Shown: positions 1-64,000 of the stretch, piece after piece | How positions within the stretch are numbered: the stretch's first letter is position 1 | Layout of the letters: every line of letters begins with the position of its first letter | Source: Minisyncoccota bacterium | Lineage (GTDB): Bacteria > Patescibacteriota > Minisyncoccia > Phycocordibacterales > UBA12088 | Length of the DNA stretch: 64,000 bases | Reading direction: 5' to 3' | NCBI GenBank assembly: GCA_041920275.1 | Contig: JAYRSE010000007.1 | Span: 20,517-84,516 of the forward strand | Translations under genes and position numbers: made by a program | Notes under the pieces: model-generated | Database searches by the model: none | Told to the model about the DNA's origin: nothing | Seen by the model: the letters and a program-made list of their open reading frames with translations, nothing else

Positions 1-260
1 TGGTCGAGCGCCTGCTCTTCCGCCGGGGATGGAAAACCGGCCTCGACATAACCCACGAGCGGCACTTCGTCACCGAGCGTAAGTGGGAGCAGCTTACCCT
101 TTCCGTCCTTACGTATGACACCCGCTTCCACCAATTTGTCGACCACCTTGGCGACCGCGTTCTTCGAAGCGAAACCGAACAGCTCGCACATCTCACTGTA
201 GCCGGGCATGCGATGGTGCATGCGGTAGTAGTGCTGTAATTTTTGTTTATATTCTTCCAT
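1..260 (-). CDS. lexA: LexA repressor, N-terminal wHTH domain and hinge (partial; the C-terminal peptidase part lies beyond the window start)
   Basis: Reverse-complement translation of 1-260 gives MEEYKQKLQHYYRMHHRMPGYSEMCELFGFASKNAVAKVVDKLVEAGVIRKDGKGKLLPLTLGDEVPLVGYVEAGFPSPAEEQALD. This matches the LexA N-domain pattern (MPG.s..E...fGF.S.NA....L..L...G.I) followed by the VEAG hinge before the S24 peptidase domain. ATG is at 258-260 (alternative ATG at 220-222). Confidence 0.6.
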   Translation of the reverse strand, partial: MEEYKQKLQHYYRMHHRMPGYSEMCELFGFASKNAVAKVVDKLVEAGVIRKDGKGKLLPLTLGDEVPLVGYVEAGFPSPAEEQALD

Positions 261-404
261 GGTGAACATATGATCCGATACATCTTATGGTATGAGCGAG
301 TCCTTGCCTGTCGAGTGGTTGCCGCTCATCGGCGTGCGGTCCGAAAGATCGTCTCGACCTATGCGGTATTCATTCGAAGTATATGGTTATTGTTTTCATG
401 CGCT

Positions 405-674
405 CTAGGCTATCCCCATTCTGAATATCCTCGCCACCGCTCCACCCGCCAAACTGCGACGCGCGGGGCTTTTCGGGATACGTCGTGCCGGTCGACGAGT
501 GGCGCTCGCATCATTGTCCGCGTCGGCCGTGATGCGCGCAAGTGTGGCGAGAAGTTCCCTGTGTCGGCGCGCCTCGTCACGGAACGACTGACCTTTGATG
601 ATCTTGCGGTCGATGCGATCGTTCAAACGTGCGAGCTCGCGTTGTATCTCTTTTCCAAGGGTGTTCTTGCTCAT
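405..674 (-). CDS. hypothetical small charged protein (start MSKNTLGKEIQRELARLNDRI...)
   Basis: ORF on the same strand as lexA and upstream of it. Plausible coiled-coil-like N-terminus, but the tail is R/A-rich and no family was recognised. Confidence 0.25.
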   Translation of the reverse strand: MSKNTLGKEIQRELARLNDRIDRKIIKGQSFRDEARRHRELLATLARITADADNDASATRRPARRIPKSPARRSLAGGAVARIFRMGIA

Positions 675-956
675 AGGCCGAAGTGTTAGCTGATATGCAT
701 GCAGTATAGGTGAACGGACGTTCACCTGCAAGCGCACAGCATGTGGAATACGTACTTTCAAATGACATACTCGACTCTGTCAAGTCGAGATGCGGCGAAA
801 CATACCAAACGACATCCAAGTTCTCCGATGCTGAACAAACCGATGCACCCGTCGAGTAACAGAAATCGGCCAAGCACCACGAAGTATTCTTTTGGAAAGG
901 TCCGACAATGCATCGAACTGTTATGTAGATACGGTATCACCTGCCCGAGCGCACAA

Positions 957-2741
957 TCATTCCTCCGTACGATCGGCAATAAACCCGCCGACCTGGCTGT
1001 GCCAGAACTCGGCGTAGATCCCGTTTCGCGCGATCAATTCCTTGTGCGAGCCCATCTCGACCACCCCGCCGTTCTCGAGCACAATGATCCTGTCCATGTG
1101 TCGGATGGTTGAAAGTCGGTGCGCGATCACTATCGTGGTGCGTCCTTGCATGAGCGCATCGAACGCGCTCTGGATATGTCGCTCTGACACGGAATCGAGC
1201 GATGATGTCGCCTCATCCAGTATGACGATCGGGGCATCCTTGAGGAGTGCGCGCGCGATCGCAATGCGCTGGCGCTCTCCACCGGAAAGCTTCACGCCGC
1301 GTTCCCCCACGAGCGTGTCGTACCCCTCTCGATTCCTCATGATGAACTCATGCGCATGAGCACGTCGCGCAGCCTCTTCCACCTCCTCCCGCTTCGCACC
1401 TTCCTTTCCGTACGCGATGTTCTCGAAAAAGGTGCGATGAAAGAGACCGGGCTCCTGTGGCACATAGGCGATCCTGCGACGAAGCTCATCCTGTCGCACC
1501 TTGGTGATGTCCTGCCCGTCGATACGAATGCTCCCGCTCTCCACATCGAGAAAGCGCAGCAAAAGTTTTACAATGGTCGACTTCCCCGCTCCGGAATGCC
1601 CCACGAAGGCCACCTTTTCGCCGGGTTGTATGTCGAGCGAAAGATCCTCGAACACGTACCGGCCGTTATCGTACCCGTGCCTCACGTTCGAGAACACGAT
1701 GTGTCCCTTCGAAACGCGCACCTGCTCCGGCTCGAGCGGATCCAGCACCTCGACCGGCGTGTCGAGGAGTTCCACCATCTCGTTCGCGTCGGTGAGCGCC
1801 CGGCTTATGTTAAGCACGTTGCGACTGATCTGCCACACAATATTGAAGCTACGCAACACATACAGGACCACGAGCGTCATGAGTCCCGCACTTGCCGACC
1901 CCCGCATCCACAGCACCGCGACACCCGCGATGATCGCGATCTCGAACGCATTGATGGTGACACCTTGGAACGCACTGTTCCAAAAGCCGTTCTGCATCCA
2001 CGCGCGACGCGCGGTGGTGAGCTGGTACGCGGTCGTTTCCTCGAAACTCGCCCGCTCCCGCGAAGAAGCACCGAACATCTTTACGGTCAAAATGTTCGCA
2101 AGGATGTCGGAAAGGTGTGCGGTCACCTTCGAATCCGCCTCGGCGTTCTCGAGTGACTTCGGTATCGTCCAACGCACCATGCCGTACACCAGCCCCCCAT
2201 AGAAAAACAACCACATGAGAAAGAACACCCCTAACTGCCACGAATGGTACCAGAGCACCGCGACCGCACTGAGAAGCGCGAGCCCTTGCATCCACAGCTG
2301 AAATACGATCTGATCGTGCAGCTCCTCGAACGCACGCACGAAACGCTTCACCTTGGCGACGAGACCGCCCGTGAATGTGTCGCTGTAGAAACGGTAGGAC
2401 TTCCCAATGAGTCCGGAAAGCGCGTAGTCGGCAAGGTGCTTCAATGCATCGCATTGCATAGTAATGATGCAGTAATCGCCGATGCGGTAGAATACGTTGT
2501 AGATCACAACGGCGCCAACCAGGTACCAAAGCATAAGCACAAGCAAGCGCGGCGCATCACTACCGCCGGTCGCTATGATATCCACCATCTCTTTGTACAA
2601 GAGTGGTACCACTATGGCACTCACAAGCGAACCCAGACCATAGGAAAAGAATATCAGCACCTGCTTGACCGGATACATTCGCACGAACGGCCAGTAGTGC
2701 TTGAGTATGGAACACCAGTGAAGTTTTTCATTCTTTTTCAT
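957..2741 (-). CDS. ABC transporter, fused permease and ATP-binding protein (MsbA-like exporter)
   Basis: Six-TM N-terminal half. Walker A GHSGAGKST, ABC signature LSGGERQRIAIARALL, Walker B IVILDEATSSLD. Start chosen at MKKNEKL. Confidence 0.85.
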   Translation of the reverse strand: MKKNEKLHWCSILKHYWPFVRMYPVKQVLIFFSYGLGSLVSAIVVPLLYKEMVDIIATGGSDAPRLLVLMLWYLVGAVVIYNVFYRIGDYCIITMQCDALKHLADYALSGLIGKSYRFYSDTFTGGLVAKVKRFVRAFEELHDQIVFQLWMQGLALLSAVAVLWYHSWQLGVFFLMWLFFYGGLVYGMVRWTIPKSLENAEADSKVTAHLSDILANILTVKMFGASSRERASFEETTAYQLTTARRAWMQNGFWNSAFQGVTINAFEIAIIAGVAVLWMRGSASAGLMTLVVLYVLRSFNIVWQISRNVLNISRALTDANEMVELLDTPVEVLDPLEPEQVRVSKGHIVFSNVRHGYDNGRYVFEDLSLDIQPGEKVAFVGHSGAGKSTIVKLLLRFLDVESGSIRIDGQDITKVRQDELRRRIAYVPQEPGLFHRTFFENIAYGKEGAKREEVEEAARRAHAHEFIMRNREGYDTLVGERGVKLSGGERQRIAIARALLKDAPIVILDEATSSLDSVSERHIQSAFDALMQGRTTIVIAHRLSTIRHMDRIIVLENGGVVEMGSHKELIARNGIYAEFWHSQVGGFIADRTEE

Positions 2742-2952
2742 GATGTATGCTAAACGGGTGCTCCGGATACCCGACAATATGCAAACCGCGCGATGACATG
2801 GCCGAGTCAAAGATCCGATGGAGCCACTCTACCGAATCAAACGGCAGACCGTTTGTGGGTCATACTGTTTAGGGTATACTCTCGGTACACTTGAAGGAAC
2901 TTCGGTGCATGGTCGCGCCATCCACACACCTTATATTATCTATTTACGACGT

Positions 2953-3525
2953 ATGAAAACACGCATTCTTTCCCTCTTGCTCGCGGTATCGCTCGGAACG
3001 AACGCATACCTCATTGCACGACTTCAACATACTACTGCAGACGTTTCCCCGGACACATCGCAAGAAACCCCGGCAAAAGAAGAATCGACACCGTATGCAA
3101 GCGGAGGCACCTACCCGTTCATTCGCGTGGTCGATGGCGACACGGTCATCGTGGGGATCGCGGGACGAAGCGAGTATGTACGCCTGATCGGGATCGACTC
3201 CCCCGAACCGAACGACCCTGACGGGCCCGAGTGCTACGCCACGGAAGCGACCGAGCACATGAAGGAACTTGCCCATACCGGTACGGTAGTGCTTCGCTTC
3301 GAACCTGCACAAGGATACCGCGACACCTACGGTCGCTTACTCGCGTACGTGGAGCTTACGGACGGTACCGACCTTGGTGAGCGCATGCTTGGCGACGGGT
3401 ACGCCCGAGAGTTCACCTACGGGCAAGGCCACGCGCGACGTGAGCAATACCTTGCGGCGGAGAACGACGCACGCACCAACGCGCGCGGTCTGTGGGCACC
3501 GGAAACCTGCTCCTCGACGGAATGA
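2953..3525 (+). CDS. secreted thermonuclease (SNase-like nuclease)
   Basis: Signal-peptide-like start MKTRILSLLLAVSLG. SNase core FIRVVDGDTVIVGIAGRSEYVRLIGIDSPEP ... YGRLLAYVEL. Confidence 0.75.
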   Translation: MKTRILSLLLAVSLGTNAYLIARLQHTTADVSPDTSQETPAKEESTPYASGGTYPFIRVVDGDTVIVGIAGRSEYVRLIGIDSPEPNDPDGPECYATEATEHMKELAHTGTVVLRFEPAQGYRDTYGRLLAYVELTDGTDLGERMLGDGYAREFTYGQGHARREQYLAAENDARTNARGLWAPETCSSTE

Positions 3526-3551
3526 TCGCGATCGAAGGATGCTCGATCCGC

Positions 3552-4031
3552 CTATCGATCGAGTGGACACAACGCTCGCACCGTGGCGAGCACTTCCTGC
3601 GGATGTCCCACCGGAGTGACCTTCTCCCACACCTCCGCCACCTTACCCTGCGGATCGACGAGGAACGTACTTCGCGAGGTACCCATGTACGTGCGCCCCA
3701 TGAATGTCCGCTCACCCCAAGTGCCGAACGCTTCCATGAGAACATGCTCGGTATCGGCGACCAATGTGAACACGAGCTTCTTCTTTTCGATAAACTTTCG
3801 ATGCGACGCACACGTGTCTTTACTCACCCCCAACACACGCACCCCGAGCTCTTTGAATGCGCTCGCATGATCGCGAAACCCTTCGGCCTCAAGCGTACAA
3901 CCGGGAGTATCGTCCTTTGGATAAAAGTACACCACCGCCCACGAACCGAGCAATTCGCGCAAGGTAAACCGCGCACCGTTCTCATCAACGAGCGCAACAT
4001 CGAGCGGCACAGTATCACCCTTCTGCAACAT
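3552..4031 (-). CDS. bcp: peroxiredoxin Bcp (AhpC/TSA family thiol peroxidase)
   Basis: VVYFYPKDDTPGCT active-site motif. Length 159 aa. Confidence 0.85.
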   Translation of the reverse strand: MLQKGDTVPLDVALVDENGARFTLRELLGSWAVVYFYPKDDTPGCTLEAEGFRDHASAFKELGVRVLGVSKDTCASHRKFIEKKKLVFTLVADTEHVLMEAFGTWGERTFMGRTYMGTSRSTFLVDPQGKVAEVWEKVTPVGHPQEVLATVRALCPLDR

Positions 4032-4103
4032 ACACCCATGCTACCACGGATCGACAACGCACGGAACACCGGGCATGTGCGCCCCGTAAAGTGCATTCCG
4101 GTA

Positions 4104-4946
4104 TCACTCGTCCGCATCAACAACGCCGATACGGTCGTCTTCGACCTCGATGTATCCGGTCGCCGCACTTTCGACGCATTCGCGAACAAGGTAGTTCGTC
4201 TTTGAGAGTGCGTCGTAGGTCATGCGATAGTACTCTCTGGACAATCGCGCGAGCGCGAGCGCCATGGATTCGGTCTCGTATGGATTGTCGGAGAGTTGCG
4301 GCAAGCGATCGATCGGGTTCGTCACAAAAAGCGTACTTGCGGATGTAAAGGACGCACCATACTCGGTCGAAACATTATGCGCGACCACAAGCCCCGTTTC
4401 GACATCGACAAGTGCATATCGCTTACAATTCGTACCGCACGCAAGTTCGGCTACTGCGAAACGCCCTGCAAAATTCACCCCCTCTCGCAGTGCCCGCTCG
4501 AGCGCAGGTGCGTTTTCTTTCGCCTCCGGAAAAAGTGCGAGGTCCAACTTCGAAGCCGGCACCCCTTCGTATGGAATGATCGTCGCGTCGGTACCGGTCG
4601 CCTTTCGGCCCTCGGTACGCTCCAAGACCGCTTCACAGGTGAGCGCTTTCGAACGGACAGGGTGTATCTCGGAGGGCTTTTTGCTCACCCCACCGATCTC
4701 TTTCACATCACCCCACATCCATAGCACAAAATCACCTGCACAGGTGTGAACCAGCCGCCCCATTGGGTACCAACTCACCGTAAGGCCATCGTACACTTGC
4801 TTTCCCTCGGCATCGTAGCACGTGGCGGGAAGCGGACCGAACGCGACCAGTGTCGTTTCGACCGCACGTCGCACCCCGCCGTCATCCATCCACGGCGCCC
4901 ATACCACACATGCGAAACACACAAGGACGATGAGACTGCGTAGCAT
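4104..4946 (-). CDS. hypothetical secreted protein
   Basis: N-terminal hydrophobic segment MLRSLIVLVCFACVVWAPW. No family recognised. Confidence 0.45.
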   Translation of the reverse strand: MLRSLIVLVCFACVVWAPWMDDGGVRRAVETTLVAFGPLPATCYDAEGKQVYDGLTVSWYPMGRLVHTCAGDFVLWMWGDVKEIGGVSKKPSEIHPVRSKALTCEAVLERTEGRKATGTDATIIPYEGVPASKLDLALFPEAKENAPALERALREGVNFAGRFAVAELACGTNCKRYALVDVETGLVVAHNVSTEYGASFTSASTLFVTNPIDRLPQLSDNPYETESMALALARLSREYYRMTYDALSKTNYLVRECVESAATGYIEVEDDRIGVVDADE

Positions 4947-5053
4947 ACGAGGTTACAGTATACCACCCGAACACAGCGTGCCGCGAATGCACGGGATGCG
5001 AGTCGGCGCGCAAAGCTCGCGACCCTTTACCGAGGACCAAGGGCACACCTTGC

Positions 5054-5977
5054 TCAGAACAAGGCACCGAGGCCGCTTTCGTACGCATCACAGAGCACCA
5101 CCTCGTCCCCGCCCTTTCCAACCTTTTTGCCCACCCACACAAGCGCCTCATCGAACCCGCCGAGCGCGTCGACAAGCCTGAGCCGAAGCGCTTCGGTGCC
5201 TACATACGCACGACCGTCGGCAAGCGCCGCAACCTCTTCACGCGTGAGCACGGGACGCGCTTGTGCGATACGATCCACCATGTACTCGTGCACGCTTTCA
5301 ACCTGCATCTTGAAGAAGTCGCGTTCCTCGTTCCGCAACGAACGTTCGGGGTGCCCCGCGTCTTTGTATGCCCCGCTCGAAAGGTCAACCCATCGCGACC
5401 CTTCTATGTCGCTCGAACTCGCGACCTCGAGGTACGACATGGTGACACCGATCGAACCGACATCGGACACAGGCGATGCGATGATGTGGTCGGCACCTGC
5501 CGCGACCCAGTATGCGGCACTTGCACCCATCTCGCGCACGACCGCAACGACCGGCTTGTTCGCCTTGAGAAGCGCTTCGAGCATCTCGTCGGCGGCGACC
5601 GGCGTACCGCCGGGCGAATCGATCTCTACAAGTATGGCGTCGATTTCGGGATCTTCCTCGGCCCATCGCACGCTCGCCACGAAGTCGTCCGCGCTCGAGA
5701 TCATGCCGTACTCAAGTAAAGGGCCGATACCGGAGTCGGTCGTCGTAACAATGCCGGTGAGCGGCACCCGTGCGACCGTGCAGTACGCATCCTCGTCGCC
5801 AAAAACGCTGACCACGACAAGGAACAGGAACACGGTCACACACCAGAACAGAAACGCCGGCACCCCTACGAAAAGCGCGATACTCGCTGTGACGACCTTC
5901 GACACCCATCCATGGTGACCGCGCAAGACGGATGCATGAACCGAACGCGTTTCCATATATGATGGTGTTTCATCCAT
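5054..5977 (-). CDS. sppA: signal peptide peptidase SppA (36K type)
   Basis: DAILVEIDSPGGTPVAADEM ... ASAAYWVAAGADHIIASPVSDVGSIGV, a ClpP/crotonase-fold serine peptidase. N-terminal TM. Start approximate (METRSV or MDETPS). Confidence 0.75.
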   Translation of the reverse strand: MDETPSYMETRSVHASVLRGHHGWVSKVVTASIALFVGVPAFLFWCVTVFLFLVVVSVFGDEDAYCTVARVPLTGIVTTTDSGIGPLLEYGMISSADDFVASVRWAEEDPEIDAILVEIDSPGGTPVAADEMLEALLKANKPVVAVVREMGASAAYWVAAGADHIIASPVSDVGSIGVTMSYLEVASSSDIEGSRWVDLSSGAYKDAGHPERSLRNEERDFFKMQVESVHEYMVDRIAQARPVLTREEVAALADGRAYVGTEALRLRLVDALGGFDEALVWVGKKVGKGGDEVVLCDAYESGLGALF

Positions 5978-6085
5978 GTCGTGGTAGTATAGCACCTGCC
6001 AAGCGGCACGTACGAGCATGTATCCACATCGGGTGCGAGCGTGCCGCAAATAAATTTTATTTACGATCGATTAAACACGCCCACT

Positions 6086-7513
6086 ATGCGCAACCCCGTC
6101 TCGTATCGTTCAAAAACAAAGATAGTCGCCACACTCGGTCCTCGCTCCGCAAGCAAAGAGGTCATCATGGACATGCTCGACGCCGGCATGACCGTTGCGC
6201 GCTTCAACATGAGCCACGGCAGCCATGCGGAGCATGCGGAACTCATGCGCACCGCTCGCCTCGCCGCCAAAGCGGCGAAACGACCGCTCGCGATCCTGCA
6301 AGACCTCTCGGGCCCCAAGATCCGCATCGGCGACTTCGAGACCGAGACGGTCACCCTTGAAGAAGGTGCCGAGCTGACGCTCACCACCGTACCCTGCACC
6401 GGCACTCAAACACAAGTATTCGTGAACTACAAAAAACTGCCACAGGAAGTGCGTGCGGGTATGACCGTGTTCCTGAACGACGGCAAGATCATGCTCAAGG
6501 TAACCGAAGTGACCGACACCGACATACGCACGATCGTTCAGAACGGGGGCGAGATCCGCGGCAGGCGCGGCGTGAATGTGCCGGACGGCGACCTTTCGAT
6601 CGCATCACTTACCGCCAAGGACCGTAAGGACCTTATGTTCGGCCTCGAGCAAGGAGTCGACTTCGTCACCCTTTCGTTCGTCCGGAGCGCAAAAGATGTG
6701 CGTGACCTTCGCAAATTGATCGGTTCCGAACATGCGGTGACCATCGTGGCGAAGATCGAGACGAAGAATGCGATCGACAACATAGACGAGATCATTGAAG
6801 CGGCGGACGCGATCATGGTCGCTCGCGGCGATCTTGCGATCGAAGTGCCCGCGGCACGCGTGCCGCTACTCCAGAAGCGCATCATCCGCAAAGCGAACCA
6901 TGCAGGCAAACCCGTCATCACCGCGACCCAGATGCTCGACTCGATGCGCGTCGCTCCGGTGCCCACCCGCGCCGAAGTGAACGATGTTGCGAACGCGATA
7001 CTCGACGGTACCGATGCGGTCATGCTATCCGACGAGTCCGCCATGGGCGAGCATCCTGCACGCGCGGTGCGCACCATGTCGCGCATCGCGCACGAAACGG
7101 AGAACGACCCGCTCTTTGCTGAACGTGCGAACTCATGGGACTTTCCGCCGCGCACCACGTGCGATGCGGTGAGTCGAGCGATCGTGCAGGCAATACCGGT
7201 CGTGGGAGCGCGCGCAGTGGTCGCCTTCAGCGAAAGCGGCCACACCGGCAGAATGGTCGCTCGTTATCGTCCGCTTGTTCCTGTTCTGGTGCTCACACCC
7301 CATCAAAAGACCTACAACCGCAGCCTCGTGACCTACGCCTGCGAACCGGTCTTGGTGCGTCCAGCGAAACAGCTTTCCGACGCTCAGACCATGGCACGTA
7401 AAGCGCTTCTCTCTCGCTCGCTCGCGAACGAGGGTGATGTGTACATTCTCGGTGCGGGTATACCGTTCGGTGCACCGGGCGCTACAAACCTGATGCTGGT
7501 CGAAAAGGTGTAG
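6086..7513 (+). CDS. pyk: pyruvate kinase
   Basis: KIVATLGPRS ... ARFNMSHGSH ... MVARGDLAIE motifs. Start at MRNPVSYRSKTKIV. Confidence 0.9.
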   Translation: MRNPVSYRSKTKIVATLGPRSASKEVIMDMLDAGMTVARFNMSHGSHAEHAELMRTARLAAKAAKRPLAILQDLSGPKIRIGDFETETVTLEEGAELTLTTVPCTGTQTQVFVNYKKLPQEVRAGMTVFLNDGKIMLKVTEVTDTDIRTIVQNGGEIRGRRGVNVPDGDLSIASLTAKDRKDLMFGLEQGVDFVTLSFVRSAKDVRDLRKLIGSEHAVTIVAKIETKNAIDNIDEIIEAADAIMVARGDLAIEVPAARVPLLQKRIIRKANHAGKPVITATQMLDSMRVAPVPTRAEVNDVANAILDGTDAVMLSDESAMGEHPARAVRTMSRIAHETENDPLFAERANSWDFPPRTTCDAVSRAIVQAIPVVGARAVVAFSESGHTGRMVARYRPLVPVLVLTPHQKTYNRSLVTYACEPVLVRPAKQLSDAQTMARKALLSRSLANEGDVYILGAGIPFGAPGATNLMLVEKV

Positions 7514-8570
7514 TGTAGAGCGTGCGTGCACGCTCCCACATACTCGAGTCGCCTTGCGTCTCCTTGAGCCAGTACCACCACTCCGCCCCCCACAGGTACT
7601 GCGTGTCGAAGCGGGTGTGTCGCGCATAGCTGAGTATCTCTTCGAACATCGATACGTTCATACGCTCGAGCTGAAGCGCAAGCGGTGCGTCGCGCAAGGA
7701 CCTGTCGAGCCACGGCTCGGCCGAAAGCTCGATGAGCACCGACTCCTTCTCACCATATAAGAGACGCATGAGCGCGCGCTTAAGCACGTATGTTTGTGCC
7801 GGAAGTATGCTTTTGATCGGACCCGTCACTTCGTTCCACAGATAGAGATATACACTCGTTCCGAACTTATCCCCGCTCCGGTACGCGCCGTGCCAAAGGC
7901 CCAAGTTGCCACTGTCAGTGACGAGTATCTTCCGCGACGGGTCGAGCTCGCGCACAAGTGCCACTTCGCGCGCGAGGAACGTACGGTCGAGCTCCCCGCA
8001 ATGCTCATACGCAAAGACGGTAAGGTACGGTTCGTTCTCCACTTGCCACTCCTCGACCGCCGGATGGCCCTTGTACCGTGACACCACCGTCTCGAGGTAT
8101 GCGAGAATGCGCGCTTGTTGCTCTTCCTTGGTGAGACCTTTCGCCCACTCCGGCACGTGACATTCAGGCCATCGCGGGAGGCGCCTACCGACCGCAAGCA
8201 CGACCGTGGCTCCGCGCTCCTGCGCCATGTCGAGCTGCGTATCAAGCTCGGCAAAGTTCCATACATCAGCTTCCGGCTCCACCATCGGCCAGTGCGCCGC
8301 AAGGCGAAGACGACGCACTTTGAGATCATCCAAGATCGCGGTATATACGGCTTGCCAGTCGAGCCCGAGCTCGCGTGCATAGGGGGTATTGAAGGAAACG
8401 CCATAGGTGACCGTTTCCGGCATGGGAACCGCGAAGTGCGCGTATGTTCCGAACACGACCGCAAGCGTAAGTCCTAAGAGCGCTACGAAAAAGGACCACC
8501 GAATGACCGCACGGAGCGCACGCCGCCATCTCCCGTTCTCGCGAGGCGAACGTGCGGCCGTGTTCATAGA
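7482..8570 (-). CDS. membrane-anchored glycoside hydrolase, clan GH-A TIM-barrel type (GH5/GH113-like)
   Basis: N-terminal TM (WSFFVALLGLTLAVVFG). WQVENEPY acid/base-type NEP motif. AEWWYWL aromatic C-terminus. Family assignment tentative. Confidence 0.5.
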   Translation of the reverse strand, partial: SMNTAARSPRENGRWRRALRAVIRWSFFVALLGLTLAVVFGTYAHFAVPMPETVTYGVSFNTPYARELGLDWQAVYTAILDDLKVRRLRLAAHWPMVEPEADVWNFAELDTQLDMAQERGATVVLAVGRRLPRWPECHVPEWAKGLTKEEQQARILAYLETVVSRYKGHPAVEEWQVENEPYLTVFAYEHCGELDRTFLAREVALVRELDPSRKILVTDSGNLGLWHGAYRSGDKFGTSVYLYLWNEVTGPIKSILPAQTYVLKRALMRLLYGEKESVLIELSAEPWLDRSLRDAPLALQLERMNVSMFEEILSYARHTRFDTQYLWGAEWWYWLKETQGDSSMWERARTLYTTPFRPASGL

Positions 8571-9499
8571 AACATGAGAAAAAGACCGAGCGCGATAAAT
8601 GGAATGGAGATCGCTTTGTGTACGATCTCTTCCACGGAAAGGTTCTCGCCCGCGTCTTTCGAAAGAGCCCTGCCGCAACACACGCTCACACCGAGCAGAA
8701 AGAGGTACTGCACACCCCCGAGTGCCTGCACGAGTGCCACATCTCCATGCTCGATCGCCTTGAGGATGATCAAGCTTGCAAGGCCCGCGAGAAGCTTGTT
8801 ACCAACGACAAAAAACCCATCGCGCATGCTCGCACGTTTGGTGTGTCCGATAATGTTCTCGTAGTACTCCGGAACGAGGAGCATTGACAGTGCAACCCCC
8901 ACGATCGCAAGGCGAGACCAGAAGAATGCGGTGTCAAAGTTGGTGGCATCAAAGAGCGCCTTGATCGCGATGTGGTGGATGCCGTACATGAGACCGGCAT
9001 GAGTTGCGGAAAGCATCGTATGCTTGGTGAAGCGGAAACGAGAGACGATGATCGTGCCGACGACGAGCAAACCGAAGCCGAGCAAGAAATTGCCCGAAAG
9101 CATTCCGTCCAAAAAGAAGTACGAGAGCAGCAGGGTGAAAAAGGCGTTCAAACCACCCACGACCGGCGCCACATCGGACGCGTCGCTCTTTTGCAGTGCG
9201 TGAAAAAATGACACGAGCGCCGTGAAGAAGGAGTAACCGGCCGTGATGGACAGCGCGAACACGAGGAGTGATGGCGCTTCGACATTACTGAACGAAGGAA
9301 TGGACAGGCCGTCGATCGGGACTTTGAGCCAGCTGAAGAAAAAGACAACGATGGAACCAGAGGACAAGATGCTGATCCAGAACGAGTACGAGAGCGGGCG
9401 CAGTGCGACCGTATTGCTCGTGATCACGTACTTATCCACAAGCGCCACGAGCGCCAAAAGCAGTTGTCCCGCGATCGCGAGTCCGAGCCAGAGGTCCAT
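8564..9499 (-). CDS. multi-pass membrane protein (about 10 TM), function unknown
   Basis: Hydrophobic segments throughout. The ORF-track N-terminus MTSIISLLWRRGWLGYNTR is translated from the REP repeat, so the start was moved to MDLWLGLAIAG. Confidence 0.5.
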   Translation of the reverse strand: MDLWLGLAIAGQLLLALVALVDKYVITSNTVALRPLSYSFWISILSSGSIVVFFFSWLKVPIDGLSIPSFSNVEAPSLLVFALSITAGYSFFTALVSFFHALQKSDASDVAPVVGGLNAFFTLLLSYFFLDGMLSGNFLLGFGLLVVGTIIVSRFRFTKHTMLSATHAGLMYGIHHIAIKALFDATNFDTAFFWSRLAIVGVALSMLLVPEYYENIIGHTKRASMRDGFFVVGNKLLAGLASLIILKAIEHGDVALVQALGGVQYLFLLGVSVCCGRALSKDAGENLSVEEIVHKAISIPFIALGLFLMFL

Positions 9500-9542
9500 G
9501 CGAGTATTGTACCCGAGCCACCCCCTCCTCCACAAAAGACTG

Positions 9543-9567
9543 ATGATTGAAGTCAACCTCCAATCAT
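9543..9567 (+). repeat. REP-like 25-nt hairpin ATGATTGAAGTCAACCTCCAATCAT, copy 1
   Basis: Identical 25-mer also at 47344 (same orientation) and as its reverse complement at 9901 and 10426. The stem ATGATTG/CAATCAT is imperfect. Confidence 0.8.
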
Positions 9568-9704
9568 TTTTTATACACCTCCCCTGCTTGACTTAGGATA
9601 CTACGTTAATCAACATAATATAGAGTGACTGATTTCCTAGTAGTTGAATAATTTAATTGCGTTGCATAGTTCTGACCGAGTGCTCACTTAAAAACAAAGA
9701 ATAT

Positions 9705-10418
9705 ATGAACCGAGTAACTTGCGCCACCGACGAAACATACCACGTATTCAATCGCGGCGTAGACAAGAGAGAAATCTTTTTAACAGACGAAGAACGCATG
9801 TACTTCATCCATCTGCTCTATGTACTCAACGACGTCCATTCCACCTACAACATTCATCGCCATTTTATACAGCATGCAGAACACAACCTGATCAATGGAT
9901 ATGATTGGAGGTTGACTTCAATCATATCCAAACGAGAAACTTTGGTGGACATACTTGCGTTTGTACTCATGCCAAACCATTTTCATCTCATGTTGACCCA
10001 GCGAAGCGAGAATGGTATCTCAGCATTTATGCACCGGCTTGGCACAGGGTTTACCAACTATTTTAATCAGGCACACGAAAGAAGCGGTGCCCTGTTCCAA
10101 GGAACCTACAAACGGGTGCACGTATCCTCTCCAGAATTTTATAATTACCTACCACACTACATACACTTAAACCCCCTGTCAATCGTGGGCACAAAAGAAA
10201 AAACCGCACCGGAGAACATTCGAGCCCTCCTCTCGTACAGATGGAGCAGTTTCCCAGACTACATGGGCAAGAAAAACTTTCCTTCGGTCATCAACACATC
10301 CGCCATACTGAAGTTACCCGATAATACACACGGGTATCGAGAAAGCATACTCAAATACATTGAACCCTCTCCACTCAACTATGCGCCTGAAAAAACAGCG
10401 CTTATCGACTATGATTGA
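9705..10418 (+). CDS. IS200/IS605-like HuH tyrosine transposase (REP-associated tyrosine transposase, RAYT; COG1943-type)
   Basis: YHVFNRGVDKREIF N-motif. HuH motif LMPNHFHLML. Conserved C-terminal block FQGTYKRVHV. AT-rich compared with its flanks. Bracketed by inverted REP copies. Confidence 0.8.
   Translation: MNRVTCATDETYHVFNRGVDKREIFLTDEERMYFIHLLYVLNDVHSTYNIHRHFIQHAEHNLINGYDWRLTSIISKRETLVDILAFVLMPNHFHLMLTQRSENGISAFMHRLGTGFTNYFNQAHERSGALFQGTYKRVHVSSPEFYNYLPHYIHLNPLSIVGTKEKTAPENIRALLSYRWSSFPDYMGKKNFPSVINTSAILKLPDNTHGYRESILKYIEPSPLNYAPEKTALIDYD
9897..9929 (-). repeat. REP copy 2, inside the RAYT coding sequence and in frame, with an extended 33-nt palindrome GGAT...ATCC
   Basis: Reverse-complement 25-mer at 9901-9925 plus 4-bp flanking complementarity. 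Encodes GYDWRLTSIIS within the RAYT ORF. Confidence 0.75.
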
Positions 10419-11662
10419 ATGGGTGATGATTGGAGGTTGACTTCAATCATGCGAGAAGTGATAAGGTCGCGATAGACATAGGCGGAGGGGCGAATGGTGC
10501 GTACGAGCGTGTCGAAGTCGACCTCCACAAGCCCGAAGCGCTTGTCGAAGCCGTGTGCCCACTCGTAGTTGTCGAGAAGCGACCAGTACATGAAGCCGTG
10601 CACGTCGACACCATGTTCGATCGCCCGCTCGATACCCTGCACCGTTTTTCGTATGTAATCCGCACGAAAGCGGTCATGTGCATCCGCACAGCCGCACTCC
10701 TCCACGATGACCGGTTTTCCATACCGCTTCACCGCCATGAGCGCATCGTAGATCTTTTCGGGGCGCGCGTCCCACCCCATGTCGGTTTTTGGATGCACCT
10801 CATGGTCGTCGAAGTCGGTATAGAAGTAATAGTTCAAACCGAGCGTATCACACTCGCGCACCACCCGCTTCAAAAAGCGGTGGTTGTTGTTCCACATCAT
10901 GAAGCGCGCCTTGAGCTTGCCCCACCACCTGCGCCCGGTGAACACGTGCACCTGAAAGGTGATGCCGACGTCGACCGTTGGCGCCTCGGCCTTAATGGCA
11001 CGGTAGGCGCACACGTGTGCATGGGCGAGCGTGTTTGCGAGGGTGAAAAATTTGATGATGCCGAACCAATCGCGCACGGCGCCGCGCGAAAGTTCCGCAT
11101 CGCTCGGGATACGCGCGAGATCCGTAAGCGGAAACCGATGGAACGGTGGAAAGGTGCCACGCACCCAGCCGTTTATCACCGTACTGTACGGCTCGTTGAG
11201 CGTGGTGAAATACTGTGCGTGGGTACCGAGCTTGGACACCACGTGCCCACAGTACCGCGCGAACACCTCGGGAAAATCCTTTCGTTCGATGCCACCACGT
11301 TGCGAAAGCCAGAGCGGCAACGTCCAGTGCCAGAGCGTCACCACCGGCTCGAGGCCGCGCTCTCGAAGCGCACGGAGGACCTCGCGATAGTGCTCGATCG
11401 CGCTCTCGTTGAACACCCCTTCTTCCGGCTCGATACGTGCCCACTCGATAGAAAAGCGATGCGCGTTGTGCCCCAACGCTTGTGCGATATCGAAGTCTTC
11501 ACGAAAGCGCTCGAAGTGCCCGCACGCCCGCCCGCACACGGGCACCTTGCCTTCGCGTGCCGCCTGCGCCCAATCATTGTTTTCTATCCCACCCTCCACC
11601 TGGAAAGATGCCGTAGCTGCGCCCCAAAGGAATTTGTTTGAAACACCCACACCCTTGTTCAT
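10409..11662 (-). CDS. GH1 beta-glucosidase / 6-phospho-beta-glucosidase family
   Basis: FLWGAATASFQVEGG N-terminal signature. TLNEPY acid/base motif. VIVEECG nucleophile region. Start at MNKGVGVSNKF. The last about 13 aa (MIEVNLQSSPIQS) are REP-derived. Confidence 0.85.
   Translation of the reverse strand: MNKGVGVSNKFLWGAATASFQVEGGIENNDWAQAAREGKVPVCGRACGHFERFREDFDIAQALGHNAHRFSIEWARIEPEEGVFNESAIEHYREVLRALRERGLEPVVTLWHWTLPLWLSQRGGIERKDFPEVFARYCGHVVSKLGTHAQYFTTLNEPYSTVINGWVRGTFPPFHRFPLTDLARIPSDAELSRGAVRDWFGIIKFFTLANTLAHAHVCAYRAIKAEAPTVDVGITFQVHVFTGRRWWGKLKARFMMWNNNHRFLKRVVRECDTLGLNYYFYTDFDDHEVHPKTDMGWDARPEKIYDALMAVKRYGKPVIVEECGCADAHDRFRADYIRKTVQGIERAIEHGVDVHGFMYWSLLDNYEWAHGFDKRFGLVEVDFDTLVRTIRPSAYVYRDLITSRMIEVNLQSSPIQS
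10426..10450 (-). repeat. REP copy 3 (reverse complement), preceded by the half-repeat ATGATTGAA at 10411-10419
   Basis: Exact reverse-complement 25-mer. The RAYT stop codon TGA (10416-10418) lies in the half-repeat. Confidence 0.8.
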
Positions 11663-11792
11663 ACTGATAATAGTATCACAAAGGTGGATCGTCTGATCAG
11701 TACTAGTCGAATACAAAAAAGAGAGACGTCCTGTCTCTCTTTTCACTGTTTTAAACACACATCATCCGTGACGTGTGACTGCCACTCGGATG

Positions 11793-12125
11793 CTACTCGT
11801 CACAACCCGAGAGACAACTACCAAAATCGATCTCGATTGCGCCGCCGAAGCCAGCGCCGGCTTTGCCGAGACCTTCGTCCCAGGCTTCGCCCTCGATGTG
11901 ACCCCCCGCTGTTCCATGCCCGTTGGGCAGGTCAACATGAAGGTCGCCGACCCCGTAGACGTTCACGGCGGCGTACCCCCCATTCAGCGACTCGGCCATC
12001 GCGACCGATTTGACGCTGAGTTTCGTGAATTGCTTTCCACCACACTCGCCCTCACAGGCGAACGCAGTCCCTGCGAAAAACGCGAAGGCGATGGCGAACA
12101 GCATGATGCTGATAATTTTTTTCAT
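11793..12125 (-). CDS. small secreted Cys-containing protein, hypothetical
   Basis: Signal peptide MKKIISIMLFAIAFAFFAGTAFA. 110 aa. Confidence 0.45.
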   Translation of the reverse strand: MKKIISIMLFAIAFAFFAGTAFACEGECGGKQFTKLSVKSVAMAESLNGGYAAVNVYGVGDLHVDLPNGHGTAGGHIEGEAWDEGLGKAGAGFGGAIEIDFGSCLSGCDE

Positions 12126-12310
12126 CTCTATCTCCGTCTTTTTTGGAAGTACAAAAGGATTGTCGACACGACAAGCCCTTCACCACATGCGATACTAGCA
12201 TAGTATCAGTTGTGTGTCAAGCATGTGTAGCATGGCGCTATTTGCTTTTTTTTTGGAAATGTGCTATACTATTTAGCAGATTCATTACAAACCACGGAGG
12301 CGACACTACT

Positions 12311-12871
12311 ATGTATGTCCTACTCATCCTCGCGCTACTCACGGGAGGAGCAACAAACGCAGTTGGGGGAGAGCTGAAGCCCTTTCTCGAACACGCTCAC
12401 GGACGAGCACCTCACGAAGCGTGGCAAACGTTGCAGCATACACCATATGCGCAAGCGTTTACCGAAGGCCTCGCCCACCATCAAGGATGGACGAGAGCCC
12501 ACGCAAGTGAAGTGCTCGCAGCAAGAAGCTATTCTACGTGCTCGTATCAGGGATGGTTCTGGAGCGACGGGCTTCGTTTTGCGGACGGCACATGGAGTGT
12601 CGGCACCATCTACCGGCAAGCATACCCGGACGAGCGCTTCGCATGTATCAACGGCAACCCAATCTTCAGCGGCACATGCGGAAACGCTGTGCGCGCCAAG
12701 GGTGGTGACCCCCGCATGGTCTGCCGTGACACAGGTAAAGAACAAGGCTCTATTACCGTAGGCGGTGCAGGTGCGGGAGTGGGGTCTACTTTTGTCGGCG
12801 GTACCGCAACGACAACCACCTTTGACAGCAATTTGTTTGAATGCCAATTCACCACCGGGGGAAAGAAATGA
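12311..12871 (+). CDS. secreted hypothetical protein
   Basis: Signal-peptide-like start MYVLLILALLTGGATNA. ATGA overlap with the next gene. Confidence 0.45.
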   Translation: MYVLLILALLTGGATNAVGGELKPFLEHAHGRAPHEAWQTLQHTPYAQAFTEGLAHHQGWTRAHASEVLAARSYSTCSYQGWFWSDGLRFADGTWSVGTIYRQAYPDERFACINGNPIFSGTCGNAVRAKGGDPRMVCRDTGKEQGSITVGGAGAGVGSTFVGGTATTTTFDSNLFECQFTTGGKK

Positions 12872-13290
12872 AAATCGTACTAATCAGTAGCACAATCGCA
12901 CTTCTCGCACTTGTGGGTTGTGCGAACAAACCGACATCGGAATGCGTTGAAGTCGGCCCTCAAGGAAGTACTCGCCTAACACACTGCTACGTCGACAACG
13001 GCATCCGTGGACACGGCGGACCTGTTGTCATCGATCGCTATGCGTTCGTAAAGGACGGGGCTTCCACACAGGTGAAGCATATCGGTGGTGCTGCGAACGT
13101 CGGCACCGCACAAGGCGTGCTTCAAAATCTGGCGAGCTCTGTGCCTGTTGCGACAGCGAGCGTCATCGGGGATCACATGAAGGCGCAGGCCATGTCCGAG
13201 TCTTCCGGTGGAAATCCCGTTTTTGTCAACGTCGGCACCCGTGTCGACGTCGACCAAAATGGAGGATGCAAAGGAGACTGCGACCTCTAG
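12868..13290 (+). CDS. lipoprotein, hypothetical
   Basis: MKIVLISSTIALLALVGC lipobox. Translationally coupled to the upstream gene. Confidence 0.5.
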   Translation: MKIVLISSTIALLALVGCANKPTSECVEVGPQGSTRLTHCYVDNGIRGHGGPVVIDRYAFVKDGASTQVKHIGGAANVGTAQGVLQNLASSVPVATASVIGDHMKAQAMSESSGGNPVFVNVGTRVDVDQNGGCKGDCDL

Positions 13291-13310
13291 CTCTAGTCAT
13301 GCGTAACACG

Positions 13311-13346
13311 CCGCCGTACACCAAACAAGGTGCACGGCGGTTTTTT
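13311..13346 (+). terminator. rho-independent terminator for the 12311-13290 operon
   Basis: Stem CCGCCGTACACC / GGTGCACGGCGG (one mismatch), loop AAACAA, then TTTTTT. Confidence 0.6.
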
Positions 13347-13348
13347 AT

Positions 13349-14422
13349 TTATCGTGCAAGCGCACGAGTCAGCACATGGTCTACAAATTGGGGCAACGTA
13401 GCGCCAACGGATTCGACCGCCTTTGGCAAGAGTGACGTGTTGGTAAGCCCCGGAAGTGTGTTCACCTCGAGAAAGTATATGCCGTCGCGTCCCAGTATGA
13501 AATCGCTTCGCGAGTAGTCGCGCAAACCGAGTGCCCGGTGCACGTAGCGCGCAAGCGCGATGAGCGCACGAGTGGTTTCCGGCCGCACGGGCGCCGGGCA
13601 GAGCTCACGCGCATGGCCGGCGTACTTTTCCTCATAGTCGAACCAGGTATTCTTGGTGGGTACCACCTCGACCGGCGGAAACACGTAGTGCTCCTCCCCG
13701 CGAAAATCGTCGAGGACCGCGACCGTCACTTCTCTGCCCCTCACATACTGTTCCACCAATATCTGCTCCGCATGTTCGAACGCAAAGAGCACCGCATACA
13801 AGAACTCGTCGCGCGAACGCACCACGCTCATCCCGAGCGACGAGCCGCCGTTCATGGGCTTCACCACAAGCGGTGGAGAAAGCCGCTCGAAGACACGACT
13901 AAGCTCGTCCTCATCGGCGGGCGCACTGAGCACGACGTCGGCGGGAAAGAGCATTTGTACCCGCCCCTCACTCTGCACCGCCCCCATGTCGACTCCCCGA
14001 CGAAGCGAGGGGTCGTACACGTACACCGGTCGGTACCCCGCTCCCGTGTGCGACAGGTCTCCATCATACGACCTGCGAAAAAGCTCTCGTTTGGTAAGCT
14101 CCTTGTGGGTGGCCACACCCGAAGCGAGCGCGGACGAGCCGGTATACCGCACCCGATGCATGTCCATGTACCGTTGAAGCGCTCCGTCTTCACCATACTT
14201 ACCGTGGAGTGCGTTGAACACCACGTCCACCTGCCCCAATGCGCGAGCGGGCTCGATCGGCTTGCCGCGTATGTGCCACACGCCTTGCCGGTCGATAAAG
14301 AGATCAACCGGCTCATAGCGCTCCCGTGGGACCTGCTGCAGGACATTTCTTCCGGTCTTCAGAGAGACCTCGTACTCGGGCGAAGGGCCGCCGCGCATCA
14401 CTCCCACACGTGGCTTGAACAT
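13349..14422 (-). CDS. ddl: D-alanine--D-alanine ligase
   Basis: VDVVFNALHGKYGEDG ... LVVKPMNGGSSLGMSVV ... YFLEVNTLPGLT. Start at MFKPRVGVMRGG. Confidence 0.85.
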   Translation of the reverse strand: MFKPRVGVMRGGPSPEYEVSLKTGRNVLQQVPRERYEPVDLFIDRQGVWHIRGKPIEPARALGQVDVVFNALHGKYGEDGALQRYMDMHRVRYTGSSALASGVATHKELTKRELFRRSYDGDLSHTGAGYRPVYVYDPSLRRGVDMGAVQSEGRVQMLFPADVVLSAPADEDELSRVFERLSPPLVVKPMNGGSSLGMSVVRSRDEFLYAVLFAFEHAEQILVEQYVRGREVTVAVLDDFRGEEHYVFPPVEVVPTKNTWFDYEEKYAGHARELCPAPVRPETTRALIALARYVHRALGLRDYSRSDFILGRDGIYFLEVNTLPGLTNTSLLPKAVESVGATLPQFVDHVLTRALAR

Positions 14423-14518
14423 GACTACAGTATACCAGCTGTCACCGCCTCGATACCACTCCCCACAATGCACCGCGGTCGACATAGTGCGAGCGTTGCC
14501 AAAGGAGGTGCACCCCGC

Positions 14519-15835
14519 TCACGCCTCTCGCGCGCGTTTCCCCACGAGCGCACGTCGCCTCACTGCGCGGTGTTTGGCGATCGAAAAGCGGTGCGCTTCG
14601 GCGTTCGCAAGGAGCGCCTCGCGCGCATGGGTGGTGCGCCACGTGAGCGCGCCGATAAGCTCCTTGGGTCGGTGATGCTCGTCCTTGGTGACCGCGACCA
14701 CGGGTAATTCGATACCAATCTCGCGCATGACCGCGCGTGCGACATTGAGCTGTGCCTTACCACCATCGACCACGAGCACGCGCGGATACTCCCACTCCGG
14801 ATGGCCGAAACGCCGCATCAGCACCTCGCGCAACGCCGCAGTGTCGTTGCTCTGCGTCACGCTGCGGATTGTGAACGAGCGGTACTCGCTCGTGCGCGGC
14901 TCCCCGCCCACGACGACCGTCATGACCCCGACCATATCCCCGCCCTGCAAATGCGCCACGTCGTACGCTTCCACACGTACCTCGTCGCACTCGCGCTCCG
15001 CATCGTCCGCACCCCGACGAAGAAGCGATACGTCGTTTATGTGTCGCAATGCTTCGATCTGTCGTTTGATGCGCTGTGCCTCCTCGAACGCTTCTTTGCG
15101 CGCGCACGCATGCATATCGCGCTCCAGACTTCGCAGCAGATGTTGCTTCTTTCCTTCGAACAAAAGCCGCAGGTGCTTTACCGTGCGCGCATACTCATTT
15201 TCGGTCGTACCTTCGGGCGGATACACGCCGATCGACTCGTTGAAACGGAGCTTTCGATCCGCTCGCGCACGAAGAGAAAGCACGGGAAGCGTGGTATCGT
15301 AAAATGGAAATATTTTTCGAATGAGCTTGAGCGCTTCTTTGAGTTGTGCGGCGTGAACGAACGGGCCGAAGTATGGCGGTTCCGCATCCACATTCGACGT
15401 CGATGCATGCTCGCGCAGTTTCGCTTCGAGCTCCTTCCCTCGCACCACGAGCACTCGTGGAAACGGTTCGTGAACGGTCAACACCACATAGTTCCAACTC
15501 TTGTCGTCCTTGTCGCGCGTATTGTAGCGGGGCTTGAGCTCCTTGATACACTTCGCCTCCAGAATGAGCGCCTCGAGCACGCTATCGGTCGCACGGAAGT
15601 CCACCCGCTTCGCCTCCTCCACCATGTGCACCATGTGAAGACCGCGTGTCGTCGCAAGGTCTGCCGCAAAGTAACTGCGCACCCGATCGGTAAGCGACGT
15701 CGCCTTGCCTACATAGAGCACCTCGCGGCGAGCACCGATGAAAAAATACACGCCCGGAGTATCGGGCAAGGCGGAAACACTGGGGTGAGCGCGCAACATA
15801 CGCACTGATGATACCAACATATCCACCATGCGCAA
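14519..15835 (-). CDS. uvrC: excinuclease ABC subunit C, short form without the C-terminal (HhH)2 region
   Basis: GIY-YIG nuclease motif PGVYFFIGARREVLYVGKATSL. UVR-like helix EEAQRIKRQIEALRH. RNase-H-like endonuclease block VEAYDVAHLQGGDMVG. Only 438 aa. Confidence 0.7.
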   Translation of the reverse strand: MRMVDMLVSSVRMLRAHPSVSALPDTPGVYFFIGARREVLYVGKATSLTDRVRSYFAADLATTRGLHMVHMVEEAKRVDFRATDSVLEALILEAKCIKELKPRYNTRDKDDKSWNYVVLTVHEPFPRVLVVRGKELEAKLREHASTSNVDAEPPYFGPFVHAAQLKEALKLIRKIFPFYDTTLPVLSLRARADRKLRFNESIGVYPPEGTTENEYARTVKHLRLLFEGKKQHLLRSLERDMHACARKEAFEEAQRIKRQIEALRHINDVSLLRRGADDAERECDEVRVEAYDVAHLQGGDMVGVMTVVVGGEPRTSEYRSFTIRSVTQSNDTAALREVLMRRFGHPEWEYPRVLVVDGGKAQLNVARAVMREIGIELPVVAVTKDEHHRPKELIGALTWRTTHAREALLANAEAHRFSIAKHRAVRRRALVGKRAREA

Positions 15836-15889
15836 ATGGATCGCAGAAAAACGATCGTCGCCCGTACGGGCGACGAAGGCGCTTCTCCA

Positions 15890-16228
15890 TTACATTCTCC
15901 GAGTCATGCGACGCTTCGCGGCATCGATACGGAGGCCACGCTCTTTTGCGGCAATGAGGAACGCCTTATACATGCGACGGTACAGGAGACCGCGAACATT
16001 CTCTCGCTCGAAGAGCGAACGTATGAACGCGACATCCTCGGGGGTGTTGATCCATCTGAATTTCTTGTACGCGAACAGGTCCGCAAGCGGTCTCGGCCCG
16101 TACGCGAGCAAGGCGCTCAGGTGATGCATGGTGCGGTTCGAAATGCTCATCGAACGCTCCTTCGGCATAGCGCCGACGCGGCAAAGAAAGGGCGATGTTC
16201 TAGACTGCAAGTATACACCACACGCCAC
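15890..16228 (-). CDS. hypothetical protein between uvrA and uvrC
   Basis: ORF in the operon gap. No family recognised. Start uncertain (possibly MSISNRTMHH). Confidence 0.3.
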   Translation of the reverse strand: MACGVYLQSRTSPFLCRVGAMPKERSMSISNRTMHHLSALLAYGPRPLADLFAYKKFRWINTPEDVAFIRSLFERENVRGLLYRRMYKAFLIAAKERGLRIDAAKRRMTRRM

Positions 16229-16243
16229 GTCGATCCAAGCGCA

Positions 16244-18832
16244 CTATCCCAAGACCTTTTTCAGATACGCACCCGTGTACGAGCCCTTGCTTCGCGCCAC
16301 CTGCTCCGGGGTGCCCTTCGCCACGATCCTGCCTCCACCCGTACCGCCGTCGGGGCCGATATCGATGAGCCAGTCGCACGACTTGATCACCTCCATATTG
16401 TGCTCGATCAAGAGCACCGTATTACCGCGCTTCACGAGCTCTTGCAGGATATCGATCAACCGGCGTACATCGTCGTAGTGAAGACCGATCGTCGGCTCGT
16501 CGAGAAGGTATATGGTCTTTTGGGTGTACGGTCGGTAGAGCTCGCTCGAGATCTTCACCCGTTGCGCCTCACCTCCGGAAAGCGTGTTCGCACTTTGACC
16601 AAGCTCCAGGTACCCGAGCCCCACATCGGAAAGCGTTTTCAGTCTATCGTAGATCTGCGGAATGTCGACGAAAAAATCAAGCGCTTCATCGACCGACAGG
16701 TGTAGCACATCGTACACATTCTTCTTCTTGTACCGCACCTCGAGCGTGTCCTTGGTGAAGCGCTTGCCGTCGCACACATCACAGGTCACGTAGACGGTCG
16801 GCAGAAAGTGCATCTCGACCGCGATGGTGCCGTTGCCCTGGCACGCCTCGCACCGACCGCTCCCTCTGTTCTGGGCCACATTGAAAGAAAAGCGAGATGC
16901 TTTCCACCCCCGTGCGCGTGACTCCTCCAAAGCGGCGAAGAGCTCGCGAATGTACGACCATGCGCCGGTGTAGGTGGCGGGGTTGCTGCGCGGAGTACGG
17001 CCGATCGGCGACTGATCGATAAGAACGACCCGCGAAAGATACTCCGTCCCGGTCATACCACCGATATTGAAAAGTTCGTTCGAACGATGCTCCTTCTCCA
17101 ACCGTGCACGGAGGTTCTTATACAAGAGCTCGTACATGAACGTCGATTTTCCCGAACCGGAAACACCGGTCACACACACGAGGCGTCCGAGTGGCACGTC
17201 CGCATTGAGGTCACGGATATTGAACGCACTGCCGCCACGAATACGCACCCAGCCGCGGTCCTCATCTCGCCGCTTTTCCGGAACGGGTATCTCTTCCTCT
17301 TTGCGCAGGTACGCGAGCGTTCGCGAACCGCTCTCGTTCTTCTTTGCTGTGAGGAGCTCTTCGAGCCAGCCGGACACCACGACCTTACCACCATGCACTC
17401 CCGCGCCGGGCCCGATGTCCACGATATAGTCGGAAGCGAAAATCGTGTCCTCGTCGTGCTCGACCACGATAATGGTGTTGCCGAGGTCGCGAAGCGCGGT
17501 CAGGGTCTTGATGAGCCGATCGTTGTCGCGCTGGTGCAGGCCTATCGTCGGTTCGTCGAGCACATAAAGCGCCCCCACCAGTCCGCTCCCGAGCTGACTT
17601 GCAAGACGGATGCGCTGCGCTTCCCCACCCGAGAGCGTGTTCGCGCGACGATCGAGCGTCAGGTACTCGATGCCGACGTTTTGCATGAACGTGAGCCGCG
17701 CTTCGATCTCTTTAAGGACCACGCTCGCTATCTCGCGCTCCTTTTCGGAAAGCGAGAGGTCACGCATGAAGGTGTGCGCGTCATCGATCGAGAGCGCAGT
17801 GAGCTCCACGATGTTCTTGCCGGCACCCGCACCGCCACCCACAAGTACGTGGAGGGCCTCCGGACGCAATCGTGCGCCACTACATACGGCACATGTCTCC
17901 TCATGAAAAAAACCGGTGGTGCCGAGTCCGTTGCATGCTTCGCACGCACCATACGGAGAGTTGAAAGAAAAGAGGCGCGGTTCCACCTCCGGAAACGCAA
18001 CACCGCACGCCGCGCACACGAACTTCGAAGAAAGCGTCTGTGCGGTACCGTCGGGAGACTCGATCTCTATGAGACCGTCGGACTCGCGGAGTGCAAGCTC
18101 GATCGCTTCCGCAAGTCGCTCACGTGCATCCCGTTCTCCCGACCGCAGTGCGCTTGCGTGAATCTCATCCACGAGCGCGCTGATCGTGTGCCGCACATGC
18201 TTGGCAAGCACGATCTTCTCCCGAAGCGGGTACTCGACGCCATCGATCCGCACCCGCTCGTATCCCTTACCCAGCAGATCGTAGAGCAACTGGTAATACT
18301 CACCCTTACGTCCCACCACAATGGGCGACCAAAGTCGCACCTTGCCACTGTCGTAGGTTACTCCGAGCACCTCCTTGGTATGTTTCTGAGCACCGCCCTC
18401 GACCGCATCGAACACCACACGCTGCATCTCCTCGCGCGAGAGCTTACGTACCGGCTTGCCACACCCGACACAATATGCGACTCCGATGCGGGCATACAGT
18501 ATGCGGAGATAATCATAGATCTCCGTGATCGTAGCGACCGTCGAGCGCGGGTTGTTCGAGCGCGACTTCTGATCGATGGATATGGCAGGCGAAAGGCCGC
18601 GTATCTCATCGACGTCGGGCTTCTGCATTTGATTCAGGAATTGGCGCGCGTACGCAGAAAGCGACTCGACGTAGCGCCGCTGTCCTTCGGCGAAGATCGT
18701 GTCGAACGCGAGTGACGACTTGCCGGATCCGGAAAGACCGGTGAACACGATCATTTTATTTCGCGGCATCTCGACCGTGACATTCCGCAGATTGTGGGTG
18801 CGCGCACCTTTGACGATGATAATATCTTGCAT
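16244..18832 (-). CDS. uvrA: excinuclease ABC subunit A
   Basis: Start [18 protein letters not shown]. Two ABC modules ([30 protein letters not shown]). Zn-finger Cys pairs. LSGGEAQR signatures twice. Confidence 0.9.
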
Positions 18833-19178
18833 GAGGTAATGTGCGGAACAGTAACGAGTGTCCGCAGCACGAGTGTACCACTCTCTTATCCACACTCCAA
18901 CCGTGTTACAACTCGGGTCTGTGCGGTACGCTTATCATGCAAGTCGTTCGTTTTAGAAACGACACGCTTTTCAAACATCCATATGATACACATGCGACAA
19001 CCATTCTACTCGATCGCTTCCGCTGCGACGTACCTGTTGTGCGCCATCGGTCTCGGCTTGCTTGCCGCCACACCCGATGCGGTTTTACTGTTCGGCACGA
19101 CCGCCCCATCCTCCGCTCTATGGGCTCTGTGCGGACTCATGTTCCTTATGGCGTACTTTTCGCTCGTACACCTGAAGT

Positions 19179-21227
19179 TCAAGTAGCGGTCTTCCCGACC
19201 TCGTGTTCCGATTCAAGCGCGCGTATCTCATCGCGTAGCAATGCCGCAGTCTCAAAGTCCAACCGTTTGACCGCTTGTTGCATCTGAGCGCGCTTTTCCT
19301 TAATGAGCGCGGAGACACTCTTCCCGCGCGCATGGTCGAGAACGAGCAATGAGTGCACGGCCTTTTGGTGCTCGTTGCGCATGGTCTCGGTGATATCTTT
19401 GATCGCTTTGCGGACCGTGGTCGGGGTGATGTGGTGTTTGGAGTTGTACGCCTGCTGTATCACGCGACGCCGTTCCGTTTCGTCGATCGCGCGACGCATC
19501 GACTCGGTCATCCCATCGGCGTAAAGCAATACCCTGCCGTTCACATTGCGTGCGGCCCTGCCTATCGTCTGTATGAGCGACGTCTCCGAACGCAAGAATC
19601 CTTCTTTGTCGGCATCGAGTATTCCCACCAGAGAAACTTCCGGCAGATCGAGCCCTTCTCGAAGCAGGTTCACTCCCACAAGCACATCGAACTCGCCTTT
19701 GCGAAACTTGGTGAGTATCTCGATGCGGTCGATCGTCTTTATGTCGCTGTGCAGGTACTCCGCCGCAACTCCTTTATCGCGCAAAAAGCCCGCGAGGTCC
19801 TCCGCCATCTTTTTCGTGAGCGTGGTCACAAGCGCACGTTCCCCCGCTTTCATCGCCCTCTGCGCTTCAATGATGAAATCGCGCACCTGCCCTTGGTAGG
19901 AGCCACCGCTCACGATCGGTCGCACGATGATCTCGGGGTCCAAAAGTCCCGTGGGGCGAATGATCTGCTCGACCGTGGCACCGTTGGGGGGCACGGAAAG
20001 CCCGCGCTCGTAGGCGGCAGGAGTCGCACTCGTGTAGATGATCTGCCCGACCCGTTCGTTGAACTCATCGAACATGAGCGGGCGATTGTCGAGCGCGGAA
20101 GGAAGACGAAACCCGTGCTCGACCAATGTTTCCTTCCGAGCCCGATCTCCCGCATACATACCCGAAAGTTGCGGCACGGTCACATGCGACTCATCGATCA
20201 CGGTGAGAAAGTCAGGTGTTCCATCGGGCAGGTGCGGAAAATACGAGAGCAGGCTGTGCGGTGGCTCACCCGCTTTTCTCCCGTCAAAATGGCGAGAATA
20301 GTTCTCGATGCCGTTGCAGTACCCAACCTCGCGAATGAGTGCGAGATCGTGCATGGTGCGCCGTTTCAAACGCTCATGTTCAAGCACTTTGCCACGCTTT
20401 TCGAGCTCCTTGAGGCGGACGGTAAGCTCGTGCCGTATGTCATGAAGCGCCCGCTTCGTGTCTTCCGCTGAAGTGATGAAATGTTTGGCCGGAAAGAGGA
20501 AAAGGGTGTCATGCGTGCGTACGATCACCCGCGATATGGCGTCGATCTCTTCGATCGCTTGCAGTCGATCTCCAGAAAAAGTGTACCGATAGATCACACG
20601 CTCGTTGGTCGGCATCACCTCGACCATACTACCGCGCGCACGGAAAAGACCGGGCTCAAGGTCCGCACTCGTCCGGGAGAAGTGAATGCGTACCAGCTCC
20701 CGAATGAACGCCGTGCGATCGAGCGGCATACCGCATTCGGAGCGCAGGTGCACTTTCTCATACTCCGCGGGACTTCCAAGGCCGTAGATGCACGACACGG
20801 ACGCGACCACGATCACATCGCGTCGGGTAAGGAGCGCCTGGGTCGACGCGTGTCGCAAGCGCTCTATCTCCGCGTTCACCATCGCTTCCTTTTCTATGTA
20901 GGTGTCGGAAACCGGCATGTACGCTTCCGGTTGATAGAAGTCATAGTAGGACACGAAGTAGTGCACCGCATTGTCGGGAAAGAACTCGCGATACTCCTGT
21001 GCCAGTTGCGCTGCAAGTGTTTTGTTATGGGCGATCACGAGCGCGGGCTTTCGCACCTGAGCTATCACGTTGGCGATCGTGTAGGTCTTGCCGGTGCCGG
21101 TCGCCCCGAGGAGTGTCTGATGCCGCAGTCCGTCTTGCACGCCCGACACCAGTGCGCGTATCGCTTCCGGCTGGTCGCCGGCGGGAGGAAACGGGCTGTG
21201 GAGAGAAAAGTCGGGTGATGTTGACAT
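19179..21227 (-). CDS. uvrB: excinuclease ABC subunit B
   Basis: GATGTGKTYTIANVI helicase motif I. C-terminal UVR domain ETAALLRDEIRALE. Start at MSTSPDFSLHS. Confidence 0.9.
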   Translation of the reverse strand: MSTSPDFSLHSPFPPAGDQPEAIRALVSGVQDGLRHQTLLGATGTGKTYTIANVIAQVRKPALVIAHNKTLAAQLAQEYREFFPDNAVHYFVSYYDFYQPEAYMPVSDTYIEKEAMVNAEIERLRHASTQALLTRRDVIVVASVSCIYGLGSPAEYEKVHLRSECGMPLDRTAFIRELVRIHFSRTSADLEPGLFRARGSMVEVMPTNERVIYRYTFSGDRLQAIEEIDAISRVIVRTHDTLFLFPAKHFITSAEDTKRALHDIRHELTVRLKELEKRGKVLEHERLKRRTMHDLALIREVGYCNGIENYSRHFDGRKAGEPPHSLLSYFPHLPDGTPDFLTVIDESHVTVPQLSGMYAGDRARKETLVEHGFRLPSALDNRPLMFDEFNERVGQIIYTSATPAAYERGLSVPPNGATVEQIIRPTGLLDPEIIVRPIVSGGSYQGQVRDFIIEAQRAMKAGERALVTTLTKKMAEDLAGFLRDKGVAAEYLHSDIKTIDRIEILTKFRKGEFDVLVGVNLLREGLDLPEVSLVGILDADKEGFLRSETSLIQTIGRAARNVNGRVLLYADGMTESMRRAIDETERRRVIQQAYNSKHHITPTTVRKAIKDITETMRNEHQKAVHSLLVLDHARGKSVSALIKEKRAQMQQAVKRLDFETAALLRDEIRALESEHEVGKTAT

Positions 21228-21285
21228 AATACATATTGTATCGTATCTTGCGTACAGTTTCAACCTGTCAAAGAGGGTGTGGCGC

Positions 21286-21579
21286 ATGGAGACTGAGAAT
21301 ACCCATGTTCAGGAAGGCGACCATGTCATCCATGATGAGCAGTATGGCACTGTGAAGATCGTGCGCGATCTGCACGGCCATCATCCGAAGATCCTGTACC
21401 GGGGAGACAAGAAATTTCGAGACGATAAGGAGAGTTGGCATCATGGAACAGAAGCACTCCATGAGGCATTCTCCCTCATGGGGTTTCGCCTTAACCCGAT
21501 CTTCCGGAATTTCCGCATCACCACTTATGAAGTGACGCGCGGTGGTCCTTGCGGACTGTTCCTCCTCAAGAAGGAATGA
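21286..21579 (+). CDS. hypothetical small His-rich protein
   Basis: ORF with AAGAGGG upstream. No family recognised. Confidence 0.3.
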   Translation: METENTHVQEGDHVIHDEQYGTVKIVRDLHGHHPKILYRGDKKFRDDKESWHHGTEALHEAFSLMGFRLNPIFRNFRITTYEVTRGGPCGLFLLKKE

Positions 21580-21648
21580 ACGGCAATCGGCGTCGAGCAA
21601 CCCGCTCGGTGCCGATCTTTGTTTCGGACATTCGGCATGAAAAAATTT

Positions 21649-22824
21649 TCACAGTAGCTCCTGTCGCAATCGTCGCACCAAGCTCGCGAGGAAATAAAGA
21701 TTGTGTACGCTCGCAAATGTCGCACCGAGCATCTCATGCGCGATGAAAAGATGCCGAAGGTATGCGCGTGTGTAGCCGGCCCCGCAGACCATGCACGCAC
21801 ACCCGGGGTCGACCGGCGAAAAGTCTCGCGTATAGCACTCGTTCGTGAGTGACATCTTTACACCTTCGGGTCCGTAGACCATGCCGGTTCGGGCAAGTCG
21901 TGTGGGCTGCACACAGTCGAACAGGTCGACACCCTGCTCCACCCCGCGGATCAAGTCCTCCGGCTCACCGATCCCGAGCAAGTGACGCGGCTTCTCGGGC
22001 GGGAGCTCATCGGTCACCCACCCGACCGCGGTATCGAGGTCGAGCTTTCGGTAACTGCCTCCGATACCGTACCCGTCGAACTCCATGCGGGCGAGCGTGC
22101 GAGCGCTTTCCCGGCGCAGGTCCTCGAATCTGCCGCCCTGCACGATACCGAATATCCCTTGTCGCGTCCCCGCTTCAACATTTTGCCGGTGTGCACGCAG
22201 CGAACGTTCCGCCCACCGGTGCGTGCGTTCCATCGCCTCCCGCTGGTACGCGTGGTCCGCTTCGGCTCCGGTGCATTCATCGAACGCGAAGAAGATGTCC
22301 GCGCCGAGCGCATGTTGTATCTCAACACTCCGCTCGGGAGTGAAGCGGTGGAGCGAGCCGTCGATATGCGACGTGAAGCTCACCCCCTCTTCGTCGATCT
22401 GTGCGAGTTTGCCGTGCGAGGTGGCAACATCCGGATCGAACACACTTGCCACACGCGTATCCGCGTCCAACTCTTCGCGCGACACCTTGGAGACCGTTTT
22501 TCCGTATGCGGCGCCGAGCGAAAATACCTGAAACCCACCCGAGTCGGTGAGGAGCGGACCGTTCCACCCCATAAACGCATGCAGTCCGCCGGCGGAGCGG
22601 ACCGCTTCGCTGCCGGGCTGCAGATGCAAATGGTAGGTGTTCGCGATGATCGTCTGCACACCAACCCCGTGCAGCATATCGACGGTCACACCCTTCACGG
22701 TCGCCTTGGTGCCGACCGCCACGAAGGCAGGCGTCTCGATGTCGCCATGCGGCGTTCGAATGACACCGGCTCGGGCTTTGGAACCTCTTGAACGAGCGAG
22801 TATCTCGAAAGTGATGGGTTGCAT
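21649..22824 (-). CDS. tgt: queuine tRNA-ribosyltransferase (tRNA-guanine transglycosylase)
   Basis: TPAFVAVGTKATVKGV ... LTDSGGFQVFSLG. C-terminal Zn site CACMVCGAGYTRAYLRH. Confidence 0.9.
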   Translation of the reverse strand: MQPITFEILARSRGSKARAGVIRTPHGDIETPAFVAVGTKATVKGVTVDMLHGVGVQTIIANTYHLHLQPGSEAVRSAGGLHAFMGWNGPLLTDSGGFQVFSLGAAYGKTVSKVSREELDADTRVASVFDPDVATSHGKLAQIDEEGVSFTSHIDGSLHRFTPERSVEIQHALGADIFFAFDECTGAEADHAYQREAMERTHRWAERSLRAHRQNVEAGTRQGIFGIVQGGRFEDLRRESARTLARMEFDGYGIGGSYRKLDLDTAVGWVTDELPPEKPRHLLGIGEPEDLIRGVEQGVDLFDCVQPTRLARTGMVYGPEGVKMSLTNECYTRDFSPVDPGCACMVCGAGYTRAYLRHLFIAHEMLGATFASVHNLYFLASLVRRLRQELL

Positions 22825-22871
22825 GGATAGCTTGATACGTGTCGACAGCAGCGCGACAGGTGTTTCGTATC

Positions 22872-23408
22872 CTATCGCTCACGCATGCGCCACGCAAGGA
22901 ACGCGAGGAGTGTGAAAAGCGTGAATCCCATCCACGGCAAGGTGACAAACCCGAACTCGAACACATACCGTGCCACACAATCACCCCCGTCCGCAAACGC
23001 ACCACACAATGCGCCGTCCGTCACCCCCATCTGGTAGAGATGGTGGTACAGTGTGATCGCCATGCCCGCCACGGAAAGCGAAAGAAGGTACGGCCACACG
23101 TTCTTGTCCTTGCGCACCCATGCCACGCTCGCAATGAGCGCGTAGGGAAAAAGCATGGTTCGTGAAAGCCAACACAACACGCAGGTTGGGAAACCAACGA
23201 CTTCCGAATAGAAGAGCGAAAGCAATACTCCCAACAATGCGCTTACACTTGCGAACGGTAGTATGTGAGTAAGAAGTGGGCGATCGAATGCGGACGGCAA
23301 CCACGCATGCATCATGGCTCGGGAGACGGCAAGAAAGACCAGGACCACACCCAAACACACCGTAACGACCGCAAAAAGATACGTGAGCGATGCAACGTAC
23401 GGTTCCAT
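22872..23408 (-). CDS. disulfide bond formation protein, DsbB family (BdbC-like)
   Basis: Four to five TM segments. PTCVLCWLSRTMLFP matches the BdbC PCELCWYQRILMYP motif. A second Cys pair CGAFADGGDC follows. Confidence 0.65.
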   Translation of the reverse strand: MEPYVASLTYLFAVVTVCLGVVLVFLAVSRAMMHAWLPSAFDRPLLTHILPFASVSALLGVLLSLFYSEVVGFPTCVLCWLSRTMLFPYALIASVAWVRKDKNVWPYLLSLSVAGMAITLYHHLYQMGVTDGALCGAFADGGDCVARYVFEFGFVTLPWMGFTLFTLLAFLAWRMRER

Positions 23409-23412
23409 ACAC

Positions 23413-23832
23413 CTACTCTGCCGCCTGTGCCGGAACGGGGCAGTCGGTCGCCTCGGCTAGACCCGCAAGCGCCACCCTGCCCACCACCTGCTCACCACTG
23501 GAAAACACCCACGTGGGATATGCGGTTATCTGCGCATCAGCACATGCTTGTGTCTGCCCGCGACCATCCGGTGTCGTGCATTCAACGTATGGGAGCATTT
23601 TTGCTGCATCGCCGAAATCTCTTTTCTGCGCTTGACAGTGTGAGCAAGTGAACGAGCCATAGAACTTAGCGCCGCGTTCGGTGAGACAAGTGGCAAGCGC
23701 CGCAAGCCCTTGCGTATCTTTTGACGCCGCACCCGAACCACTGTTGCCCGTGAAGTAAAAGATACCCACAAGTGCGCCAACGATGATCGCGGTCGCAAGC
23801 AAGGTGAAAATGAGTGATTTATGTTTTTTCAT
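23413..23832 (-). CDS. membrane-anchored thioredoxin-fold thiol-disulfide oxidoreductase (BdbD/VKOR-partner type)
   Basis: TM anchor, then FYGSFTCSHCQAQKRDFG CxxC motif and AYPTWVF cis-Pro region. Start at MKKHKSLIF. Confidence 0.65.
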   Translation of the reverse strand: MKKHKSLIFTLLATAIIVGALVGIFYFTGNSGSGAASKDTQGLAALATCLTERGAKFYGSFTCSHCQAQKRDFGDAAKMLPYVECTTPDGRGQTQACADAQITAYPTWVFSSGEQVVGRVALAGLAEATDCPVPAQAAE

Positions 23833-23931
23833 ATAAATTACCATTAAGCTCTTCAATATCGCTCCTCTATGATACCCGCAAAACCTATCGAAACCAAATC
23901 GTTAGATCGCGCTGTGAAATTTTCCACCGCT

Positions 23932-24540
23932 CTATTGCCCTGTGCTGGTATTGAATCGCACCATCGCGACCTCCCTGCCCTCGTCGATGATCGCGAGCGC
24001 CGCCTGGGCCGCTCTGTCGGCGCTTGTGAGAAGTTCCTCCCATACCGCACCACGCAACGAACGAAGGACGAAGTTGTCCAACTCCTCACCTTTCGCGGGC
24101 TTGGCAATGGTGCCGTCTTGAGCGCGCGGAGCGATGCCGATACGTACCCGCACGAACGCCTTGCTCGCAAACGCTCGCTCGAGCGACAGCACACCATTGT
24201 GGCCACCGGCTCCACGATCGAATGCGACCCGCACGACCCCTTGTGGCAGATCGATGTCATCATGCAGTACGATCACGTGCGCAAGGTCATCCACCCGCTC
24301 TCTGAATGGTCGCACTGAAACTCCCGATCGGTTCATGAACGTCTCGGGCAAGAGAAATGTGACGCTCGCACCACCACGCGTCACTCCTCGCGTCACCCGC
24401 GCTCGAGCGAGCGTATCGGTGTGCCATTCCGCACACGAGCACATGACCGATAGACGTTCAACAGCGACCCTGCCCACATTGTGCCTGCTGGTGGCATACC
24501 GATCACCCGGATTCCCAAGACCGACTACGAGATACTCCAT
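23932..24540 (-). CDS. pth: peptidyl-tRNA hydrolase
   Basis: MEYLVVGLGNPGDRYATSRHNVG N-terminal signature. Confidence 0.85.
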   Translation of the reverse strand: MEYLVVGLGNPGDRYATSRHNVGRVAVERLSVMCSCAEWHTDTLARARVTRGVTRGGASVTFLLPETFMNRSGVSVRPFRERVDDLAHVIVLHDDIDLPQGVVRVAFDRGAGGHNGVLSLERAFASKAFVRVRIGIAPRAQDGTIAKPAKGEELDNFVLRSLRGAVWEELLTSADRAAQAALAIIDEGREVAMVRFNTSTGQ

Positions 24541-24570
24541 GCGTTGCAGTATACAAAATGATCGTAGTCC

Positions 24571-25350
24571 ATGAAAGCGGATCAAAGTGATATGCGGAGC
24601 ATGTTGCAACACTTGCACACTTCATTTTTGTGGTATACTTACCATATCGTTCACCTCTCCTGTTCTATGGATCCGCTTAACATACAACCGCGCTCCACGT
24701 ATCGCGCATTGCAGAACTCACAATCGTTCGAAAGCGACACGGAGGATTGGAACGAGATTGACCGTAACGAAGTGCCCGAAGCCGATCGACCACAGGAAAG
24801 CATCATCAGCGAGATATTCAAGTTCTCCGTACTCGCGATCGCGATCGTCATCCCGTTCCGCATCTACATCGCACAACCGTTCGTGGTGAGCGGTGCATCG
24901 ATGGCGCCCACCTTCGAAACCGGCGAGTACCTCATCGTCGACCGCGCCACCTACCATTTTGAACAACCGCAACGGGGCGATGTGGTCATATTTCGCTACC
25001 CCAGCGACCCGTCGAAATTTTTCATTAAGCGAATCATCGGTCTTCCGGGTGAGACTGTCGAACTTGCCAACGGCGTAAGTTCGATCGTGGGAACGAACGG
25101 TGAACGTGTCTCGCTCGACGAACCGTACCTCAAGACCGACCGCACGGACGACCACATCACCACCCGACTATCCTCGGACGAATACTTCGTGATGGGTGAC
25201 AACCGTGGTGCGAGCTCCGACTCGAGAACATGGGGACCCGTTCCTCGCGAGAACATCGTGGGAAGGGCGCTCATTCGTCTTTTGCCTCCGACACACTTCG
25301 GCATATTTCCCGGGAGCTACACATATACTCGGGAAGTGCCCGCTTCATAA
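24571..25350 (+). CDS. lepB: signal peptidase I
   Basis: VSGASMAPTF (Ser box). GDVVIFRYP. VMGDNRGASSDSRTWGPV (box E). Confidence 0.8.
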   Translation: MKADQSDMRSMLQHLHTSFLWYTYHIVHLSCSMDPLNIQPRSTYRALQNSQSFESDTEDWNEIDRNEVPEADRPQESIISEIFKFSVLAIAIVIPFRIYIAQPFVVSGASMAPTFETGEYLIVDRATYHFEQPQRGDVVIFRYPSDPSKFFIKRIIGLPGETVELANGVSSIVGTNGERVSLDEPYLKTDRTDDHITTRLSSDEYFVMGDNRGASSDSRTWGPVPRENIVGRALIRLLPPTHFGIFPGSYTYTREVPAS

Positions 25351-25359
25351 CGTCGTCCC

Positions 25360-26541
25360 ATGAGATCGACATCGCTGCCAACACAAACATTCTTCAAGCG
25401 CGCCATGGCGGTCGCAGAACATTACGGCTTTTGCAACGTCGACGACCTCGCGTTGCACGAGCACCCCTCTTGTACGAGCGCACACACGATCGATGCGCCG
25501 CTCCCCGAACCGAACAAGATCGACTCGCACGTCATAGAACACGCACTTGCGCGCCTGACCGAGTCGATCGAACTTCGCAAACGGAACGCCATCTTGTTCT
25601 ACACACCATCTCTCGTGCGACATGCGAGCGCGCCCGGCTCGACACTTTCCGCACTCACCTTGAATGCTATCGGCTCATCCGACCCGCTCACTGAAATAGT
25701 CGTCATCAAAAGCACCGCCACCATCCTCGAAGAACTCGGGAACCGTAACGTGACATTGCGCATCAACAGTCTCGGGGACGGTGACTCCGCCACCCGTTTC
25801 GTCCGTGAAGTGGGGACAAAACTTCGTCAGTGCGCAAAAGACCTACCACACCATCTCTCCGAGTTATTGCGGCACGATGTGCGTGCCGCAATAACGCGAT
25901 GCTACGAAGATCGTCATCCCGTGACCGAGAACCTACCGCGGCCCATCGAGTTCCTCACCGCACCAAGTCGCCGGCACTTCAAGCAGATACTTGAGCTCCT
26001 GGAACAAGCGAGTATCCCGTTCGAGATCGACGACATGCTGTACGGCAATCAAAGTATGTACGCACACACGATCTTCGAGTTCATAAACCAACCACTCACC
26101 CCGAATACAGCACCGATCACGCTTGCTCGTGGCGGTCGCTACGATACGCTTACCCGTTCACACGCGCGCACCATGGTACCCGCGACCGGTGCGGTCATTG
26201 CCCTCCCGACCGATCACGGGGCTTCCGATGGTGACATAGCACGTCCGCGGATCAAGAAACCATCCACCTGCTTGGTGCATATCGGTCGTGAGGCGCGTAT
26301 CAAGAGCATCTCCATCATCGAAGCGTTCAGGCGAGCGAAAATACCCATCGGTCAGTGCCTGCAATTCGAACGGTTCTCCGAGCAGGTCGCCTATGCGGAG
26401 TCCCGTGGCGCGCGGTACATCATCATACTTGGTCAACGCGAAGTGCATGATAATGTGGTGATGATCCGCGATGTGAGCGACCGTTCGCAAAGGACCATCC
26501 CCATTACCGCACTTACCGACTTTGTCCGCTCCGCATTATAA
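25360..26541 (+). CDS. histidyl-tRNA synthetase-like class II aaRS paralogue with degenerate catalytic motifs and an intact anticodon-binding domain
   Basis: MLYGNQSMYAHTIFEF resembles HisRS LVRGLDYYT.TVFE. LARGGRYDTL resembles the GGRYDGL motif 3. C-terminal GARYIIILGQREVHDNVVMIRDVSD is anticodon-binding-domain-like. The motif-2 region reads LFYTPSLVRHASAP instead of the conserved RHERPQ. Confidence 0.5.
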   Translation: MRSTSLPTQTFFKRAMAVAEHYGFCNVDDLALHEHPSCTSAHTIDAPLPEPNKIDSHVIEHALARLTESIELRKRNAILFYTPSLVRHASAPGSTLSALTLNAIGSSDPLTEIVVIKSTATILEELGNRNVTLRINSLGDGDSATRFVREVGTKLRQCAKDLPHHLSELLRHDVRAAITRCYEDRHPVTENLPRPIEFLTAPSRRHFKQILELLEQASIPFEIDDMLYGNQSMYAHTIFEFINQPLTPNTAPITLARGGRYDTLTRSHARTMVPATGAVIALPTDHGASDGDIARPRIKKPSTCLVHIGREARIKSISIIEAFRRAKIPIGQCLQFERFSEQVAYAESRGARYIIILGQREVHDNVVMIRDVSDRSQRTIPITALTDFVRSAL

Positions 26542-26669
26542 ATTATAACAATGCCGTGACGTGCGACCCCGGCGCCACTTGACGCCGATTCGCGCCGTGT
26601 CAACTCACGAAACCATGACACCGAAGCGCGCTTGCACGACGCTTTCCCCCATGGTACAGTGGGGGCACT

Positions 26670-26915
26670 ATGATAGTTCACACTGAAGTCGTTCGACACG
26701 GCAACGAGAACGTGCTCGGCATGATGCGCAGATTTACCCGCAAATCACAAGGGAGCGGGGTCGTGAAGCGGGTACGCTCTCTGCGGTACCACGAACGCAC
26801 TCCTTCGTCAACCCGCAAAAAATTGGACGCCCTCACCCGCATCAAACGCACGGAAGAGTACATGGCACTCTACAAACTCGGGCGCGAACCGCAAACGAAA
26901 AAGAAACGTCGATAG
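26670..26915 (+). CDS. rpsU: 30S ribosomal protein S21
   Basis: 81-aa basic protein. V.RHGNENVLGMMRRFTRK ... RKK..AL.R pattern typical of S21. Confidence 0.7.
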   Translation: MIVHTEVVRHGNENVLGMMRRFTRKSQGSGVVKRVRSLRYHERTPSSTRKKLDALTRIKRTEEYMALYKLGREPQTKKKRR

Positions 26916-26920
26916 ACACC

Positions 26921-27316
26921 ATGACGGAACGACCGTCGAATTGCGTGATAACGAGCACGGTCCGAAGGTCGGTCGATACCGGCGACCTTTGCGGTATCGC
27001 ACAGCACATACTCGGTAAAGAGTATCAGCTTTCGATAGTCATCACCGGTGACATGCGCGCACGCCGCATCAACCGTACCTACCGCCACAAGGACTACGCT
27101 CCGAACGTCCTCTCCTTCCCGCTCGATGAACGATCGGGGGAAATATATTTGAACATCGCACGCATCACGCGCGAATGCCATTCGTTCAAACTCTCTCCGA
27201 AGGGCCATCTGCGCTACTTGCTTATCCACGGATGTCTCCATTTGAAGGGGTACCGCCATGGGAGTACAATGGACCATACGGAGCAGGAACTCATTGAGCG
27301 ATTCAATATCGTATAG
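26921..27316 (+). CDS. ybeY: rRNA maturation endoribonuclease YbeY
   Basis: HGCLHLKGYRHG metal-binding motif. 131 aa. Confidence 0.85.
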   Translation: MTERPSNCVITSTVRRSVDTGDLCGIAQHILGKEYQLSIVITGDMRARRINRTYRHKDYAPNVLSFPLDERSGEIYLNIARITRECHSFKLSPKGHLRYLLIHGCLHLKGYRHGSTMDHTEQELIERFNIV

Positions 27317-27383
27317 GATCGCCCACTCGGACACATGCTTTCGTGCGAATGACGCCGCATGGTATGGCGCCCCTTGTATTACT

Positions 27384-28544
27384 ATGTCACGAACTCATGC
27401 CGTCGGAATCGATATAGGCACCTACCAGATAAAGGTGGTGGTCGCTTCGACTTCGAAAAAAGACCAGCGCCCTATCATTATGGGTACCGGATACGCACAA
27501 TCCCGCGGTATACGCCATGGCTACATCATCAATAAGGATGACATGGTGCGTACACTTCAAGCGGCTATCAAGCAAGCGGAAAAGGAGTCGGGATTCGCGA
27601 TCCGTCACGCATTCCTTTCAGTTGGAGGTATCGGTCTTGAAGAGTACCGTTCACGCGCAGAGATCATCATATCGCGAGCGGACGGTGAAGTGACCGAGCT
27701 CGACACCAAGAATGTCCTCGACGAGAGCGAGCGCAAGATCTCCTCACGCCTCACCAACCGCAAAGTGATCCACGCAATACCGCTTTCGCACCGCATCGAC
27801 GGAGAGCGAGTGCTCGGGCGTCCCGTGGGCATGAAGGGTACCAAGCTCGAAGTGGAAGCGCTGTTCGTAACGAGTCTGGAGCAACATGTGAACGACCTCA
27901 TAGCGGTGGTCGAAGAACTCGGCATTTCGGTGACGGATGTCATGGCAAGCCCCATCGCGGGGAGTTTCGTGACACTCACCAAGGCGCAGAAGATCGCCGG
28001 TGTGGTCCTTGCGAACATCGGAGCGGAGACCGTGTCCATCGCGGTCTTCGAGAACGAAACACCCATCAGTGTACGCGTATTTCCCATCGGTTCGACCGCC
28101 ATTACGCACGACATCGCGCTCGGACTCAAACTCTCTCTCGAAGATGCCGAGGAAGCGAAGGTGGGTTCTCAGAATGCACCGGTCGGATCGCAAAAGCGCT
28201 TGGATGAGATCATCACCAACCGTCTCTCGGACATTTTCCGCCTCATCGACGCACATCTTAAAAAGATCGGCAAGAATGGTCTGTTGCCCGCCGGCATCGT
28301 TATATCGGGCGGCGGATCAGGTGTCACCACGATCGAGGACGTGGCAAAGGTCGCACTCAGGCTTCCCAGTAAGCGCGCAACGTTCACGACACCACAGCCG
28401 ACCAAACTCAAAGATTCAAGCTGGGCGGTTGCGTACGGTCTGTGCATTTGGGGACTTCGGAACGAAACGCAGACGAACACGTTCTCCACTTTGCGCGAGA
28501 ACGCATCCGGCGCACTCCAATGGTTCAAACAATTTCTACCCTAG
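27384..28544 (+). CDS. ftsA: cell division protein FtsA
   Basis: Actin-fold start MSRTHAVGIDIGTYQIKVVVA. Immediately upstream of ftsZ. Confidence 0.85.
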   Translation: MSRTHAVGIDIGTYQIKVVVASTSKKDQRPIIMGTGYAQSRGIRHGYIINKDDMVRTLQAAIKQAEKESGFAIRHAFLSVGGIGLEEYRSRAEIIISRADGEVTELDTKNVLDESERKISSRLTNRKVIHAIPLSHRIDGERVLGRPVGMKGTKLEVEALFVTSLEQHVNDLIAVVEELGISVTDVMASPIAGSFVTLTKAQKIAGVVLANIGAETVSIAVFENETPISVRVFPIGSTAITHDIALGLKLSLEDAEEAKVGSQNAPVGSQKRLDEIITNRLSDIFRLIDAHLKKIGKNGLLPAGIVISGGGSGVTTIEDVAKVALRLPSKRATFTTPQPTKLKDSSWAVAYGLCIWGLRNETQTNTFSTLRENASGALQWFKQFLP

Positions 28545-28664
28545 CAGCCAAAAGCATAGCGCTTCCTCTTGTGCCGCATGATACATGCGGACTTTTTGTC
28601 AACAGTTACGCTTCTCTTTTTATTTGCTATAGTGCATACCACATAACGATCAAGCACAATACAT

Positions 28665-29942
28665 ATGCCCCAAGTTCAACCAGAGGTGGAATCCTTCGCA
28701 CGCATTCGCGTGGTGGGAGTCGGCGGTTCTGGAGGCAACGCCATCAACCACATGATCAACTCCGATGTCAAGGGGGTTGAGTTCATCGCGATCAACACCG
28801 ACGCGCAGGATCTCCAGCATTCGAAAGCGAAAAAGAAAGTGCATGTGGGCAAAAACCTCACACGCGGCCTCGGTGCGGGCGGTAATCCCGATTTCGGCCG
28901 TCGTGCCGCGGAAGAGACGCAGGAGGAGGTCCTTGAAGCACTTCGCGATTCCGACATGGTGTTCATCGCGTGCGGCATGGGTGGCGGCACCGGCACCGGC
29001 GCCGCACCGATCATAGCGAAACTTGCCAAGGAGGCGGGGGCGCTCACGGTGGGAGTGGTTACGAAACCCTTCACCTTCGAAGGACAGCAACGTATGCGCT
29101 CAGCGGAGGAAGGTATCACTGCACTCAAGGCGGAAGTGGACGCCATCATCACCATACCGAACGATCGACTGCTTGCGATCGTCGATCGTGACACGTCGGT
29201 CCTCAACGCATTTGCGCTCTGTGACGACGTACTACGTCAAGCGGTCGAGGGTATCTCGGATCTCATCACCTCTCCGGGTATCGTGAACGTAGACTTCGCG
29301 GATATCAAGACCGTCATGCAAAGCGCCGGCTCCGCACTCATGGGAATCGGCCTCGCGTCGGGAGAAAAACGCGCAGAGGAAGCGGCGCAACGAGCGATCA
29401 ATTCACCACTACTCGAGGTCTCCATCTCGGGTGCGCGCGGCGTACTCTTTGCGATAGCGGGGGGCGAGGATCTCGGTATGCTTGAGGTGCAAGATGCTGC
29501 ACGCATCATCACCGAAAGTATCGATCCGAACGCGCGCGTCATATTCGGTGCGTTCCGTGATGACAAGTTGAAGAAAGATGAGATCAAGGTGACCGTTATC
29601 GCCACCGGGTTCATTGAGGATTCGCACACTGATATCGAAACACCGTTCACAAGCATCGCAAGGCCGATCGAGAAGCGTGAGGAAAGCGAACGCATCGGAC
29701 AGATCCACAACACCCTCATCGACAATCGTGACATTCGTCCCACCACCCCGCCCCGTCCGATCGCCCCGTTCGGTCGCCATAAAGAGCTTCCGATCGACGA
29801 ACCGGTACGTGAAGAAAAGCGCCCAACACGACCTTCCACACCCCAGGAACCCGCCGCTCCCGCAAAGCCTTCCGGCGAAGAGGAGGACGACGATTCGGAG
29901 TGGGGCATTCCACCGTTTCTCCGCCGCTCGAAGATCAAGTGA
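28665..29942 (+). CDS. ftsZ: cell division GTPase FtsZ
   Basis: GVGGSGGNAINHM and GGGTGTGAAPIIA tubulin signature motifs. Confidence 0.95.
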   Translation: MPQVQPEVESFARIRVVGVGGSGGNAINHMINSDVKGVEFIAINTDAQDLQHSKAKKKVHVGKNLTRGLGAGGNPDFGRRAAEETQEEVLEALRDSDMVFIACGMGGGTGTGAAPIIAKLAKEAGALTVGVVTKPFTFEGQQRMRSAEEGITALKAEVDAIITIPNDRLLAIVDRDTSVLNAFALCDDVLRQAVEGISDLITSPGIVNVDFADIKTVMQSAGSALMGIGLASGEKRAEEAAQRAINSPLLEVSISGARGVLFAIAGGEDLGMLEVQDAARIITESIDPNARVIFGAFRDDKLKKDEIKVTVIATGFIEDSHTDIETPFTSIARPIEKREESERIGQIHNTLIDNRDIRPTTPPRPIAPFGRHKELPIDEPVREEKRPTRPSTPQEPAAPAKPSGEEEDDDSEWGIPPFLRRSKIK

Positions 29943-30103
29943 TCGGAGCACCTCGAAGTACCACAGCACCGCGGTGCTGTGTGTGATATACTTAGCGACA
30001 TATCAACCATTAACGGTTTCGCACGTAGTTGCTCTTGTATTCACCTCGCCTCGACCGACGAGTAACCCTATGGGGTAACGCGTGCGATTCCCGATCACAC
30101 CTT

Positions 30104-31033
30104 ATGTCCACTTCACCTCAGTATGACCTGCTCATTATCGGCGGTGGCCCCGCCGCGTGCGCCGCCGCGGTGTACGCGGGTCGTAAGCAATTGCGCACCC
30201 TGCTCATCACCAAGGATTGGGGCGGTCAAAGCATCGTCTCGCCCGGGATACAGAACTGGATCGGCACCATCGAGATCCCCGGCGAGGAGCTCGCTCGTCA
30301 GCTGAAGCAGCATGCGCTTGCCTATGCAGGATCGTACGTTACGGTCAAGGAGGGTGTTACCGTCGACCGAGTGACCGGCTCGTCGGGAGCGTTCTCCGTC
30401 ACCCAGAGTGACGGAGAGACCGCAACGACACGTGCGGTCTTGGTGGCATCCGGCGCACGCAGACGCACGCTCACCGTACCGGGAGCGGACACCTTCGAAC
30501 ACAAGGGAGTCACCTACTGCGCCACTTGTGACGGGCCACTCTTCAGCGGCATGGACGTCGCAGTGATCGGGGGTGGCAATGCGGGTTTCGAATCCGCCGC
30601 GCAGCTCCTCGCATACGCAAAGAGCGTGACGTTGCTCGAACGGAACCCGAACTACCGCGCGGAACCCATCACGGTCGAAAAGGTACTTGCGCATCCGAAC
30701 ATGCGCGGCATCACCCAGGCGGAGCTTACGGAAGTGACCGGAGATCGTATGGTGAGCGGCATCACGTACCGCGACCTTGCGTCGGGCGTAACGCATACCC
30801 TGTCCGTTCAGGGCGTCTTTGTGGAGATCGGTGCGATACCGAACACCGACATGGTGAAGGGACTTGCAGAACTCGACGCATACGGACGGGTGAAGGTGGA
30901 TCCTCGTACGCAGCGCACGTCATGTGAGGGTATTTGGGCCGCAGGCGATTGCACCGACTGTCTCTACGCACAGAACAACATCGCGGTCGGCGATGCGGTG
31001 AAGGCGCTCGAGGACATCTATCGCGCACTCTGA
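30104..31033 (+). CDS. trxB: thioredoxin-disulfide reductase
   Basis: DLLIIGGGPAACAAAVYA FAD motif. CATCDG redox-active disulfide. GGGNAGFE NADPH motif. Confidence 0.85.
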   Translation: MSTSPQYDLLIIGGGPAACAAAVYAGRKQLRTLLITKDWGGQSIVSPGIQNWIGTIEIPGEELARQLKQHALAYAGSYVTVKEGVTVDRVTGSSGAFSVTQSDGETATTRAVLVASGARRRTLTVPGADTFEHKGVTYCATCDGPLFSGMDVAVIGGGNAGFESAAQLLAYAKSVTLLERNPNYRAEPITVEKVLAHPNMRGITQAELTEVTGDRMVSGITYRDLASGVTHTLSVQGVFVEIGAIPNTDMVKGLAELDAYGRVKVDPRTQRTSCEGIWAAGDCTDCLYAQNNIAVGDAVKALEDIYRAL

Positions 31034-31040
31034 CACTTCA

Positions 31041-32723
31041 CTACTCGTCTTGCCTCGAGACAAATAGCCGCAAAAAACGGATCTCTTCGTACGCGTAACG
31101 ATGCGAAAGGTGTGTACGCAATGTCGTGAGACCCCACCCATATGTTCGAACCGCTTCAGCAACCTCATCAACCGCTTCTTCGAACGACTCATCATCGGGA
31201 GCAAGGTGTGCGATGTTGTCAACACGGAGAACTCCATCACGCAACAGATGCTCAAGGTGTGTCATGATCGTACCCTCGGTCAACCCTCGCTCATCCGCCA
31301 TCTCGCGTATGGTGAGACCTCCTTGGACCAACACTCGCGTCTTTTCATAGGTGCTCGCTTTTTTTTCTTTCTTCGTTCCCGCCGAACCTCTTGCCGGATC
31401 CGGTTCACTCCCTCCGCATGCATGCACGAACGCGCGGGTGAGCTCCCGCAAACGTTCTTCCGGTGTCGCGGCAAGACGTCGTGCGACCCGCTCGGAAGAC
31501 TCCAGGAAGAACCGATCCGCCTCGGCTACCGCCGGATGCCGCAGGTACGCGAGCTCGGATATGCCCTCAAGGTAGATACCCGAAAGCGAACGTACGCGCG
31601 AGAGCGATACGTACCCCTGCCCCTCGACAAAGGTCTTGCGCAGGTCCATCCGGGCCGCGTCGAGGGTAAGCCCTTGACTTTTATGTACCGTGACCGCCCA
31701 CGCAAGGCGGAGCGGGATCTGGATGAGCTCCGCCTTCACCTTGTCACCTTCCTCCATTTTCCAACTGTCCTCCTCGAGCTCAAGCTCGAAACCGCCGTGC
31801 GTCTGAATGACCGGTGTCCCGAATGCGTTGAACCGCACGATCGTACCGAGCGTACCGTTCACATACTTTCCTTGAGGGTGATTTTTGATACACATCACCG
31901 CCGCACCCTCTTTGAGCTGCAAGACTTCCGGCACCGAGGTTCCGCGCTTCAGTACTTCAAGATGCTTCTTACTTCCTTTGGTGCGCATATGAAAGGAGCG
32001 CACCGACCCCGGCAATCGTGCGAGCTGCTCGTTGTTCAAACGGTCCACATCAACGTTGTGGGTATAGAGGTGAGGCACTTCGCGAGCGGGAACGCATCCG
32101 ATACGCTCTTCAAGCACCGCACGCAACTCACGCGGAACGTGACCGGCTCGGATCCCGTTCAAAATGGCAAGCAGGGTCTCATCATCTTGTCGGTACTGCT
32201 CGTGCAGGTAACACACGTTGGGTGCGAGCGCATGCCACGCATCACTCCCGAACGCAAAACGCATCGTATCACCCCCGCGCACAACGGGAGGAAGCTGAAA
32301 AAAATCTCCACAGAGCACGACCTGCATACCGCCGAACGGCACATCGCTCGAAAGTCCGGCACGGATCGCCTGATCGACCAAGTCGAGCGTGGTGCCCGAA
32401 AGCATGGAAACCTCGTCGATAATGAGGACTTGGGTGTCCCGAAAACGTTTGACCAGTCGCTCGTTCTGTGCAATGTGATCGAGCTCGTACGGACCGAGAT
32501 ACTCCTTGACCCCCACACCCGACCAGCTGTGTACCGTCTGCCCTCCTATGTGCGTCGAAGCGATGCCGGTCGATGCGGTGATCGCCGGCTCGATACCGCG
32601 TTCACGCAACCATCGCACGTACCGGTTGATCACGTACGTCTTGCCGCTTCCCGCCGCACCGGTCAAAAACACGTTCTTACCAAGGCAAAGCACGGAAAAA
32701 GCTTCATCTTGTGTCATGCTCAT
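31041..32723 (-). CDS. PIF1/RecD-family SF1 helicase with a C-terminal HTH domain
   Basis: GAAGSGKTY Walker A. IIDEVSML Walker B. C-terminal LTIREMADERGLTEGTIMTHLEHLL HTH. Start at MSMTQDEAF. Confidence 0.75.
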   Translation of the reverse strand: MSMTQDEAFSVLCLGKNVFLTGAAGSGKTYVINRYVRWLRERGIEPAITASTGIASTHIGGQTVHSWSGVGVKEYLGPYELDHIAQNERLVKRFRDTQVLIIDEVSMLSGTTLDLVDQAIRAGLSSDVPFGGMQVVLCGDFFQLPPVVRGGDTMRFAFGSDAWHALAPNVCYLHEQYRQDDETLLAILNGIRAGHVPRELRAVLEERIGCVPAREVPHLYTHNVDVDRLNNEQLARLPGSVRSFHMRTKGSKKHLEVLKRGTSVPEVLQLKEGAAVMCIKNHPQGKYVNGTLGTIVRFNAFGTPVIQTHGGFELELEEDSWKMEEGDKVKAELIQIPLRLAWAVTVHKSQGLTLDAARMDLRKTFVEGQGYVSLSRVRSLSGIYLEGISELAYLRHPAVAEADRFFLESSERVARRLAATPEERLRELTRAFVHACGGSEPDPARGSAGTKKEKKASTYEKTRVLVQGGLTIREMADERGLTEGTIMTHLEHLLRDGVLRVDNIAHLAPDDESFEEAVDEVAEAVRTYGWGLTTLRTHLSHRYAYEEIRFLRLFVSRQDE

Positions 32724-32960
32724 CAGCGTACCACACTCTCTGGAAAGAACACACTTTTCCACAGTGTCTCCCTTGCGCGACACATACACGACGCATATAT
32801 TTGGAATTATGCATAAGAGCAACGCATTCGTACTCCTACTCGTTGTCGGAACGCGCCATGCGTCAGGTCCTTGTGCATAAACAACCAAAAAGAACCGCAC
32901 AAAAAACCTGACGCAAGTCGGGGATTTTTTGTACAAACAGCTCTTTCAAGGAGAATCGGG

Positions 32961-33149
32961 ATGGTATATTACAGCATCGAATTGACGACCCCGTGTGGCG
33001 CTGAACTCAAAGAGTGCAATCGCCTACCGGGATCGAGCCGCTGTGCCAAGAAGGTGAGCAACTGCACGTGCCCCTCAAGCAATGGTGTCTGCATTTCTCG
33101 CTGGTGCATCGGTAAAAAGATCTGCGTAGACGCCACACCGAAGGCGTGA
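32961..33149 (+). CDS. 62-aa Cys-rich small protein (8 Cys); candidate precursor or carrier peptide of the downstream ATP-grasp operon
   Basis: ATG with AAGGAG SD 7 nt upstream. MVYYSIELTTPCGAELKECNRLPGSSRCAKKVSNCTCPSSNGVCISRWCIGKKICVDATPKA. No signal peptide. Not in the ORF track as a separate call. Confidence 0.45.
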   Translation: MVYYSIELTTPCGAELKECNRLPGSSRCAKKVSNCTCPSSNGVCISRWCIGKKICVDATPKA

Positions 33150-33263
33150 TCGCACCCATACGGTACGTGTTCACCAAACACCTCTGCCCGCACGAAGGTA
33201 CCCTCAAATCCTCGCGTGCGCAAAAGGCCGACTGGGATCGGCCTTTTCCTATGATTCTGATCC

Positions 33264-33647
33264 TCACACCGGATTGAGCTTACGAAGGAGCAAACGACGT
33301 TGCTCGAGTTCCTTTCTTTGCAGCTCGAAATACACTCGTCCGGCCTTAGTGATCGAATACCTCTCACCATCCTTGATGACGTGCCCAAGTCGCTCATGCA
33401 TGTCCATAAAATGTTCGAGTGAGCACCACAGGCACGCGATCACTCGTTCGTCAACGGCCTCATGCGAAGCACCGGAAAGTGTGCGTCCCTCAAGCCACTC
33501 CTTCACCCGATCATGCGTTTCGGGTTGGACTCTGTTAAAGGCGTCCATCTGCCTTTTGATCTCTGCAAGCGTGATACCGTCACCGTCACGACCGAGCAAG
33601 GAAACACCCACGACGGTCACCCCGATCAGGTGATGCATCTTTTTCAT
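33264..33647 (-). CDS. hypothetical 127-aa protein (possible winged-helix regulator)
   Basis: ORF between the peptide gene and the ATP-grasp operon on the opposite strand. GERYSITKAGRVYFEL resembles a wing. Weak. Confidence 0.35.
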   Translation of the reverse strand: MKKMHHLIGVTVVGVSLLGRDGDGITLAEIKRQMDAFNRVQPETHDRVKEWLEGRTLSGASHEAVDERVIACLWCSLEHFMDMHERLGHVIKDGERYSITKAGRVYFELQRKELEQRRLLLRKLNPV

Positions 33648-33762
33648 GCGTCATCCTCCAAATCCAAATCTGCCTACATCGATAATAGCACCAAATTCGC
33701 ACGACACAACATACCAACCAACCCTCAAACCACCATTCCCACACCATGGTGACTTTGTTCGA

Positions 33763-33790
33763 TTGACATATCATGTAATGTCGATATATT
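33763..33790 (+). promoter_or_regulatory. sigma70-like promoter TTGACA-N16/17-TATATT upstream of the ATP-grasp operon
   Basis: TTGACA at 33763-33768 and TATATT/ATATTT at about 33785-33791. First in-frame ATG of the downstream gene is at 33811. Confidence 0.35.
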
Positions 33791-33810
33791 TATCGTGCGA
33801 CCACATACGC

Positions 33811-36309
33811 ATGCGGAGTCACCGGTGCACGACAGCATCCGATACGTCCTCACCATCATATCCGACCCACAACGTGAAAAAGAGACAAAACACCGAACAC
33901 TCCGAATTATCCGGAAAGACTATCATATTGGTCAACACCGGTTCGATGAAGAAAAAGTTCATCGTACAGCGACTGAAACAGCTCGGTCTTCGTATCATCG
34001 CAATCCATCATGAAAAGAACTGGGCCGCACCGTATGTCGATCGCTGGATACTCACCGACACCAAAAATCACACCAAGGCACTTGAAGATGTCGATTCGTT
34101 CCTGCACACACATACCGATCTTTCCGTGGATGGCATTCTTACCTTTTGGGAGGACGACGTGCTCTTGACCTCGAAGATCGCCGAGGAGCTTGACCTGATC
34201 AGCGTGCCGGTCGCAATTGCGCGGCAGGTGCGTGACAAATTTTTATTCAGGACGTTCTGTACCGAGAACGACATCCGCACACCAGAACATTTGCTTATTA
34301 AGGACGAACGGGATCTTGATCACGTCGTCGCCAACTTCACCTTCCCCGTCGTACTCAAGCCCACATTCGGCTCCGGGAGTGCATTTGTCATCAAGGCGCA
34401 AGACAAAGAGGAATTCTTCAATACGTACGAGTATATCGATCGCAACATATCTCCCAACATTGAATCTTCACTCAATGAGGGTCTCGATGTGCTGGTTGAA
34501 AGTTATATCGACGGCGACGAGGTCGATATCGATATCCTGCTCCAGAACGGAAAGATCAAATACTTTGCCATCGTCGACAACTATCGAACCGAGGAACCTT
34601 TTTTCATCGAAACCCAGCAAGCGATCCCCTCTGAACTTCCACGGAAGGACCAAGACGCGCTCGTGGAGATGGCCGAAACGGTGCTCGAAAAGTTGGGAAT
34701 CCAGAACGGCTGTATCCACTTCGAAGCAAAGGCGACTCGCCGGGGACCGGTACCGATCGAGATAAACCTCCGCATGGGGGGCGATGAGACCTACACATTC
34801 AGCAAAGAGGCATGGGGTGTTGATTTGATCGAGGGTGCGGCGAAGATCGCACTTGGAATATACCTCCCGAAGGTGCAAAAGCCGGATACCCCTCGAAAAT
34901 ACCTTATGAGCAACACGTTCACTCCGAAACAATCGGGACTTCTCGTCAAACTCGATGTAGACGAGCAAATAAAGAAAGTACCGGGCGTAGAGGAACTCTG
35001 TCTTTTCAAGCAAGCGGGCGATGCGGTATTGGTACCTCCCGAAGGATACGAGTATCTCGGTTGGATCGTGGTCTCGGGTGAGAATCCGCTCGATACGGAA
35101 CACAACTTCAACGAGGCACTGAAATGCATACGCTATGATGTCGCCCGATTCCACTCATCCTCTTCAATCGGGAAGACGCTTCGGCGAAACCGTTTTTCCA
35201 TGGCATCCGCCAACAAGGAACTCCTTGAAGGGGCGGCAAAGATCGAACGCATGCGACGCACCTCGATCAAGAACCAACGAAACCTGCATGTCGGTGTGGT
35301 CTACAACATGTTCCAAGAAGAAGATGGGGTCGTGGAAGCGGCACTCTCGGCAATGGGTACCGATATTGAGGAGGCACTCCATGAGCGCGGATATCAAACC
35401 ACCCCATTCGACATGAACGAACCCGTGCGCTGTATTAACGAGCTCAAGGGCAGCAATGTCGATATTGTATTCAATGCGTGTGGCAGGATCAACAATTCAA
35501 GCATGCTCAAGCCGCATGCGGCAGCGATTCTCGATATGTTGCGAATACCGTATACCGGATCCAATCCATTCACCCTCGGTCTCTGCAATGATAAGATACG
35601 GATCAAAAAGCTGCTCTCGTTCCACGGCATACCGACTCCGCGCTGGGATTACGCCTACACCATCGAGGATGACATCGACCAGACGCTCAAGTATCCACTC
35701 ATCGTAAAGCCGGCGAATACCGACAACTCGATCGGTATTACCAATGACTCGGTCGTCACCGATCGCGCACAGCTCCAGCAGCGACTCGCGTATGTCATTC
35801 ACGAACTCGGGAGTCCCGCGCTCATCGAGGAATACATCGACGGCGATGAATACGCGGTGCCGATCATCGGGAGCGAGGAAGACGACCTCCGAGTCCTTCC
35901 CCTCTCCCGCATTACGTTCGACACCTTGCCGAACGAGCTGTGGCACATCCTTCCGTACGATGCGAAGTGGGGGGACAAAACACCGTACGAAAAGATCTCC
36001 GTTGAGGAACCCTCGAAGAACACGAACAAGAAACTCGAGTCACTGATCACCGAGATCGCTCTCGACACGTACAATATACTCGATTGCCACGATTATGGTA
36101 TCGTGGAGATCAAGGTGGACAAAAACAGCAACCCATACGTACTTGAACTCAACCCGAACCAACACATGCGTACCGAGGACATACTTCCCCGTGCCGCACG
36201 GCTGGTGAAAATGAGCTACGCGGACCTGGTAGAAGAGATCATCCGAATCGCGATCAAACGATACGAGAACAGGCCACACTATTACCACCTGCAAACCGAC
36301 TCCATGTAG
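33811..36309 (+). CDS. di-domain ATP-grasp ligase (N-terminal ATP-grasp, C-terminal D-Ala-D-Ala-ligase-like ATP-grasp)
   Basis: Domain 1: FPVVLKPTFGSGSAFV ... ESYIDGDEVDIDIL ... HFEAKATRRGPVPIEINLRMGG. Domain 2: HVGVVYNMFQEE ... IVFNACGRINN ... LIVKPANTDNSIGIT ... EEYIDGDEYAVPIIG ... YVLELNPNQHM. Start uncertain (33811 ATG; could be GTG 33884). Confidence 0.7.
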   Translation: MRSHRCTTASDTSSPSYPTHNVKKRQNTEHSELSGKTIILVNTGSMKKKFIVQRLKQLGLRIIAIHHEKNWAAPYVDRWILTDTKNHTKALEDVDSFLHTHTDLSVDGILTFWEDDVLLTSKIAEELDLISVPVAIARQVRDKFLFRTFCTENDIRTPEHLLIKDERDLDHVVANFTFPVVLKPTFGSGSAFVIKAQDKEEFFNTYEYIDRNISPNIESSLNEGLDVLVESYIDGDEVDIDILLQNGKIKYFAIVDNYRTEEPFFIETQQAIPSELPRKDQDALVEMAETVLEKLGIQNGCIHFEAKATRRGPVPIEINLRMGGDETYTFSKEAWGVDLIEGAAKIALGIYLPKVQKPDTPRKYLMSNTFTPKQSGLLVKLDVDEQIKKVPGVEELCLFKQAGDAVLVPPEGYEYLGWIVVSGENPLDTEHNFNEALKCIRYDVARFHSSSSIGKTLRRNRFSMASANKELLEGAAKIERMRRTSIKNQRNLHVGVVYNMFQEEDGVVEAALSAMGTDIEEALHERGYQTTPFDMNEPVRCINELKGSNVDIVFNACGRINNSSMLKPHAAAILDMLRIPYTGSNPFTLGLCNDKIRIKKLLSFHGIPTPRWDYAYTIEDDIDQTLKYPLIVKPANTDNSIGITNDSVVTDRAQLQQRLAYVIHELGSPALIEEYIDGDEYAVPIIGSEEDDLRVLPLSRITFDTLPNELWHILPYDAKWGDKTPYEKISVEEPSKNTNKKLESLITEIALDTYNILDCHDYGIVEIKVDKNSNPYVLELNPNQHMRTEDILPRAARLVKMSYADLVEEIIRIAIKRYENRPHYYHLQTDSM

Positions 36310-36357
36310 TAACGTACAAGAGAGCGGCATTACCGACGCTAATTAAACACAGATACC

Positions 36358-37761
36358 ATGAATACACCGAACAGGCCGCTACCACAAGAGCTCGTTGTTG
36401 ACGGCAAAATCACCGACAGCGGGATCACGGTCGTCGTGAACAAAGAACGTTTTCCTATCCGCTATCCGAAGGCCATTTGGGCGAGCTACCCCGAGGATGC
36501 AAAGGCGGCGCTTTGCGATGCTCTGACGGTGAGTTCGACCATGTTCCTTCCCCAGATCTTGTCCCTTCCCGAAATACGCTACAAGACCGCACGAACCCTT
36601 GCCGAAACGTTCTTTTTCAAGAACGGCATCTACGACATGCCTTGCACGGCCATCTCGGATAAGAAATCGTCGATCACATACATCAAGGATTTCTTCAATG
36701 TTCGCTCGCATTTCGGCACCAATGTGATCCGAACCGTCCATACCGAACGTCCGATCTCGGACACGCCGACCGCCATCATCCCCTTCTCTTTCGGCAAAGA
36801 GAGCATGCTCACACTTGCCCTCTGTAAGGAGCTCGGCATCAGACCGATCCCGATCATTTTCATCGAACCTTCACACACCTTCGAACATGCGCACAAAAAG
36901 AAAATGATCGCTCTCTTCGAAAAGGAGTTCGACGTAAAGATATACATCACAGAGAATGCACCGGGTATTTTCAGGTATGGAAAATACTGGGGGTTTTCGA
37001 CGGAGCTTGGGTGGGGACTCCACACCACGGAATGTGCACTGCTTACACTTCCGTTTGCACACCACTTCAATGCGGACTACATCATCCTTGGAAACGAACA
37101 ATCATGCAACGATTTCTACATGAACAAAGAGGGTGTGCTCACATACTCCGCAGCCTATGATCAACACACCGACTGGACCACTCAACAAGGACTCCTTGCT
37201 TCCCTGTTGCTCGGTAGGGAGATCGAGGTTGCAAGCTTCATGGAGCCGCTGTACGAACTCGCGATACTGAAGGTGCTACACACTCGTTATCCTGCATACG
37301 GCGCGTACCAAATGTCGTGCTTTGCGAACAATGAACAGGCGAAAGAGGTACGGTGGTGCCAGAACTGCTCGAAATGCGCGTACGTCTATGCACTCTCAGC
37401 GGCCTCCGACATCGACCTTGAGCGCATGGGCTTCACGGAAAACCTGTTTGACAACGCGCACGCACACCTGTACACAGATTTCTTCAAAAAAAATGTTCCG
37501 GGTCTTGAGTATGGGACCAAGGAAGAGCTTGGCCTTGCATTCTTACTTGCCACCGACCGTGGCCGAACCGGTCACACGATCGATCTATTTCGAAAAAAGT
37601 CGTACGCTCATTTCGCCACACAGAAAGAAGAGCTCATGCGTCGGTACCTGGGCATCCACCCGTTCCAGAACATCCCGAACGATGTTTCCCCTGAGATCGT
37701 GCGCATATACGAACAAGAGCTCGGGGTATCCAAAACGAAAACACGTTTCCGTTCAAAATAG
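36358..37761 (+). CDS. PP-loop (adenine nucleotide alpha-hydrolase / PAPS-reductase-like) superfamily protein, specificity unknown
   Basis: IIPFSFGKESMLTLALCKELG resembles the vSFSGGKDS PP-loop. C-terminal CQNCSKCAYVY Cys cluster. Assignment from motif only. Confidence 0.45.
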   Translation: MNTPNRPLPQELVVDGKITDSGITVVVNKERFPIRYPKAIWASYPEDAKAALCDALTVSSTMFLPQILSLPEIRYKTARTLAETFFFKNGIYDMPCTAISDKKSSITYIKDFFNVRSHFGTNVIRTVHTERPISDTPTAIIPFSFGKESMLTLALCKELGIRPIPIIFIEPSHTFEHAHKKKMIALFEKEFDVKIYITENAPGIFRYGKYWGFSTELGWGLHTTECALLTLPFAHHFNADYIILGNEQSCNDFYMNKEGVLTYSAAYDQHTDWTTQQGLLASLLLGREIEVASFMEPLYELAILKVLHTRYPAYGAYQMSCFANNEQAKEVRWCQNCSKCAYVYALSAASDIDLERMGFTENLFDNAHAHLYTDFFKKNVPGLEYGTKEELGLAFLLATDRGRTGHTIDLFRKKSYAHFATQKEELMRRYLGIHPFQNIPNDVSPEIVRIYEQELGVSKTKTRFRSK

Positions 37762-37826
37762 TCCTTCCGGCCACACCATGTCAAGACGGGTAACTCATGA
37801 AAAGTACACATTCCACTTCACGCACC

Positions 37827-39110
37827 ATGGCGGTTTGGCTCAACATGCTGGAGCCCATCTTTTTTCACGAACGTGACCGCGATGGACTCTTGATCATCGC
37901 ACTCGATCACACTCCGGTCGCAGAGTACGCGCGGAAACACTACCGTTCCGACGAACTGCTTTTGGTATCAAGTACTCGACCGCTCCCATGTCCCACGTTC
38001 GACGAACTCCTTACCGAGACCGACCTTGCGGATCGACTCATGGAGCGATCGGTCACCCAACTCGCGGTACCGTACCGCACCAAGAAAGAGTACCGCGTGT
38101 GGGCTCGCGCTCACCACATCACGCTCATAACCCCTTCGGCACATATACAGAATCGCCTCGAGAACAAACGAGCGTTCCAACGACTGCTCGAAGGCCATGG
38201 CGTGCGTACACCCGCAGTACTTCGTGAACGAGCGCAGGTGCTGCCGGGAAAAACATACGTGATCCAAAAGAGCGTCGGCTCGGGCATGCTTGGCACCGAG
38301 TTTCTTCGAGCGGATGACGTGCGAGACATTCACTTCACCCGTTCAACCCTTGTCCGCGAGTACGTGGAGGGAATCCCTATCGGCGTAAGCATCATCATCG
38401 ATCGAGCGGGAATTGCGATCTTTTCGGCGACGCGAAGACAGTGTTTTGAGTACGAGAACGGCTTTCCGAAGACATTCCTCGGCATACAGTGGCTCCCTGC
38501 CGACTTCCTTTCGAAACAGACGATCGAATCGATCCGCCACGAACTAATGCGTGTCTGCTCGTTACTTCACACTGCATCCTTCGCCGGCATGGCCAACATC
38601 GACCTCGTCATAGCACACGACCGCGCGTACGTACTTGAATGCAATCCGCGCCTCTCTGCGTCGACCCCACAACTCTTTTCCGTACCGGGACTCACCGCAC
38701 ATGCGGAACCGTGGCCACTCTATGTGCGCGCCTGTTTACGCAAGCGATTCGACCTGTCAAATACTCTTATTTGTCACATTCCCAAGAGCCCCTACATGGG
38801 CTCCACGCTCGATATCGACGTGCCTGCATGTTCCGACACAACACACGTTCCCCCCGTGGGGACCTACCGCCTCACCCCCGCCGGCGTGTCTTTTGTCGAA
38901 AAGGATCGACACCTATCGGATGATCACAACACGTTCTTCCTTTTTCACGAACTCAGCGAACCACATACCCGCATACAACAAGCATTCACGCTCGCGAGCA
39001 TCTACAGCAACACGCCACTCTACGACCACACCACCGGCACCTTGAACGCGCACGGATCAAAACTGCGCACTGCCGTATGTACCTTATTCGGTTACCATCC
39101 CACCCCATGA
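37827..39110 (+). CDS. ATP-grasp domain enzyme (third ATP-grasp module of the operon)
   Basis: NKRAFQRLLEGHGVRTP ... YVIQKSVGSGMLGTEF ... VREYVEGIPIGVSII ... MANIDLVIAHDRAYVLECNPRLS. Confidence 0.65.
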   Translation: MAVWLNMLEPIFFHERDRDGLLIIALDHTPVAEYARKHYRSDELLLVSSTRPLPCPTFDELLTETDLADRLMERSVTQLAVPYRTKKEYRVWARAHHITLITPSAHIQNRLENKRAFQRLLEGHGVRTPAVLRERAQVLPGKTYVIQKSVGSGMLGTEFLRADDVRDIHFTRSTLVREYVEGIPIGVSIIIDRAGIAIFSATRRQCFEYENGFPKTFLGIQWLPADFLSKQTIESIRHELMRVCSLLHTASFAGMANIDLVIAHDRAYVLECNPRLSASTPQLFSVPGLTAHAEPWPLYVRACLRKRFDLSNTLICHIPKSPYMGSTLDIDVPACSDTTHVPPVGTYRLTPAGVSFVEKDRHLSDDHNTFFLFHELSEPHTRIQQAFTLASIYSNTPLYDHTTGTLNAHGSKLRTAVCTLFGYHPTP

Positions 39111-40468
39111 ATACACACAATGACAGGACGCCACCACTCGTTTCCGAAGTGATGAAAGCGGAACTTCGTAAGAAATTCACGCGTATTTTGCGCGAAGAAT
39201 ATACCGGATCCGCACGAAGCTTGCTACCGGTCGTACGAGGCGTGCGCCGGAAGCGCGATCGATTCCTCGAGATCGTCCGGACGCATGGCACACCGTGCTT
39301 CGTGCTCGATGAAGAGGCGCTTGAAGACTCGCTCGAATCGTTCGATCGAGCGTTCAAGGCGATTCCCGACCTGGAAACATACTATGCGATAAAAGTGAAC
39401 GACCACCCGGTTGTATTGCGTACGATCGTTGAACATGGGTACGGACTGGACGCTTCGAGCGAACGTGAGCTCCGTCTTGCGATCGAAGCGGGAGCGAAAC
39501 GGATCATATACACCGGTCCCGCAAAGAGCCGCGCGGGACTTTCTCTTGCACTCGAACACGCCTCCAAGGTGGTAGTGCACCTCGACAGTTTTCACGAACT
39601 TGCACTCCTCGCGGAGGTCACTTCCGCACAAGAACGGGCAATCGTTGCGGGAGTACGGATCACCTCGGCGTCCGCGTGGAACAAATTCGGCATACCGCTT
39701 GAAGACCTGCGCCGATTCTATGACCTCGCCCGCAACCATCCGAGCATTGACCTATGCGGTATTCAGACACATCGGAGTTGGAACACGGACCACGAACCGT
39801 ACGTGGATACGATGCGTCAGGTTGCAACATACCTTGCGGACCATTTCACCACCGAAGAACGCGCCGGTTTCCGTTTTTACGACTTTGGTGGCGGTTTTGT
39901 CCCCGATGCAACGGAAGGAGAGCACCCGTGGTATTCGCCACAAGGAAAAGTGGTACGAGCCATCTACGAATACTTCGAGGAAGAAGCCCCCTTCCCCTAC
40001 AAACACCACACGTTCCGCTCATCACCACTGCGCGAATACGCACGCGGTATCGCCGTCGGTATAAAAAACCACCTCCGACCGACCCTTCCGAATGCACGGT
40101 ACATGACGGAGCCGGGTCGCATCATTGCCGACAGTGCGATGCATGTGCTGCTTCGTATAGCGGATCGCAAGGAAGGACTCATTATCGCGGATGGCGGCTT
40201 GAACATGATCGGATATGAGCGTTATGAAGATGAGTACTTTCCCATCGTAAACCTTACACATCCGGGAAAAAAGGAGATTGACTGCATGGTCTACGGCTCA
40301 CTCTGCATGATGCAAGACCGCTGGGGATACTCATGCTTCGCATCAAAACTCGAGATCGGTGACGTGCTCGTGGTACCGAACCAAGGCGCCTTGACCTACT
40401 CGCTCTCACAAGACTTCATTCACGGCAAACCCCCGGTGCACATACTTCCTCGTTCATCACGGAAGTGA
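39107..40468 (+). CDS. PLP-dependent decarboxylase, fold type III (diaminopimelate/ornithine decarboxylase family)
   Basis: TPCFVLDEEAL ... YAIKVNDHPVVLRTIVEHGYGLDASSERE (PLP lysine) ... FDFGGGF. Start ATG overlaps the upstream stop (ATGA). Confidence 0.75.
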   Translation: MNTHNDRTPPLVSEVMKAELRKKFTRILREEYTGSARSLLPVVRGVRRKRDRFLEIVRTHGTPCFVLDEEALEDSLESFDRAFKAIPDLETYYAIKVNDHPVVLRTIVEHGYGLDASSERELRLAIEAGAKRIIYTGPAKSRAGLSLALEHASKVVVHLDSFHELALLAEVTSAQERAIVAGVRITSASAWNKFGIPLEDLRRFYDLARNHPSIDLCGIQTHRSWNTDHEPYVDTMRQVATYLADHFTTEERAGFRFYDFGGGFVPDATEGEHPWYSPQGKVVRAIYEYFEEEAPFPYKHHTFRSSPLREYARGIAVGIKNHLRPTLPNARYMTEPGRIIADSAMHVLLRIADRKEGLIIADGGLNMIGYERYEDEYFPIVNLTHPGKKEIDCMVYGSLCMMQDRWGYSCFASKLEIGDVLVVPNQGALTYSLSQDFIHGKPPVHILPRSSRK

Positions 40469-40561
40469 GATTGTCGATCAGTTAAGACCTGGGGTGTTTA
40501 CTTGTATCTCAATATGTTGTATCTTCATGCAAGACCTACATAACCGATAGCGGAGGTACCC

Positions 40562-40699
40562 ATGCATCACTGCGAATGTGGAAAACGCATCACCAAGATC
40601 CTGGTGCGCGGCAAGCAAAGGCCGCCACCGGACATACATCACAACCTCTGTACGAGATGTTGGAGGAGGCTCCTCGAGACACTAAGATGGTATTATTGA
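40562..40699 (+). CDS. 45-aa zinc-ribbon-like micro-protein
   Basis: GGAGG SD 7 nt upstream. MHHCECGKRITKILVRGKQRPPPDIHHNLCTRCWRRLLETLRWYY (CxC ... CxxC). Below the ORF-track length cut-off. Confidence 0.3.
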   Translation: MHHCECGKRITKILVRGKQRPPPDIHHNLCTRCWRRLLETLRWYY

Positions 40700-40752
40700 T
40701 CCCGGAAACCCACGACGGCAACGTCGTGGGTCTGTTCGTATCTGACTACCGC

Positions 40753-41694
40753 CTAAAGCGGCATGAGGCCATTCACCACAAGCTCTGCACATACGAACGT
40801 GAGCCAAAAGAGAAAGAGTGCGCCCGCCTCTTTCTTTGAAATGACGTGCCCGGTCTTCATAAAACGGAACAACATGAACGATGCGACGACCATGAACATG
40901 CCGGTCACATAGATGATGCGGTGCGGGAAGTCGAACGGGTGAATAAGTGCCAAAAGCCCTACCACGACGGTCGCGTCCGCAAGGACCGTACCGAGTATGT
41001 CACCGAGTGCGAGCGAATCATCGCGCTTACGTACCGAACGAAGCGAGAAGAAGAGTTCCGGCATGGTGGTACCGAGCCCGATCACGAACATGCCGATCAA
41101 CACCACACTCACCCCGAGGTCCGACGCAAGCGCTTCAGCCGCGATGACGGCGAAATGGGCACCGACAAGCAAGGTCGCCATGCTGAGAAGAAGCATGAGG
41201 AACGATCGACGCCATCCGTCATGCTTTGGCACCGGCAAGGTGCCATCGGTACCATCACGGAGTGCGATGTAGTAGAACACCCCACCTGCAATGATGAGGG
41301 CAAGCCCGTCGAGGCGCGAATAGTGGCCGTTGAGACCGAGCACGACCGGGAGCAGCAGCATGAGCGGATACACGAGGTGATTTTTAACGATCTTTCCCTC
41401 GATCGAAAGTCCGCGCCGCGCAAAAAAGACGATGATCGCGACAATGAGCGTAAGGTCCGCAATATTCGAACCGAGCAAGGTACCGAGACCGAGCGATGGA
41501 ATACCTTCGAGCGCGGCGTTCACGGCGATCATGGTTTCGGGGAGTATGGAAATGACCGCCACGATGATGAAACCCACCGCATATTTCGAAAGGCGAAAAT
41601 GTCTTGCGAGCAACGCCGCGTACCGTGTCGCGAGCGTCGCCCCTTTCCCTACCAGAAAGAGTGCGGCCGCGAGAATGAAGAGGTCGTTCGTCAT
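40753..41694 (-). CDS. Na+/Ca2+ exchanger family (CaCA) membrane antiporter
   Basis: Two alpha-repeat motifs GSNIADLTLIVAII and GTTMPELFFSL. About 10 TM. Confidence 0.75.
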   Translation of the reverse strand: MTNDLFILAAALFLVGKGATLATRYAALLARHFRLSKYAVGFIIVAVISILPETMIAVNAALEGIPSLGLGTLLGSNIADLTLIVAIIVFFARRGLSIEGKIVKNHLVYPLMLLLPVVLGLNGHYSRLDGLALIIAGGVFYYIALRDGTDGTLPVPKHDGWRRSFLMLLLSMATLLVGAHFAVIAAEALASDLGVSVVLIGMFVIGLGTTMPELFFSLRSVRKRDDSLALGDILGTVLADATVVVGLLALIHPFDFPHRIIYVTGMFMVVASFMLFRFMKTGHVISKKEAGALFLFWLTFVCAELVVNGLMPL

Positions 41695-41708
41695 ATCGAT
41701 CCACGTGA

Positions 41709-43682
41709 CTATCGTCCCTCACCCGACGTCTTTTTTTTCAGAGTATCAAGCTTCTTCATGTACGCCAGGAACGTGAGAATGTACTGCGCGTGACTCCAGA
41801 TGAGCGGAGTGACCGAAGTTGGAGCGTGGGTTACAGGATGATACTGCTCGGCAAAAAGACCGGCCTCGTTCGCACGCCGCTTCATCCACTCGAGCCGTCG
41901 CCGAGGCATTTCCAGGTCCTGCAGGTCCTTTGCGCGCGCGATCTCATACTCTGCGACCCAACACGTGGTGACCACCCACGGATTACTTGCCGCATCGTGG
42001 TGTGCGAAGTATCGATCGCCATCGTAGCGCGCTATGCCGATACCCTCCACATCGGTCGTCAGCGCAGCACAGGTGCGTTCGTACACTCGCTCCAGGATCG
42101 GATCGTCCGGTGGGAGAACACCGAAGCGAAAGAGGCCGTAAAAGCTCGAGACGTCGACCGTCTCATCGAGCGATTGCTCGCCATGACTGGAAACAATGCA
42201 CTTCGCAGCGCGCCCATCTTGTGAGACAAGTGTACGCATGATACCATCACGCACCTCCTCGGCAGCAGTCCCCCATCTCCTGCAAGAAACCTCCTTACCA
42301 AGCAACTTGGCGAAAGATGCGGCGGTGGTAAGTGCCGCATATACCACACTTGACGTGTACGTGAACGCGCCCACACGCTCTTCCCACAGATCATGACTCG
42401 GAAGCGGCAGCTTCGTCTTTTTGTCTCTGTATCGAGCGAGAAAGTCGGCGACACGACGGATGTACGGGTTGTACATCTCCTCAATGAACTCGACATCATG
42501 CGTGAGCTCATAATGTCTCCCGAGGGCGATCAAAGTGATCGCGGTTTCATCTTCTTGAATGGGTGGCTGCGCACGTCCATCGCGCACCCACGGATGCCAC
42601 GAACTCCCGAGCGAACGATCGGTACGATATTTATGGAGCAGATATCCGTCGTCCGTAAGTGTTTCCTGTGCAAACTTGTGGAACGAACGCGAGATCGTGG
42701 TGTGACCGGTCTCCAAAAATGCGAGCACCACGTACGCCGAATCTCTGGGCCAACAGTAGCTGTAGGTATCACGCCCACTCTGCAAGATACTCGAATCGCC
42801 GGATGCGACCACCGCTCCGCCATTGTCCGTATGCGTGCGCATGACCAAAAGCGACCTGCGACACAATGTGACGAGCTCAGGATCGATACCTTCGGGGTGA
42901 CACCCCGGCCGATCCACCCAAGCCCTCCAGTAGTCCATAGTGGTCCTCAACAGATGCATGGGGCTTCTGGTCAAAATGTCACGATGGTGCCGTTCAACGA
43001 CGCGATACGACTGCCCCACCGCGATCCAGTATGAAAGCGAACGCGAACCCTTGCTTCGCACCGTCATGGTCAAGCCGAGCACCGAGTCGACACTGCCGTG
43101 TTCAATGCCGCTCTTCGAAAGAACGCCGTCCTCGGCATCACGCCACGTACCCTCTCTACCTTCGATACCCAGGAGACCAACCCCATAGTCATCAAAGAAG
43201 TCTTCGTCGCTTCGCGCTGAGACGAGGATGACTCGACGCCCCTTGTAGTGCACCAGTGCCTGCAACTCCGGCGAGTAGTACGCCGTATCCCCGCGCTCCG
43301 TCTCACTTATATGAAACTGTTGATTGAAAAAAACCTTGAACACGCGGTCGCGGTCGAAGAGATTCTCAACCGTTACCGAGCGCACGAAAATGTCATGTTC
43401 ATTGTAGACGATGTCGAAAAAAGAGAGAGCGATACCCGCCTCACGATGCACCGCGCGCACCGCACCGACCAACGTGTCCTTCTCATAGGTTACCTGCACC
43501 TCAAAGCCACCACCGGAAAGCCAGTGCATCGCACCGTCCACGAAAACACCAATACGATGCATGAGACGTTCACCAACATGGTTCTCAAGACCGACCTGGG
43601 GAAAATAGAAGTCGCGCACCTGACCCCACTCATCGTACACGATGAGGACATTCCCATTTCCCAATACGAGTGAGCGAGCCAT
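41709..43682 (-). CDS. GH15-family glycoside hydrolase (glucoamylase / glucodextranase / trehalase-like)
   Basis: DNGGAVVASGDSSILQSGRDTYSYCWPRDSAYVVLAF, including the GH15 WPRD block. 657 aa. Confidence 0.75.
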   Translation of the reverse strand: MARSLVLGNGNVLIVYDEWGQVRDFYFPQVGLENHVGERLMHRIGVFVDGAMHWLSGGGFEVQVTYEKDTLVGAVRAVHREAGIALSFFDIVYNEHDIFVRSVTVENLFDRDRVFKVFFNQQFHISETERGDTAYYSPELQALVHYKGRRVILVSARSDEDFFDDYGVGLLGIEGREGTWRDAEDGVLSKSGIEHGSVDSVLGLTMTVRSKGSRSLSYWIAVGQSYRVVERHHRDILTRSPMHLLRTTMDYWRAWVDRPGCHPEGIDPELVTLCRRSLLVMRTHTDNGGAVVASGDSSILQSGRDTYSYCWPRDSAYVVLAFLETGHTTISRSFHKFAQETLTDDGYLLHKYRTDRSLGSSWHPWVRDGRAQPPIQEDETAITLIALGRHYELTHDVEFIEEMYNPYIRRVADFLARYRDKKTKLPLPSHDLWEERVGAFTYTSSVVYAALTTAASFAKLLGKEVSCRRWGTAAEEVRDGIMRTLVSQDGRAAKCIVSSHGEQSLDETVDVSSFYGLFRFGVLPPDDPILERVYERTCAALTTDVEGIGIARYDGDRYFAHHDAASNPWVVTTCWVAEYEIARAKDLQDLEMPRRRLEWMKRRANEAGLFAEQYHPVTHAPTSVTPLIWSHAQYILTFLAYMKKLDTLKKKTSGEGR

Positions 43683-43709
43683 GGCATGTTACCGTACACC
43701 CCGGATGTA

Positions 43710-44132
43710 CTACTTGCAGCAGGGTGAACGCAGTGCTTGCATCGTCTTCGCACGACTCGTGGCACCCTCGACCCGCGAAGCAAGCGCGTCTTTACCAAAA
43801 CAATCACGGAGCCATACCGCAAAATCGTTTCCATTACGCCTCGTGTGGTAGGAATACTGCTCGTCGGTCATCTCCCCAAGGGCCTCCATGAGCTCCGCAA
43901 CCGAGGAGACCACCGGCCCGTGGTGGATCCAGAACGCTTCTTCCGGTTTACATGCGGCGCGACACACGCATGCTGTGTCCCTGGTCGATGTTTTCTTTAC
44001 GGCGACACGCTTGCTCGCAGTCGTCGTACGCTTCTCCTTCACTACGGTCGACGGCGTTCGTGTCTCTTTCTTCTGCTTTGGGGTGGACGCCTTTTCTTCC
44101 ACCTTTTTCTGAGCCGGGGTCTTTGTAGGCAT
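43710..44132 (-). CDS. hypothetical protein with Lys-rich N-terminal tail
   Basis: MPTKTPAQKKVEEKASTPKQKKETR ... followed by a C-terminal globular part. No family recognised. Confidence 0.4.
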   Translation of the reverse strand: MPTKTPAQKKVEEKASTPKQKKETRTPSTVVKEKRTTTASKRVAVKKTSTRDTACVCRAACKPEEAFWIHHGPVVSSVAELMEALGEMTDEQYSYHTRRNGNDFAVWLRDCFGKDALASRVEGATSRAKTMQALRSPCCK

Positions 44133-44136
44133 ATGT

Positions 44137-45411
44137 TTATGACTTAATGGCTTGTAATACGGAACGAGTTTTATGTGAAAGGGCTTCCAGGAACGTACGC
44201 TTGTGCCGCCGTTCCGGAAGTGCACGCACACGCATGGTGAGGTCGTTGAGCACGTTCATGTACGCTATGAACGCTTCATAGGGGGAATCGTACGGACTGA
44301 AATACTTATGTACATCACCATCCTCCCACCATTTGGTGCACATGTAGTAGAAATGGTCCGAGGTGGTGAGTCGACGCCAATCACGCAAAAGCTCAGGGTC
44401 GTTGGCACTTTTGACCTCGCCCTCAATGGCATACAACGCGCGAAGTGCGTCGTGCTGTATCGGATTGCTGCGCCACGCGGAAAGGTCACGTTCGACGTCG
44501 GCCCACGAAACGTAGTCCGGCACATCGATCTCACCGACCGCGGGGTACCGCGTAAGCGCTTCCGTGGGAGTGACGAAGCCATTGTCCGGATAGCGCGTGA
44601 CTTCGTGCGGCAATGCCCGAAGAAAGTCAAAAATGCCCGTATCTTCCCACTGGTGCTCGCCGAACGTCTCGTAGTCCATGAAAAGGTTGATGACGTGCCC
44701 ATCGCCATTGTGCGCATCCACCCACTGGGCGAACTTCGGTGCCGTGAGCGGCCACTCTTCCCATCCGCGATTTGAAAACCGGAACGCGATGTCGTCGGAG
44801 AGTTTGTAGTGCTTGAGCAGCAAGCGAAAACCGGGATCGTTGCGCGCATGGTACACGTAGGTCGGTTTTCGCCAACCGAGCACATGGTCGGCCCCTTCCG
44901 CAAGCATGCCGAGGTACCCCATGTCGGCGACCATGGCGGCGATGTCGTTGCGGTAGATAAGCTCCGTATTGCGAAACACGTACGGCCGCACGCCGAACAA
45001 CTCGCGCACCTTACGCGCGTGCATCCGCACCTGTTCGCGAAACTCATCGGGTGACTCGAGGAACGCAAGCGAGTGATAGTAGGTCTCCGAAAGCACTTCC
45101 ACACGGCCGGTGTCAATGAGACGTTTGAAAGACTCCACCACCTCGGGCGCATACTCTTCGAACTGTTCAAGCGCGATCCCGGAGAACGAGAACGCGACCT
45201 TGAAATCCGGATGTGTCCTCAGGCTTTCAAGCAACGTGGCGTTTGCCGGCAAGTAACACTTTTCTGCCACCTTACGCACGATACGGGCGTTGTTGGTGTC
45301 ACGCTCCGAGTCGTCGTTGAAGTACCGATGATCGGCACCGATATCAAAAAAGCCGTAACGCTTGACGCGTCGTGGCTGATGGACTTGAAAATACATGCAC
45401 ACCGCACTCAT
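44137..45411 (-). CDS. GH57-family alpha-glucan-active enzyme (alpha-amylase / 4-alpha-glucanotransferase / branching-enzyme-like)
   Basis: N-terminal YFQVHQP motif typical of GH57. 424 aa. Confidence 0.75.
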   Translation of the reverse strand: MSAVCMYFQVHQPRRVKRYGFFDIGADHRYFNDDSERDTNNARIVRKVAEKCYLPANATLLESLRTHPDFKVAFSFSGIALEQFEEYAPEVVESFKRLIDTGRVEVLSETYYHSLAFLESPDEFREQVRMHARKVRELFGVRPYVFRNTELIYRNDIAAMVADMGYLGMLAEGADHVLGWRKPTYVYHARNDPGFRLLLKHYKLSDDIAFRFSNRGWEEWPLTAPKFAQWVDAHNGDGHVINLFMDYETFGEHQWEDTGIFDFLRALPHEVTRYPDNGFVTPTEALTRYPAVGEIDVPDYVSWADVERDLSAWRSNPIQHDALRALYAIEGEVKSANDPELLRDWRRLTTSDHFYYMCTKWWEDGDVHKYFSPYDSPYEAFIAYMNVLNDLTMRVRALPERRHKRTFLEALSHKTRSVLQAIKS

Positions 45412-46634
45412 ACTCGTAGAACGGTCTTTTTCAAAGACCTATAGATCATCATACAGCGTTCCGCCACTCTTCTCCAAGTCTGTGCCCCCGCCTCGCGACG
45501 CCCCTCGCGGGAAAGTGTTTCGCGCAGCGAGGGATGGTCGAGCACCGCGGCGATCTTGTTCGCCATATCATCGGTATCCCAAAAATCGACCTTGAGCGCG
45601 TTGTGTATCACCTCGGAAACACCCGACTGTTTCGAAATGAGAACCGGGGTGCCATTCAAAAGCGACTCGAGCGGCACGATACCGAACGGCTCCGAGACCG
45701 AGGGCATGACGACCACATCGGCCAATCCATAAAGTCGCGCGAGCTGCTTGTCACGCAAGAAACCGGTGAAAAGCACCCGATCTCCGATGCCGAGGTACGC
45801 CGCACGATCGATGACCGCCTGCGCCATGTCGCCCGAACCGGATACCACGAACAGTGTGTTCGTACGCCGAGAGAGGACCTTCTTCGCCGCTTCCAAAAAG
45901 TAGTCGGGGCCCTTCTGCAGTGTGAGTCGACCAACAAAAAGCACGATGCTCCACCCGAGACCCTTGAACCTGCGCATATCGGACTCGGTGGCGCTTGCGA
46001 CCGCAATGTCATCCGAATCGATACCGTTGTGCACCACCACCACCTTGTCGGGATCGATGCCGTACCGATCGACAACGATGCGCTTCGTGTATTCGGAGAC
46101 GGTCACCACGACATCCGCCTCGTACATACCTCGACGTTCGATATCGTAAATGGACTGATTCACCTTACCGAAACCGGTACGGTCGAACTCGGTGGCATGA
46201 ACATGAGCCACGAGCGGAGCTCCCGTAGCACGCTTTGCCGCCATTCCGGCCGGGTAGCAGAGCCAGTCATGCATGTGAATCACATCCGGCTGTTGTGCCA
46301 ATGCGACCATGGGCGAAAGTGCGGCGTAGCGGAGCACCTCGTCGAACAGGCTCGGACCGTACTGCAACTCCGGGTATTGGCCACGCAAGAAACGCAGCCG
46401 GTCATCGGTCATGTATCCGTTCGCAAAGGAATCCGCCTCTACGGCAGTAAGCGGGCGTGCTTCATCGGCAAAGAGCATACGTGCGCCACTATTTGCGACC
46501 GGATACTTGCGCGGGAGCACAAAGCGAACGTCGGCACCCTCGGCAACGAGGCCGCGTGCCAGGCCATGGCACGCAACGCCAAGACCACCACTGTTGTGCG
46601 GTGGGTACTCCCAGCCGTACATAAGTACACGCAT
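45408..46634 (-). CDS. GT4-family glycosyltransferase (glycogen/alpha-glucan synthase-like)
   Basis: MRVLMYGWEYPPHNSGGLGVACHGLARGL N-terminus. EX7E-type C-terminal half. 4-nt overlap with the GH57 gene. Confidence 0.75.
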   Translation of the reverse strand: MRVLMYGWEYPPHNSGGLGVACHGLARGLVAEGADVRFVLPRKYPVANSGARMLFADEARPLTAVEADSFANGYMTDDRLRFLRGQYPELQYGPSLFDEVLRYAALSPMVALAQQPDVIHMHDWLCYPAGMAAKRATGAPLVAHVHATEFDRTGFGKVNQSIYDIERRGMYEADVVVTVSEYTKRIVVDRYGIDPDKVVVVHNGIDSDDIAVASATESDMRRFKGLGWSIVLFVGRLTLQKGPDYFLEAAKKVLSRRTNTLFVVSGSGDMAQAVIDRAAYLGIGDRVLFTGFLRDKQLARLYGLADVVVMPSVSEPFGIVPLESLLNGTPVLISKQSGVSEVIHNALKVDFWDTDDMANKIAAVLDHPSLRETLSREGRREAGAQTWRRVAERCMMIYRSLKKTVLRV

Positions 46635-46868
46635 TGTATGAACTATGCCGGCACGCGCGTTACGGCTTGCACGCCCCGCATTGCTTTTCAGTATACACCA
46701 AAACGGTATTCGGCATGCCGAACGCTGTGCATAACTCACAAATTCCTCTGATCGAGCGTCGCGAACGAGGTGTTGTCATACGAAAGAAACCGGGTATCTG
46801 CCGCGTAGTACACAGCAGACCGATCGGAAATACATTACCTATTCAACAATAAATAATGAACTAAACGT

Positions 46869-47288
46869 ATGGAAACGAACATCATCAACACGAAAGTCAT
46901 AGCGTTCAGCACGGTTGCGGCGCTGTTAGGGGCGGGTTTCGCCATGGCCATGAGCGCCTCGGCGGCCGGCCCGCAGGGCGGTCTTGCGCGCGGCACCTGT
47001 GACCCTGAGCGGCACGAAGCCGTCGAGAAGGCCATGGAGGATGGCGACTATGAGGCATGGAAGGAACTACATGGCGGCCGCGGGCGCATCGCGAGCGTTG
47101 TAAATGAGGATAACTTTGACACCTTCGTCGCGATGCACGAGGCGATGGAAAGCGGTGACACGGAGAAAGCCGCCGAACTGCGCGAGGAACTCGGCCTCAA
47201 CGCCTCAGGTCACCGCGGTGGCGGTCGAGGTGGCATGCACCGCGGCATGGGTGCCGGGGATGGTGTGCAGAACAACTGGGGCAACTAA
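46869..47288 (+). CDS. small secreted protein, Gly-rich C-terminus, hypothetical
   Basis: Hydrophobic N-terminus VIAFSTVAALLGAGFAMAMSASAAG. Confidence 0.45.
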   Translation: METNIINTKVIAFSTVAALLGAGFAMAMSASAAGPQGGLARGTCDPERHEAVEKAMEDGDYEAWKELHGGRGRIASVVNEDNFDTFVAMHEAMESGDTEKAAELREELGLNASGHRGGGRGGMHRGMGAGDGVQNNWGN

Positions 47289-47307
47289 AACTTGTGTGAA
47301 CATCTGA

Positions 47308-47345
47308 AACAGAGGCGGGCGAATCGCCCGCCTCTGTTCGTTCAT
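47308..47345 (+). terminator. hairpin terminator after the 46869-47288 gene
   Basis: AACAGAGGCGGGCG-AATC-GCCCGCCTCTGTT. Perfect 13-bp stem. T-tract weak. Confidence 0.55.
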
Positions 47346-47368
47346 GATTGAAGTCAACCTCCAATCAT
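47344..47368 (+). repeat. solo REP copy 4, followed by partial repeat CCAATCAT (47369-47376)
   Basis: Exact 25-mer, same orientation as copy 1. Confidence 0.8.
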
Positions 47369-47529
47369 CCAATCATGGTGTGTTGGGGACTCGCAAAAGC
47401 AAGGAGGAGCCGCGCGGCGGTTCCGTTCGCTCTCGCCACACCACGAGGTGCAAAACGGTAGCGGAGCGACACAGCATCCATGGGTCACTCCGTTCAGTGT
47501 CGACACTGCGCACAATGAAATACTAGTAT

Positions 47530-47556
47530 TAATTACTGTACTAATTACAGTAATTA
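47530..47556. promoter_or_regulatory. AT-rich perfect inverted repeat TAATTACTGTA-CTAAT-TACAGTAATTA
   Basis: 11-bp arms, 5-nt spacer, in a convergent intergenic region. Contains CTGT-N7-ACAG. Confidence 0.3.
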
Positions 47557-47603
47557 TATCGAGACGTCGGTAGTGTCTGCTCGAAACGAATAGCACGAGA
47601 ACC

Positions 47604-50144
47604 CTAATCGACCAACTTCCACCCTTCAGCCAAAAGCTGCTCGGCTTTTTTGTACTTCATCTCTCGTACCTCACCGTCTTTTGTGACCCGGACCGTATCA
47701 TTGCGACCGTACTGCCGCGCAGATGTTCGGCTACGAACGACCGGCCCCGACATGCCCGTGGTAACGGTCGCGGACACCTGCTGGGCCTTCTCGCTCTCTC
47801 GACGCATGCGCTCCTCCTCGCTCACGAACGCACCTGCGCCGATCTGCGGCAAAAGTTGTGCGATGTGTTCGCCAATATTCGATTCAAGCGCACGAAACAT
47901 CCGTAGTCCTTCCTTGCGGTACTCAATGAGCGGATCGCGCTGCCCTATCGCGCGCAAACGTACCGACCCTCGCAGGTACTCCATCGTCTCAAGATGCTCG
48001 AGCCAAAAGAGGTCGATCGTCTGCATGAGGAGCCGTCGCAACGCCGCATAGAATTCATCCTCACCGAGCTGCTTCTTTTTTTCCTCGACGATCGACATGA
48101 TCGCCTCATCCTGTGCACCGAGCTCGAACAAGAACGCTTCCATGGCCGAACGATCGCCAAGCAGATACCTCCTACGTCGATCATAGATCGCCACACGCTG
48201 GTGGTTCAGGACGTCGTCATAGGCAAGCACGTGCTTCCTTGAGTCGAAATGAAAACCCTCGATGCGCTTTTGCGCACCTTCGATCTGTCGTGAAATGAGG
48301 CGATGCTCGATCGGTGTATCATCCGCTTCGGTCATTCGCTGCATCAGGTTCTTGATGGTCTCATGGTTGCCGAACACCCGCATGAGCTGATCGTCGAGCG
48401 ACACACAGAAAAGCGTTTCTCCGGGATCACCCTGGCGTCCCGCACGGCCACGTAGCTGGTTGTCGATACGTCGCGCCTCATGACGCTCGGTACCGAGCAC
48501 AAAAAGGCCACCGAGCGCACGCACCTCGTCGGCCGCTCCCGGAAGTGCGGGACTTCCGCCAAGCTTGATGTCGACCCCCCTTCCCGCCATGTTGGTCGCG
48601 ATCGTCACCGCACCCTTGCGGCCTGCCTGCGCAACGATCTCACCCTCGCGCTCATGATTCTTTGCGTTCAGCATCTCGTGTGGCACACCGGCACGCGTGA
48701 GATAGGCGGAAAGCTGCTCGTTCTTTTCAATGGAGGCGGTACCGATGAGGATCGGTTGCCCCTTTTCGTGCACCTCGCGCACCATGCGCGCGATGGCGGC
48801 GAATTTACCCGCCTCGTTGCGGAAAATAAGGTCGTTGCGATCGATACGAGCGATCGTCTTGTTGGTCGGTATCTGCACGACGTCGAGCTTGTACACGCTG
48901 TAGAACTCCTCGGCCGAGGTTTCCGCGGTACCGGTCATACCGGCAAGTTTCTCGTACATGCGGAAGAAATTCTGGTAGGTCACCGACGCATAGGTGCGAC
49001 TCTCGCGCTGCACCGTCACACCCTCTTTCGCTTCAACCGCCTGATGCAGCCCCTCGCTCCAGCGCCTTCCCGGTTGCATACGGCCGGTGAACTCATCAAC
49101 GATCACGATCTGGTCGTCGCGGACCACGTAGTGTCGGTCGCGCTCAAAAAGCGCCTTGGCGCGGACCGACGTTTCGAGGTGATGCACGTACTTGATACCG
49201 GCATCCGTGTAGATGTTCTCCACCCCGAGCGCTTGTTGCGCCTTCTCGATGCCGCTGTCGGTGAGCTGAACGGCACGAAGTTTTTCATCCTTGGTATAAT
49301 CTTCACCTTCGACAAGGGTGCGTGCGATCTTTGCGAACGTATCGTAGAGCGAGCCGCTCGCATCGGCGGGCGCACTGATGATGAGCGGGGTTCGCGCCTC
49401 ATCAATAAGAATGGAATCGACTTCGTCGATGATCGCAAAGTGCGGTGCACGTTGCCGAAGATTGTGCGCCTCGTACTCGATATTGTCACGCAGGTAGTCG
49501 AACCCGAACTCACTGTTGGTACCGTACGTGATGTCGGCCTCGTACGCCTCTTTGCGCGTGCAAGGGCGAAGAAATTCGTACGCCACTTTGTATGCACCCG
49601 TTTCGTCGCGCGCCGCATCCTCCGGGGAATCTTCTTTGTGCGACGGATCGTAGAGATACGACGCCTGCGTGTTCACAACCCCCACCGAAAGACCCAAAAA
49701 CGCGTACACCTGACCCATCCACACCGCATCACGGCGAGAGAGGTAATCGTTCACCGTGACCACGTGCACACCCTTGCGGGTAAGCGCATTCAAGTACGCC
49801 GGCAATGTGGCGACGAGCGTTTTTCCTTCACCGGTACGCATCTCGGCGATCGAGTGTCGATGCAACACCACACCACCCATGATCTGAACATCGTAATGCC
49901 GTTCACCGAGCACGCGCTTCGCCGCTTCACGCACCACCGCGAACGCCTCGGGGAGAATATGATCGAGCGCTTCACCTCCCAGCACTCGCTCGGAGAGATG
50001 CTGCGTCTGCTCGCGCAATCTCGCATCATCCATTGCCGCCACACGTGCTTCTTCGGCATTTACGGCTCGCACAACCTCTTCAAGCTCACGCAAGGTGCGC
50101 CTGTTGGTGTTGTCACGAAAAAACTGCTTCAGCGAGAATGAGAA
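47604..50144 (-). CDS. secA: preprotein translocase ATPase SecA
   Basis: Start MFSFSLKQ. EMRTGEGKTLVATLPAYLNAL and DExD motor motifs. 846 aa. Confidence 0.95.
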   Translation of the reverse strand, partial: FSFSLKQFFRDNTNRRTLRELEEVVRAVNAEEARVAAMDDARLREQTQHLSERVLGGEALDHILPEAFAVVREAAKRVLGERHYDVQIMGGVVLHRHSIAEMRTGEGKTLVATLPAYLNALTRKGVHVVTVNDYLSRRDAVWMGQVYAFLGLSVGVVNTQASYLYDPSHKEDSPEDAARDETGAYKVAYEFLRPCTRKEAYEADITYGTNSEFGFDYLRDNIEYEAHNLRQRAPHFAIIDEVDSILIDEARTPLIISAPADASGSLYDTFAKIARTLVEGEDYTKDEKLRAVQLTDSGIEKAQQALGVENIYTDAGIKYVHHLETSVRAKALFERDRHYVVRDDQIVIVDEFTGRMQPGRRWSEGLHQAVEAKEGVTVQRESRTYASVTYQNFFRMYEKLAGMTGTAETSAEEFYSVYKLDVVQIPTNKTIARIDRNDLIFRNEAGKFAAIARMVREVHEKGQPILIGTASIEKNEQLSAYLTRAGVPHEMLNAKNHEREGEIVAQAGRKGAVTIATNMAGRGVDIKLGGSPALPGAADEVRALGGLFVLGTERHEARRIDNQLRGRAGRQGDPGETLFCVSLDDQLMRVFGNHETIKNLMQRMTEADDTPIEHRLISRQIEGAQKRIEGFHFDSRKHVLAYDDVLNHQRVAIYDRRRRYLLGDRSAMEAFLFELGAQDEAIMSIVEEKKKQLGEDEFYAALRRLLMQTIDLFWLEHLETMEYLRGSVRLRAIGQRDPLIEYRKEGLRMFRALESNIGEHIAQLLPQIGAGAFVSEEERMRRESEKAQQVSATVTTGMSGPVVRSRTSARQYGRNDTVRVTKDGEVREMKYKKAEQLLAEGWKLVD

Positions 50145-50389
50145 CATTGCATCGATTGTACCATGTGTACCCCTCGACGCCAGTTGACATACCACATGCG
50201 TAGACTTATATACACTCGCTTTCACGCCGGTCACCGGTCGGTCGATTCACGGTCCATCCGCCTCACAAGGAACACGGTTGCGCATGGTGTTCAGATCGGT
50301 AGTACATCACAAAGATACCACCTCGCGAAAGATCGCGCACTCCCTCCGCATAAACATGATGCAGATTGCCCATGATCCACATATGTTCC

Positions 50390-50434
50390 ATGACCACGAA
50401 ACAAGCCGCTGGAGGCGGCTTGTTTCGTGGTCAT
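50390..50434. terminator. 20-bp perfect-stem hairpin ATGACCACGAAACAAGCCGC-TGGAG-GCGGCTTGTTTCGTGGTCAT
   Basis: Lies 10 nt downstream of the minus-strand KA-rich gene stop and upstream of secA. No clean U-tract on either side. Confidence 0.45.
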
Positions 50435-50443
50435 GAGAGAAGA

Positions 50444-50551
50444 CTATTTCTTCTTTGCAGCCTTCTTTGCTGCGGGCTTCTTTGCCGCCGTCTTCTTTGC
50501 TGCGGGCTTCTTGGCTGCAACCTTCTTTACCGCCTTTTTCTTTGCTGGCAT
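50444..50551 (-). CDS. 35-aa Lys/Ala-rich histone H1-like basic micro-protein
   Basis: MPAKKKAVKKVAAKKPAAKKTAAKKPAAKKAAKKK with KKPAAKK repeats. Confidence 0.45.
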   Translation of the reverse strand: MPAKKKAVKKVAAKKPAAKKTAAKKPAAKKAAKKK

Positions 50552-50581
50552 GGTTGTGGTGGTTATGTGGGAAGTAATGAA

Positions 50582-50756
50582 CGACGTCGACCAAACTTTC
50601 GTCGTTAACTCATCAACATTATCATGCAAACGCATGTGTGACACAATGCACAATCGATAGCATGAGTGTGGATAAGTGCTTCGACGTCGATGTGTGTTTA
50701 GCGTGCCACACTGCCTGTTCGACGTCGATACTTTACATGGTCATTTCGACGTCGAA
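50582..50756. promoter_or_regulatory. cluster of four palindromic sites with core CGACGTCG (50582, 50680, 50718, 50745)
   Basis: TTCGACGTCGAA perfect 12-mer palindrome at 50745-50756. TTCGACGTCGAT at 50680 and 50718. aCGACGTCGAc at 50582. Confidence 0.4.
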
Positions 50757-51087
50757 AGACGTTTAGCGCTTATGTAGCTTCGATAATTTGCCTTGCTTAT
50801 ATAAGTACTTCCACTGCGTTCGTATCCATGACCATGGATTGCTTCGCTGCGGCTCGGAAAGACGACGATGGACCGAACGGTGGGTCGCGAATGGTGTGCA
50901 CCTGTACATACTTCCACGCAATCGTCCGTCTTCGCGAGGAGCGTAACCGCAGTGGAGCGATGTGGCGACACGGGGTCGTCGCAGCCTCATTTCTTCACAC
51001 GAGCCGAGTTAAGAGATCCGGGTCGTCGTTTCGCAAGTTTGTACTCGGAGAGTGCGGTTGCAGCGGGTAACGCGATCGATCACCACT

Positions 51088-52140
51088 TTATGAAACGGTG
51101 TCGAAACCTGCGGGCGGTCGCGCGATGCAGACCTCCGGTTCAATATGTATCGCGGTACGCCGCTTCACATCGTCCTCAATATCCCGCGCAAGCGCAAGGA
51201 GGTCATTTGCGGTACCCCCACCGTAATGCACAAGCACAAGCGCATGAGCATCCCAAGTACCGACCGAACCCACACGCTTCCCTTTCCATCCAAGAGTCTC
51301 GAGCAGCCATGCAAGAGGGATCTTGACTCGCACATCATCCACCGGGTACTGCGGTACCGGCTGTTTGAGCCATTGCTCAATGACCTGAATGGAAGACCTG
51401 CTCACCACCGGATTCTTAAAGAATGAACCCGCGGTACCCACCGAAGCGAGGTCCGGGAATTTCCTACCTCGTATTTCACGAAGCGCCTCACGCACTTCAA
51501 GCGGACTTTGCGGCGCCTTGTTCGCAAATCGCTCCGCCAGATCTTTATACTCGATCACCGGCGCATGATGTGTTCTCATGCGGTAGGCAACACGAGTGAC
51601 GATGTACGACATGCCTTCCGCATGTTTAAAAATGCTGTCTCGATACCCGAACGCACACGCACTCGGCGACAAGATATGAAGCGCCTCATCTCGACGATCG
51701 TAGACCTCCACCCAGTCGATACGATCACTTACGGAGACGCCATAACAACCCACATTTTGAACCGGTGTGGCACCGACACTGCCGGGCACGTAGGAGAGAT
51801 TTTCCAAACCCCAAAAACCCTGCGAGACGGTCTCTTCCACAAGCGCATCCCAGCGCATGCCGGCACCCGCCACAACTCGCGCATCACCTTTGGTGTCCTC
51901 TTTGTACTCGGTACCTGCAATGGCGATATGAATCACCAGGCCGGGCCAACCTTCTTCGGTAAAGAGCGTGTTGGACCCGCCACCGAGCACCCACACCGGC
52001 AGACGCTTTTCTTTTGCGAAAGCCATCGCTTCGCGGAGATCGGCTATGGAATATACCGAAACATAAAAACGTGCCACACCACCGAGGCGTAGCGTCGTGA
52101 GTTCCGCAAGGGAGACATTTTCGAGTACCTGCATGAACAT
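51088..52140 (-). CDS. murB: UDP-N-acetylenolpyruvoylglucosamine reductase
   Basis: FAD-binding PCMH domain LRLGGVARFYVSVYSIADLREAMAFAKEKRLPVWVLGGGSN. Start at MFMQVLENVSL. Confidence 0.85.
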   Translation of the reverse strand: MFMQVLENVSLAELTTLRLGGVARFYVSVYSIADLREAMAFAKEKRLPVWVLGGGSNTLFTEEGWPGLVIHIAIAGTEYKEDTKGDARVVAGAGMRWDALVEETVSQGFWGLENLSYVPGSVGATPVQNVGCYGVSVSDRIDWVEVYDRRDEALHILSPSACAFGYRDSIFKHAEGMSYIVTRVAYRMRTHHAPVIEYKDLAERFANKAPQSPLEVREALREIRGRKFPDLASVGTAGSFFKNPVVSRSSIQVIEQWLKQPVPQYPVDDVRVKIPLAWLLETLGWKGKRVGSVGTWDAHALVLVHYGGGTANDLLALARDIEDDVKRRTAIHIEPEVCIARPPAGFDTVS

Positions 52141-52423
52141 GACCGGTACCCCGTATGGAACGCCGGTGCGAGCTCCACGAAAAACTATTTTGTGAGTGCC
52201 GCGGCGCTCCATGCGAGGAGCCGTGCACGGAGTATAGCATGGTGCAGTAAGTGGGGCAAAACAGACACGTAAAATCCCCACGAGGGGGATTTTACGCAGT
52301 TTTTCGTTAGGCAGAGTTTTGCACTCTGGCACTCACCCCCACAGTATAGCACAATTCCTTAAACATGCAAATGGTGGTGACTGTCGTGCCCCGCTACACT
52401 GTCGCACCAAAACACTACTGCCC

Positions 52424-52470
52424 GAAAAAACGGCGGAGGGGCACACAAAACATACTCCCCAACCTCCGCT
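52424..52470 (-). terminator. hairpin (GCGGAGG ... CCTCCGC) followed by TTTTTT on the minus strand, right after the AbrB-like gene stop
   Basis: Minus-strand reading GCGGAGG-loop-CCTCCGCCGTTTTTTCGGG. Confidence 0.4.
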
Positions 52471-52678
52471 ACTTTTTCTTCGAAGTCCGCAAGTCACTGA
52501 TCATGATCGCGTCATTTCGACGTCGAACAATGACCTTCTGCCCATCTTTCCATTTCAGCTCACGCAAGAGATCGGGCGGCAAGACCACGGTCGTTGAACC
52601 ATTCGCCTGTTCCTGTATCCTACGGATGGCATGCCCCTCCGCAGACACCCTCTCTTGCGCGCTCTTTTTTTCAGCCAT
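52469..52678 (-). CDS. AbrB/MazE (SpoVT-AbrB fold) family DNA-binding protein, stand-alone
   Basis: STTVVLPPDLLRELKWKDGQKVIVRRRNDAIMISD fits the swapped-hairpin AbrB-N pattern. 69 aa. Confidence 0.55.
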   Translation of the reverse strand: MAEKKSAQERVSAEGHAIRRIQEQANGSTTVVLPPDLLRELKWKDGQKVIVRRRNDAIMISDLRTSKKK

Positions 52679-52725
52679 AGTTTGGTGTACTTATTGCTCG
52701 TCTAAACCACCCACTCGGGTGCCGG

Positions 52726-55014
52726 CTACTGTTGAATCGGTGCCGATGCGCTTTGCACTTCGCGAATGAACGCATCCATTTGATCCTTGAACTCGGGCTT
52801 TCGCTCAGCAACTCCGCGCAAGAGAGCGACCGCTTCGTTCACACGGCCGAGCTCACGATATGCCGCAGCGAGCGACACGATCTCCTGCATGTTCTCGGGA
52901 TCCTTCTCGACCCGCTGCTCCAAGATCTTGGAAGCGATGTCGTAGCGTTTCGCCTGCACCCATGCCATAAAGAGGCGCGAATCGTCGACCGCGGGTGTAC
53001 CGAAGCGTTCCGTAAGCATGTCGACCGCTTCTTTGTCCCTACCGGTACGCACCAGTGCCGTGGCGTACAACCGCGCAAGATCATCGAACTGCGGCGCCGA
53101 CTCATACGCACGTTTGAAAAGCTCCATACCCTCCTCGCTCTTGCCGCGCAAGATACGCAGCTCACCGAGCTGCATGAGCGCGTGCTGCTTGGTGGGGGTA
53201 AGCTCCACCGCCCGCTCAAAGGCCTTTTCCGAATCTTCCAAACGTCCGGTGTTCGCAAGGAGCGAACCATGGAAAAGCCACAGACGTGCCGACTCACCAT
53301 TGCGCCCAAGCTCGCGTTCCATCTCGGATACGGCGAGGGTCACGAACGCGTCCTTGGTCGCCTGATCGATCCCCTGCGCGCGCGACATGTCCGCCGCACG
53401 TTGCACCAGCTGTTCACGCACCTCTTGCCTGCCAAGCGCATCTATCGCGAGCGCTTGTTTGTACTTCTCGAGCATCTCCTCGGGAGACTGTTCCACCACC
53501 GAACCATCGGCAAGTGCACGCTGCGGCACCAGTGCAGAGATCAGCAACCGCGAGGTGGTGATGCCCGGGATGTTCACGTACCAGATCACAAACCCGCCGA
53601 CCACTAGCGCCACCGGGAGCGCCACCGCCACGGCCGTCTGCTCGCTCATTTCGTGCTTTGTACACAGCGGTGCGTGCCCCTGGGTGACCCGCCAGTGCAG
53701 GTACGCAAGCACGCTCGCATACATGAAGTAGCTCACCAGGTTGTCGAAAACGAAGAGGTTGTGGAACATGTAGGCCGCAAGCAAGCCGGTCCACAGTGCG
53801 CGCTCCGTGGCGGAAAATTCATCATTGCGCTTTGATGCAAGTGCACGAATTGCTTGGAACGACACGAGCATGCGCCACGACCAGGTGCGTTCACGCGGGT
53901 CGAGGAACCAGAGATGCACCACAAGAGCGAGAGGTACAAGAAGGTAGGTAATGAGGCCGAGGAAACCGGCGGAAATGAGCCAGTCGAAGAAGATGTTGTG
54001 CGTACGGTCGAACCACGGCTCCTCGCCATACATGTTGGGATCGTAATGCTTGGAAAACACGTATTCGTAGTTGTCCTGACCCCAGCCTAAAATGGGGCGC
54101 TCTTTCACACCCTGCCATGCCATGCCCCAGTTCATGAAGCGCGCATGGACCGTGCCGGTCGAGAGTTCGATCTGGGTGAAGCGGCTGATGACCGGAGTGT
54201 TTTTTCCAAACTCGGTGTCGCGTATCGCGTACCCGCCACCAACGATCAGTGCGACAAGTACCAAACCGCCCAGTGCGACCTTGCGCAACACGGGACGCTC
54301 ACGCTCAAAGATCGCAATGAGAAGCGTGGTGATGAGCGCACCACCCAAAAAGCCGAGCACGGTACCGCGCGTGGCGGTGATCACCATCGTGAGTATGTGC
54401 AAAAGCGCGATAAAGCCCATGAGAGCCTGGTGCCATGCGGCTCCACGCCACCGCACCATGAGCAGAAACGCAATGAAAACATGGAAGAGCGTATATACCG
54501 CGAGATAGATCGGGTTGCCAAAGGTACCATCGATGCGAGGAAACACGAAGGAAGGAAGCACCTCAAACGCCGGCTTCAAGCCCACAAAGGCGATGATCAC
54601 GCTCACGCCGAGCGAAGAGTACCAAAACGCATTCCATAATCGCTCAGTGGAGAGCATCACCGAAGCCACCACGAAGTACGCAAAGACGTGGAGCAAGCCG
54701 ACATACCCTTCCATGCGCTCGAAATTGCTCCAAAAACTCTTGAACGGATTGGCACTGAAGATGGTCGCCAAACCGACCGCAAGCATGAAGAGCGTCATTG
54801 AGGCAAGTACCCACGAAAAGCGTGGCCGGTACCGAGCGTCGAGCAGGGCGAGCAGCGTCCATCCCACGAGCGCCACTTCCACCAATATGCGAAACGTGAA
54901 GTTTTTGCCCGTGATATACGGGAAGAACATCGTAGCGGAGACAATAAAGGGAATAATGATCGGCACCGCAAAGAGAGCGCCGAGGGTCACCCAGCGAAGT
55001 GTTTGTTGTAGCAT
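52726..55014 (-). CDS. O-antigen ligase/polymerase-like (Wzy_C) multi-TM protein fused to C-terminal TPR repeats
   Basis: About 12 TM in the N-terminal 450 aa, with a periplasmic loop typical of the Wzy/WaaL family. The C-terminal third is TPR-like (AYESAPQFDDLARLYATALVRTG ...). Start at MLQQTLRW. Confidence 0.65.
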   Translation of the reverse strand: MLQQTLRWVTLGALFAVPIIIPFIVSATMFFPYITGKNFTFRILVEVALVGWTLLALLDARYRPRFSWVLASMTLFMLAVGLATIFSANPFKSFWSNFERMEGYVGLLHVFAYFVVASVMLSTERLWNAFWYSSLGVSVIIAFVGLKPAFEVLPSFVFPRIDGTFGNPIYLAVYTLFHVFIAFLLMVRWRGAAWHQALMGFIALLHILTMVITATRGTVLGFLGGALITTLLIAIFERERPVLRKVALGGLVLVALIVGGGYAIRDTEFGKNTPVISRFTQIELSTGTVHARFMNWGMAWQGVKERPILGWGQDNYEYVFSKHYDPNMYGEEPWFDRTHNIFFDWLISAGFLGLITYLLVPLALVVHLWFLDPRERTWSWRMLVSFQAIRALASKRNDEFSATERALWTGLLAAYMFHNLFVFDNLVSYFMYASVLAYLHWRVTQGHAPLCTKHEMSEQTAVAVALPVALVVGGFVIWYVNIPGITTSRLLISALVPQRALADGSVVEQSPEEMLEKYKQALAIDALGRQEVREQLVQRAADMSRAQGIDQATKDAFVTLAVSEMERELGRNGESARLWLFHGSLLANTGRLEDSEKAFERAVELTPTKQHALMQLGELRILRGKSEEGMELFKRAYESAPQFDDLARLYATALVRTGRDKEAVDMLTERFGTPAVDDSRLFMAWVQAKRYDIASKILEQRVEKDPENMQEIVSLAAAYRELGRVNEAVALLRGVAERKPEFKDQMDAFIREVQSASAPIQQ

Positions 55015-55115
55015 GGGACCACTATACCACGGGGCATGCCGACGTCGAAGACTTGACGTACGCGCGCGGGAGTGTGGCGCATACAAGCGCCACAATCTCC
55101 CCCGCCCTTCCACCG

Positions 55116-58100
55116 CTACAGCCCCGCACCCACCGCACGAGCAAGCGTCGCTATCGTTTTCGCCGCACCCGGCTCCACACCCTTGCCACTTTGCAGCTCC
55201 GCACTCCTTGCTACGCTTTCGAGCACCACTTTCGCACTGATCACATTTCCTTTTCCACTCTTTTTGTAGAGCTGCTGTGCGAGCGTCACCCGCGCCAGGA
55301 ACCACGTCTCGAGCGACGTTGCCATCTTCGCGTCCCGTATCGCTTCACGCAAGCCGACAAAGGAAACCTCATATGCCATCCATGGCTCAAAGACCTCCCC
55401 GGAGGCAAGTGTGCGGTCCACATCACCATCACCGTCGTAGTCGTAGGCAAGCTTCGGCTCCCCACCCTCCTCCACGAAGAGCGAGCCCCTCGAAACGGCA
55501 CGGACCGGAACCCGGTGCCAACGATACGGCACCATGTGATTCCCGCCCTCGTACTTATCGATCTCGAGCGTAAACTCACCCTCATCCGTACCGTCAAGCG
55601 CGAGCTCGACCGGATCCGAGGAAAGAACCGCTCCGGCGTACTTCACATCCGCCCATTCTTCGTAATAACTGTTCGGTATCTCCGCCTCGTAGTACCTGCC
55701 AAGGTCGGTCGGCGACTCACCGGTCACGCCGGTGTGCTTTCCACCACCACCATACAGGTGTATGTCGACCGGCGAATACACTCGCGCCTCGAAGCGCGGC
55801 GGTCGCTCCGTCTCCATGGTCGTGCTCAGGTGGAGTGGCACGTTCGGTAACCCCTTCAGGACCACCTGCTCGATGAGCACCTGCGCCGGTGTTGTCGACA
55901 GTATGTTTCCATGTGCGTGATTCTCCTGCGTGAACTCGTTGTACCTCCGCATGTTGAGGTAGTATGTTTCATCCGCTTCCCCGCTCTCCGCCGATCTCGC
56001 GAGCACCGTTCCGTCTCCATCCATGTTTGCCAACCATTCGGTGCGGAGCGACTTGAGCGTGGTACCCGAGCTCGTACGCCTATCGTAGGCACTGTATGCG
56101 ATACCGCGCGGTGTCCATAAGCCCGCACCCACCATCTGCACCACACGTACGCCCGCGGGGGCTTTCCACGTGTCCACGCCCGCATGCATCGCGGTACTTG
56201 AAGCAAGAAGTGGGGCGTTCAGCAGGTTTGGGTGCAGGTACCCCAAGGTCGAGAGCTCAGAGCGTGTGCCAAGCTCGCCGATGAGAAATTTGCGTAAATC
56301 CTCGTGCGCTGTGATGTTCCTGCCCGCCATGTCTTGCATAAGCGGAAGCGTGCGCACATTTTCAGACGCTTCCACGACCGGCTCCGTGAGGAGTGTCATC
56401 AAGTGTGGCGAGGGCAAAAGACCGTATGCGCCCGGCATATCCACGACCACATCGCGCAGCGTTTGCTGTGCGGGCATGTCCATGCCGTGGAGCATCTCGC
56501 GTAGCGCTTTCGGCGTACCCGCCTGCGGAGAAGCCACCAACACCAATGCGTCGATCTTCCCAAGGAGCGGATGGTCCGTCGCTTCAAGATACCTGAGCAA
56601 GTTCTTCGCGACCAGTCCGCCATTGCTGTGCGCCACGATCGTGACCTTTCCCGTGGGTGAACGTTCGGCAAGCCCCGTAAGCTCGGAAAGCAAGAACGGC
56701 ACCGCACCTTCTCCCTCCGTGGGGAGCGGGGTAACGTACGACACTCTGCCTTCACCCAAGTCGCGCCCGTGCAGAAAGAGCTCATCCGTCGCCAAACGCC
56801 AATCGTACGGAAGCGCTTTCCATTCTTTGAGCGTACCTTCCGTAACGAGGTCGTTCATAAAACGGATCCACCCGCCATACGCGTCCCCAAAAGAGCCGAG
56901 GCCGTCCACGGGGCGGATCTCGTCGATCACATCCCTTGTGTAGAGCGCGGTACTTTGGCTTGTGCCATCCTCGCGCATCGCAAGCGTGAGGATGTCTCCC
57001 GCAAGCACGCTCTCCCACCGCTTCTGCTCTTCCCCCTCTCCGTTCGCCGTGTACAACCTACTCCCCATGATGCCGGGCAGAAATGCTACCGAGGATACCG
57101 CGTCATCGGGCTCCCCGCCGACTCCATATGGCAAACCCTTGCCGTCGTTGTACAGCATCGCGACCTCTTCCGCGGTCAGTGCGCGGTTCCACACACCGAC
57201 TTCGTCGACAAGACCATCAGTATACCGCGGAAGAATATTCCCGTTACCATCCCGAAATCTTCCAATTTCAAAAAAAGAATTTTCGATTCCATGTGCATCA
57301 CCGAAATCAACACCAGTACTTCCCACCAGTAAGCCATTTATATACAATTTCGCCTTTTGTGTTCCTGGGTCTACAACAGCTACAACATGATGGAATGATA
57401 GTGCAATGTCTTGTACGGGGAAAATTACAACATATTCGGAATTAGAGGCATAGTACAATCTCAAGATGTTCGTTCCATTATCATGAACGTAATCGATATT
57501 AAAATATGTCCCACGATTCTCAGATTTTACCCACCGTGAGAGTATGGTATAGAAGTTATCATTGCTTGGATAATTATTTAGACGCACCCAAAATGAATAT
57601 GAGAATGGAGCACTTGAACTCTCTGCTTCCATATCAGATTGATTTGCTGCCAAGTAAGAATGTTCTGCGGCGCGCAATTCAAGCGCCCTGTTTTGTACTC
57701 CCGAGCTTGAATGAGCATTCATGGATTGCAGATCACCTCCTCCGTGAACATCCTCTCGTACTCCGCTCTCCTCATCCATCGGCCAATACGACACCAAGCC
57801 ATTCAGCAACTCCTCGCTCGCACTGATCGCATCCGGTTGCTCACCCCCAGGCCCATCACCCTCGAAAAACGGCACATCTTCTGAAAATGTCGGCCCGTTC
57901 TCAGGGATCAAATGGTTGCCGTTCGGCGAGAGGTCATTGAAATCGTTTTCCATCCGCCAATAGCCCTCCAATCCCGGCTCACTGCCCGTAAGCACCCTCC
58001 GCATGTCCCGCCGTATCTCCTCCCCAGTCCGCGCAACCGACCATACCCGCACTTCGTCAATGAGGCCGTCAAAGAATCCGCCCGTCTTCGACCCCACACT

Positions 58101-58622
58101 CGTTGCACCGATCCTAAACGGAATATCACTTTCATGAATACTGTTTGGTGCCCCCTCAATTCTACCCAAGGACAAACCGTCGAGATAGAACTCAACCGTG
58201 CCACTACTCGCGGAATAAACCCCCGCAAGGTGGTGCCACTCTCGAACCGGTATGGCATGGTCAAGAGAAATCCATTTATGCGAACTGCCATCTGATATGA
58301 GCACATTTATCTGTCCGGCATGCTCCGCATTGAGCGAGAGTGCATAACTTCGCTTATCTGAACCGGCATCACCATCATATTTTCCGACAACAACCATATC
58401 CCGTTCAGTTTCCGCACTAACCTTGATCCACGCTTCCAATGTACTATCCGAGGCAACATCGAGACCTTGCTCACAGCAATCCCGCACTTCCAAGTAGGTA
58501 CGGTTTGCGGCAATGAGTTCGGAAGAAGTTGCATTTGATGCTGCGTACATGTGGGTCGGACTGATGCTCCACAACAGCGCAAGTACGTACAATAATTTAT
58601 TTCTGTGAGTTTCCAGAAACAT
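55116..58622 (-). CDS. 1168-aa secreted multidomain protein: two LamG/ConA-like lectin domains plus an alpha/beta-hydrolase (LCAT/PGAP1-like lipase, GxSxG = AHSNGG) plus a C-terminal region
   Basis: Signal peptide MFLETHRNKLLYVLALLWSIS. Two LamG blocks with LDGLSLGRIEG and LVDEVGVWNRALTAEEV. Then KVTIVAHSNGGLVAKNLLRYL. Confidence 0.7.
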   Translation of the reverse strand: MFLETHRNKLLYVLALLWSISPTHMYAASNATSSELIAANRTYLEVRDCCEQGLDVASDSTLEAWIKVSAETERDMVVVGKYDGDAGSDKRSYALSLNAEHAGQINVLISDGSSHKWISLDHAIPVREWHHLAGVYSASSGTVEFYLDGLSLGRIEGAPNSIHESDIPFRIGATSVGSKTGGFFDGLIDEVRVWSVARTGEEIRRDMRRVLTGSEPGLEGYWRMENDFNDLSPNGNHLIPENGPTFSEDVPFFEGDGPGGEQPDAISASEELLNGLVSYWPMDEESGVREDVHGGGDLQSMNAHSSSGVQNRALELRAAEHSYLAANQSDMEAESSSAPFSYSFWVRLNNYPSNDNFYTILSRWVKSENRGTYFNIDYVHDNGTNILRLYYASNSEYVVIFPVQDIALSFHHVVAVVDPGTQKAKLYINGLLVGSTGVDFGDAHGIENSFFEIGRFRDGNGNILPRYTDGLVDEVGVWNRALTAEEVAMLYNDGKGLPYGVGGEPDDAVSSVAFLPGIMGSRLYTANGEGEEQKRWESVLAGDILTLAMREDGTSQSTALYTRDVIDEIRPVDGLGSFGDAYGGWIRFMNDLVTEGTLKEWKALPYDWRLATDELFLHGRDLGEGRVSYVTPLPTEGEGAVPFLLSELTGLAERSPTGKVTIVAHSNGGLVAKNLLRYLEATDHPLLGKIDALVLVASPQAGTPKALREMLHGMDMPAQQTLRDVVVDMPGAYGLLPSPHLMTLLTEPVVEASENVRTLPLMQDMAGRNITAHEDLRKFLIGELGTRSELSTLGYLHPNLLNAPLLASSTAMHAGVDTWKAPAGVRVVQMVGAGLWTPRGIAYSAYDRRTSSGTTLKSLRTEWLANMDGDGTVLARSAESGEADETYYLNMRRYNEFTQENHAHGNILSTTPAQVLIEQVVLKGLPNVPLHLSTTMETERPPRFEARVYSPVDIHLYGGGGKHTGVTGESPTDLGRYYEAEIPNSYYEEWADVKYAGAVLSSDPVELALDGTDEGEFTLEIDKYEGGNHMVPYRWHRVPVRAVSRGSLFVEEGGEPKLAYDYDGDGDVDRTLASGEVFEPWMAYEVSFVGLREAIRDAKMATSLETWFLARVTLAQQLYKKSGKGNVISAKVVLESVARSAELQSGKGVEPGAAKTIATLARAVGAGL

Positions 58623-58815
58623 ATGATGTGGTTTTTACTTAGTAAATTTTGATACATACTATCACGCAATAATGAAGTGAGGGTAGCGGTGCTATGTGGG
58701 TATCAAACCAAAGTCGAATACACCTGAGCGGTCTGCGCCCCCAACATAACGATCGCTGATATTTTCTACAGCGACATCAGCGCAGCATTGCCCTTGGCAT
58801 CCATGTGCCGTATGC

Positions 58816-60099
58816 TTGAATCACTTTCAAAAACGCATGGGATCGATACGAGAAAAAATATATCAACTCCTTCGCCGAAGCGAGAAATACACCAAAACAG
58901 ACATGGTCTACCTGGTGCGCGGCGGCACCTGGCTCGGTGTCGGACAAGTCTTGACCACGCTTCTAAGTTTCACGCTCACGGTCGCACTTGCGCATTTCCT
59001 TGCAAAGACCGAGTACGGCGACTATCGGTACGTACTTTCCGTATTTGCTATCCTCAGCGCCTTTACCCTCACCGGCATCAGTACTGCCATTGTACAGTCC
59101 GTTGCACACGGCTACGAGGGGGCACTGCGCCAAGGCGTACGCCTCACCGTGCGCTGGAGCATGCCTGCAGTCACACTCTCCCTCATTGGCGCCGGCTACT
59201 ACGCATGGCGTGGTAACTTTTTTCTTGCGTCTTCACTCATGCTGGTGGCATGCATCATGCCCCTCATCCACACCTTCGGTCTCTATGCAAGCTACCTCAA
59301 CGGGAAAAAGGATTTCAAACGCCTGAGTTTCTATAACTTCATAGACAATGCGGTGCCCATCATCGCAGTGCTCTGCTCCCTCATCTTCACCACGAACGTC
59401 CTTGTGCTCCTCGTTGTGTACTTTGCCTCAAGCACCCTTGTCGGTCTCGCTATGTACATCCGCACACTCGTGCACTACAAACCTGTCCAAAACGAGGACC
59501 CGGGACTGAAACGCTACAGCAAACGCCTGAGTCTTCTCAATATCGTTTCACTTGTCACCCAGCACGTGGACAAGGTTATCGTGTACACCACAATCGGCAG
59601 TATCGAACTTGCGATCTACGGCTTTGCGATAGCCTTCCCCGACCAGATACGTGCACTCCTCAAGAACCTCACCACGCTCATGGTACCGAAACTTGCCGAG
59701 CCGTCGCGGGCGCACGCACGTCTCGAGATAGGTCGAAAAACCCTCCTCTTGGGAGGAGGGCTTGTCGTCATAACGCTAGCATATATCGGGGTCGCGCCAT
59801 TCTTGTACCAGATATTCTTCCCTCAGTACGCCACCGAGTCGGTCGGCTACTCAAGAATACTGGCACTCATGATACTCTCATCACTCGTGGTCATCCCGAC
59901 CGCATACTTCACGGCGCGCAAGGAAGAAACAAAACTCGCATCCGCAACTATCGGCAGTTCCCTGGCACAGCTTGCGATACTCTGGCCAGCGGCACACTAC
60001 GGGGGGCTCACCGGTGTCTGTGTTGCACGCGTCCTCTCATCCTTCGTGATGACGGGTATTTCATACCGCCTGCTGCGCGATTGTCTGCAGAAAAAGTAG
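58816..60099 (+). CDS. Wzx-like oligosaccharide flippase (MOP superfamily polysaccharide biosynthesis protein)
   Basis: About 12-14 TM. N-terminus typical of polysaccharide biosynthesis exporters. Confidence 0.7.
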   Translation: MNHFQKRMGSIREKIYQLLRRSEKYTKTDMVYLVRGGTWLGVGQVLTTLLSFTLTVALAHFLAKTEYGDYRYVLSVFAILSAFTLTGISTAIVQSVAHGYEGALRQGVRLTVRWSMPAVTLSLIGAGYYAWRGNFFLASSLMLVACIMPLIHTFGLYASYLNGKKDFKRLSFYNFIDNAVPIIAVLCSLIFTTNVLVLLVVYFASSTLVGLAMYIRTLVHYKPVQNEDPGLKRYSKRLSLLNIVSLVTQHVDKVIVYTTIGSIELAIYGFAIAFPDQIRALLKNLTTLMVPKLAEPSRAHARLEIGRKTLLLGGGLVVITLAYIGVAPFLYQIFFPQYATESVGYSRILALMILSSLVVIPTAYFTARKEETKLASATIGSSLAQLAILWPAAHYGGLTGVCVARVLSSFVMTGISYRLLRDCLQKK

Positions 60100-60119
60100 T
60101 AGCGAGTGCCGGCAGATGC

Positions 60120-61796
60120 CTACTTCGGCACCATATACTTGTCTTGATATCGTTCGTACTCCCACGTCTTCCATGGCATGAAGTCGAAGATGTCGGTGTG
60201 TGTGTCCATGGTCCCCGCGCTCAAGGGCGCCTGCTCATACACAACCACATGGTCAAACTCGTTCGCACATTCTTGCGTATACTGCGACCTCTCTCTTAGA
60301 TACGTCACATCCAAAAGTTCTACACCGTTCGGCGGTTCACTTTCGAGCAGTTGGGTCCACGTGGTCGCTTCGCGCTCCACCGGGGTCAAGAACCTATGGT
60401 ACGCCTCGTAAGTGTGCGGATGACCGAGCGGTCCGTGCTGTACGACCAATACTTCTGTACCGGGGTCTTCCTGTTGCCATGCAAGAATACTTGCGACAAC
60501 CCGCTTGTCCGGCGGACCGGCAAGCATCATACGCTCACGACCAATCAGATAGTACCCATTCACAAGAGATGCCACGATGCCCGTAACCACAATGAGTTTG
60601 TATCCCCACATGCGTAGACCACCCCGTGCGTGCAGATGCGCAAACAATCCCACTCCAAAGACTAAGAGGAGAGCGACAGTGGGCAACATGTACCTGCTTA
60701 CGTGCTGTGTGGGAATGCTGAATACAAGATAGTGTGTAAGTGCGGGCAACACAATCACCGGAACCCATAGCTGTTCGCGCCACCAGAGACGTGGCAACCG
60801 GTAGATGACATACGCGAACGCAACAACCAGCGCATGCATACTACTGAGTATGACGAGCGCATACGGTACCAACGAGTTTGTTACACCACCGACCGAGGTC
60901 ACATCAAGAATAGCACCCAGGTCGTCCAACGGCTCACCAATCCCTACCATACCAAGCATGCGTATGAACGCATAGGGATGCCAAAACACAACAAGCGCAC
61001 AGCCCGCACCATAGAGTGCCCCAAACCATGCAAACTCCTTCAAGCGTGCCACATCTTTCTTCAAGATCCATACCGCCAAGAGTGGTATCCACATCACCTG
61101 GTACATAATAGGCAGGTAGCTCACCCCGAAGGATATGATTCCCAAGATAACACTTGCGATCCAATACCGCTTGCGCCCCTCTGCTTCATAGATACGAAGC
61201 GCGCAGTACAACTGCCACAACAGCACCGTAACCACGACGACCCAATGTTTGAACAGTGCACCATAGGAAAAGTAGAGGTAGTTTGTGGCAAGCAACCCTG
61301 TGGCAAGCCACGGCAACCAAGGCGCACCGCTCGGATTCAGAGTGCGGGTGTGAAAGAGTGTGAACATGGCAATCAACCCGGCAAAACTTATGAGCGCCGC
61401 GATCACACGCAAAAGCACAATTACTCCACCCCAGTCCCACAGCAAAAAATCACGGTACTCGGCGGGACTACGTATCCCATGCCACACAGCTTCCGCGACA
61501 AGGTCACCAGCTATTGCAGGTAAAGCAACGACCGAGAGTATCGGACCATAATATACGGATGTCTCGTTCCTCAGGCCGAGCGGGTTCATGTCCCGCAACA
61601 TGAACAGCGCACCATACACCGGCGCTTGCTCATCTCCCACGTACGACATGTAGAGGGGTGTTTGTTGCGCCCCGTACGTGATGCTCCCCAAGTGGCCGAG
61701 GGCCCAAAGCCCTGCAAACACCACCACAAAGAGCACGTGTTGGTACCGCTTCACATACTGCACACACCCTGCAATGCTATGGCCACCGTGTTGCAT
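60120..61796 (-). CDS. GT-C fold membrane glycosyltransferase (ArnT/PMT-like), paralogue 1
   Basis: Multi-TM. ITYGAQQTPLYMSYVGDEQAPVYGALFMLRDMNPLGLRNETSVYYGP block shared with the paralogue. Start moved to MQHGGHS. Confidence 0.6.
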   Translation of the reverse strand: MQHGGHSIAGCVQYVKRYQHVLFVVVFAGLWALGHLGSITYGAQQTPLYMSYVGDEQAPVYGALFMLRDMNPLGLRNETSVYYGPILSVVALPAIAGDLVAEAVWHGIRSPAEYRDFLLWDWGGVIVLLRVIAALISFAGLIAMFTLFHTRTLNPSGAPWLPWLATGLLATNYLYFSYGALFKHWVVVVTVLLWQLYCALRIYEAEGRKRYWIASVILGIISFGVSYLPIMYQVMWIPLLAVWILKKDVARLKEFAWFGALYGAGCALVVFWHPYAFIRMLGMVGIGEPLDDLGAILDVTSVGGVTNSLVPYALVILSSMHALVVAFAYVIYRLPRLWWREQLWVPVIVLPALTHYLVFSIPTQHVSRYMLPTVALLLVFGVGLFAHLHARGGLRMWGYKLIVVTGIVASLVNGYYLIGRERMMLAGPPDKRVVASILAWQQEDPGTEVLVVQHGPLGHPHTYEAYHRFLTPVEREATTWTQLLESEPPNGVELLDVTYLRERSQYTQECANEFDHVVVYEQAPLSAGTMDTHTDIFDFMPWKTWEYERYQDKYMVPK

Positions 61797-61800
61797 GTTC

Positions 61801-63447
61801 TTATCGCAATCGCTCGTATCGAGGCATAAGCATGTCCCAATGCCACAACCTGAGTAGATTTTGGTCCATGTAGTCGAACTGGTTGATCTCGGGCTCCCGG
61901 GGAATGACGTGCATGAAAACTGCGTCGTACCCATCGATACTTCCCGGGTTGGGTCCGTACTCTTGTGGCCACACGTAGCGCACATTGAGTGGCTCCACAC
62001 CCTCCGGAAGAGCGGTCTCCATGATTGCTTTATACAGATTGGTGTCTTGCCTTCCCCGCTTTTCAATATACGCCGCGTACGCCTCTTTGGTGTGCACGTG
62101 CCCGAATATGTACCCCTGAATCAGCGCGACCGGTGTATCGGATGTTTTCTGTGCCGCAAGAATTTCAGGCAGTACCACGTGCTCCGCTGGGCCCCGAGCG
62201 TATATGCTCATCCACCGTGCGATGTGTATTCCGTGATACAGCGCATAGAGAATGAACAACCCGGAGAGCACGATACCCGCCTTGGTAAGTCCAGGAGTCT
62301 GTTGGCGATACTGCATCCACGCAACAATCGTTGCAAGAAGTAGCATGAGTATCACCGGCAACATGTACCGACCTTCGTGATGAGCGGAAGGTGCGAAGAG
62401 AAGGAGTGTGGTGATGGTGACAGCACCAAACATCCAAAGCCATGCAACATGCTTGCGCAAACCCGCACGGGAAAGCACATAGAGCAGTACGCCAAAAGCA
62501 AGCACAAGAGGCGCGTGATTGAGTAATATTTCAGTGCCGTAATACCCCCACGAGGATGCCCCACCCGCGAGAGGATTTTGCGTTGTTCCCAGACCCCCCG
62601 CAGTTCCACTATTTAAACCAACGAAACCAAGTAATCTAAAAAATGCGTACGGATGCCACCACAAGACGAGCGCGCATCCTGCCGTGAAGCCCATTGCATA
62701 GCGATAGAGATGACGTCGCACAACCGTTTCGCCCGCACGCCACAATGTGAATGCGATTGGCAAAAATGCAACCATGTACATCGCACTGATGTAGCTTATT
62801 CCAAAACTTGCCACGGAAAGTGCGCCATGCATCCACCACAAAAAAGCCCGCTTTCCTTCCGTTTCTTTAATACGTATTGCAAGATACAGTTGCGCAAAGA
62901 GAATTACGAGTACAAAAAGCCAGTGTTTGAAAAAGTGGGAATATTGAAAATAGTAGTAATTCAGCGCCACAAGCCCAACACCAAATAATGCATAGCGTTG
63001 CACGCCAAGAGGGTTGAGTGTCTTGGTCATAAAGAGCAGATACAAAATGTACAGACCGAGCACAGACGCAAGCACGCTTGTAAGGCGTATCCCTACTACT
63101 ATTCCACCCCAATCCCACAAGATGCTGTCGCGATACGCTTCCGCCGAACATGCTTTTTCGCTGACACACTTATATACAAAATCCCCTACCACCGCAGGCA
63201 GAGCAAGTGTAGCAAATACTGGGCCGTAGTAGAGCGTGGTTACATTGCGAAGTCCGAGAGGACTCTTCTCCTGAAGCATGTGTAGTGCACCATTTACCGG
63301 CGACTGCTCATCGCCCACATAGGATTGATGTAAGGGAAGCTCGCGCGTGCCATAGGTGATGCCCACTGTATGGAGCGCTAGCCATCCGAAAACAAGAGTC
63401 CCCAGCAAGATCCTCTTCTTAAAAATTCCCATTACTTCTTTTTGCAT
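61801..63447 (-). CDS. GT-C fold membrane glycosyltransferase (ArnT/PMT-like), paralogue 2
   Basis: ITYGTRELPLHQSYVGDEQSPVNGALHMLQEKSPLGLRNVTTLYYGP. Collinear with paralogue 1. 4-nt intergenic spacing. Confidence 0.6.
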   Translation of the reverse strand: MQKEVMGIFKKRILLGTLVFGWLALHTVGITYGTRELPLHQSYVGDEQSPVNGALHMLQEKSPLGLRNVTTLYYGPVFATLALPAVVGDFVYKCVSEKACSAEAYRDSILWDWGGIVVGIRLTSVLASVLGLYILYLLFMTKTLNPLGVQRYALFGVGLVALNYYYFQYSHFFKHWLFVLVILFAQLYLAIRIKETEGKRAFLWWMHGALSVASFGISYISAMYMVAFLPIAFTLWRAGETVVRRHLYRYAMGFTAGCALVLWWHPYAFFRLLGFVGLNSGTAGGLGTTQNPLAGGASSWGYYGTEILLNHAPLVLAFGVLLYVLSRAGLRKHVAWLWMFGAVTITTLLLFAPSAHHEGRYMLPVILMLLLATIVAWMQYRQQTPGLTKAGIVLSGLFILYALYHGIHIARWMSIYARGPAEHVVLPEILAAQKTSDTPVALIQGYIFGHVHTKEAYAAYIEKRGRQDTNLYKAIMETALPEGVEPLNVRYVWPQEYGPNPGSIDGYDAVFMHVIPREPEINQFDYMDQNLLRLWHWDMLMPRYERLR

Positions 63448-64000
63448 ACTGCCAAGATAGAGACTCCGAGAGGAAACGAAACATAGCGAAGGAGCTTAAT
63501 TTCAAGGGAAAATATTTTATATAGCAACAAATTAACAAAACCATTCCTCGGCTTGTACTCATCAACAACCTTGTGTCGTATTACCCTTGTCAAAAGCCGT
63601 GTTGCAAGAATAGGAAAAAATAGAATGGAGTTAAAATAAGAAAATTTTTGGATCGAGAATCCACCACTTTCAAGAGTTCTTCGAAACATTCTTTTTGTAT
63701 ACCGCCTCTTGTGTTGACTCACATCATCTGTCTCACCCCACAAAATCATAAGTGCAGGTACAAACAATATTGCAACACCTCCTGGCTTTAAAATTCTATA
63801 AATTTCTCGTGCTCCCAGAGTATCATTGTCAATATGCTCAAGCACATCAAGGCAAACCACGACATCAAAATAATTATCTTCAAAAGGAATGCTCGTTACA
63901 TCGCCAATCTGCACATTTTGCAAGCCCCTTTCGTGACAAAATTTTACTGATTCTTCTGAAAAATCTACTCCATACACGACACCCTTTTCACTGAGTTCAT
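63432..64000 (-). CDS. class I SAM-dependent methyltransferase (partial; N-terminus beyond the window end)
   Basis: VVVCLDVLEHIDND and LKPGGVAILFVPA post-motif blocks of Methyltransf_11 type. AT-rich. Overlaps the start of paralogue 2 by 16 nt. Confidence 0.6.
   Translation of the reverse strand, partial: ELSEKGVVYGVDFSEESVKFCHERGLQNVQIGDVTSIPFEDNYFDVVVCLDVLEHIDNDTLGAREIYRILKPGGVAILFVPALMILWGETDDVSQHKRRYTKRMFRRTLESGGFSIQKFSYFNSILFFPILATRLLTRVIRHKVVDEYKPRNGFVNLLLYKIFSLEIKLLRYVSFPLGVSILAVCKKK

What the first reader, a model, noticed from the sequence alone, without database searches (positions are those of the whole stretch)
32961..40699. Uncharacterised ATP-grasp-centred operon: Cys-rich peptide, di-ATP-grasp ligase, PP-loop-like ATPase, ATP-grasp, fold-III PLP decarboxylase
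Genes, all on the + strand and tightly packed:
- a 62-aa peptide with 8 Cys and a strong AAGGAG SD;
- an 887-aa protein with two complete ATP-grasp domains, the second clearly D-Ala-D-Ala-ligase-like;
- a 467-aa protein with a PP-loop-like SFGKES motif;
- a 437-aa ATP-grasp enzyme;
- a LysA-type PLP decarboxylase whose ATG overlaps the previous stop (ATGA).
A 45-aa zinc-ribbon ORF with GGAGG SD follows. A near-consensus sigma70-like promoter lies at 33763-33790. The true housekeeping ddl is elsewhere (13349-14422), so the Ddl-like domain here is a second, specialised copy.

Known systems that combine these chemistries do not fit:
- LysW/LysX-type amino-group carrier pathways: the small protein lacks the acidic EDWGE tail.
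- Butirosin BtrI/BtrJ/BtrK (ATP-grasp ligase plus DAP-decarboxylase-like enzyme on a tethered gamma-glutamyl): no ACP here.
- Graspetide RiPPs (precursor plus ATP-grasp): the core does not resemble T/S-D/E crosslink motifs and is Cys-rich.
- L-amino-acid-ligase pathways, and mycosporine-like-amino-acid MysC/MysD (ATP-grasp plus Ddl-like): no DDGS or O-methyltransferase here.

Three ATP-grasp modules, an adenylating-type PP-loop enzyme and a decarboxylase suggest stepwise amide ligation onto a peptide or protein C-terminus or side chains, followed by decarboxylation to an amine. This may be a new peptide-modification or small-peptide metabolite pathway.
Basis: partly seen in the sequence, partly recalled or inferred. 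Interest (0 to 1): 0.85.

Follow-up and report, generated by a model that had tools for sequence, protein, structure and literature searches.

The report
Uncharacterised amide-ligase operon, not peptide-modifying
The four enzyme genes form a real operon that recurs in many ultra-small bacteria and archaea and probably builds a small unusual peptide-like metabolite from free amino acids, whereas the nearby Cys-rich mini-protein is a real gene with no evidence of being the operon's substrate.

Summary
The genes exist largely as described, but the architecture and interpretation need correcting. One conserved promoter (33763-33790) drives four genes:
- a fused L-amino-acid-ligase/Ddl-like ATP-grasp protein (about 811 aa, GTG start at 33874);
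- a PP-loop ATPase with a QueC fold, distantly related to the ATP-dependent peptide epimerase MurL;
- a third ATP-grasp enzyme;
- a DAP-decarboxylase-family PLP enzyme that lacks the DAP-binding motifs and resembles FslC at the catalytic-Cys motif.

The 62-aa Cys-rich ORF is a genuine coding gene. However, it is a separate unit, cut off from the operon by a hairpin and a minus-strand gene. I found it only in three closely related genome groups with the same local gene order.

The enzyme set recurs in many CPR phyla. Its core pair, a MurL-like enzyme next to a Ddl-like ligase, is adjacent in 46 of 80 loci, including DPANN and Bathyarchaeia archaea, and never with this peptide. Frequent partners are dipeptide epimerases, GNAT/Fem-like transferases and DegT-like PLP enzymes.

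The best reading is a non-ribosomal small-molecule pathway that ligates, activates or epimerises a C-terminus, ligates again and decarboxylates. The product is unknown. In this lineage the Ddl-like domain has lost its catalytic Arg. I found no paper describing this cluster. It is moderately to highly interesting, but it is not a RiPP.

The parts
33763..33790 (+). Sigma70-like promoter of the operon (TTGACA, 16 nt spacer, TATATT).
   Evidence: Matches 11 of 12 positions and is the best + strand site in 32800-40900. Both hexamers and the spacer core are invariant in L007 and L012 while the flanks diverge.
33874..36309 (+). Fused di-ATP-grasp protein of about 811 aa. The N half is L-amino-acid-ligase-like (ATP-grasp_N, ATP-grasp_4, LAL_C2). 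The C half is Ddl-like but has DdlB R255->I. The mechanical ORF extends upstream to 33646.
   Evidence: Pfam and NCBIfam. PDB hits are BL00235 LAL 3vot at 4.6e-26 and Ddl 3r23 at 9e-25. The GTG start is conserved in relatives. Residue table.
36358..37761 (+). PP-loop ATPase of 467 aa with a QueC-like fold and distant relatedness to MurL. It carries SFGKES and an invariant Cys set (C321, C334, C337, C340).
   Evidence: NCBIfam MurL model at E 4e-7, colinear over 136-367 against 137-359 of 447; all 28 family members hit it, best 6e-12. AF2 model pLDDT 92. Foldseek top hits are QatC, QueC (TMt 0.69), YcfA and Cap9, then ThiI, TtuA, TilS and ArgG. Invariant residues.
37797..39110 (+). Stand-alone ATP-grasp enzyme (437 aa, or 427 aa from the alternative ATG at 37827).
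   Evidence: Pfam ATP-grasp_3 at 2e-16. Weak best NCBIfam hit to MfnD, tyramine-glutamate ligase, at 2.5e-6. AF2 pLDDT 91.5; nearest folds are biotin-carboxylase-type ATP-grasps at TM about 0.58. The LECNPR Mg-binding motif is invariant. It lies immediately upstream of the decarboxylase in most of the loci that carry both genes.
39107..40468 (+). Fold-III PLP decarboxylase of the DAPDC family. It is not a bona fide LysA.
   Evidence: Orn_Arg_deC_N at 2e-28. lysA scores 139 bits against a cut-off of 298; FslC model 91 bits. PDB hits are TmDAPDC 2yxx, FslC 7kh2 and BtrK. The DAP-binding IRPALY and CES motifs are replaced by GYERY and CMM, and FslC has CMQ. ATGA overlap with the previous gene.
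32961..33149 (+). Neighbour, not part of the conserved cluster. A 62-aa Cys-rich small protein gene specific to this lineage.
   Evidence: Codon-position differences between the window and L007 are 15/14/35, with 22 synonymous and 21 non-synonymous codon changes. Indels are in frame, the SD is conserved and 4-5 Cys are invariant. Found only in L007-L012. No called homologue in 5.8 billion protein clusters.
33264..33647 (-). A 127-aa gene of unknown function, transcribed divergently from the operon. It separates the peptide gene from the operon. A regulatory role is possible but untested.
   Evidence: ORF. Called as a gene in L011. 42% identical in L012, with a minus-strand gene at the same place in L007. 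No Pfam, NCBIfam or PDB match.

Best explanation
This is a four-gene operon for a non-ribosomal pathway that works on small molecules, not on a protein or peptide substrate. It builds a short, modified peptide-like amine from free amino acids.

Proposed order of steps (all inferred):
1. The LAL-type ATP-grasp domain joins two amino acids through an acyl-phosphate intermediate.
2. The MurL-related, QueC-fold PP-loop enzyme adenylates the new terminal carboxylate. By analogy with MurD2/MurL it most likely inverts that residue from L to D in an ATP-driven, one-way step. Amide formation is the alternative outcome.
3. The stand-alone ATP-grasp enzyme adds a further amino acid or amine.
4. The DAPDC-family decarboxylase, whose catalytic-Cys motif resembles FslC's, removes the alpha-carboxylate of an amino-acid moiety whose alpha-amino acid end is still free. 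This leaves a terminal amine.

In this lineage the Ddl-like domain has probably lost ligase activity and may only bind substrate or act as a scaffold.

Shown: the domain identities, the operon structure, and conservation of the gene set and of the core pair across CPR bacteria and archaea. Inferred: the substrates, the order of steps, epimerase versus amidase chemistry, and the product.
For: - Operon structure: one conserved promoter, gaps of 48 and 35 nt, and one ATGA overlap.
- Conservation: the same gene set recurs in Jacksonbacteria, Roizmanbacteria, Falkowbacteria, Peribacteraceae, Parcubacteria and other CPR genomes.
- Core pair: the MurL-like gene lies next to a Ddl-like ATP-grasp gene in 46 of 80 loci (29 stand-alone, 17 fused), including Bathyarchaeia, Woesearchaeota and Nitrososphaeria.
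- Accessory genes are all enzymes of free amino-acid or dipeptide chemistry:
  - L-Ala-D/L-Glu-epimerase-like enolase enzymes in 13 loci, scoring 166-209 bits to NF041118;
  - DegT-like PLP proteins in 11 loci;
  - GNAT, Acetyltransf_6 and LPG_synthase_C-like transferases;
  - a KamA-type aminomutase and ThrC-like PLP enzymes in archaea.
- PP-loop enzyme: all 28 family members hit the MurL model and the fold is QueC-like. MurL is an ATP- and Mg-dependent, AMP-forming, one-way epimerase that acts after the ligase MurD2 (PMC5808125, PMC8788868).
- Decarboxylase: it lacks the DAP-binding motifs, its catalytic-Cys motif (CMM) matches FslC's (CMQ) rather than DAPDC's (CES), and FslC and BtrK, which decarboxylate an amino acid already attached through its side chain, are among its PDB sequence hits behind the DAP decarboxylases.
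- No carrier protein, Mur ligase, protease or transporter is conserved with the cluster.
Against: - No substrate or product is known, and every chemical step rests on analogy.
- Similarity to MurL is distant: 29 bits against an equivalog cut-off of 700.
- The closest solved folds (QueC, Cap9, QatC) make amides or protein conjugates, not epimers.
- Many clusters already carry an enolase-type dipeptide epimerase, which would make a second epimerase partly redundant.
- The Ddl-like domain that defines the conserved core is degenerate in this very operon (R255->I). The window version may therefore work differently from the archaeal core pair.
- AG437 has no informative close relative.
Confidence: 0.55

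Rival explanations
1. The PP-loop enzyme is an amide-forming synthetase, not an epimerase. It adenylates the peptide's terminal carboxylate and ammonia or an amine attacks. The product would be a capped dipeptide amide or amine, for example a compatible solute. This follows the logic of NAGGN synthesis (Ngg, a GNAT plus ATP-grasp enzyme, and then AsnO, a PP-loop amidotransferase) or of QueC (carboxylate to amide).
For: The closest solved folds are QueC, QatC, YcfA and Cap9, which are carboxylate-adenylating amide or nitrile formers. The QueC-like invariant Cys cluster and PP-loop are present. In archaea the core pair is often followed by a GNAT acetyltransferase. That gives exactly the NAGGN enzyme set of GNAT, ATP-grasp and PP-loop. 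The NAGGN pathway itself is recalled from my own knowledge, not from a tool result.
Against: The only characterised sequence relative detected by profile search is MurL (28 of 28 members). No glutaminase domain or partner is present. The window operon has no GNAT.
Confidence: 0.22
2. The cluster supplies or remodels peptidoglycan-type building blocks. One version is racemase-independent synthesis of D-residue dipeptides, such as L-Ala-D-Glu or D-Ala-D-X, plus a diamino acid. The other is salvage of D-amino-acid peptides taken from hosts.
For: The enzyme families are those of stem-peptide chemistry: Ddl-like, MurL-like, L-Ala-D/L-Glu-epimerase-like, Fem/LPG_synthase_C-like and DAPDC-like. In this lineage the operon lies about 4 kb downstream of ftsA-ftsZ.
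Against: The core pair is common in Bathyarchaeia and DPANN archaea, which have no murein. No Mur ligase or UDP-sugar gene is conserved with it. The D-Ala-binding residues of Ddl and the DAP-binding residues of LysA are not kept. A normal ddl exists elsewhere in the window.
Confidence: 0.15
3. One reading: the enzymes modify the 62-aa Cys-rich peptide or protein by stepwise ligation onto its C-terminus or side chains, followed by decarboxylation.
For: The small gene is real and under purifying selection. Its N-terminal 47 residues are conserved and its C-terminal ~15 residues vary, which resembles a precursor peptide. It lies within 0.9 kb of the operon in all three closely related genome groups. 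QueC-like Cap9 and QatC do modify proteins.
Against: It is convergent with a minus-strand gene, is followed by a hairpin and is not in the operon. It is absent near more than 70 other clusters. A scan for intergenic ORFs of 30-110 aa with at least 4 Cys around the clusters found only unrelated ORFs in seven loci, two of which (L026/L027) share one ORF. The relatives that do carry it also share the neighbouring PIF1 helicase gene in the same order, so the co-occurrence has no independent weight. It has no acidic or LysW-like tail. No protease or exporter is present.
Confidence: 0.05
4. These are ordinary housekeeping genes that happen to be neighbours: a second Ddl, LysA and a CarB-like fragment.
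For: The best named NCBIfam hits are Ddl and LysA.
Against: All scores fall far below the curated cut-offs. Substrate-binding residues are not kept. The gene order is conserved across phyla and domains.
Confidence: 0.03

Closest known systems
MurD2/MurL alternative peptidoglycan pathway of Xanthomonas (PMC5808125, PMC8788868)
   Same: A ligase adds an L-amino acid. A dedicated ATP-dependent, AMP-forming enzyme then acts on the new C-terminal carboxylate. The 467-aa family is the only family here with detectable sequence homology to MurL, and it is almost always adjacent to an amide ligase.
   Different: The score is 29 bits against the model's cut-off of 700. The partner is an ATP-grasp enzyme (Ddl or LAL type), not a Mur-ligase-family MurD2. 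No UDP-MurNAc context is present. The family occurs in archaea. Epimerase activity is untested.
QueC and the QueC-like conjugating enzymes Cap9 and QatC (PP-loop ATPases)
   Same: They share the fold (Foldseek probability 1.0, TM 0.69 to QueC), a PP-loop, and a four-Cys cluster in the same region. The Zn-binding role of that cluster in QueC is recalled from my own knowledge.
   Different: The 467-aa protein has extra N-terminal (1-135) and C-terminal helical (340-467) domains. It shows no deazaguanine or defence-system context and only 12-13% identity.
L-amino-acid ligases (BL00235, BacD/YwfE, DdaF)
   Same: The N half has the ATP-grasp_N, ATP-grasp_4 and LAL_C2 architecture and its best PDB hit is BL00235 at 4.6e-26.
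   Different: It is fused to a Ddl-like domain and embedded in an operon with a PP-loop enzyme and a decarboxylase. The substrates are unknown.
FslC (N-citrylornithine decarboxylase, rhizoferrin) and BtrK (gamma-Glu-ACP decarboxylase, butirosin)
   Same: They are DAPDC-family paralogues working in pathways where an amide or thioester bond is made first and the still-free alpha-amino-acid end is decarboxylated afterwards. Like FslC, this enzyme has C-M in place of the DAPDC C-E motif. FslC is its second-best PDB hit.
   Different: No NIS synthetase (FslA-type) and no ACP is present. Identity is low. The enzyme has an insertion of about 60 residues (query positions 268-329) with no counterpart in the DAPDC alignments.
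NAGGN osmolyte pathway (Ngg and AsnO)
   Same: It uses the same three chemistries as the archaeal version of the cluster: a GNAT, an ATP-grasp dipeptide ligase and a PP-loop enzyme acting on the C-terminal carboxylate.
   Different: AsnO is an AsnB-type enzyme with a glutaminase domain, and Ngg is a GNAT/ATP-grasp fusion. Neither architecture is present here, and the window operon has no GNAT. The comparison is recalled from my own knowledge.

Membership tests
[quoted passage not shown] | Score at or above the equivalog cut-off of 700 bits. | tested here: not met
   28.8 bits for the window protein. The best of 28 family members reaches E 6e-12.
[quoted passage not shown] | Homologous, colinear core domain. 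| tested here: met
   Residues 136-367 align to profile positions 137-359 of 447. All 28 of 28 members hit the model.
[quoted passage not shown] | Genomic pairing with a MurD2-type Mur ligase. | tested here: not met
   The neighbours are ATP-grasp ligases. No Mur ligase occurs in the operon or in the related loci surveyed.
[quoted passage not shown] | ATP-dependent L-to-D epimerisation of a C-terminal residue. | not testable with these tools
   This needs an enzyme assay with chiral analysis.
PP-loop ATP pyrophosphatase superfamily (QueC-like) | PP-loop motif (SGGxDS-type) and the alpha/beta ATPase fold. | tested here: met
   In SFGKES, G146 and K147 are invariant and F145 and S149 are nearly invariant. 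Foldseek hits QueC at TMt 0.69 with probability 1.0, followed by ThiI, TtuA, TilS, ArgG and GMP synthase.
PP-loop ATP pyrophosphatase superfamily (QueC-like) | QueC-type Cys cluster (C...CxxCxxC). | tested here: met
   C321, C334, C337 and C340 are invariant in 28 sequences. Metal binding itself was not tested.
D-alanine--D-alanine ligase (Ddl) | Curated family score (NF002378 cut-off 243; TIGR01205 cut-off 246). | tested here: not met
   181 and 133 bits respectively.
D-alanine--D-alanine ligase (Ddl) | DdlB substrate and catalytic residues E15, S150, Y216, R255, G276 and S281. | tested here: not met
   In the window protein S150, Y216, R255, G276 and S281 are N, W, I, H and D. E15 aligns inconsistently between the two alignments. 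The window's separate ddl keeps all of them.
L-amino-acid ligase (LAL) | ATP-grasp core plus the LAL_C2 domain above the gathering score. | tested here: met
   LAL_C2 scores 49.5 bits against a cut-off of 29.4 and ATP-grasp_4 scores 107 bits. Best PDB hit is BL00235 LAL. Activity was not tested.
Diaminopimelate decarboxylase (LysA, TIGR01048) | Equivalog score and the motifs that bind the distal groups of DAP (IRPALY, CES). | tested here: not met
   139 bits against a cut-off of 298. The motifs are GYERY and CMM instead. The PLP Lys, the GGG loop and EPGR are kept.
Graspetide or other ATP-grasp RiPP | A precursor peptide gene co-transcribed or co-conserved with the ATP-grasp gene. | tested here: not met
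   The peptide gene is a separate unit with an opposite-strand gene in between. It is absent from more than 70 related clusters.
LysW/LysX amino-group carrier system | A small Zn-ribbon carrier with an acidic C-terminal tail (EDWGE-type) and a RimK/LysX-type ligase. | tested here: not met
   The C-termini are ...DATPKA...RATVQA and ...RETIPT, and there are no CxxC pairs. The LysX model reaches only 51 bits against a cut-off of 276.
Butirosin BtrI/BtrJ/BtrK | An acyl carrier protein in the cluster. | tested here: not met
   No ACP or PP-binding domain appears in the operon or in related clusters.

The most novel reading that the evidence does not exclude
The pair of a Ddl-type ATP-grasp ligase and a MurL-like PP-loop enzyme is a general ligate-then-epimerise module. 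It would let CPR bacteria, and also DPANN and Bathyarchaeia archaea, make peptides ending in a D-residue without racemases. In the CPR operons the module is extended by a second ligase and a decarboxylase acting on an already-ligated amino acid (FslC/BtrK-style logic). The product would be a previously unknown D-residue peptidyl-amine, for example an envelope component or a solute.
Probability: 0.3. Interest if true: 0.75.

Novelty: new variant of a known kind. Interest (0 to 1): 0.6.

Why it matters
CPR bacteria and DPANN archaea have very reduced metabolism, so a multi-enzyme biosynthetic cluster kept across many of their phyla is likely to make something important for their lifestyle.

The cluster would extend the MurL type of ATP-driven peptide epimerase, or a QueC-like carboxylate activator, well beyond the few proteobacterial and actinobacterial peptidoglycan cases known, and into archaea.

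It also gives a concrete four-gene set that can be expressed heterologously to discover the product.

For annotation, it shows that the 'Ddl' and 'LysA' calls in these genomes are misleading.

Tried and rejected
- **Known RNA element at the peptide locus:** rejected. The whole 64-kb window has no Rfam hit and no tRNA. The codon-position pattern shows protein coding.
- **Homologue search for the 62-aa protein:** found nothing, so its distribution rests on tblastn against fetched loci only.
- **Exact look-up of the window's 467-aa protein:** failed. The cluster representative P0001 then led to the same genome (L011).
- **Reaching true MurL sequences through the tail of the 1.84-billion-protein profile search:** the tail members tested are not MurL. 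No direct profile-profile comparison with MurL was therefore possible.
- **AFDB50 fold search:** unavailable.
- **Fold search for AG437:** gave only generic biotin-carboxylase-type ATP-grasp matches, so no subfamily could be assigned.
- **PDB and Pfam searches of the 127-aa divergent gene:** gave nothing meaningful.
- **Literature searches for this cluster:** five searches found no paper. PF26298, which is precomputed on some homologues, is not in the local Pfam copy and could not be named.
- **Terminator after the peptide gene:** the hairpin is not statistically exceptional (z -1.5). It is treated only as consistent with a terminator.
- **LysW-like carrier, graspetide, butirosin and MAA readings:** rejected on the features listed in the membership tests.

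Full report
**1. What is in the sequence**

- A 62-aa ORF lies at 32961-33149 with 8 Cys. AAGGAG sits 7 nt upstream of its ATG.
- A long ORF ending at 36309 has two halves.
  - The N half is an L-amino-acid-ligase-type ATP-grasp (ATP-grasp_N, ATP-grasp_4 at 1e-30, LAL_C2 at 5e-13). Its best PDB hit is BL00235 LAL 3vot at 4.6e-26.
  - The C half is Ddl-like (Dala_Dala_lig_C at 2.7e-29).
- A 467-aa protein has no Pfam family.
- A 437-aa protein is an ATP-grasp_3 enzyme.
- A fold-III PLP decarboxylase starts with an ATG that overlaps the previous stop as ATGA.

Three points of the description are wrong or incomplete.

First, the peptide ORF is not packed with the enzymes. A 127-aa minus-strand gene (33264-33647) lies between them. 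It is called as a gene in a second assembly of the same genome (L011) and is 42% identical in relative L012. A hairpin flanked by A and T tracts (about 33222-33247, -17 kcal/mol, z only -1.5) sits between the two convergent genes.

Second, the promoter-like site at 33763-33790 matches 11 of 12 positions and is the best + strand match in the region. It lies inside the mechanical 887-aa ORF. Its hexamers and spacer core are invariant in two relatives while the flanks diverge. A GTG at 33874 followed by KK(R/K)Q is also conserved and is the start chosen by gene callers in relatives. The protein is therefore about 811 aa, like its homologues of 808-827 aa.

Third, the inter-gene gaps are 48 nt, 35 nt and -4 nt. 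This is consistent with one transcription unit spanning 33874-40468.

**2. The 62-aa gene is real but not linked to the operon**

tblastn finds the ORF only in L007-L010, L011 (this genome) and L012. These are close relatives whose MurL-like proteins are 78-83% identical to the window's. They also share the neighbouring PIF1 helicase gene in the same order; L007 additionally carries ftsA-ftsZ upstream and L012 shares ftsZ and the downstream genes.

Between the window and L007 the differences fall 15/14/35 over codon positions 1/2/3, with 22 synonymous and 21 non-synonymous codon changes. Indels are in frame and the SD is kept. It is therefore a genuine small protein gene that no gene caller reported and that has no called homologue. 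Four to five Cys are invariant, and the C-terminal ~15 residues vary.

None of the other ~75 loci carrying the enzyme cluster has it. A scan for intergenic ORFs of 30-110 aa with at least 4 Cys around those clusters found only unrelated ORFs in seven loci, two of which (L026/L027) share one ORF. Co-occurrence limited to genomes that also share the neighbouring genes in the same order carries no independent weight.

**3. The 467-aa protein**

All 28 aligned family members hit NCBIfam's MurL model. The window protein scores E 4e-7 with a colinear match (136-367 against 137-359 of 447), and the best member reaches 6e-12. These scores are far below the equivalog cut-off of 700 bits.

An AlphaFold model built from that alignment has pLDDT 92. 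Its nearest solved folds are QatC, QueC (TM 0.69 over QueC), YcfA and Cap9, followed by ThiI, TtuA, TilS, argininosuccinate synthase and GMP synthase. This is a QueC-like PP-loop ATPase. Within SFGKES, G146 and K147 are invariant and F145 and S149 are nearly invariant; C321, C334, C337 and C340 are invariant.

MurL is an ATP- and Mg-dependent, AMP-forming, one-way epimerase of the C-terminal L-Glu that the ligase MurD2 has just added (PMC5808125, PMC8788868). QueC-type enzymes adenylate a carboxylate and form an amide. Either way, the shared chemistry is adenylation of a carboxylate.

A profile search of 1.84 billion representatives gives 184 clusters at E<=1e-30 and 1357 at E<=1e-3. This is a modest, distinct family.

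**4. Comparative genomics**

Homologues occur in Jacksonbacteria, Roizmanbacteria, Falkowbacteria, Gracilibacteria, Peribacteraceae, Gottesmanbacteria, Parcubacteria and other CPR groups. At 33-36% identity they also occur in Woesearchaeota, Nanoarchaeota, Iainarchaeota, Bathyarchaeia and Nitrososphaeria/Aigarchaeota.

Across 80 genome loci, the MurL-like gene lies next to a Ddl-like ATP-grasp gene in 46. In 29 the Ddl-like gene is stand-alone (about 336 aa) and in 17 it is the LAL-Ddl fusion. Many of the remaining loci are cut by contig ends.

Other recurrent neighbours, counted within 4 kb of the MurL-like gene, are:
- the DAPDC-family decarboxylase (13 loci);
- an enolase-superfamily L-Ala-D/L-Glu-epimerase-like protein (13 loci, 166-209 bits to NF041118);
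- a weakly DegT-like PLP protein (11 loci);
- the 437-aa ATP-grasp (9 loci), which lies immediately upstream of the decarboxylase in most loci that carry both;
- GNAT, Acetyltransf_6 and LPG_synthase_C-like transferases.

Archaeal variants differ in composition.
- Bathyarchaeia: a ThrC-like PLP enzyme transcribed divergently, then MurL-like, Ddl-like and GNAT genes.
- DPANN: a MurL-like gene with two tandem Ddl-like genes.
- One archaeal locus (L041): Ddl-like, GNAT, ATP-grasp, decarboxylase, MurL-like and a KamA-type aminomutase.

The window carries the compact four-gene version. Every recurrent partner acts on free amino acids or dipeptides. No carrier protein, protease, exporter or Mur ligase is conserved with the cluster.

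**5. Residue-level checks**

The window's separate ddl (13349-14422, minus strand) keeps all the DdlB residues examined. In the Ddl-like half of the fusion, S150, Y216, R255, G276 and S281 are N, W, I, H and D; E15 aligns inconsistently between the two alignments. From my own knowledge, R255 and G276 form the DdlB oxyanion hole.

The Arg is lost in several fused lineages (I, Q, K, E or N), and four of them also lose Mg ligands. The stand-alone archaeal Ddl-likes nearly all keep the full catalytic set. In this operon the Ddl-like domain is therefore probably not a working ligase.

The decarboxylase keeps the PLP Lys, the GGG loop, EPGR and the catalytic Cys. It replaces the DAPDC motifs IRPALY and CES with GYERY and CMM, and FslC has CMQ at the second motif. 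Its PDB sequence hits include FslC (second best) and BtrK, behind and among DAP decarboxylases. Both decarboxylate an amino acid that is already linked through its side chain.

AG437 models confidently (pLDDT 91.5). It resembles only generic biotin-carboxylase-type ATP-grasps, and its best family hit is a weak one to MfnD, tyramine-glutamate ligase.

**6. Interpretation**

The evidence supports a non-ribosomal small-molecule pathway. The proposed steps are:
1. dipeptide formation by the LAL domain;
2. adenylation of the new C-terminus by the MurL-related enzyme;
3. a further ATP-grasp ligation;
4. decarboxylation of a moiety that still has a free alpha-amino acid end, giving a terminal amine.

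For step 2, epimerisation is favoured by sequence kinship and by the ligase-partner logic. Amide formation is favoured by fold neighbours and by the GNAT/ATP-grasp/PP-loop parallel with NAGGN synthesis.

All chemical steps are inferred. Gene identities, operon structure and conservation are shown.

The peptidoglycan-supply rival fits the enzyme families, but the archaeal distribution and the missing D-Ala- and DAP-binding residues count against it. The peptide-modification model has little support left.

**7. Novelty**

Searches of the paper library returned only the MurL/MurD2 papers and nothing on this cluster.

The individual chemistries are known, namely LAL ligases, MurD2/MurL, and the FslC and BtrK decarboxylases. 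The conserved combination and its spread across CPR, DPANN and Bathyarchaeia appear undescribed. I rate it a new variant of a known kind, with interest 0.6.

Noticed in passing
window 32961-33149 (+): An unannotated 62-aa Cys-rich protein gene under purifying selection. Differences are enriched at third codon positions, indels are in frame, and 4-5 Cys are invariant with a variable C-terminal tail. No gene caller reported it in any assembly, and there is no homologue in the protein database. Its function is unknown.
   Followed up: yes
window 33264-33647 (-): A 127-aa gene transcribed divergently from the operon promoter region. A minus-strand gene sits at the same position in relatives L007 (190 aa) and L012 (137 aa, 42% identical). 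It has no family or structure match. It could be a small regulator of the operon.
   Followed up: partly
window 40562-40699 (+): A 45-aa Cys/His-rich ORF that is 68-75% identical in relatives L009 and L012. In L012 it lies about 1.5 kb beyond the decarboxylase with another gene in between, so it is not tied to the operon.
   Followed up: partly
L012-L031, L056, L067 (fused di-ATP-grasp genes): The Ddl-like C-terminal domain of the fusion protein has lost the catalytic Arg (DdlB R255) in several CPR lineages. In L020, L026, L027 and L029 it has also lost Mg-binding residues. The stand-alone archaeal Ddl-likes nearly all keep everything. This looks like repeated decay into a pseudo-enzyme domain.
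   Followed up: partly
L001 5102-6511 and 10001-11395; L032 6463-7860 and 9998-11380: Some clusters carry two paralogous MurL-like genes. Some DPANN loci (L046, L061, L077) carry two tandem Ddl-like genes next to one MurL-like gene.
   Followed up: no
window 41709-46739 (-): A glycogen or alpha-glucan gene set lies immediately downstream: a GH15 glucoamylase-like gene and, by the Pfam annotation of the identical contig L011, a GH57 gene and a GT4/GT5 glycogen-synthase-like gene. A Na+/Ca2+ exchanger gene lies at 40753-41694.
   Followed up: no
window 31041-32936 (-): A PIF1-family helicase with a C-terminal HTH_40 domain flanks the cluster. A PIF1 helicase also sits directly upstream of the cluster in the distant Jacksonbacteria locus L001, there on the same strand as the cluster. 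This may be retained gene order or coincidence.
   Followed up: no
window 1-64000: The whole 64-kb window has no tRNA gene and no Rfam family at gathering threshold.
   Followed up: yes
L033, L034, L066, L070-L077 and others (mostly Gottesmanbacteria-type loci): A 215-aa spermidine-synthase-like, SAM-fold protein is transcribed divergently from the MurL-like/Ddl-like pair in 12 loci, next to secA. This may be lineage-specific gene order or a hint of a polyamine link.
   Followed up: no

What the first reader, a model, noticed from the sequence alone, without database searches (positions are those of the whole stretch)
33811..36309. Single polypeptide carrying two ATP-grasp ligase domains, the second Ddl-like, in addition to the housekeeping ddl
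Both halves have complete ATP-grasp cores (K-loop, Mg-binding E.N motif). The first is ELNLRMGG-type. The second is Ddl-like with YVLELNPNQHM in place of the Ddl E.N.PG motif. Tandem ATP-grasp fusions are known in CarB and a few peptide ligases. A Ddl-like module fused behind a non-Ddl ATP-grasp suggests two sequential, different ligations, e.g. a side-chain amide plus a dipeptide-like bond. The N-terminal start is uncertain (ATG 33811 just downstream of the promoter, or later GTG).
Basis: partly seen in the sequence, partly recalled or inferred. Interest (0 to 1): 0.55.

Follow-up and report, generated by a model that had tools for sequence, protein, structure and literature searches.

The report
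Two-module peptide ligase of Patescibacteria
One 811-residue protein really does join an L-amino-acid-ligase module to a D-Ala-D-Ala-ligase-like module; it belongs to a large, strongly conserved, unstudied family of ultra-small (Patescibacteria/CPR) bacteria that sits in operons with peptide epimerases, a third ligase and a decarboxylase, so it probably builds a small modified peptide that nobody has identified.

Summary
The ORF encodes two complete ATP-grasp modules. Residues 1-425 are an L-amino-acid-ligase (LAL) type and residues 471-811 have a full Ddl fold. A separate housekeeping ddl lies at 13349-14485. The true start is GTG 33874 (811 aa), not ATG 33811.

The protein is not a one-off. 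At least 470 species genomes, essentially all Patescibacteria, encode full-length orthologues at 55-97% identity. A 29%-identical version occurs in a Bdellovibrionales MAG. None is characterised.

Recurrent same-strand partners are:
- a distant MurL-like ATP-dependent peptide epimerase
- an enolase-type dipeptide epimerase
- a third ATP-grasp followed by a DAP/Orn-type PLP decarboxylase
- a FemAB-like GNAT
- a SET methyltransferase

The window carries the fusion, MurL-like, ATP-grasp and decarboxylase genes as one operon.

My best reading is a ribosome- and NRPS-independent assembly line: LAL ligation, C-terminal L-to-D epimerisation, Ddl-like ligation, then extension and decarboxylation. The product is unknown.

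This lineage has remodelled the Ddl-like active site. The catalytic Arg (DdlB R255) is Ile, and ELNPNPSI has become ELNPNQHM. Strong purifying selection persists. The 62-aa "substrate peptide" is a non-conserved antisense ORF.

The parts
33874..36309 (+). Gene for the 811-aa two-module ATP-grasp ligase (GTG start; stop codon 36307-36309).
   Evidence: The start is fixed by orthologue lengths and by in-frame stops upstream of the same GTG in L005.
33874..35148 (+). Module 1 (residues 1-425): L-amino-acid-ligase type ATP-grasp with the ATPgrasp_N, ATP-grasp_4 and LAL_C2 domains. Catalytic residues are K122, K162, E209, H282, E284, E296, N298, R300 and G302-G303-D304.
   Evidence: Pfam. 3vot at E 4e-26 and TM 0.87. 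Invariant columns. Codons read.
35149..35283 (+). Inter-module linker (residues 426-470). It carries the invariant motif SSIGKTxRKNRF (S430, G433, K434, T435, R437) and a helix at 448-470.
   Evidence: AF2 pLDDT is below 50 for residues 425-450. Invariant columns.
35284..36306 (+). Module 2 (residues 471-811): Ddl-fold ATP-grasp. It retains E488 (probable DdlB E15), K574, K612, K698, E745, E758 and N760. This clade carries G537, K546, A661, I743 (= DdlB R255), Q763-H764-M765 and K779 in place of the family's E, E, D, R, P-S-I and G.
   Evidence: The Ile codon ATC is also found in L005.
33763..33790 (+). Promoter-like site TTGACA-16-TATATT (11 of 12 matches), about 85 nt upstream of the GTG start.
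   Evidence: This is a consensus match only; the number of such sites in the region is not above the shuffled controls.
36358..37761 (+). 467-aa distant relative of MurL, the ATP-dependent C-terminal peptide epimerase. It has a PP-loop-like SFGKES motif and invariant C321 and C334-x2-C337-x2-C340.
   Evidence: NF041275 at E 4e-7 for this protein; 30 of 30 family members hit it, best E 6e-12. Faint PAPS_reduct/QueC matches. Alignment A2. Adjacent to the fusion in 17 of 82 loci.
37797..39110 (+). Third ATP-grasp ligase (ATP-grasp_3; 437 aa, or 427 aa from ATG 37827). Invariant E281-C-N283-P-R285.
   Evidence: Pfam E 2e-16. Alignment A3. AF2 pLDDT 91. Only generic biotin-carboxylase-like fold matches, TM about 0.55-0.6. 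Next to the fusion and/or the decarboxylase in 12 loci and in L085.
39077..40468 (+). Fold-type III PLP decarboxylase (DAP/Orn/Arg decarboxylase family). It probably starts at ATG 39107, where ATGA overlaps the preceding stop codon.
   Evidence: Orn_Arg_deC_N E 2e-28 plus the C-terminal sheet domain. lysA model 139 bits, below the 298 cut-off. PDB matches: DAP decarboxylase 2yxx 3e-27, N-citrylornithine decarboxylase 7kh2 6.5e-22, BtrK 2j66 2.7e-15 and 7ru7 1.8e-15. ATGA overlap.
13349..14485 (-). Housekeeping D-Ala-D-Ala ligase. It is not part of the system and is listed because the finding refers to it.
   Evidence: NF002378 at 242 bits and TIGR01205 at 231 bits. It keeps the HGxxGEDG and E-x-N-T-x-PG motifs and the R255 equivalent (alignment).

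Best explanation
The gene encodes a bifunctional peptide ligase that makes two different ATP-dependent amide bonds in one pathway. That pathway is conserved across Patescibacteria and builds a short, modified, non-ribosomal peptide-like molecule.

Shown:
- There are two complete ATP-grasp modules of different subfamilies.
- The fusion is conserved in at least 470 species.
- It is linked in operons to a fixed set of partner enzymes.

Inferred order of events:
1. The LAL-type N-module phosphorylates the carboxylate of one L-amino acid and condenses it with a second, giving an L,L-dipeptide.
2. The MurL-like ATP-dependent epimerase inverts the C-terminal residue to D. In other lineages an enolase-type dipeptide epimerase may also do this.
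3. The Ddl-fold C-module has an ancestral donor site built for a D-configured carboxylate. It activates that D-residue and adds a further amine.
4. The third ATP-grasp attaches an amino acid through a side-chain linkage that leaves a free alpha-amino-acid head. The DAP/Orn-type PLP enzyme then decarboxylates that head. This is the same logic as BtrJ/BtrK and as N-citrylornithine decarboxylase.
5. In other lineages a FemAB-like GNAT and a SET methyltransferase add further steps.

The product is unknown. In the lineage of this window the C-module has an altered, more cationic active site without the usual Arg. I read this as a change of substrate or of transition-state stabilisation, not decay.
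For: Two modules:
- Domain and fold evidence.
- Both sets of ATP/Mg residues are invariant in 22-121 orthologues.

Family size and conservation:
- At least 470 species genomes carry it.
- There are 744 representatives at E<=1e-30.
- Mean pairwise identity is 60% for the N-half and 72.5% for the C-half.

Partners, on the same strand and often within tens of bases:
- GNAT in 29 loci, lying 6-41 nt downstream of the fusion in 27 of them.
- MurL-like 17, SET 16, decarboxylase 14-15, third ATP-grasp 12, dipeptide-epimerase-like 5.
- 50 of 82 loci carry at least one partner.

The module survives deep divergence:
- A Bdellovibrionales MAG has the fusion (29% id), then ATP-grasp_3, Orn_Arg_deC, LAL and SET.
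- A 41%-identical fusion has Acetyltransf_6 starting 2 nt downstream.

Support for the inferred steps:
- MurL is an ATP-dependent epimerase of a peptide C-terminal L-Glu (PMC8788868). The neighbour family hits the MurL model in 30 of 30 members.
- An LAL combined with a dipeptide epimerase yields an L,D-dipeptide in vitro (PMC13338154).
- The decarboxylase resembles enzymes that act on conjugated amino acids: 7kh2 and BtrK.

Selection: window versus L005 gives pN 0.065-0.073 with synonymous sites saturated (pS about 0.78) in both halves.
Against: - No biochemical data exist for any member, and the literature searches found nothing.
- In 32 of 82 loci no partner lies within 6 kb. 15 of those 32 have less than 3 kb of flank on one side.
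- The order of steps is inference only.
- The probable E15 equivalent (E488) is invariant. That would fit a donor with a free alpha-amine, meaning a free D-amino acid, better than an N-acylated dipeptide. The E15 mapping rests on one MAFFT alignment.
- In this lineage the Arg equivalent to DdlB R255 is Ile. R255 contacts the acyl-phosphate mimic in DdlB (PMC5717164). Module 2 may therefore not ligate here.
- Some loci hold both a MurL-like and an enolase-type epimerase, which the simple scheme does not explain.
Confidence: 0.45

Rival explanations
1. Cell-wall role. The enzyme and its partners work on peptidoglycan stem-peptide chemistry. One version is a racemase-independent supply of D-residues (ligate L,L; epimerise; use or release the D-residue). 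Another is synthesis of a side branch or cross-bridge on the murein precursor.
For: The closest characterised relatives of nearly all the parts are murein enzymes:
- Ddl
- MurL
- L-Ala-D/L-Glu epimerase (NF041118, 190 bits)
- FemAB-like GNAT
- DAP decarboxylase

In L073, L077 and L079 the cluster follows murD-ftsW-murG directly. In the window and in L005, ftsA and ftsZ lie 4-7 kb upstream.
Against: - Adjacency to division/cell-wall (dcw) genes is seen in only two lineages out of 82 loci.
- All matches to murein-enzyme models are far below the curated cut-offs.
- The window already has a normal ddl, and L073 has a normal murD.
- SET methyltransferases and Orn/DAP-type decarboxylases are not known murein-precursor enzymes (my own knowledge).
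- No UDP-sugar-binding domain was found.
Confidence: 0.2
2. In this lineage only the N-module is a ligase. The Ddl-like module has become a non-catalytic, nucleotide-binding, scaffolding or regulatory domain after losing the catalytic Arg.
For: - R743I plus E537G, E546K, D661A, P763Q, S764H, I765M and G779K all fall on elements that form the DdlB active site.
- They occur only in the query and its three closest relatives, P0001-P0003.
- The clade's C-half is 62% identical to the rest of the family, against 72.5% among the others.
Against: - All ATP- and Mg-binding residues are kept.
- The C-half is under purifying selection as strong as the N-half: pN 0.065 versus 0.073.
- The changes are concerted and charge-shifting, with a gain of K546, H764 and K779. 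That looks like retuning rather than drift.
- The LAL module itself has His, not Arg, at the structurally equivalent position (H282-F-E284).
Confidence: 0.15
3. It is a GshF-like or carnosine-synthase-like synthetase of a simple cytoplasmic di- or tripeptide, such as a low-molecular-weight thiol or a beta-Ala/GABA dipeptide. The neighbours supply or tailor the building blocks.
For: - GshF also ends in a Ddl-like ATP-grasp that adds the last residue (my own knowledge; GshF is cited in PMC13338154).
- JGI labels two relatives 'carnosine synthase'.
- A stand-alone N-half homologue sits directly after a GCS2 glutamate-cysteine-ligase-family gene.
- A PLP decarboxylase could make beta-Ala or GABA.
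Against: - There is no GshA/GCL domain in the fusion.
- The labels are automatic.
- Two kinds of epimerase, a tRNA-type GNAT and a SET enzyme are not needed for such simple products.
Confidence: 0.1
4. It modifies a ribosomal peptide or a protein (graspetide-like or RimK-like), for example the 62-aa ORF upstream.
For: - ATP-grasp enzymes and SET methyltransferases do modify peptides and proteins (established knowledge).
- A SET gene recurs in the neighbourhood.
Against: - The 62-aa ORF (33586-33774, minus strand) overlaps the divergent gene, is an antisense product of a CA-rich spacer, and has no match in the 88%-identical locus L005.
- No conserved small ORF accompanies the fusion in 82 loci.
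- Both modules resemble free-amino-acid ligases, not RimK or graspetide ligases.
Confidence: 0.05

Closest known systems
L-amino acid ligases (BL00235 of Bacillus licheniformis, BacD/YwfE, RizA, TabS)
   Same: The N-half has the same three-domain architecture (ATPgrasp_N, ATP-grasp_4, LAL_C2) and the E-x-N-x-R-x-G-G motif. It matches 3vot at E 4e-26 and TM 0.87.
   Different: Identity is only about 22%. It is fused to a second ligase. It is conserved as a near-housekeeping gene across a whole phylum-level radiation rather than sitting in an antibiotic cluster. Its substrates are unknown.
D-alanine--D-alanine ligase (DdlB, Ddl of B. anthracis) and Van ligases
   Same: The C-half has the full Ddl fold, including the N-terminal domain, with TM 0.85-0.87. 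It keeps the equivalents of K97, K144, K215, D257(E), E270 and N272, and probably E15. Most of the family also keeps R255.
   Different: - It scores below the Ddl model cut-offs: 181 versus 243 bits.
- The HGxxGEDG loop is replaced by CERINNSSLLEPH.
- S150 becomes N, Y216 becomes W/F, G276 becomes S, and S281 becomes D.
- There are several insertions.
- In this clade R255 becomes I.
- A genuine ddl exists elsewhere in the window.
GshF/GshAB bifunctional glutathione synthetase
   Same: One polypeptide has two different ligase modules that make successive amide bonds, and the C-terminal module is a Ddl-like ATP-grasp (my own knowledge).
   Different: The N-module here is an ATP-grasp LAL, not a GshA-type glutamate-cysteine ligase. 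The gene neighbourhood is different.
MurD2/MurL alternative murein pathway (Xanthomonas)
   Same: The logic is to ligate an L-amino acid first and then epimerise the peptide's C-terminal residue with an ATP-dependent enzyme (PMC8788868). The neighbour gene is a distant MurL homologue.
   Different: The ligase here is an ATP-grasp, not a Mur ligase. The MurL similarity is weak: the window protein scores 28.8 bits against a cut-off of 700, and the best E among 30 members is 6e-12. There is no evidence that the substrate is a UDP-MurNAc peptide.
BtrJ/BtrK (butirosin) and FslC (rhizoferrin) ligate-then-decarboxylate steps
   Same: An ATP-dependent ligase is immediately followed by a DAP-decarboxylase-family PLP enzyme that acts on a conjugated amino acid. 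The decarboxylase matches 7kh2 at 6.5e-22 and BtrK at 2.7e-15 and 1.8e-15.
   Different: No carrier protein or NIS synthetase is present in the operon. The third ATP-grasp has no close solved relative.
Carbamoyl-phosphate synthetase large subunit (CarB)
   Same: It has two ATP-grasp bodies in one chain.
   Different: The two modules here belong to different subfamilies. The CarB model scores 52 bits against a cut-off of 1027. The domain arrangement does not superpose, rmsd about 24 A.

Membership tests
ATP-grasp superfamily (both halves) | The ATP-grasp fold with two conserved Lys for ATP and an E/D...E-x-N Mg2+ triad. | tested here: met
   Pfam hits above gathering for both halves. Fold matches. 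K122/K162/E284/E296/N298 and K574/K612/E745/E758/N760 are present and invariant.
L-amino acid ligase family (N-half) | ATPgrasp_N + ATP-grasp + LAL_C2 architecture and similarity to solved LALs. | tested here: met
   (LAL_C2 at 49.7 bits, cut-off 29.4). (3vot, E 4e-26). (TM 0.87).
L-amino acid ligase family (N-half) | ATP-dependent synthesis of a dipeptide from two unprotected L-amino acids. | not testable with these tools
   This needs an enzyme assay.
D-alanine--D-alanine ligase, EC 6.3.2.4 (C-half) | A score above the curated Ddl family cut-offs. | tested here: not met
   NF002378 scores 181 against 243, and TIGR01205 scores 134 against 246. The housekeeping ddl in the same window scores 242 and 231.
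D-alanine--D-alanine ligase, EC 6.3.2.4 (C-half) | The substrate and transition-state residues of DdlB: E15, H63/GEDG loop, S150, Y216, R255, G276, S281. | tested here: not met
   Alignment: E15 is probably kept as E488. H63 becomes E (G here), the GEDG loop is replaced, S150 becomes N, Y216 becomes W, R255 becomes I in this clade (R in 116 of 121 family members), G276 becomes S (H here), and S281 becomes D.
Carbamoyl-phosphate synthetase large subunit | Two homologous CPSase_L_D2 modules plus oligomerisation and allosteric domains, with a score above the TIGR01369 cut-off. | tested here: not met
   52 bits against 1027. CPSase_L_D2 is detected only in the N-half. Superposition gives rmsd about 24 A.
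GshF bifunctional glutathione synthetase | An N-terminal GshA-type glutamate-cysteine ligase domain. | tested here: not met
   There is no GCL/GCS domain among the Pfam or NCBIfam hits.
Cyanophycin synthetase | An ATP-grasp plus a Mur-ligase-like M domain, with a score above the TIGR02068 cut-off. | tested here: not met
   51.7 bits against 850, and no Mur_ligase domain.
Mycosporine MysC/MysD system | Clustering with DDGS/EEVS and O-methyltransferase genes. | tested here: not met
   The neighbours in the window are MurL-like, ATP-grasp_3 and a PLP decarboxylase. No such genes appear among the recurrent neighbours in 82 loci.
Graspetide / RiPP ATP-grasp | A conserved adjacent precursor-peptide gene. 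| tested here: not met
   The 62-aa ORF is not conserved in L005. There is no recurrent small ORF family next to the fusion.
MurL (neighbour 36358-37761) | [quoted passage not shown] | tested here: not met
   The window protein scores 28.8 bits against a cut-off of 700. All 30 of 30 members match weakly, best E 6e-12. It is a distant homologue, not an orthologue, and its activity cannot be tested here.

The most novel reading that the evidence does not exclude
The fusion is the core of an undescribed peptide assembly line that is independent of both NRPS and the ribosome. The line comprises three to five ATP-grasp modules, a MurL-like and/or enolase-type C-terminal epimerase, a DAP/Orn-type decarboxylase, a tRNA-type GNAT and a SET methyltransferase. 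It is maintained across most classes of Patescibacteria and sporadically elsewhere (Bdellovibrionales). It would make a D-residue-containing, decarboxylated, possibly N-methylated peptide with a near-essential role in these reduced cells, for example a lineage-specific cell-wall substituent or cofactor-like metabolite.
Probability: 0.35. Interest if true: 0.75.

Novelty: new variant of a known kind. Interest (0 to 1): 0.58.

Why it matters
Patescibacteria have lost most biosynthesis. Even so, they keep this 810-residue double ligase with its Ddl-like half about 72% identical across classes. That is unusual conservation for organisms whose proteins are typically very divergent (my own knowledge).

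A conserved, unassigned, ATP-expensive pathway in such small genomes probably makes something these cells cannot take from a host. Identifying the product would add a piece of core physiology for a large, almost uncultivated part of the bacterial tree.

It would also give a natural example of ligate, then epimerise, then ligate peptide synthesis, which so far has been assembled only artificially (PMC13338154).

On the practical side, these proteins are currently auto-labelled 'D-alanine-D-alanine ligase' or 'carnosine synthase', and neither label is supported.

Tried and rejected
- **Carbamoyl-phosphate synthetase fragment:** rejected.
- **The 62-aa ORF as substrate or precursor:** rejected as non-conserved antisense sequence.
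- **ATG 33811 as the start:** rejected.
- **Riboswitch or T-box leader that might reveal the substrate:** no Rfam hit in the window. Six related loci gave only tRNAs. One call failed on a size limit.
- **Literature on this fusion or on ATP-grasp systems in Patescibacteria:** nothing relevant was found. The Iyer/Aravind 2009 amidoligase paper is not held.
- **Link to division/cell-wall (dcw) clusters:** found only in L073/L077/L079 and, loosely, in the window and L005. This is too thin to carry the cell-wall reading.
- **Other recurrent neighbours:** SIMPL, DNA_alkylation, RlmH-like, sigma factor, HU, LemA/TPM. I judged these to be lineage synteny rather than functional partners.
- **Fold search of the third ATP-grasp:** only generic biotin-carboxylase-like matches, so no functional lead.
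- **PDB sequence searches of the MurL-like protein and the third ATP-grasp:** no relative found.
- **Vancomycin-resistance-type reading of CPR Ddl-like genes (PMC8651080):** not applicable, because there is no van operon context here.


Full report
**1. What is there**

The ORF 33646-36309 (+) is intact. Profile searches split it cleanly into two parts. Unless stated otherwise, residue numbers below are in the 811-aa numbering from GTG 33874. Coordinates in the 832-aa frame are 21 higher.

- **N-terminal part.** It has the ATPgrasp_N, ATP-grasp_4 and LAL_C2 domains typical of L-amino acid ligases.
- **C-terminal part.** It aligns to almost the whole D-Ala-D-Ala ligase model (positions 26-302 of 305), but scores 181 bits against a curated cut-off of 243.
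- **Solved structures by sequence.** The N-half matches the L-amino acid ligase BL00235 (3vot, E 4e-26), BacD and RizA. The C-half matches Ddl of B. anthracis, Y. pestis and E. coli (E 1e-25 to 1e-19).
- **Predicted structure.** An AlphaFold2 model built on 22 orthologues has pLDDT 77 and pTM 0.55. It superposes on 3vot and on Ddl 3r5x with TM 0.87 each, normalised by target length.
- **Not CPS.** Carbamoyl-phosphate synthetase matches only as two unrelated bodies, rmsd about 24 A.
- **Second ddl.** A normal ddl (378 aa, 242 bits) lies at 13349-14485 (-) next to uvrC.

**2. Start codon and operon**

Orthologues are 806-826 aa long and cover 96-97% of the 832-aa reading. The 88%-identical orthologue in L005 starts at the same GTG and has in-frame stops just upstream. 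The gene is therefore 33874-36309, 811 aa.

A TTGACA-16-TATATT site lies at 33763-33790. Three genes follow on the same strand, separated by gaps of 48 and 35 nt and then an ATGA overlap:

| Coordinates | Product | Evidence |
|---|---|---|
| 36358-37761 | 467-aa MurL-like protein | |
| 37797-39110 | ATP-grasp_3 ligase | |
| 39077/39107-40468 | DAP/Orn/Arg-family PLP decarboxylase | |

The '62-aa peptide' can only be 33586-33774 (-). It is a Trp/Cys-rich antisense reading of a CA-rich spacer, it overlaps the divergent 127-aa gene, and it has no counterpart in L005. I treat it as spurious.

**3. The family**

- The word-indexed protein search returned more than 120 full-length fusions at 55-97% identity. 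Those that carry names are called Patescibacteria, Peregrini-, Gracili-, Komeili-, Roizman-, Pace- or Buchananbacteria. They are labelled only 'ATP-grasp domain-containing protein' or 'D-alanine-D-alanine ligase'.
- The exhaustive representative search gave 744 representatives at E<=1e-30.
  - About 15 are full-length fusions, down to 29% identity.
  - There are also stand-alone N-half-like proteins (410-445 aa) and C-half-like proteins (330-370 aa).
  - N-half-like domains also occur inside 1,100-5,940-residue proteins.
- Two relatives carry the automatic label 'carnosine synthase'. The 29% fusion is from a Bdellovibrionales MAG.
- Literature searches found no study of this architecture.

**4. 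Active sites**

In a 121-sequence alignment both modules keep their ATP/Mg residues.

- Module 1 has K122, K162, E209, H282, E284, E296-x-N298-x-R300-x-G-G-D.
- Module 2, aligned to E. coli DdlB and to the window's own Ddl:
  - It keeps the equivalents of K97, K144, K215, D257 (as E), E270 and N272. In 116 of 121 sequences it also keeps R255.
  - An invariant Glu (E488) probably corresponds to E15. This mapping rests on MAFFT only.
  - It differs at the D-Ala sites. The HGxxGEDG loop is replaced by CERINNSSLLEPH. S150 becomes N, Y216 becomes W/F, G276 becomes S and S281 becomes D. There are several insertions.

Module 2 is therefore a Ddl-fold ligase, but not a D-Ala-D-Ala ligase.

**5. A peculiarity of this lineage**

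The query and its three closest relatives (P0001-P0003, 88-97% identical to the query) depart from residues that are at least 93% conserved, and almost all the departures are in module 2. They are E537G, L544M, E546K, D661A, R743I, P763Q, S764H, I765M and G779K.

- R743 aligns with DdlB R255.
- In DdlB, R255 together with Glu15 lies within hydrogen-bonding distance of the phosphorylated D-cycloserine intermediate mimic (PMC5717164).
- The Ile codon is ATC in both the window and L005, so it is not a sequencing error.
- The C-half of this clade is 62% identical to other family members, whereas those members average 72.5% among themselves. The N-half figures are 56% and 60%.
- Window versus L005 shows saturated synonymous change (pS about 0.78) with pN only 0.065 in the C-half and 0.073 in the N-half.

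The remodelled module is thus under strong purifying selection. The net change makes the site more cationic. I read this as retuning of substrate or transition-state handling. A non-catalytic role cannot be excluded.

**6. Gene neighbourhood**

I compared 82 non-redundant loci with tblastn and all-against-all clustering.

| Partner | Loci | Notes |
|---|---|---|
| Acetyltransf_6 / FemAB-like GNAT | 29 | 6-41 nt downstream on the same strand in 27 of them |
| MurL-like | 17 | upstream or downstream of the fusion |
| SET-domain protein | 16 | found together with both kinds of neighbourhood (GNAT and MurL-like/decarboxylase) |
| PLP decarboxylase | 14-15 | usually directly after the ATP-grasp_3 gene |
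| ATP-grasp_3 | 12 | |
| Enolase-superfamily protein | 5 | best model is L-Ala-D/L-Glu epimerase (NF041118, 190 bits, below cut-off); 17 nt after the fusion in L008 |

Fifty of the 82 loci have at least one partner within 6 kb. All 30 sampled MurL-like proteins hit the MurL model, with a best E of 6e-12. They also show faint PP-loop (PAPS reductase/QueC) similarity. That agrees with MurL's proposed adenylation chemistry (PMC8788868).

The linkage survives deep divergence:
- The Bdellovibrionales locus L085 reads fusion, ATP-grasp_3, Orn_Arg_deC, LAL, SET, GNAT+CN_hydrolase.
- A 41%-identical fusion in L089 is followed 2 nt later by Acetyltransf_6.
- A stand-alone N-half homologue sits between a GCS2 ligase and a CntK_N-domain protein; CntK is known to me as a racemase.

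In L073, L077 and L079 the cluster follows murD-ftsW-murG and includes an extra short Ddl-like gene.

**7. Mechanism**

The committed reading is a stepwise peptide assembly line:
1. LAL ligation.
2. C-terminal L-to-D epimerisation.
3. Ligation by a Ddl-fold module whose ancestral donor site takes a D-configured carboxylate.
4. Side-chain-type ligation by the third ATP-grasp.
5. Decarboxylation of the free amino-acid head.

Step 5 follows from PLP decarboxylase chemistry, which needs a free alpha-amine. It parallels BtrK and N-citrylornithine decarboxylase, both of which match this decarboxylase.

The ligate-then-epimerise logic works in vitro with TabS plus the T. maritima dipeptide epimerase (PMC13338154).

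The architecture, the conservation and the gene linkage are shown. The order of steps, the substrates and the product are inferred.

**8. Rivals**

- *Murein-precursor role.* It is attractive because most of the parts have murein enzymes as their nearest characterised relatives. However, every such match is far below family cut-offs, dcw adjacency is rare, and normal ddl and murD genes coexist with the system.
- *Pseudo-enzyme module 2 in this clade.* This is possible, but selection and the retained nucleotide and metal residues argue against it.
- *GshF- or carnosine-like simple peptide synthetase.* It does not explain the epimerases, the GNAT or the SET protein.
- *RiPP or protein-modification role.* It lacks a conserved substrate gene.

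**9. Verdict**

This is a real two-module ligase and a member of a large, uncharacterised, Patescibacteria-wide family. The gene context points to a multi-step modified-peptide pathway. It is a new variant within the known kind 'ATP-grasp peptide ligases'. The lineage-specific loss of the Ddl catalytic Arg adds a second, testable oddity.

Noticed in passing
window 33264-33647 (-): A divergently oriented 127-aa ORF lies directly upstream of the operon. It is conserved in L005 (42% identity) but has no Pfam or NCBIfam hit. Its C-terminus looks winged-helix-like, so it may be a regulator of the operon.
   Followed up: partly
window 35149-35283 (residues 426-470 of the fusion) and 36280-36306 (C-terminal tail): The inter-module linker is predicted to be disordered (pLDDT below 50), yet it carries an invariant SSIGKTxRKNRF motif. 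The C-terminal tail RPPYYHLQ is also invariant and also low-confidence. Both could be mobile elements that enter an active site or mediate oligomerisation.
   Followed up: no
family alignment (window 35284-36306 versus orthologues): The Ddl-like half is more conserved across Patescibacteria (72.5% mean pairwise identity) than the LAL half (60%). That is remarkably high for this radiation.
   Followed up: partly
L073 7384-8460 (also L077, L079): A stand-alone 343-358-aa Ddl-like paralogue (EVNPNPGW motif, 73 bits to the Ddl model) sits between murG and the MurL-like gene, in the dcw position where ddl or murC would be expected. Whether it is that organism's only ddl is unknown.
   Followed up: partly
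L009, L030, L052, L061 (for example L061 10235-11419) and L020 13743-15605: Two further recurrent cluster genes have no Pfam or NCBIfam hit. One is a protein of about 370-394 aa next to the dipeptide-epimerase-like gene. The other is about 400-620 aa and has a HELAH metallopeptidase-like motif.
   Followed up: no
window 1-64000: There is no Rfam family at gathering threshold anywhere in the 64 kb, not even a tRNA.
   Followed up: no
window 41709-46739 (-): There is a run of alpha-glucan genes just downstream: GH15 glucoamylase-like, GH57, and a GT4/GT5 starch-synthase-like transferase. The GH15 gene is syntenic in L005.
   Followed up: no
window 13349-21287: The housekeeping ddl sits beside uvrC, uvrA and uvrB rather than in a division/cell-wall cluster. 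The uvrC ORF is short (438 aa against a model of about 600).
   Followed up: no
window 37797/37827 and 39077/39107: The start codons of the two downstream genes are probably later than the longest ORFs. The ATP-grasp_3 gene is called at 427 aa in an identical database entry. The decarboxylase has an ATGA stop/start overlap at 39107-39110.
   Followed up: partly

What the first reader, a model, noticed from the sequence alone, without database searches (positions are those of the whole stretch)
50582..50756. Over-represented palindromic motif TCGACGTCGA: four sites upstream of the KA-rich histone-like gene plus copies at 52516, 55040 and 13244
Perfect 12-mer palindromes TTCGACGTCGAA at 50745 and 52516, sharing an identical 17-mer GTCATTTCGACGTCGAA. 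Near-perfect copies at 50680 and 50718. A core copy at 50582, 30 bp upstream of the KA-rich gene start. A core at 55040, 26 bp upstream of the Wzy-TPR/AbrB-like operon start. GTCGACGTCGAC inside the lipoprotein gene at 13242. A specific 10-mer is expected about 0.06 times in 64 kb, so this is a genuine motif. It is most likely an operator for a dimeric regulator. One copy lies inside the AbrB-like gene, so the AbrB-family protein is a candidate binder or is itself regulated.
Basis: seen in the sequence. Interest (0 to 1): 0.55.

Follow-up and report, generated by a model that had tools for sequence, protein, structure and literature searches.

The report
Conserved operator of AbrB-like regulator
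The repeated palindrome TTCGACGTCGAA is a real, evolutionarily conserved DNA control site in a group of uncultured Patescibacteria, most likely the docking site of a tiny AbrB-type repressor that controls its own operon and a small histone-like gene; it is a solid but conventional kind of gene switch.

Summary
TCGACGTCGA occurs 6 times in the window against 0.2-0.3 expected. Its 8-bp core CGACGTCG occurs 14 times against about 4.

The window comes from a Paceibacteria/Kaiserbacteria-like bacterium. I compared it with 12 related uncultured species that also carry the small AbrB/MazE-fold gene (window 52469-52678). In them the core recurs at three places:
- it overlaps the -35/spacer of the leaderless promoter of the Wzy_C-TPR/AbrB-like operon;
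- it flanks the promoter of the KA-rich gene, with 1-3 copies upstream of a DnaA-box-like TTATCCACA and one copy in the leader;
- it lies inside or just upstream of the AbrB-like gene.

Against the closest relative, the three upstream 12-mers are 36/36 identical while the spacers between them are 46% identical. Paceibacteria loci without the AbrB-like gene keep the same promoters but lack the palindrome.

The best reading is an operator for the AbrB-like dimer, giving autorepression plus repression of the KA-rich gene. Binding itself is inferred, not shown. Most coding copies, including 13244, look like non-conserved background.

This is a new regulon of a known kind, of moderate interest. In passing I found a covarying, unannotated RNA element in the murB leader.

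The parts
50745..50756 (.). Distal operator O1, TTCGACGTCGAA (perfect 12-bp palindrome), upstream of the KA-rich gene promoter
   Evidence: It is 12/12 identical in relative L088 while the adjacent spacer is 40% identical.
50718..50729 (.). Distal operator O2, TTCGACGTCGAT, 27 bp from O1
   Evidence: The same 27-bp spacing is seen in L088 and L084.
50680..50691 (.). Distal operator O3, TTCGACGTCGAT, 38 bp from O2 and 4 nt from the DnaA-box-like element
50667..50675 (-). TTATCCACA, a perfect DnaA-box consensus, about 45 nt upstream of the -10 of the KA-rich gene
   Evidence: It is present at the same place in nearly all Paceibacteria loci: 52 copies in 985 kb against 7.5 expected.
50618..50646 (-). 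Inferred core promoter of the KA-rich gene: -35 TTGTGT (50646-50641), 17-nt spacer, -10 GATAAT (50623-50618)
   Evidence: GATAAT and TTGTnn are conserved across about 20 species. The region is 27/29 identical to L088. The strict consensus scan did not call it, so the promoter is inferred from conservation.
50579..50592 (-). Leader operator O4, GGTCGACGTCGTTC (core 50582-50589), at about +22 to +29 of the inferred transcript and 30 nt before the ATG
   Evidence: GGTCGACGTCG(T/C) is present in all 9 AbrB-positive species whose KA promoter is in hand. It is absent from 19 AbrB-negative KA leaders, which have only GGTCGA.
50444..50551 (-). KA-rich 35-aa gene (MPAKKKAVKK...), an H1/Hc2-like basic protein and the regulated target
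   Evidence: The ORF is conserved upstream of secA in more than 20 loci. Hits to Pfam HC2 and NCBIfam histone-H1-like families are below threshold.
52469..52678 (-). AbrB/MazE-fold 69-aa protein, the proposed binder
52516..52527 (.). Operator inside the AbrB-like ORF, TTCGACGTCGAA, encoding RRR as CGA CGT CGA
   Evidence: codon usage gives p about 0.006 for this codon choice. The core is conserved at the same codons in L088 and L090.
52726..55014 (-). Wzy_C (O-antigen-ligase-like) plus TPR membrane protein gene. It is the first gene of the operon that ends with the AbrB-like gene.
   Evidence: The AbrB-like gene lies directly downstream of it in every locus of this subfamily that was fetched.
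55038..55049 (-). Operator at the Wzy/AbrB promoter, TTCGACGTCGGC on the - strand (core 55040-55047). Its left half is the -35 hexamer.
   Evidence: The promoter scan finds -35 TCGACG, a 16-nt spacer, TG and TATAGT. The core is exact in 6 species and has one mismatch in 5 more.
55021..55026 (-). -10 TATAGT (extended, TGgTATAGT) placed 6 nt before the ATG, which implies a leaderless Wzy mRNA
13243..13254 (.). GTCGACGTCGAC inside a lipoprotein-like gene; probably a background copy
   Evidence: It sits in frame V-D-V-D. No orthologous sequence was available to test conservation. The other coding copies that could be compared are not conserved.
15393..15404 (.).
   Evidence: frame S-T-S.

Best explanation
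TTCGACGTCGAA (invariant core CGACGTCG) is most likely the operator of the small orphan AbrB/MazE-fold protein encoded at 52469-52678. One symmetric dimer would bind each palindrome.

Three sets of sites are proposed to act as follows.
1. One operator supplies the -35/spacer of the leaderless promoter of the Wzy_C-TPR/AbrB-like operon. Binding there would exclude RNA polymerase and give negative autoregulation.
2. At the KA-rich (histone-H1-like) gene, three operators lie at about -75, -113 and -140, next to a DnaA-box-like element. A fourth lies in the transcribed leader at about +26. Bound dimers would repress by roadblock, and possibly by looping between the upstream and downstream sites.
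3. A further operator sits inside the regulator's own coding sequence.

Shown here:
- the motif excess;
- its exact placement;
- its conservation as footprint-like islands across 12 species;
- its restriction to the clade that has the AbrB-like gene;
- the fold of the protein.

Inferred:
- that this protein, rather than another, binds the sites;
- that binding represses;
- the transcription start sites.
For: Motif excess.

Phylogenetic footprint against L088 (SecA 97% identical): O1-O3 are 36/36 identical and the spacers 19/41. The DnaA box, the core promoter (27/29) and the leader (65/66) are also near-identical.

The same architecture (distal site(s), TTATCCACA, GATAAT, GGTCGACGTCG(T/C), ATG) is found in window, L088, L103, L084, L100, L102, L101, L099 and L003. 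Their SecA identity to the window falls to 70% and their GC ranges from 38 to 56%. In six of these relatives (L003, L084, L088, L090, L093, L095; about 97 kb) all 16 exact cores lie in the three regulatory regions. The other five show some extra copies.

Wzy/AbrB promoter: the core is exact in 6 species and has one mismatch in 5. It always overlaps the -35/spacer, although its distance to the -10 varies.

Sites track the AbrB-like gene even when positions turn over:
- internal in window, L088 and L090;
- immediately upstream in L084;
- three tandem (C/T)GACGTC(A/G) copies upstream in L099;
- TCGACGTTGA upstream in L103.

A family HMM finds the AbrB-like gene only in the motif-bearing loci. None of 19 KA promoters and none of 27 Wzy promoters in AbrB-negative loci carry CGACGTCG.

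A distant homologue (44% identical) is a Fic-linked antitoxin. From general knowledge, antitoxins of that class autorepress through palindromic operators.
Against: - No binding data exist.
- The gene and the motif are both confined to one clade (SecA at least 70% identical). The co-occurrence therefore amounts to one evolutionary event, and an unlinked regulator with the same distribution cannot be excluded.
- Only 10-20 kb per relative was examined, not whole genomes.
- The protein has no obvious oligomerisation domain that would support looping.
- Operator spacings of 18, 27 and 38 bp are not integral helical turns.
- The leader site overlaps a GGTCGA element and a possible hairpin that also exist in AbrB-negative species, so part of its conservation may have another cause.
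- Coding copies in the window exceed a synonymous-codon null (9 against 2.9, P about 0.001). This excess is unexplained.
Confidence: 0.6

Rival explanations
1. The palindrome is a genuine operator, but for a different regulator encoded elsewhere in the genome. On this view the AbrB-like gene is only one of its targets.
For: All evidence that the sites are functional says nothing about the binder's identity. The gene-motif co-occurrence is a single clade-level event. Only part of each genome was seen.
Against: No other DNA-binding gene is shared by the loci (gene tables). Sites keep reappearing at, in or just before the AbrB-like gene although their exact positions change. That pattern is typical of autoregulation. 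The protein has a fold used by autorepressors that bind palindromes.
Confidence: 0.22
2. The motif marks chromosome-level sites rather than transcription. Examples would be a parS-like centromere, or accessory sites acting with DnaA at the adjacent TTATCCACA box.
For: The distal sites always lie 4-35 nt from a perfect DnaA box. Extra copies occur in coding DNA above a codon-based null. The motif resembles parS in being a 12-14 bp palindrome centred on ACGT.
Against: The window has no parS consensus: 2 weak matches against 1.9 expected. The GC skew shows no inversion across the 64 kb. There are only three perfect DnaA boxes. The coding copies in secA and GH57 are not conserved in L088. The conserved copies sit precisely on core-promoter elements.
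Confidence: 0.05
3. The leader copy (50582) acts at the RNA level. It would be part of a hairpin (AACGACG...CGTCGTT) or of the Paceibacteria-wide GGUCGA element that sits a fixed 29-40 nt before the start codon, and it would control translation or stability rather than serving as a DNA operator.
For: GGTCGA keeps a nearly constant distance to the ATG in about 20 species while its distance to the -10 varies from 13 to 86 nt. By eye, upstream segments complementary to CGTCGTT recur in window, L084, L100, L103 and L102. The leader is 98% identical to that of L088.
Against: This cannot explain the untranscribed distal sites, the Wzy promoter site or the dyad symmetry. The CGTCG extension that completes the palindrome occurs only in the AbrB-positive clade, 9/9 against 0/19. 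No covariation test was run on this hairpin.
Confidence: 0.1
4. The motif is a by-product of composition or codon usage (RRR or D-V-D codons), a restriction-modification (R-M) or methylation target (GACGTC), or a DNA-uptake-type word.
For: Six of nine coding cores are in the xxC GAC GTC Gxx (D-V) frame. Apart from the one inside the AbrB-like gene, the coding copies that could be compared are not conserved.
Against: Five cores lie in about 7.8 kb of non-coding DNA. Shuffles and Markov models give 0.2-0.3 against 6 observed. The RRR copy uses an unlikely codon set, p about 0.006. GACGTC itself is not notably enriched or avoided: 24 against 14-35 expected. Six relatives (about 97 kb) have no copies outside the three regulatory regions, which does not fit a genome-wide word.
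Confidence: 0.02

Closest known systems
AbrB-type (swapped-hairpin) type II antitoxins that autorepress through palindromic operators, e.g. VapB2 of Rickettsia felis bound to its promoter DNA (PDB 3zvk), MazE, and Fic/Doc partner antitoxins
   Different: No toxin gene is adjacent in any of the 12 species. The protein has no C-terminal toxin-binding tail. It always follows a Wzy_C-TPR gene. It appears to control a second, unlinked promoter, that of the KA-rich gene.
Bacillus subtilis AbrB (transition-state regulator) and related free-standing AbrB-family regulators, including the archaeal AbrB-fold 'histone-like' protein of PDB 5itj
   Different: From general knowledge, AbrB has a C-terminal tetramerisation domain and binds loosely defined sites. 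Here the protein is 58-90 aa and its sites share an invariant 8-bp palindrome.
Multi-operator repression with sites upstream and downstream of a promoter (lac, gal and deo type looping)
   Same: Operators flank the KA-rich promoter on both sides: about -75 to -140 and about +26.
   Different: No oligomerisation domain is evident. The spacings are not helically phased. Looping is speculation.

Membership tests
SpoVT/AbrB/MazE swapped-hairpin DNA-binding domain (Pfam PF04014) | Match to the family profile above the curated cut-off | tested here: met
   The window protein scores 26.4 bits against a cut-off of 24.7, E 6.9e-6. Seven of 8 clade members match at E below 0.1. The NCBIfam AbrB, MazE and doc_partner models are hit only below their cut-offs.
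SpoVT/AbrB/MazE swapped-hairpin DNA-binding domain (Pfam PF04014) | Three-dimensional fold similar to solved AbrB, MazE or VapB N-domains | tested here: met
SpoVT/AbrB/MazE swapped-hairpin DNA-binding domain (Pfam PF04014) | Dimerisation by strand swapping, and DNA binding | not testable with these tools
Type II toxin-antitoxin antitoxin (MazE, VapB or Phd/doc-partner type) | A cognate toxin gene immediately adjacent | tested here: not met
   The neighbours are Wzy_C-TPR upstream and murB, DUF6159, rplC or the KA-rich gene downstream. Only the distant homologue P0091 is followed by a Fic gene.
Type II toxin-antitoxin antitoxin (MazE, VapB or Phd/doc-partner type) | C-terminal toxin-neutralising extension | tested here: not met
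   The protein ends about 8 residues after the last strand.
Autoregulatory palindromic operator | Dyad symmetry and overlap with the core promoter of the regulator's own operon | tested here: met
   CGACGTCG supplies the -35 (TCGACG) 16 nt before TG-TATAGT. This placement is conserved in 11 species, 6 exact and 5 with one mismatch. The promoter is defined by consensus and conservation only.
Autoregulatory palindromic operator | Conservation of the site relative to flanking non-coding DNA | tested here: met
   Operators are 36/36 identical against 19/41 for the spacers. The core is invariant in 35 sites from 12 species.
Autoregulatory palindromic operator | Specific binding by the encoded protein | not testable with these tools
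   This needs EMSA, footprinting or DAP-seq.
parS / ParB centromere | Match to TGTTNCACGTGAAACA | tested here: not met
   There are 2 matches at 3 mismatches against 1.9 expected. The motif has an extra base pair in each half-site.
oriC / DnaA-box cluster | Several DnaA boxes together with a GC-skew inversion | tested here: not met
   There is one box at this locus and three in 64 kb. The cumulative skew is monotonic.
LexA SOS box | Sites upstream of DNA-repair genes | tested here: not met
   uvrA, uvrB and a uvrC-like gene lie in the window, but cores occur only inside uvrA and uvrC coding sequence, not upstream of them. The paper on the Patescibacteria LexA motif (Sanchez-Osuna et al. 2017) could not be read.

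The most novel reading that the evidence does not exclude
The AbrB-fold protein may be more than a simple repressor. Some clade members carry a histone-H1-like lysine/alanine tail, and the fold matches an archaeal 'histone-like' AbrB protein. On this reading it is a nucleoid-associated protein that nucleates at specific sequences. Together with the DnaA box, it would couple expression of the KA-rich chromatin protein, and of a cell-envelope Wzy_C-TPR protein, to the replication or growth state in reduced-genome CPR (Candidate Phyla Radiation) bacteria. That would make a minimal chromatin and cell-cycle control module. The unexplained excess of coding copies would then be additional nucleation sites.
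Probability: 0.12. Interest if true: 0.65.

Novelty: new member of a known kind. Interest (0 to 1): 0.42.

Why it matters
Transcriptional regulation in Patescibacteria (CPR) is almost unexplored, because the organisms are uncultured and encode few regulators. This work gives a concrete, testable regulator-operator pair. Its invariant 8-bp core is conserved across a family-level clade. It links a domesticated antitoxin-like AbrB protein to a histone-like gene and to an envelope-biogenesis operon. The protein is 69 aa and the sites are short, so a simple in vitro binding test could establish one of the first CPR regulons. The kind of mechanism itself, palindromic operator and autorepression, is textbook.

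Tried and rejected
- Known RNA families: none at gathering threshold in the whole window. Only noise in 50380-51150.
- The 300-nt non-coding stretch 50795-51095 does not fold better than shuffles on either strand, z -0.8 and -0.1. No tRNA or tmRNA was found.
- Codon-bias artefact: rejected as the explanation for the conserved sites. A synonymous-codon shuffle nevertheless left an unexplained excess of coding copies. The first attempt timed out.
- parS, oriC and SOS-box readings: rejected (and the positions).
- blastn of the 330-nt spacer against all loci found nothing at E 1e-3. A later search with the L088 spacer found the homology.
- A three-sequence RNAalifold of the conserved non-coding block was inconclusive.
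- The metagenome scan with MurB returned only five loci. Relatives were better reached through the AbrB-like protein and exact-protein contig look-ups.
- PDB sequence searches gave no hit. The first AF2 model was of low confidence and Foldseek gave nothing.
- Literature searches for the motif, for AbrB in Patescibacteria and for CPR histone-like proteins found nothing relevant.

Full report
**Observation**

- TCGACGTCGA is exact at 13244, 15394, 50681, 50719, 50746 and 52517. That is six copies against 0.31 in dinucleotide shuffles and 0.19-0.34 under Markov orders 1-4.
- The 8-bp core CGACGTCG occurs 14 times against 4.4 expected.
- The copies at 50582 and 55040 are cores only.
- The 12-mer TTCGACGTCGAA is perfect at 50745 and 52516, and the shared 17-mer is real.
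- The motif is the most frequent 10-mer of the window.

**Context**

All the genes concerned are on the minus strand:
- secA (47604-50234);
- a 35-aa KA-rich ORF (50444-50551);
- a 540-nt spacer;
- murB (51088 to about 52140);
- a 69-aa protein matching Pfam PF04014, the MazE/AbrB family (52469-52678);
- a Wzy_C plus TPR membrane protein (52726-55014).

SecA relatives place the window in the Paceibacteria/Kaiserbacteria part of the Patescibacteria. The best species-representative genome is 69% identical. Two Logan contigs are the same species.

**Coding copies**

Nine of the 14 cores are in coding DNA.
- Six of them sit in the frame xxC GAC GTC Gxx, which encodes D-V.
- The copies in secA and in the GH57 gene are absent from the closest other species, L088.
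- The copy inside the AbrB-like gene is different. It encodes RRR as CGA CGT CGA, a codon choice with probability about 0.006 given local usage. It is conserved at the same codons in two further species.
- A synonymous-codon shuffle still gives fewer coding copies than observed: 2.9 against 9, P about 0.001. I cannot explain this mild excess.

**Comparative evidence**

The KA-rich ORF lies upstream of secA in more than 20 Paceibacteria loci. Its upstream region has a common plan:
- TTATCCACA, a perfect DnaA-box consensus;
- then 40-45 nt;
- then TTGTnn, a 17-nt spacer and GATAAT;
- then a leader containing GGTCGA 29-40 nt before the ATG;
- no Shine-Dalgarno sequence.

On top of this plan, CGACGTCG palindromes appear only in a subset of loci. 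I enlarged that subset by searching for homologues of the AbrB-like protein and fetching their contigs.

The KA promoter is in hand for nine species: window, L088, L103, L084, L100, L102, L101, L099 and L003. Their SecA identity to the window falls to 70% and their GC ranges from 38 to 56%.
- All nine have GGTCGACGTCG(T/C) in the leader.
- Eight have one to three copies just upstream of the DnaA box.

Aligned with L088, the three distal 12-mers are 36/36 identical and the spacers between them 19/41. The DnaA box, the core promoter (27/29) and the leader (65/66) are also near-invariant. This is a clean phylogenetic footprint.

**The regulator's own operon**

In every one of these species the AbrB-like gene lies directly downstream of the Wzy_C-TPR gene, whatever follows it: murB, the KA gene, DUF6159 or the rplC operon.

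The Wzy gene has an extended -10 (TGgTATAGT) 6-7 nt before its ATG. That implies a leaderless mRNA, and the feature is shared by many Paceibacteria. In the AbrB-positive species the palindrome overlaps the -35/spacer of this promoter.
- It is exact in window, L088, L090, L093, L095 and L099.
- It has one mismatch in L003, L084, L100, L102 and L103.
- The consensus scan independently calls -35 TCGACG, a 16-nt spacer, TG and TATAGT at 55048-55021.

Other sites turn over but stay with the gene:
- internal in three species;
- 45 nt upstream of the ATG in L084;
- three tandem (C/T)GACGTC(A/G) copies upstream in L099;
- TCGACGTTGA upstream in L103.

In six of the relatives (about 97 kb) all 16 exact cores lie in these three regulatory regions.

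**Negative set**

A family HMM finds the AbrB-like gene in none of the other SecA-anchored loci. Those loci have the same KA promoters (19) and Wzy promoters (27) but no CGACGTCG there. One of them, L016, has TTGACGTCAA near the ATG, but its contig is too short to judge whether the gene is present.

The AbrB-positive species are exactly those with SecA at least 70% identical to the window. The co-occurrence is therefore one clade-level event, not many independent ones.

**The protein**

- The Pfam match is just above the cut-off and recurs in 7 of 8 relatives.
- A model built from 120 homologues has mean pLDDT 73.
- Sequence-only comparisons are weak.
- A 44%-identical homologue precedes a Fic gene, so the family includes true antitoxins.
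- The window's subfamily has no adjacent toxin and no C-terminal tail. It is an orphan.

**Mechanism**

I conclude that the palindrome is a protein-binding operator, with high confidence. I conclude that the AbrB-like dimer is its binder with moderate confidence, about 0.6 for the whole model. The model has two parts: autorepression at the Wzy/AbrB promoter by occluding the -35, and repression of the KA-rich gene through a leader roadblock assisted by upstream sites. Binding, the sign of regulation and the transcription starts are all inferred.

The rivals are:
- an unlinked regulator;
- an RNA-level role for the leader copy;
- a chromosome-organising role linked to the DnaA box;
- compositional artefact, which is rejected.

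**Novelty**

Literature searches found no description of this motif or regulon. The mechanism is of a familiar kind. The regulon and the domesticated antitoxin-like regulator in CPR bacteria are new.

**Side findings**

- Upstream of murB in all clade members lies a roughly 65-nt element. It has a 17-bp stem with six covarying pairs and an invariant interior, and it matches no Rfam family.
- A conserved non-coding block at 50850-50968 is inverted in L084.
- The DnaA box in front of the KA-rich gene is conserved across the class.

Noticed in passing
window 52140-52215 (- strand); also L003 8419, L084 6003, L088 14480, L093 8343, L099 2935, L100 6386, L101 5021, L102 6571, L103 3789: A conserved element of about 65 nt lies in the murB leader, just after a TATACT -10-like box. 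Its sequence is ATGGAGCGCCGCGGCACTCAC...AGTTTTTC...GGAGCTCGCACCGGCGTTCCAT. RNAalifold on 9 species gives a 17-bp closing stem with 6 compensatory pairs and an invariant interior. It has no Rfam match. Gene callers start murB inside it (MERRGTH...). It is a candidate new cis-regulatory RNA.
   Followed up: partly
window 50667-50675 (- strand) and about 40-45 nt upstream of the -10 of the KA-rich gene in most Paceibacteria loci: A perfect DnaA-box consensus, TTATCCACA, is conserved in front of the KA-rich gene across the class. There are 52 copies in 985 kb of loci against 7.5 expected, and some lie before other genes. This suggests DnaA, or another factor, regulates a histone-like gene.
   Followed up: partly
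KA-rich gene leaders, e.g. window 50587-50592 (- strand), L010, L020, L021, L026: GGTCGA sits a nearly fixed 29-40 nt before the start codon in about 20 species, while its distance to the -10 varies from 13 to 86 nt. It often follows a hairpin. These leaders have no Shine-Dalgarno sequence. The function is unknown.
   Followed up: partly
window 55014-55029 (- strand) and Wzy_C-TPR orthologues in many loci: An extended -10, TGgTATAGT, lies 6-7 nt before the ATG. This implies a leaderless mRNA for the Wzy_C-TPR gene across Paceibacteria.
   Followed up: partly
window 50850-50968; L088 10340-10470; L084 5355-5400 (opposite orientation): A conserved non-coding block (CCACTGCGGTTnCGCTCCTCGCGAAGACGGnCG...) lies next to the operator cluster. 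In L084 it lies between the abrB-like gene and murB, and it is inverted. Folding and a three-sequence covariation test were inconclusive.
   Followed up: partly
window 50394-50430: A long perfect hairpin (gaccacgaaacaagccgc...gcggcttgtttcgtggtc) lies right after the KA-rich gene. It is probably that gene's terminator. It produced spurious microRNA hits in Rfam.
   Followed up: no
window 50427-50660 (+ strand) against 50444-50551 (- strand): Public gene calls on the same-species contigs annotate the antisense FFAA-rich ORF instead of the KA-rich gene. The KA-rich gene is therefore probably missing from annotations of this clade.
   Followed up: no
window coding regions (10966, 13245, 13933, 15395, 15695, 18610, 44493, 48878): Coding copies of CGACGTCG exceed a synonymous-codon-shuffle expectation: 9 against 2.9 including the abrB-like copy, P about 0.001. 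The two that could be compared are nevertheless not conserved in the nearest relative. This is unexplained.
   Followed up: partly
L088 11279-15602 against window 47604-52212: murB has moved. In L088 it lies downstream of secA together with its leader element, and the KA promoter then directly follows the abrB-like gene. Gene order around the regulon is therefore fluid while the operators stay with their promoters.
   Followed up: no
L104 7001-8168: A 44%-identical member of the same protein family is immediately followed by a Fic-domain gene. That pairing indicates a typical antitoxin-toxin pair and suggests the Wzy-linked subfamily is a domesticated orphan antitoxin.
   Followed up: partly
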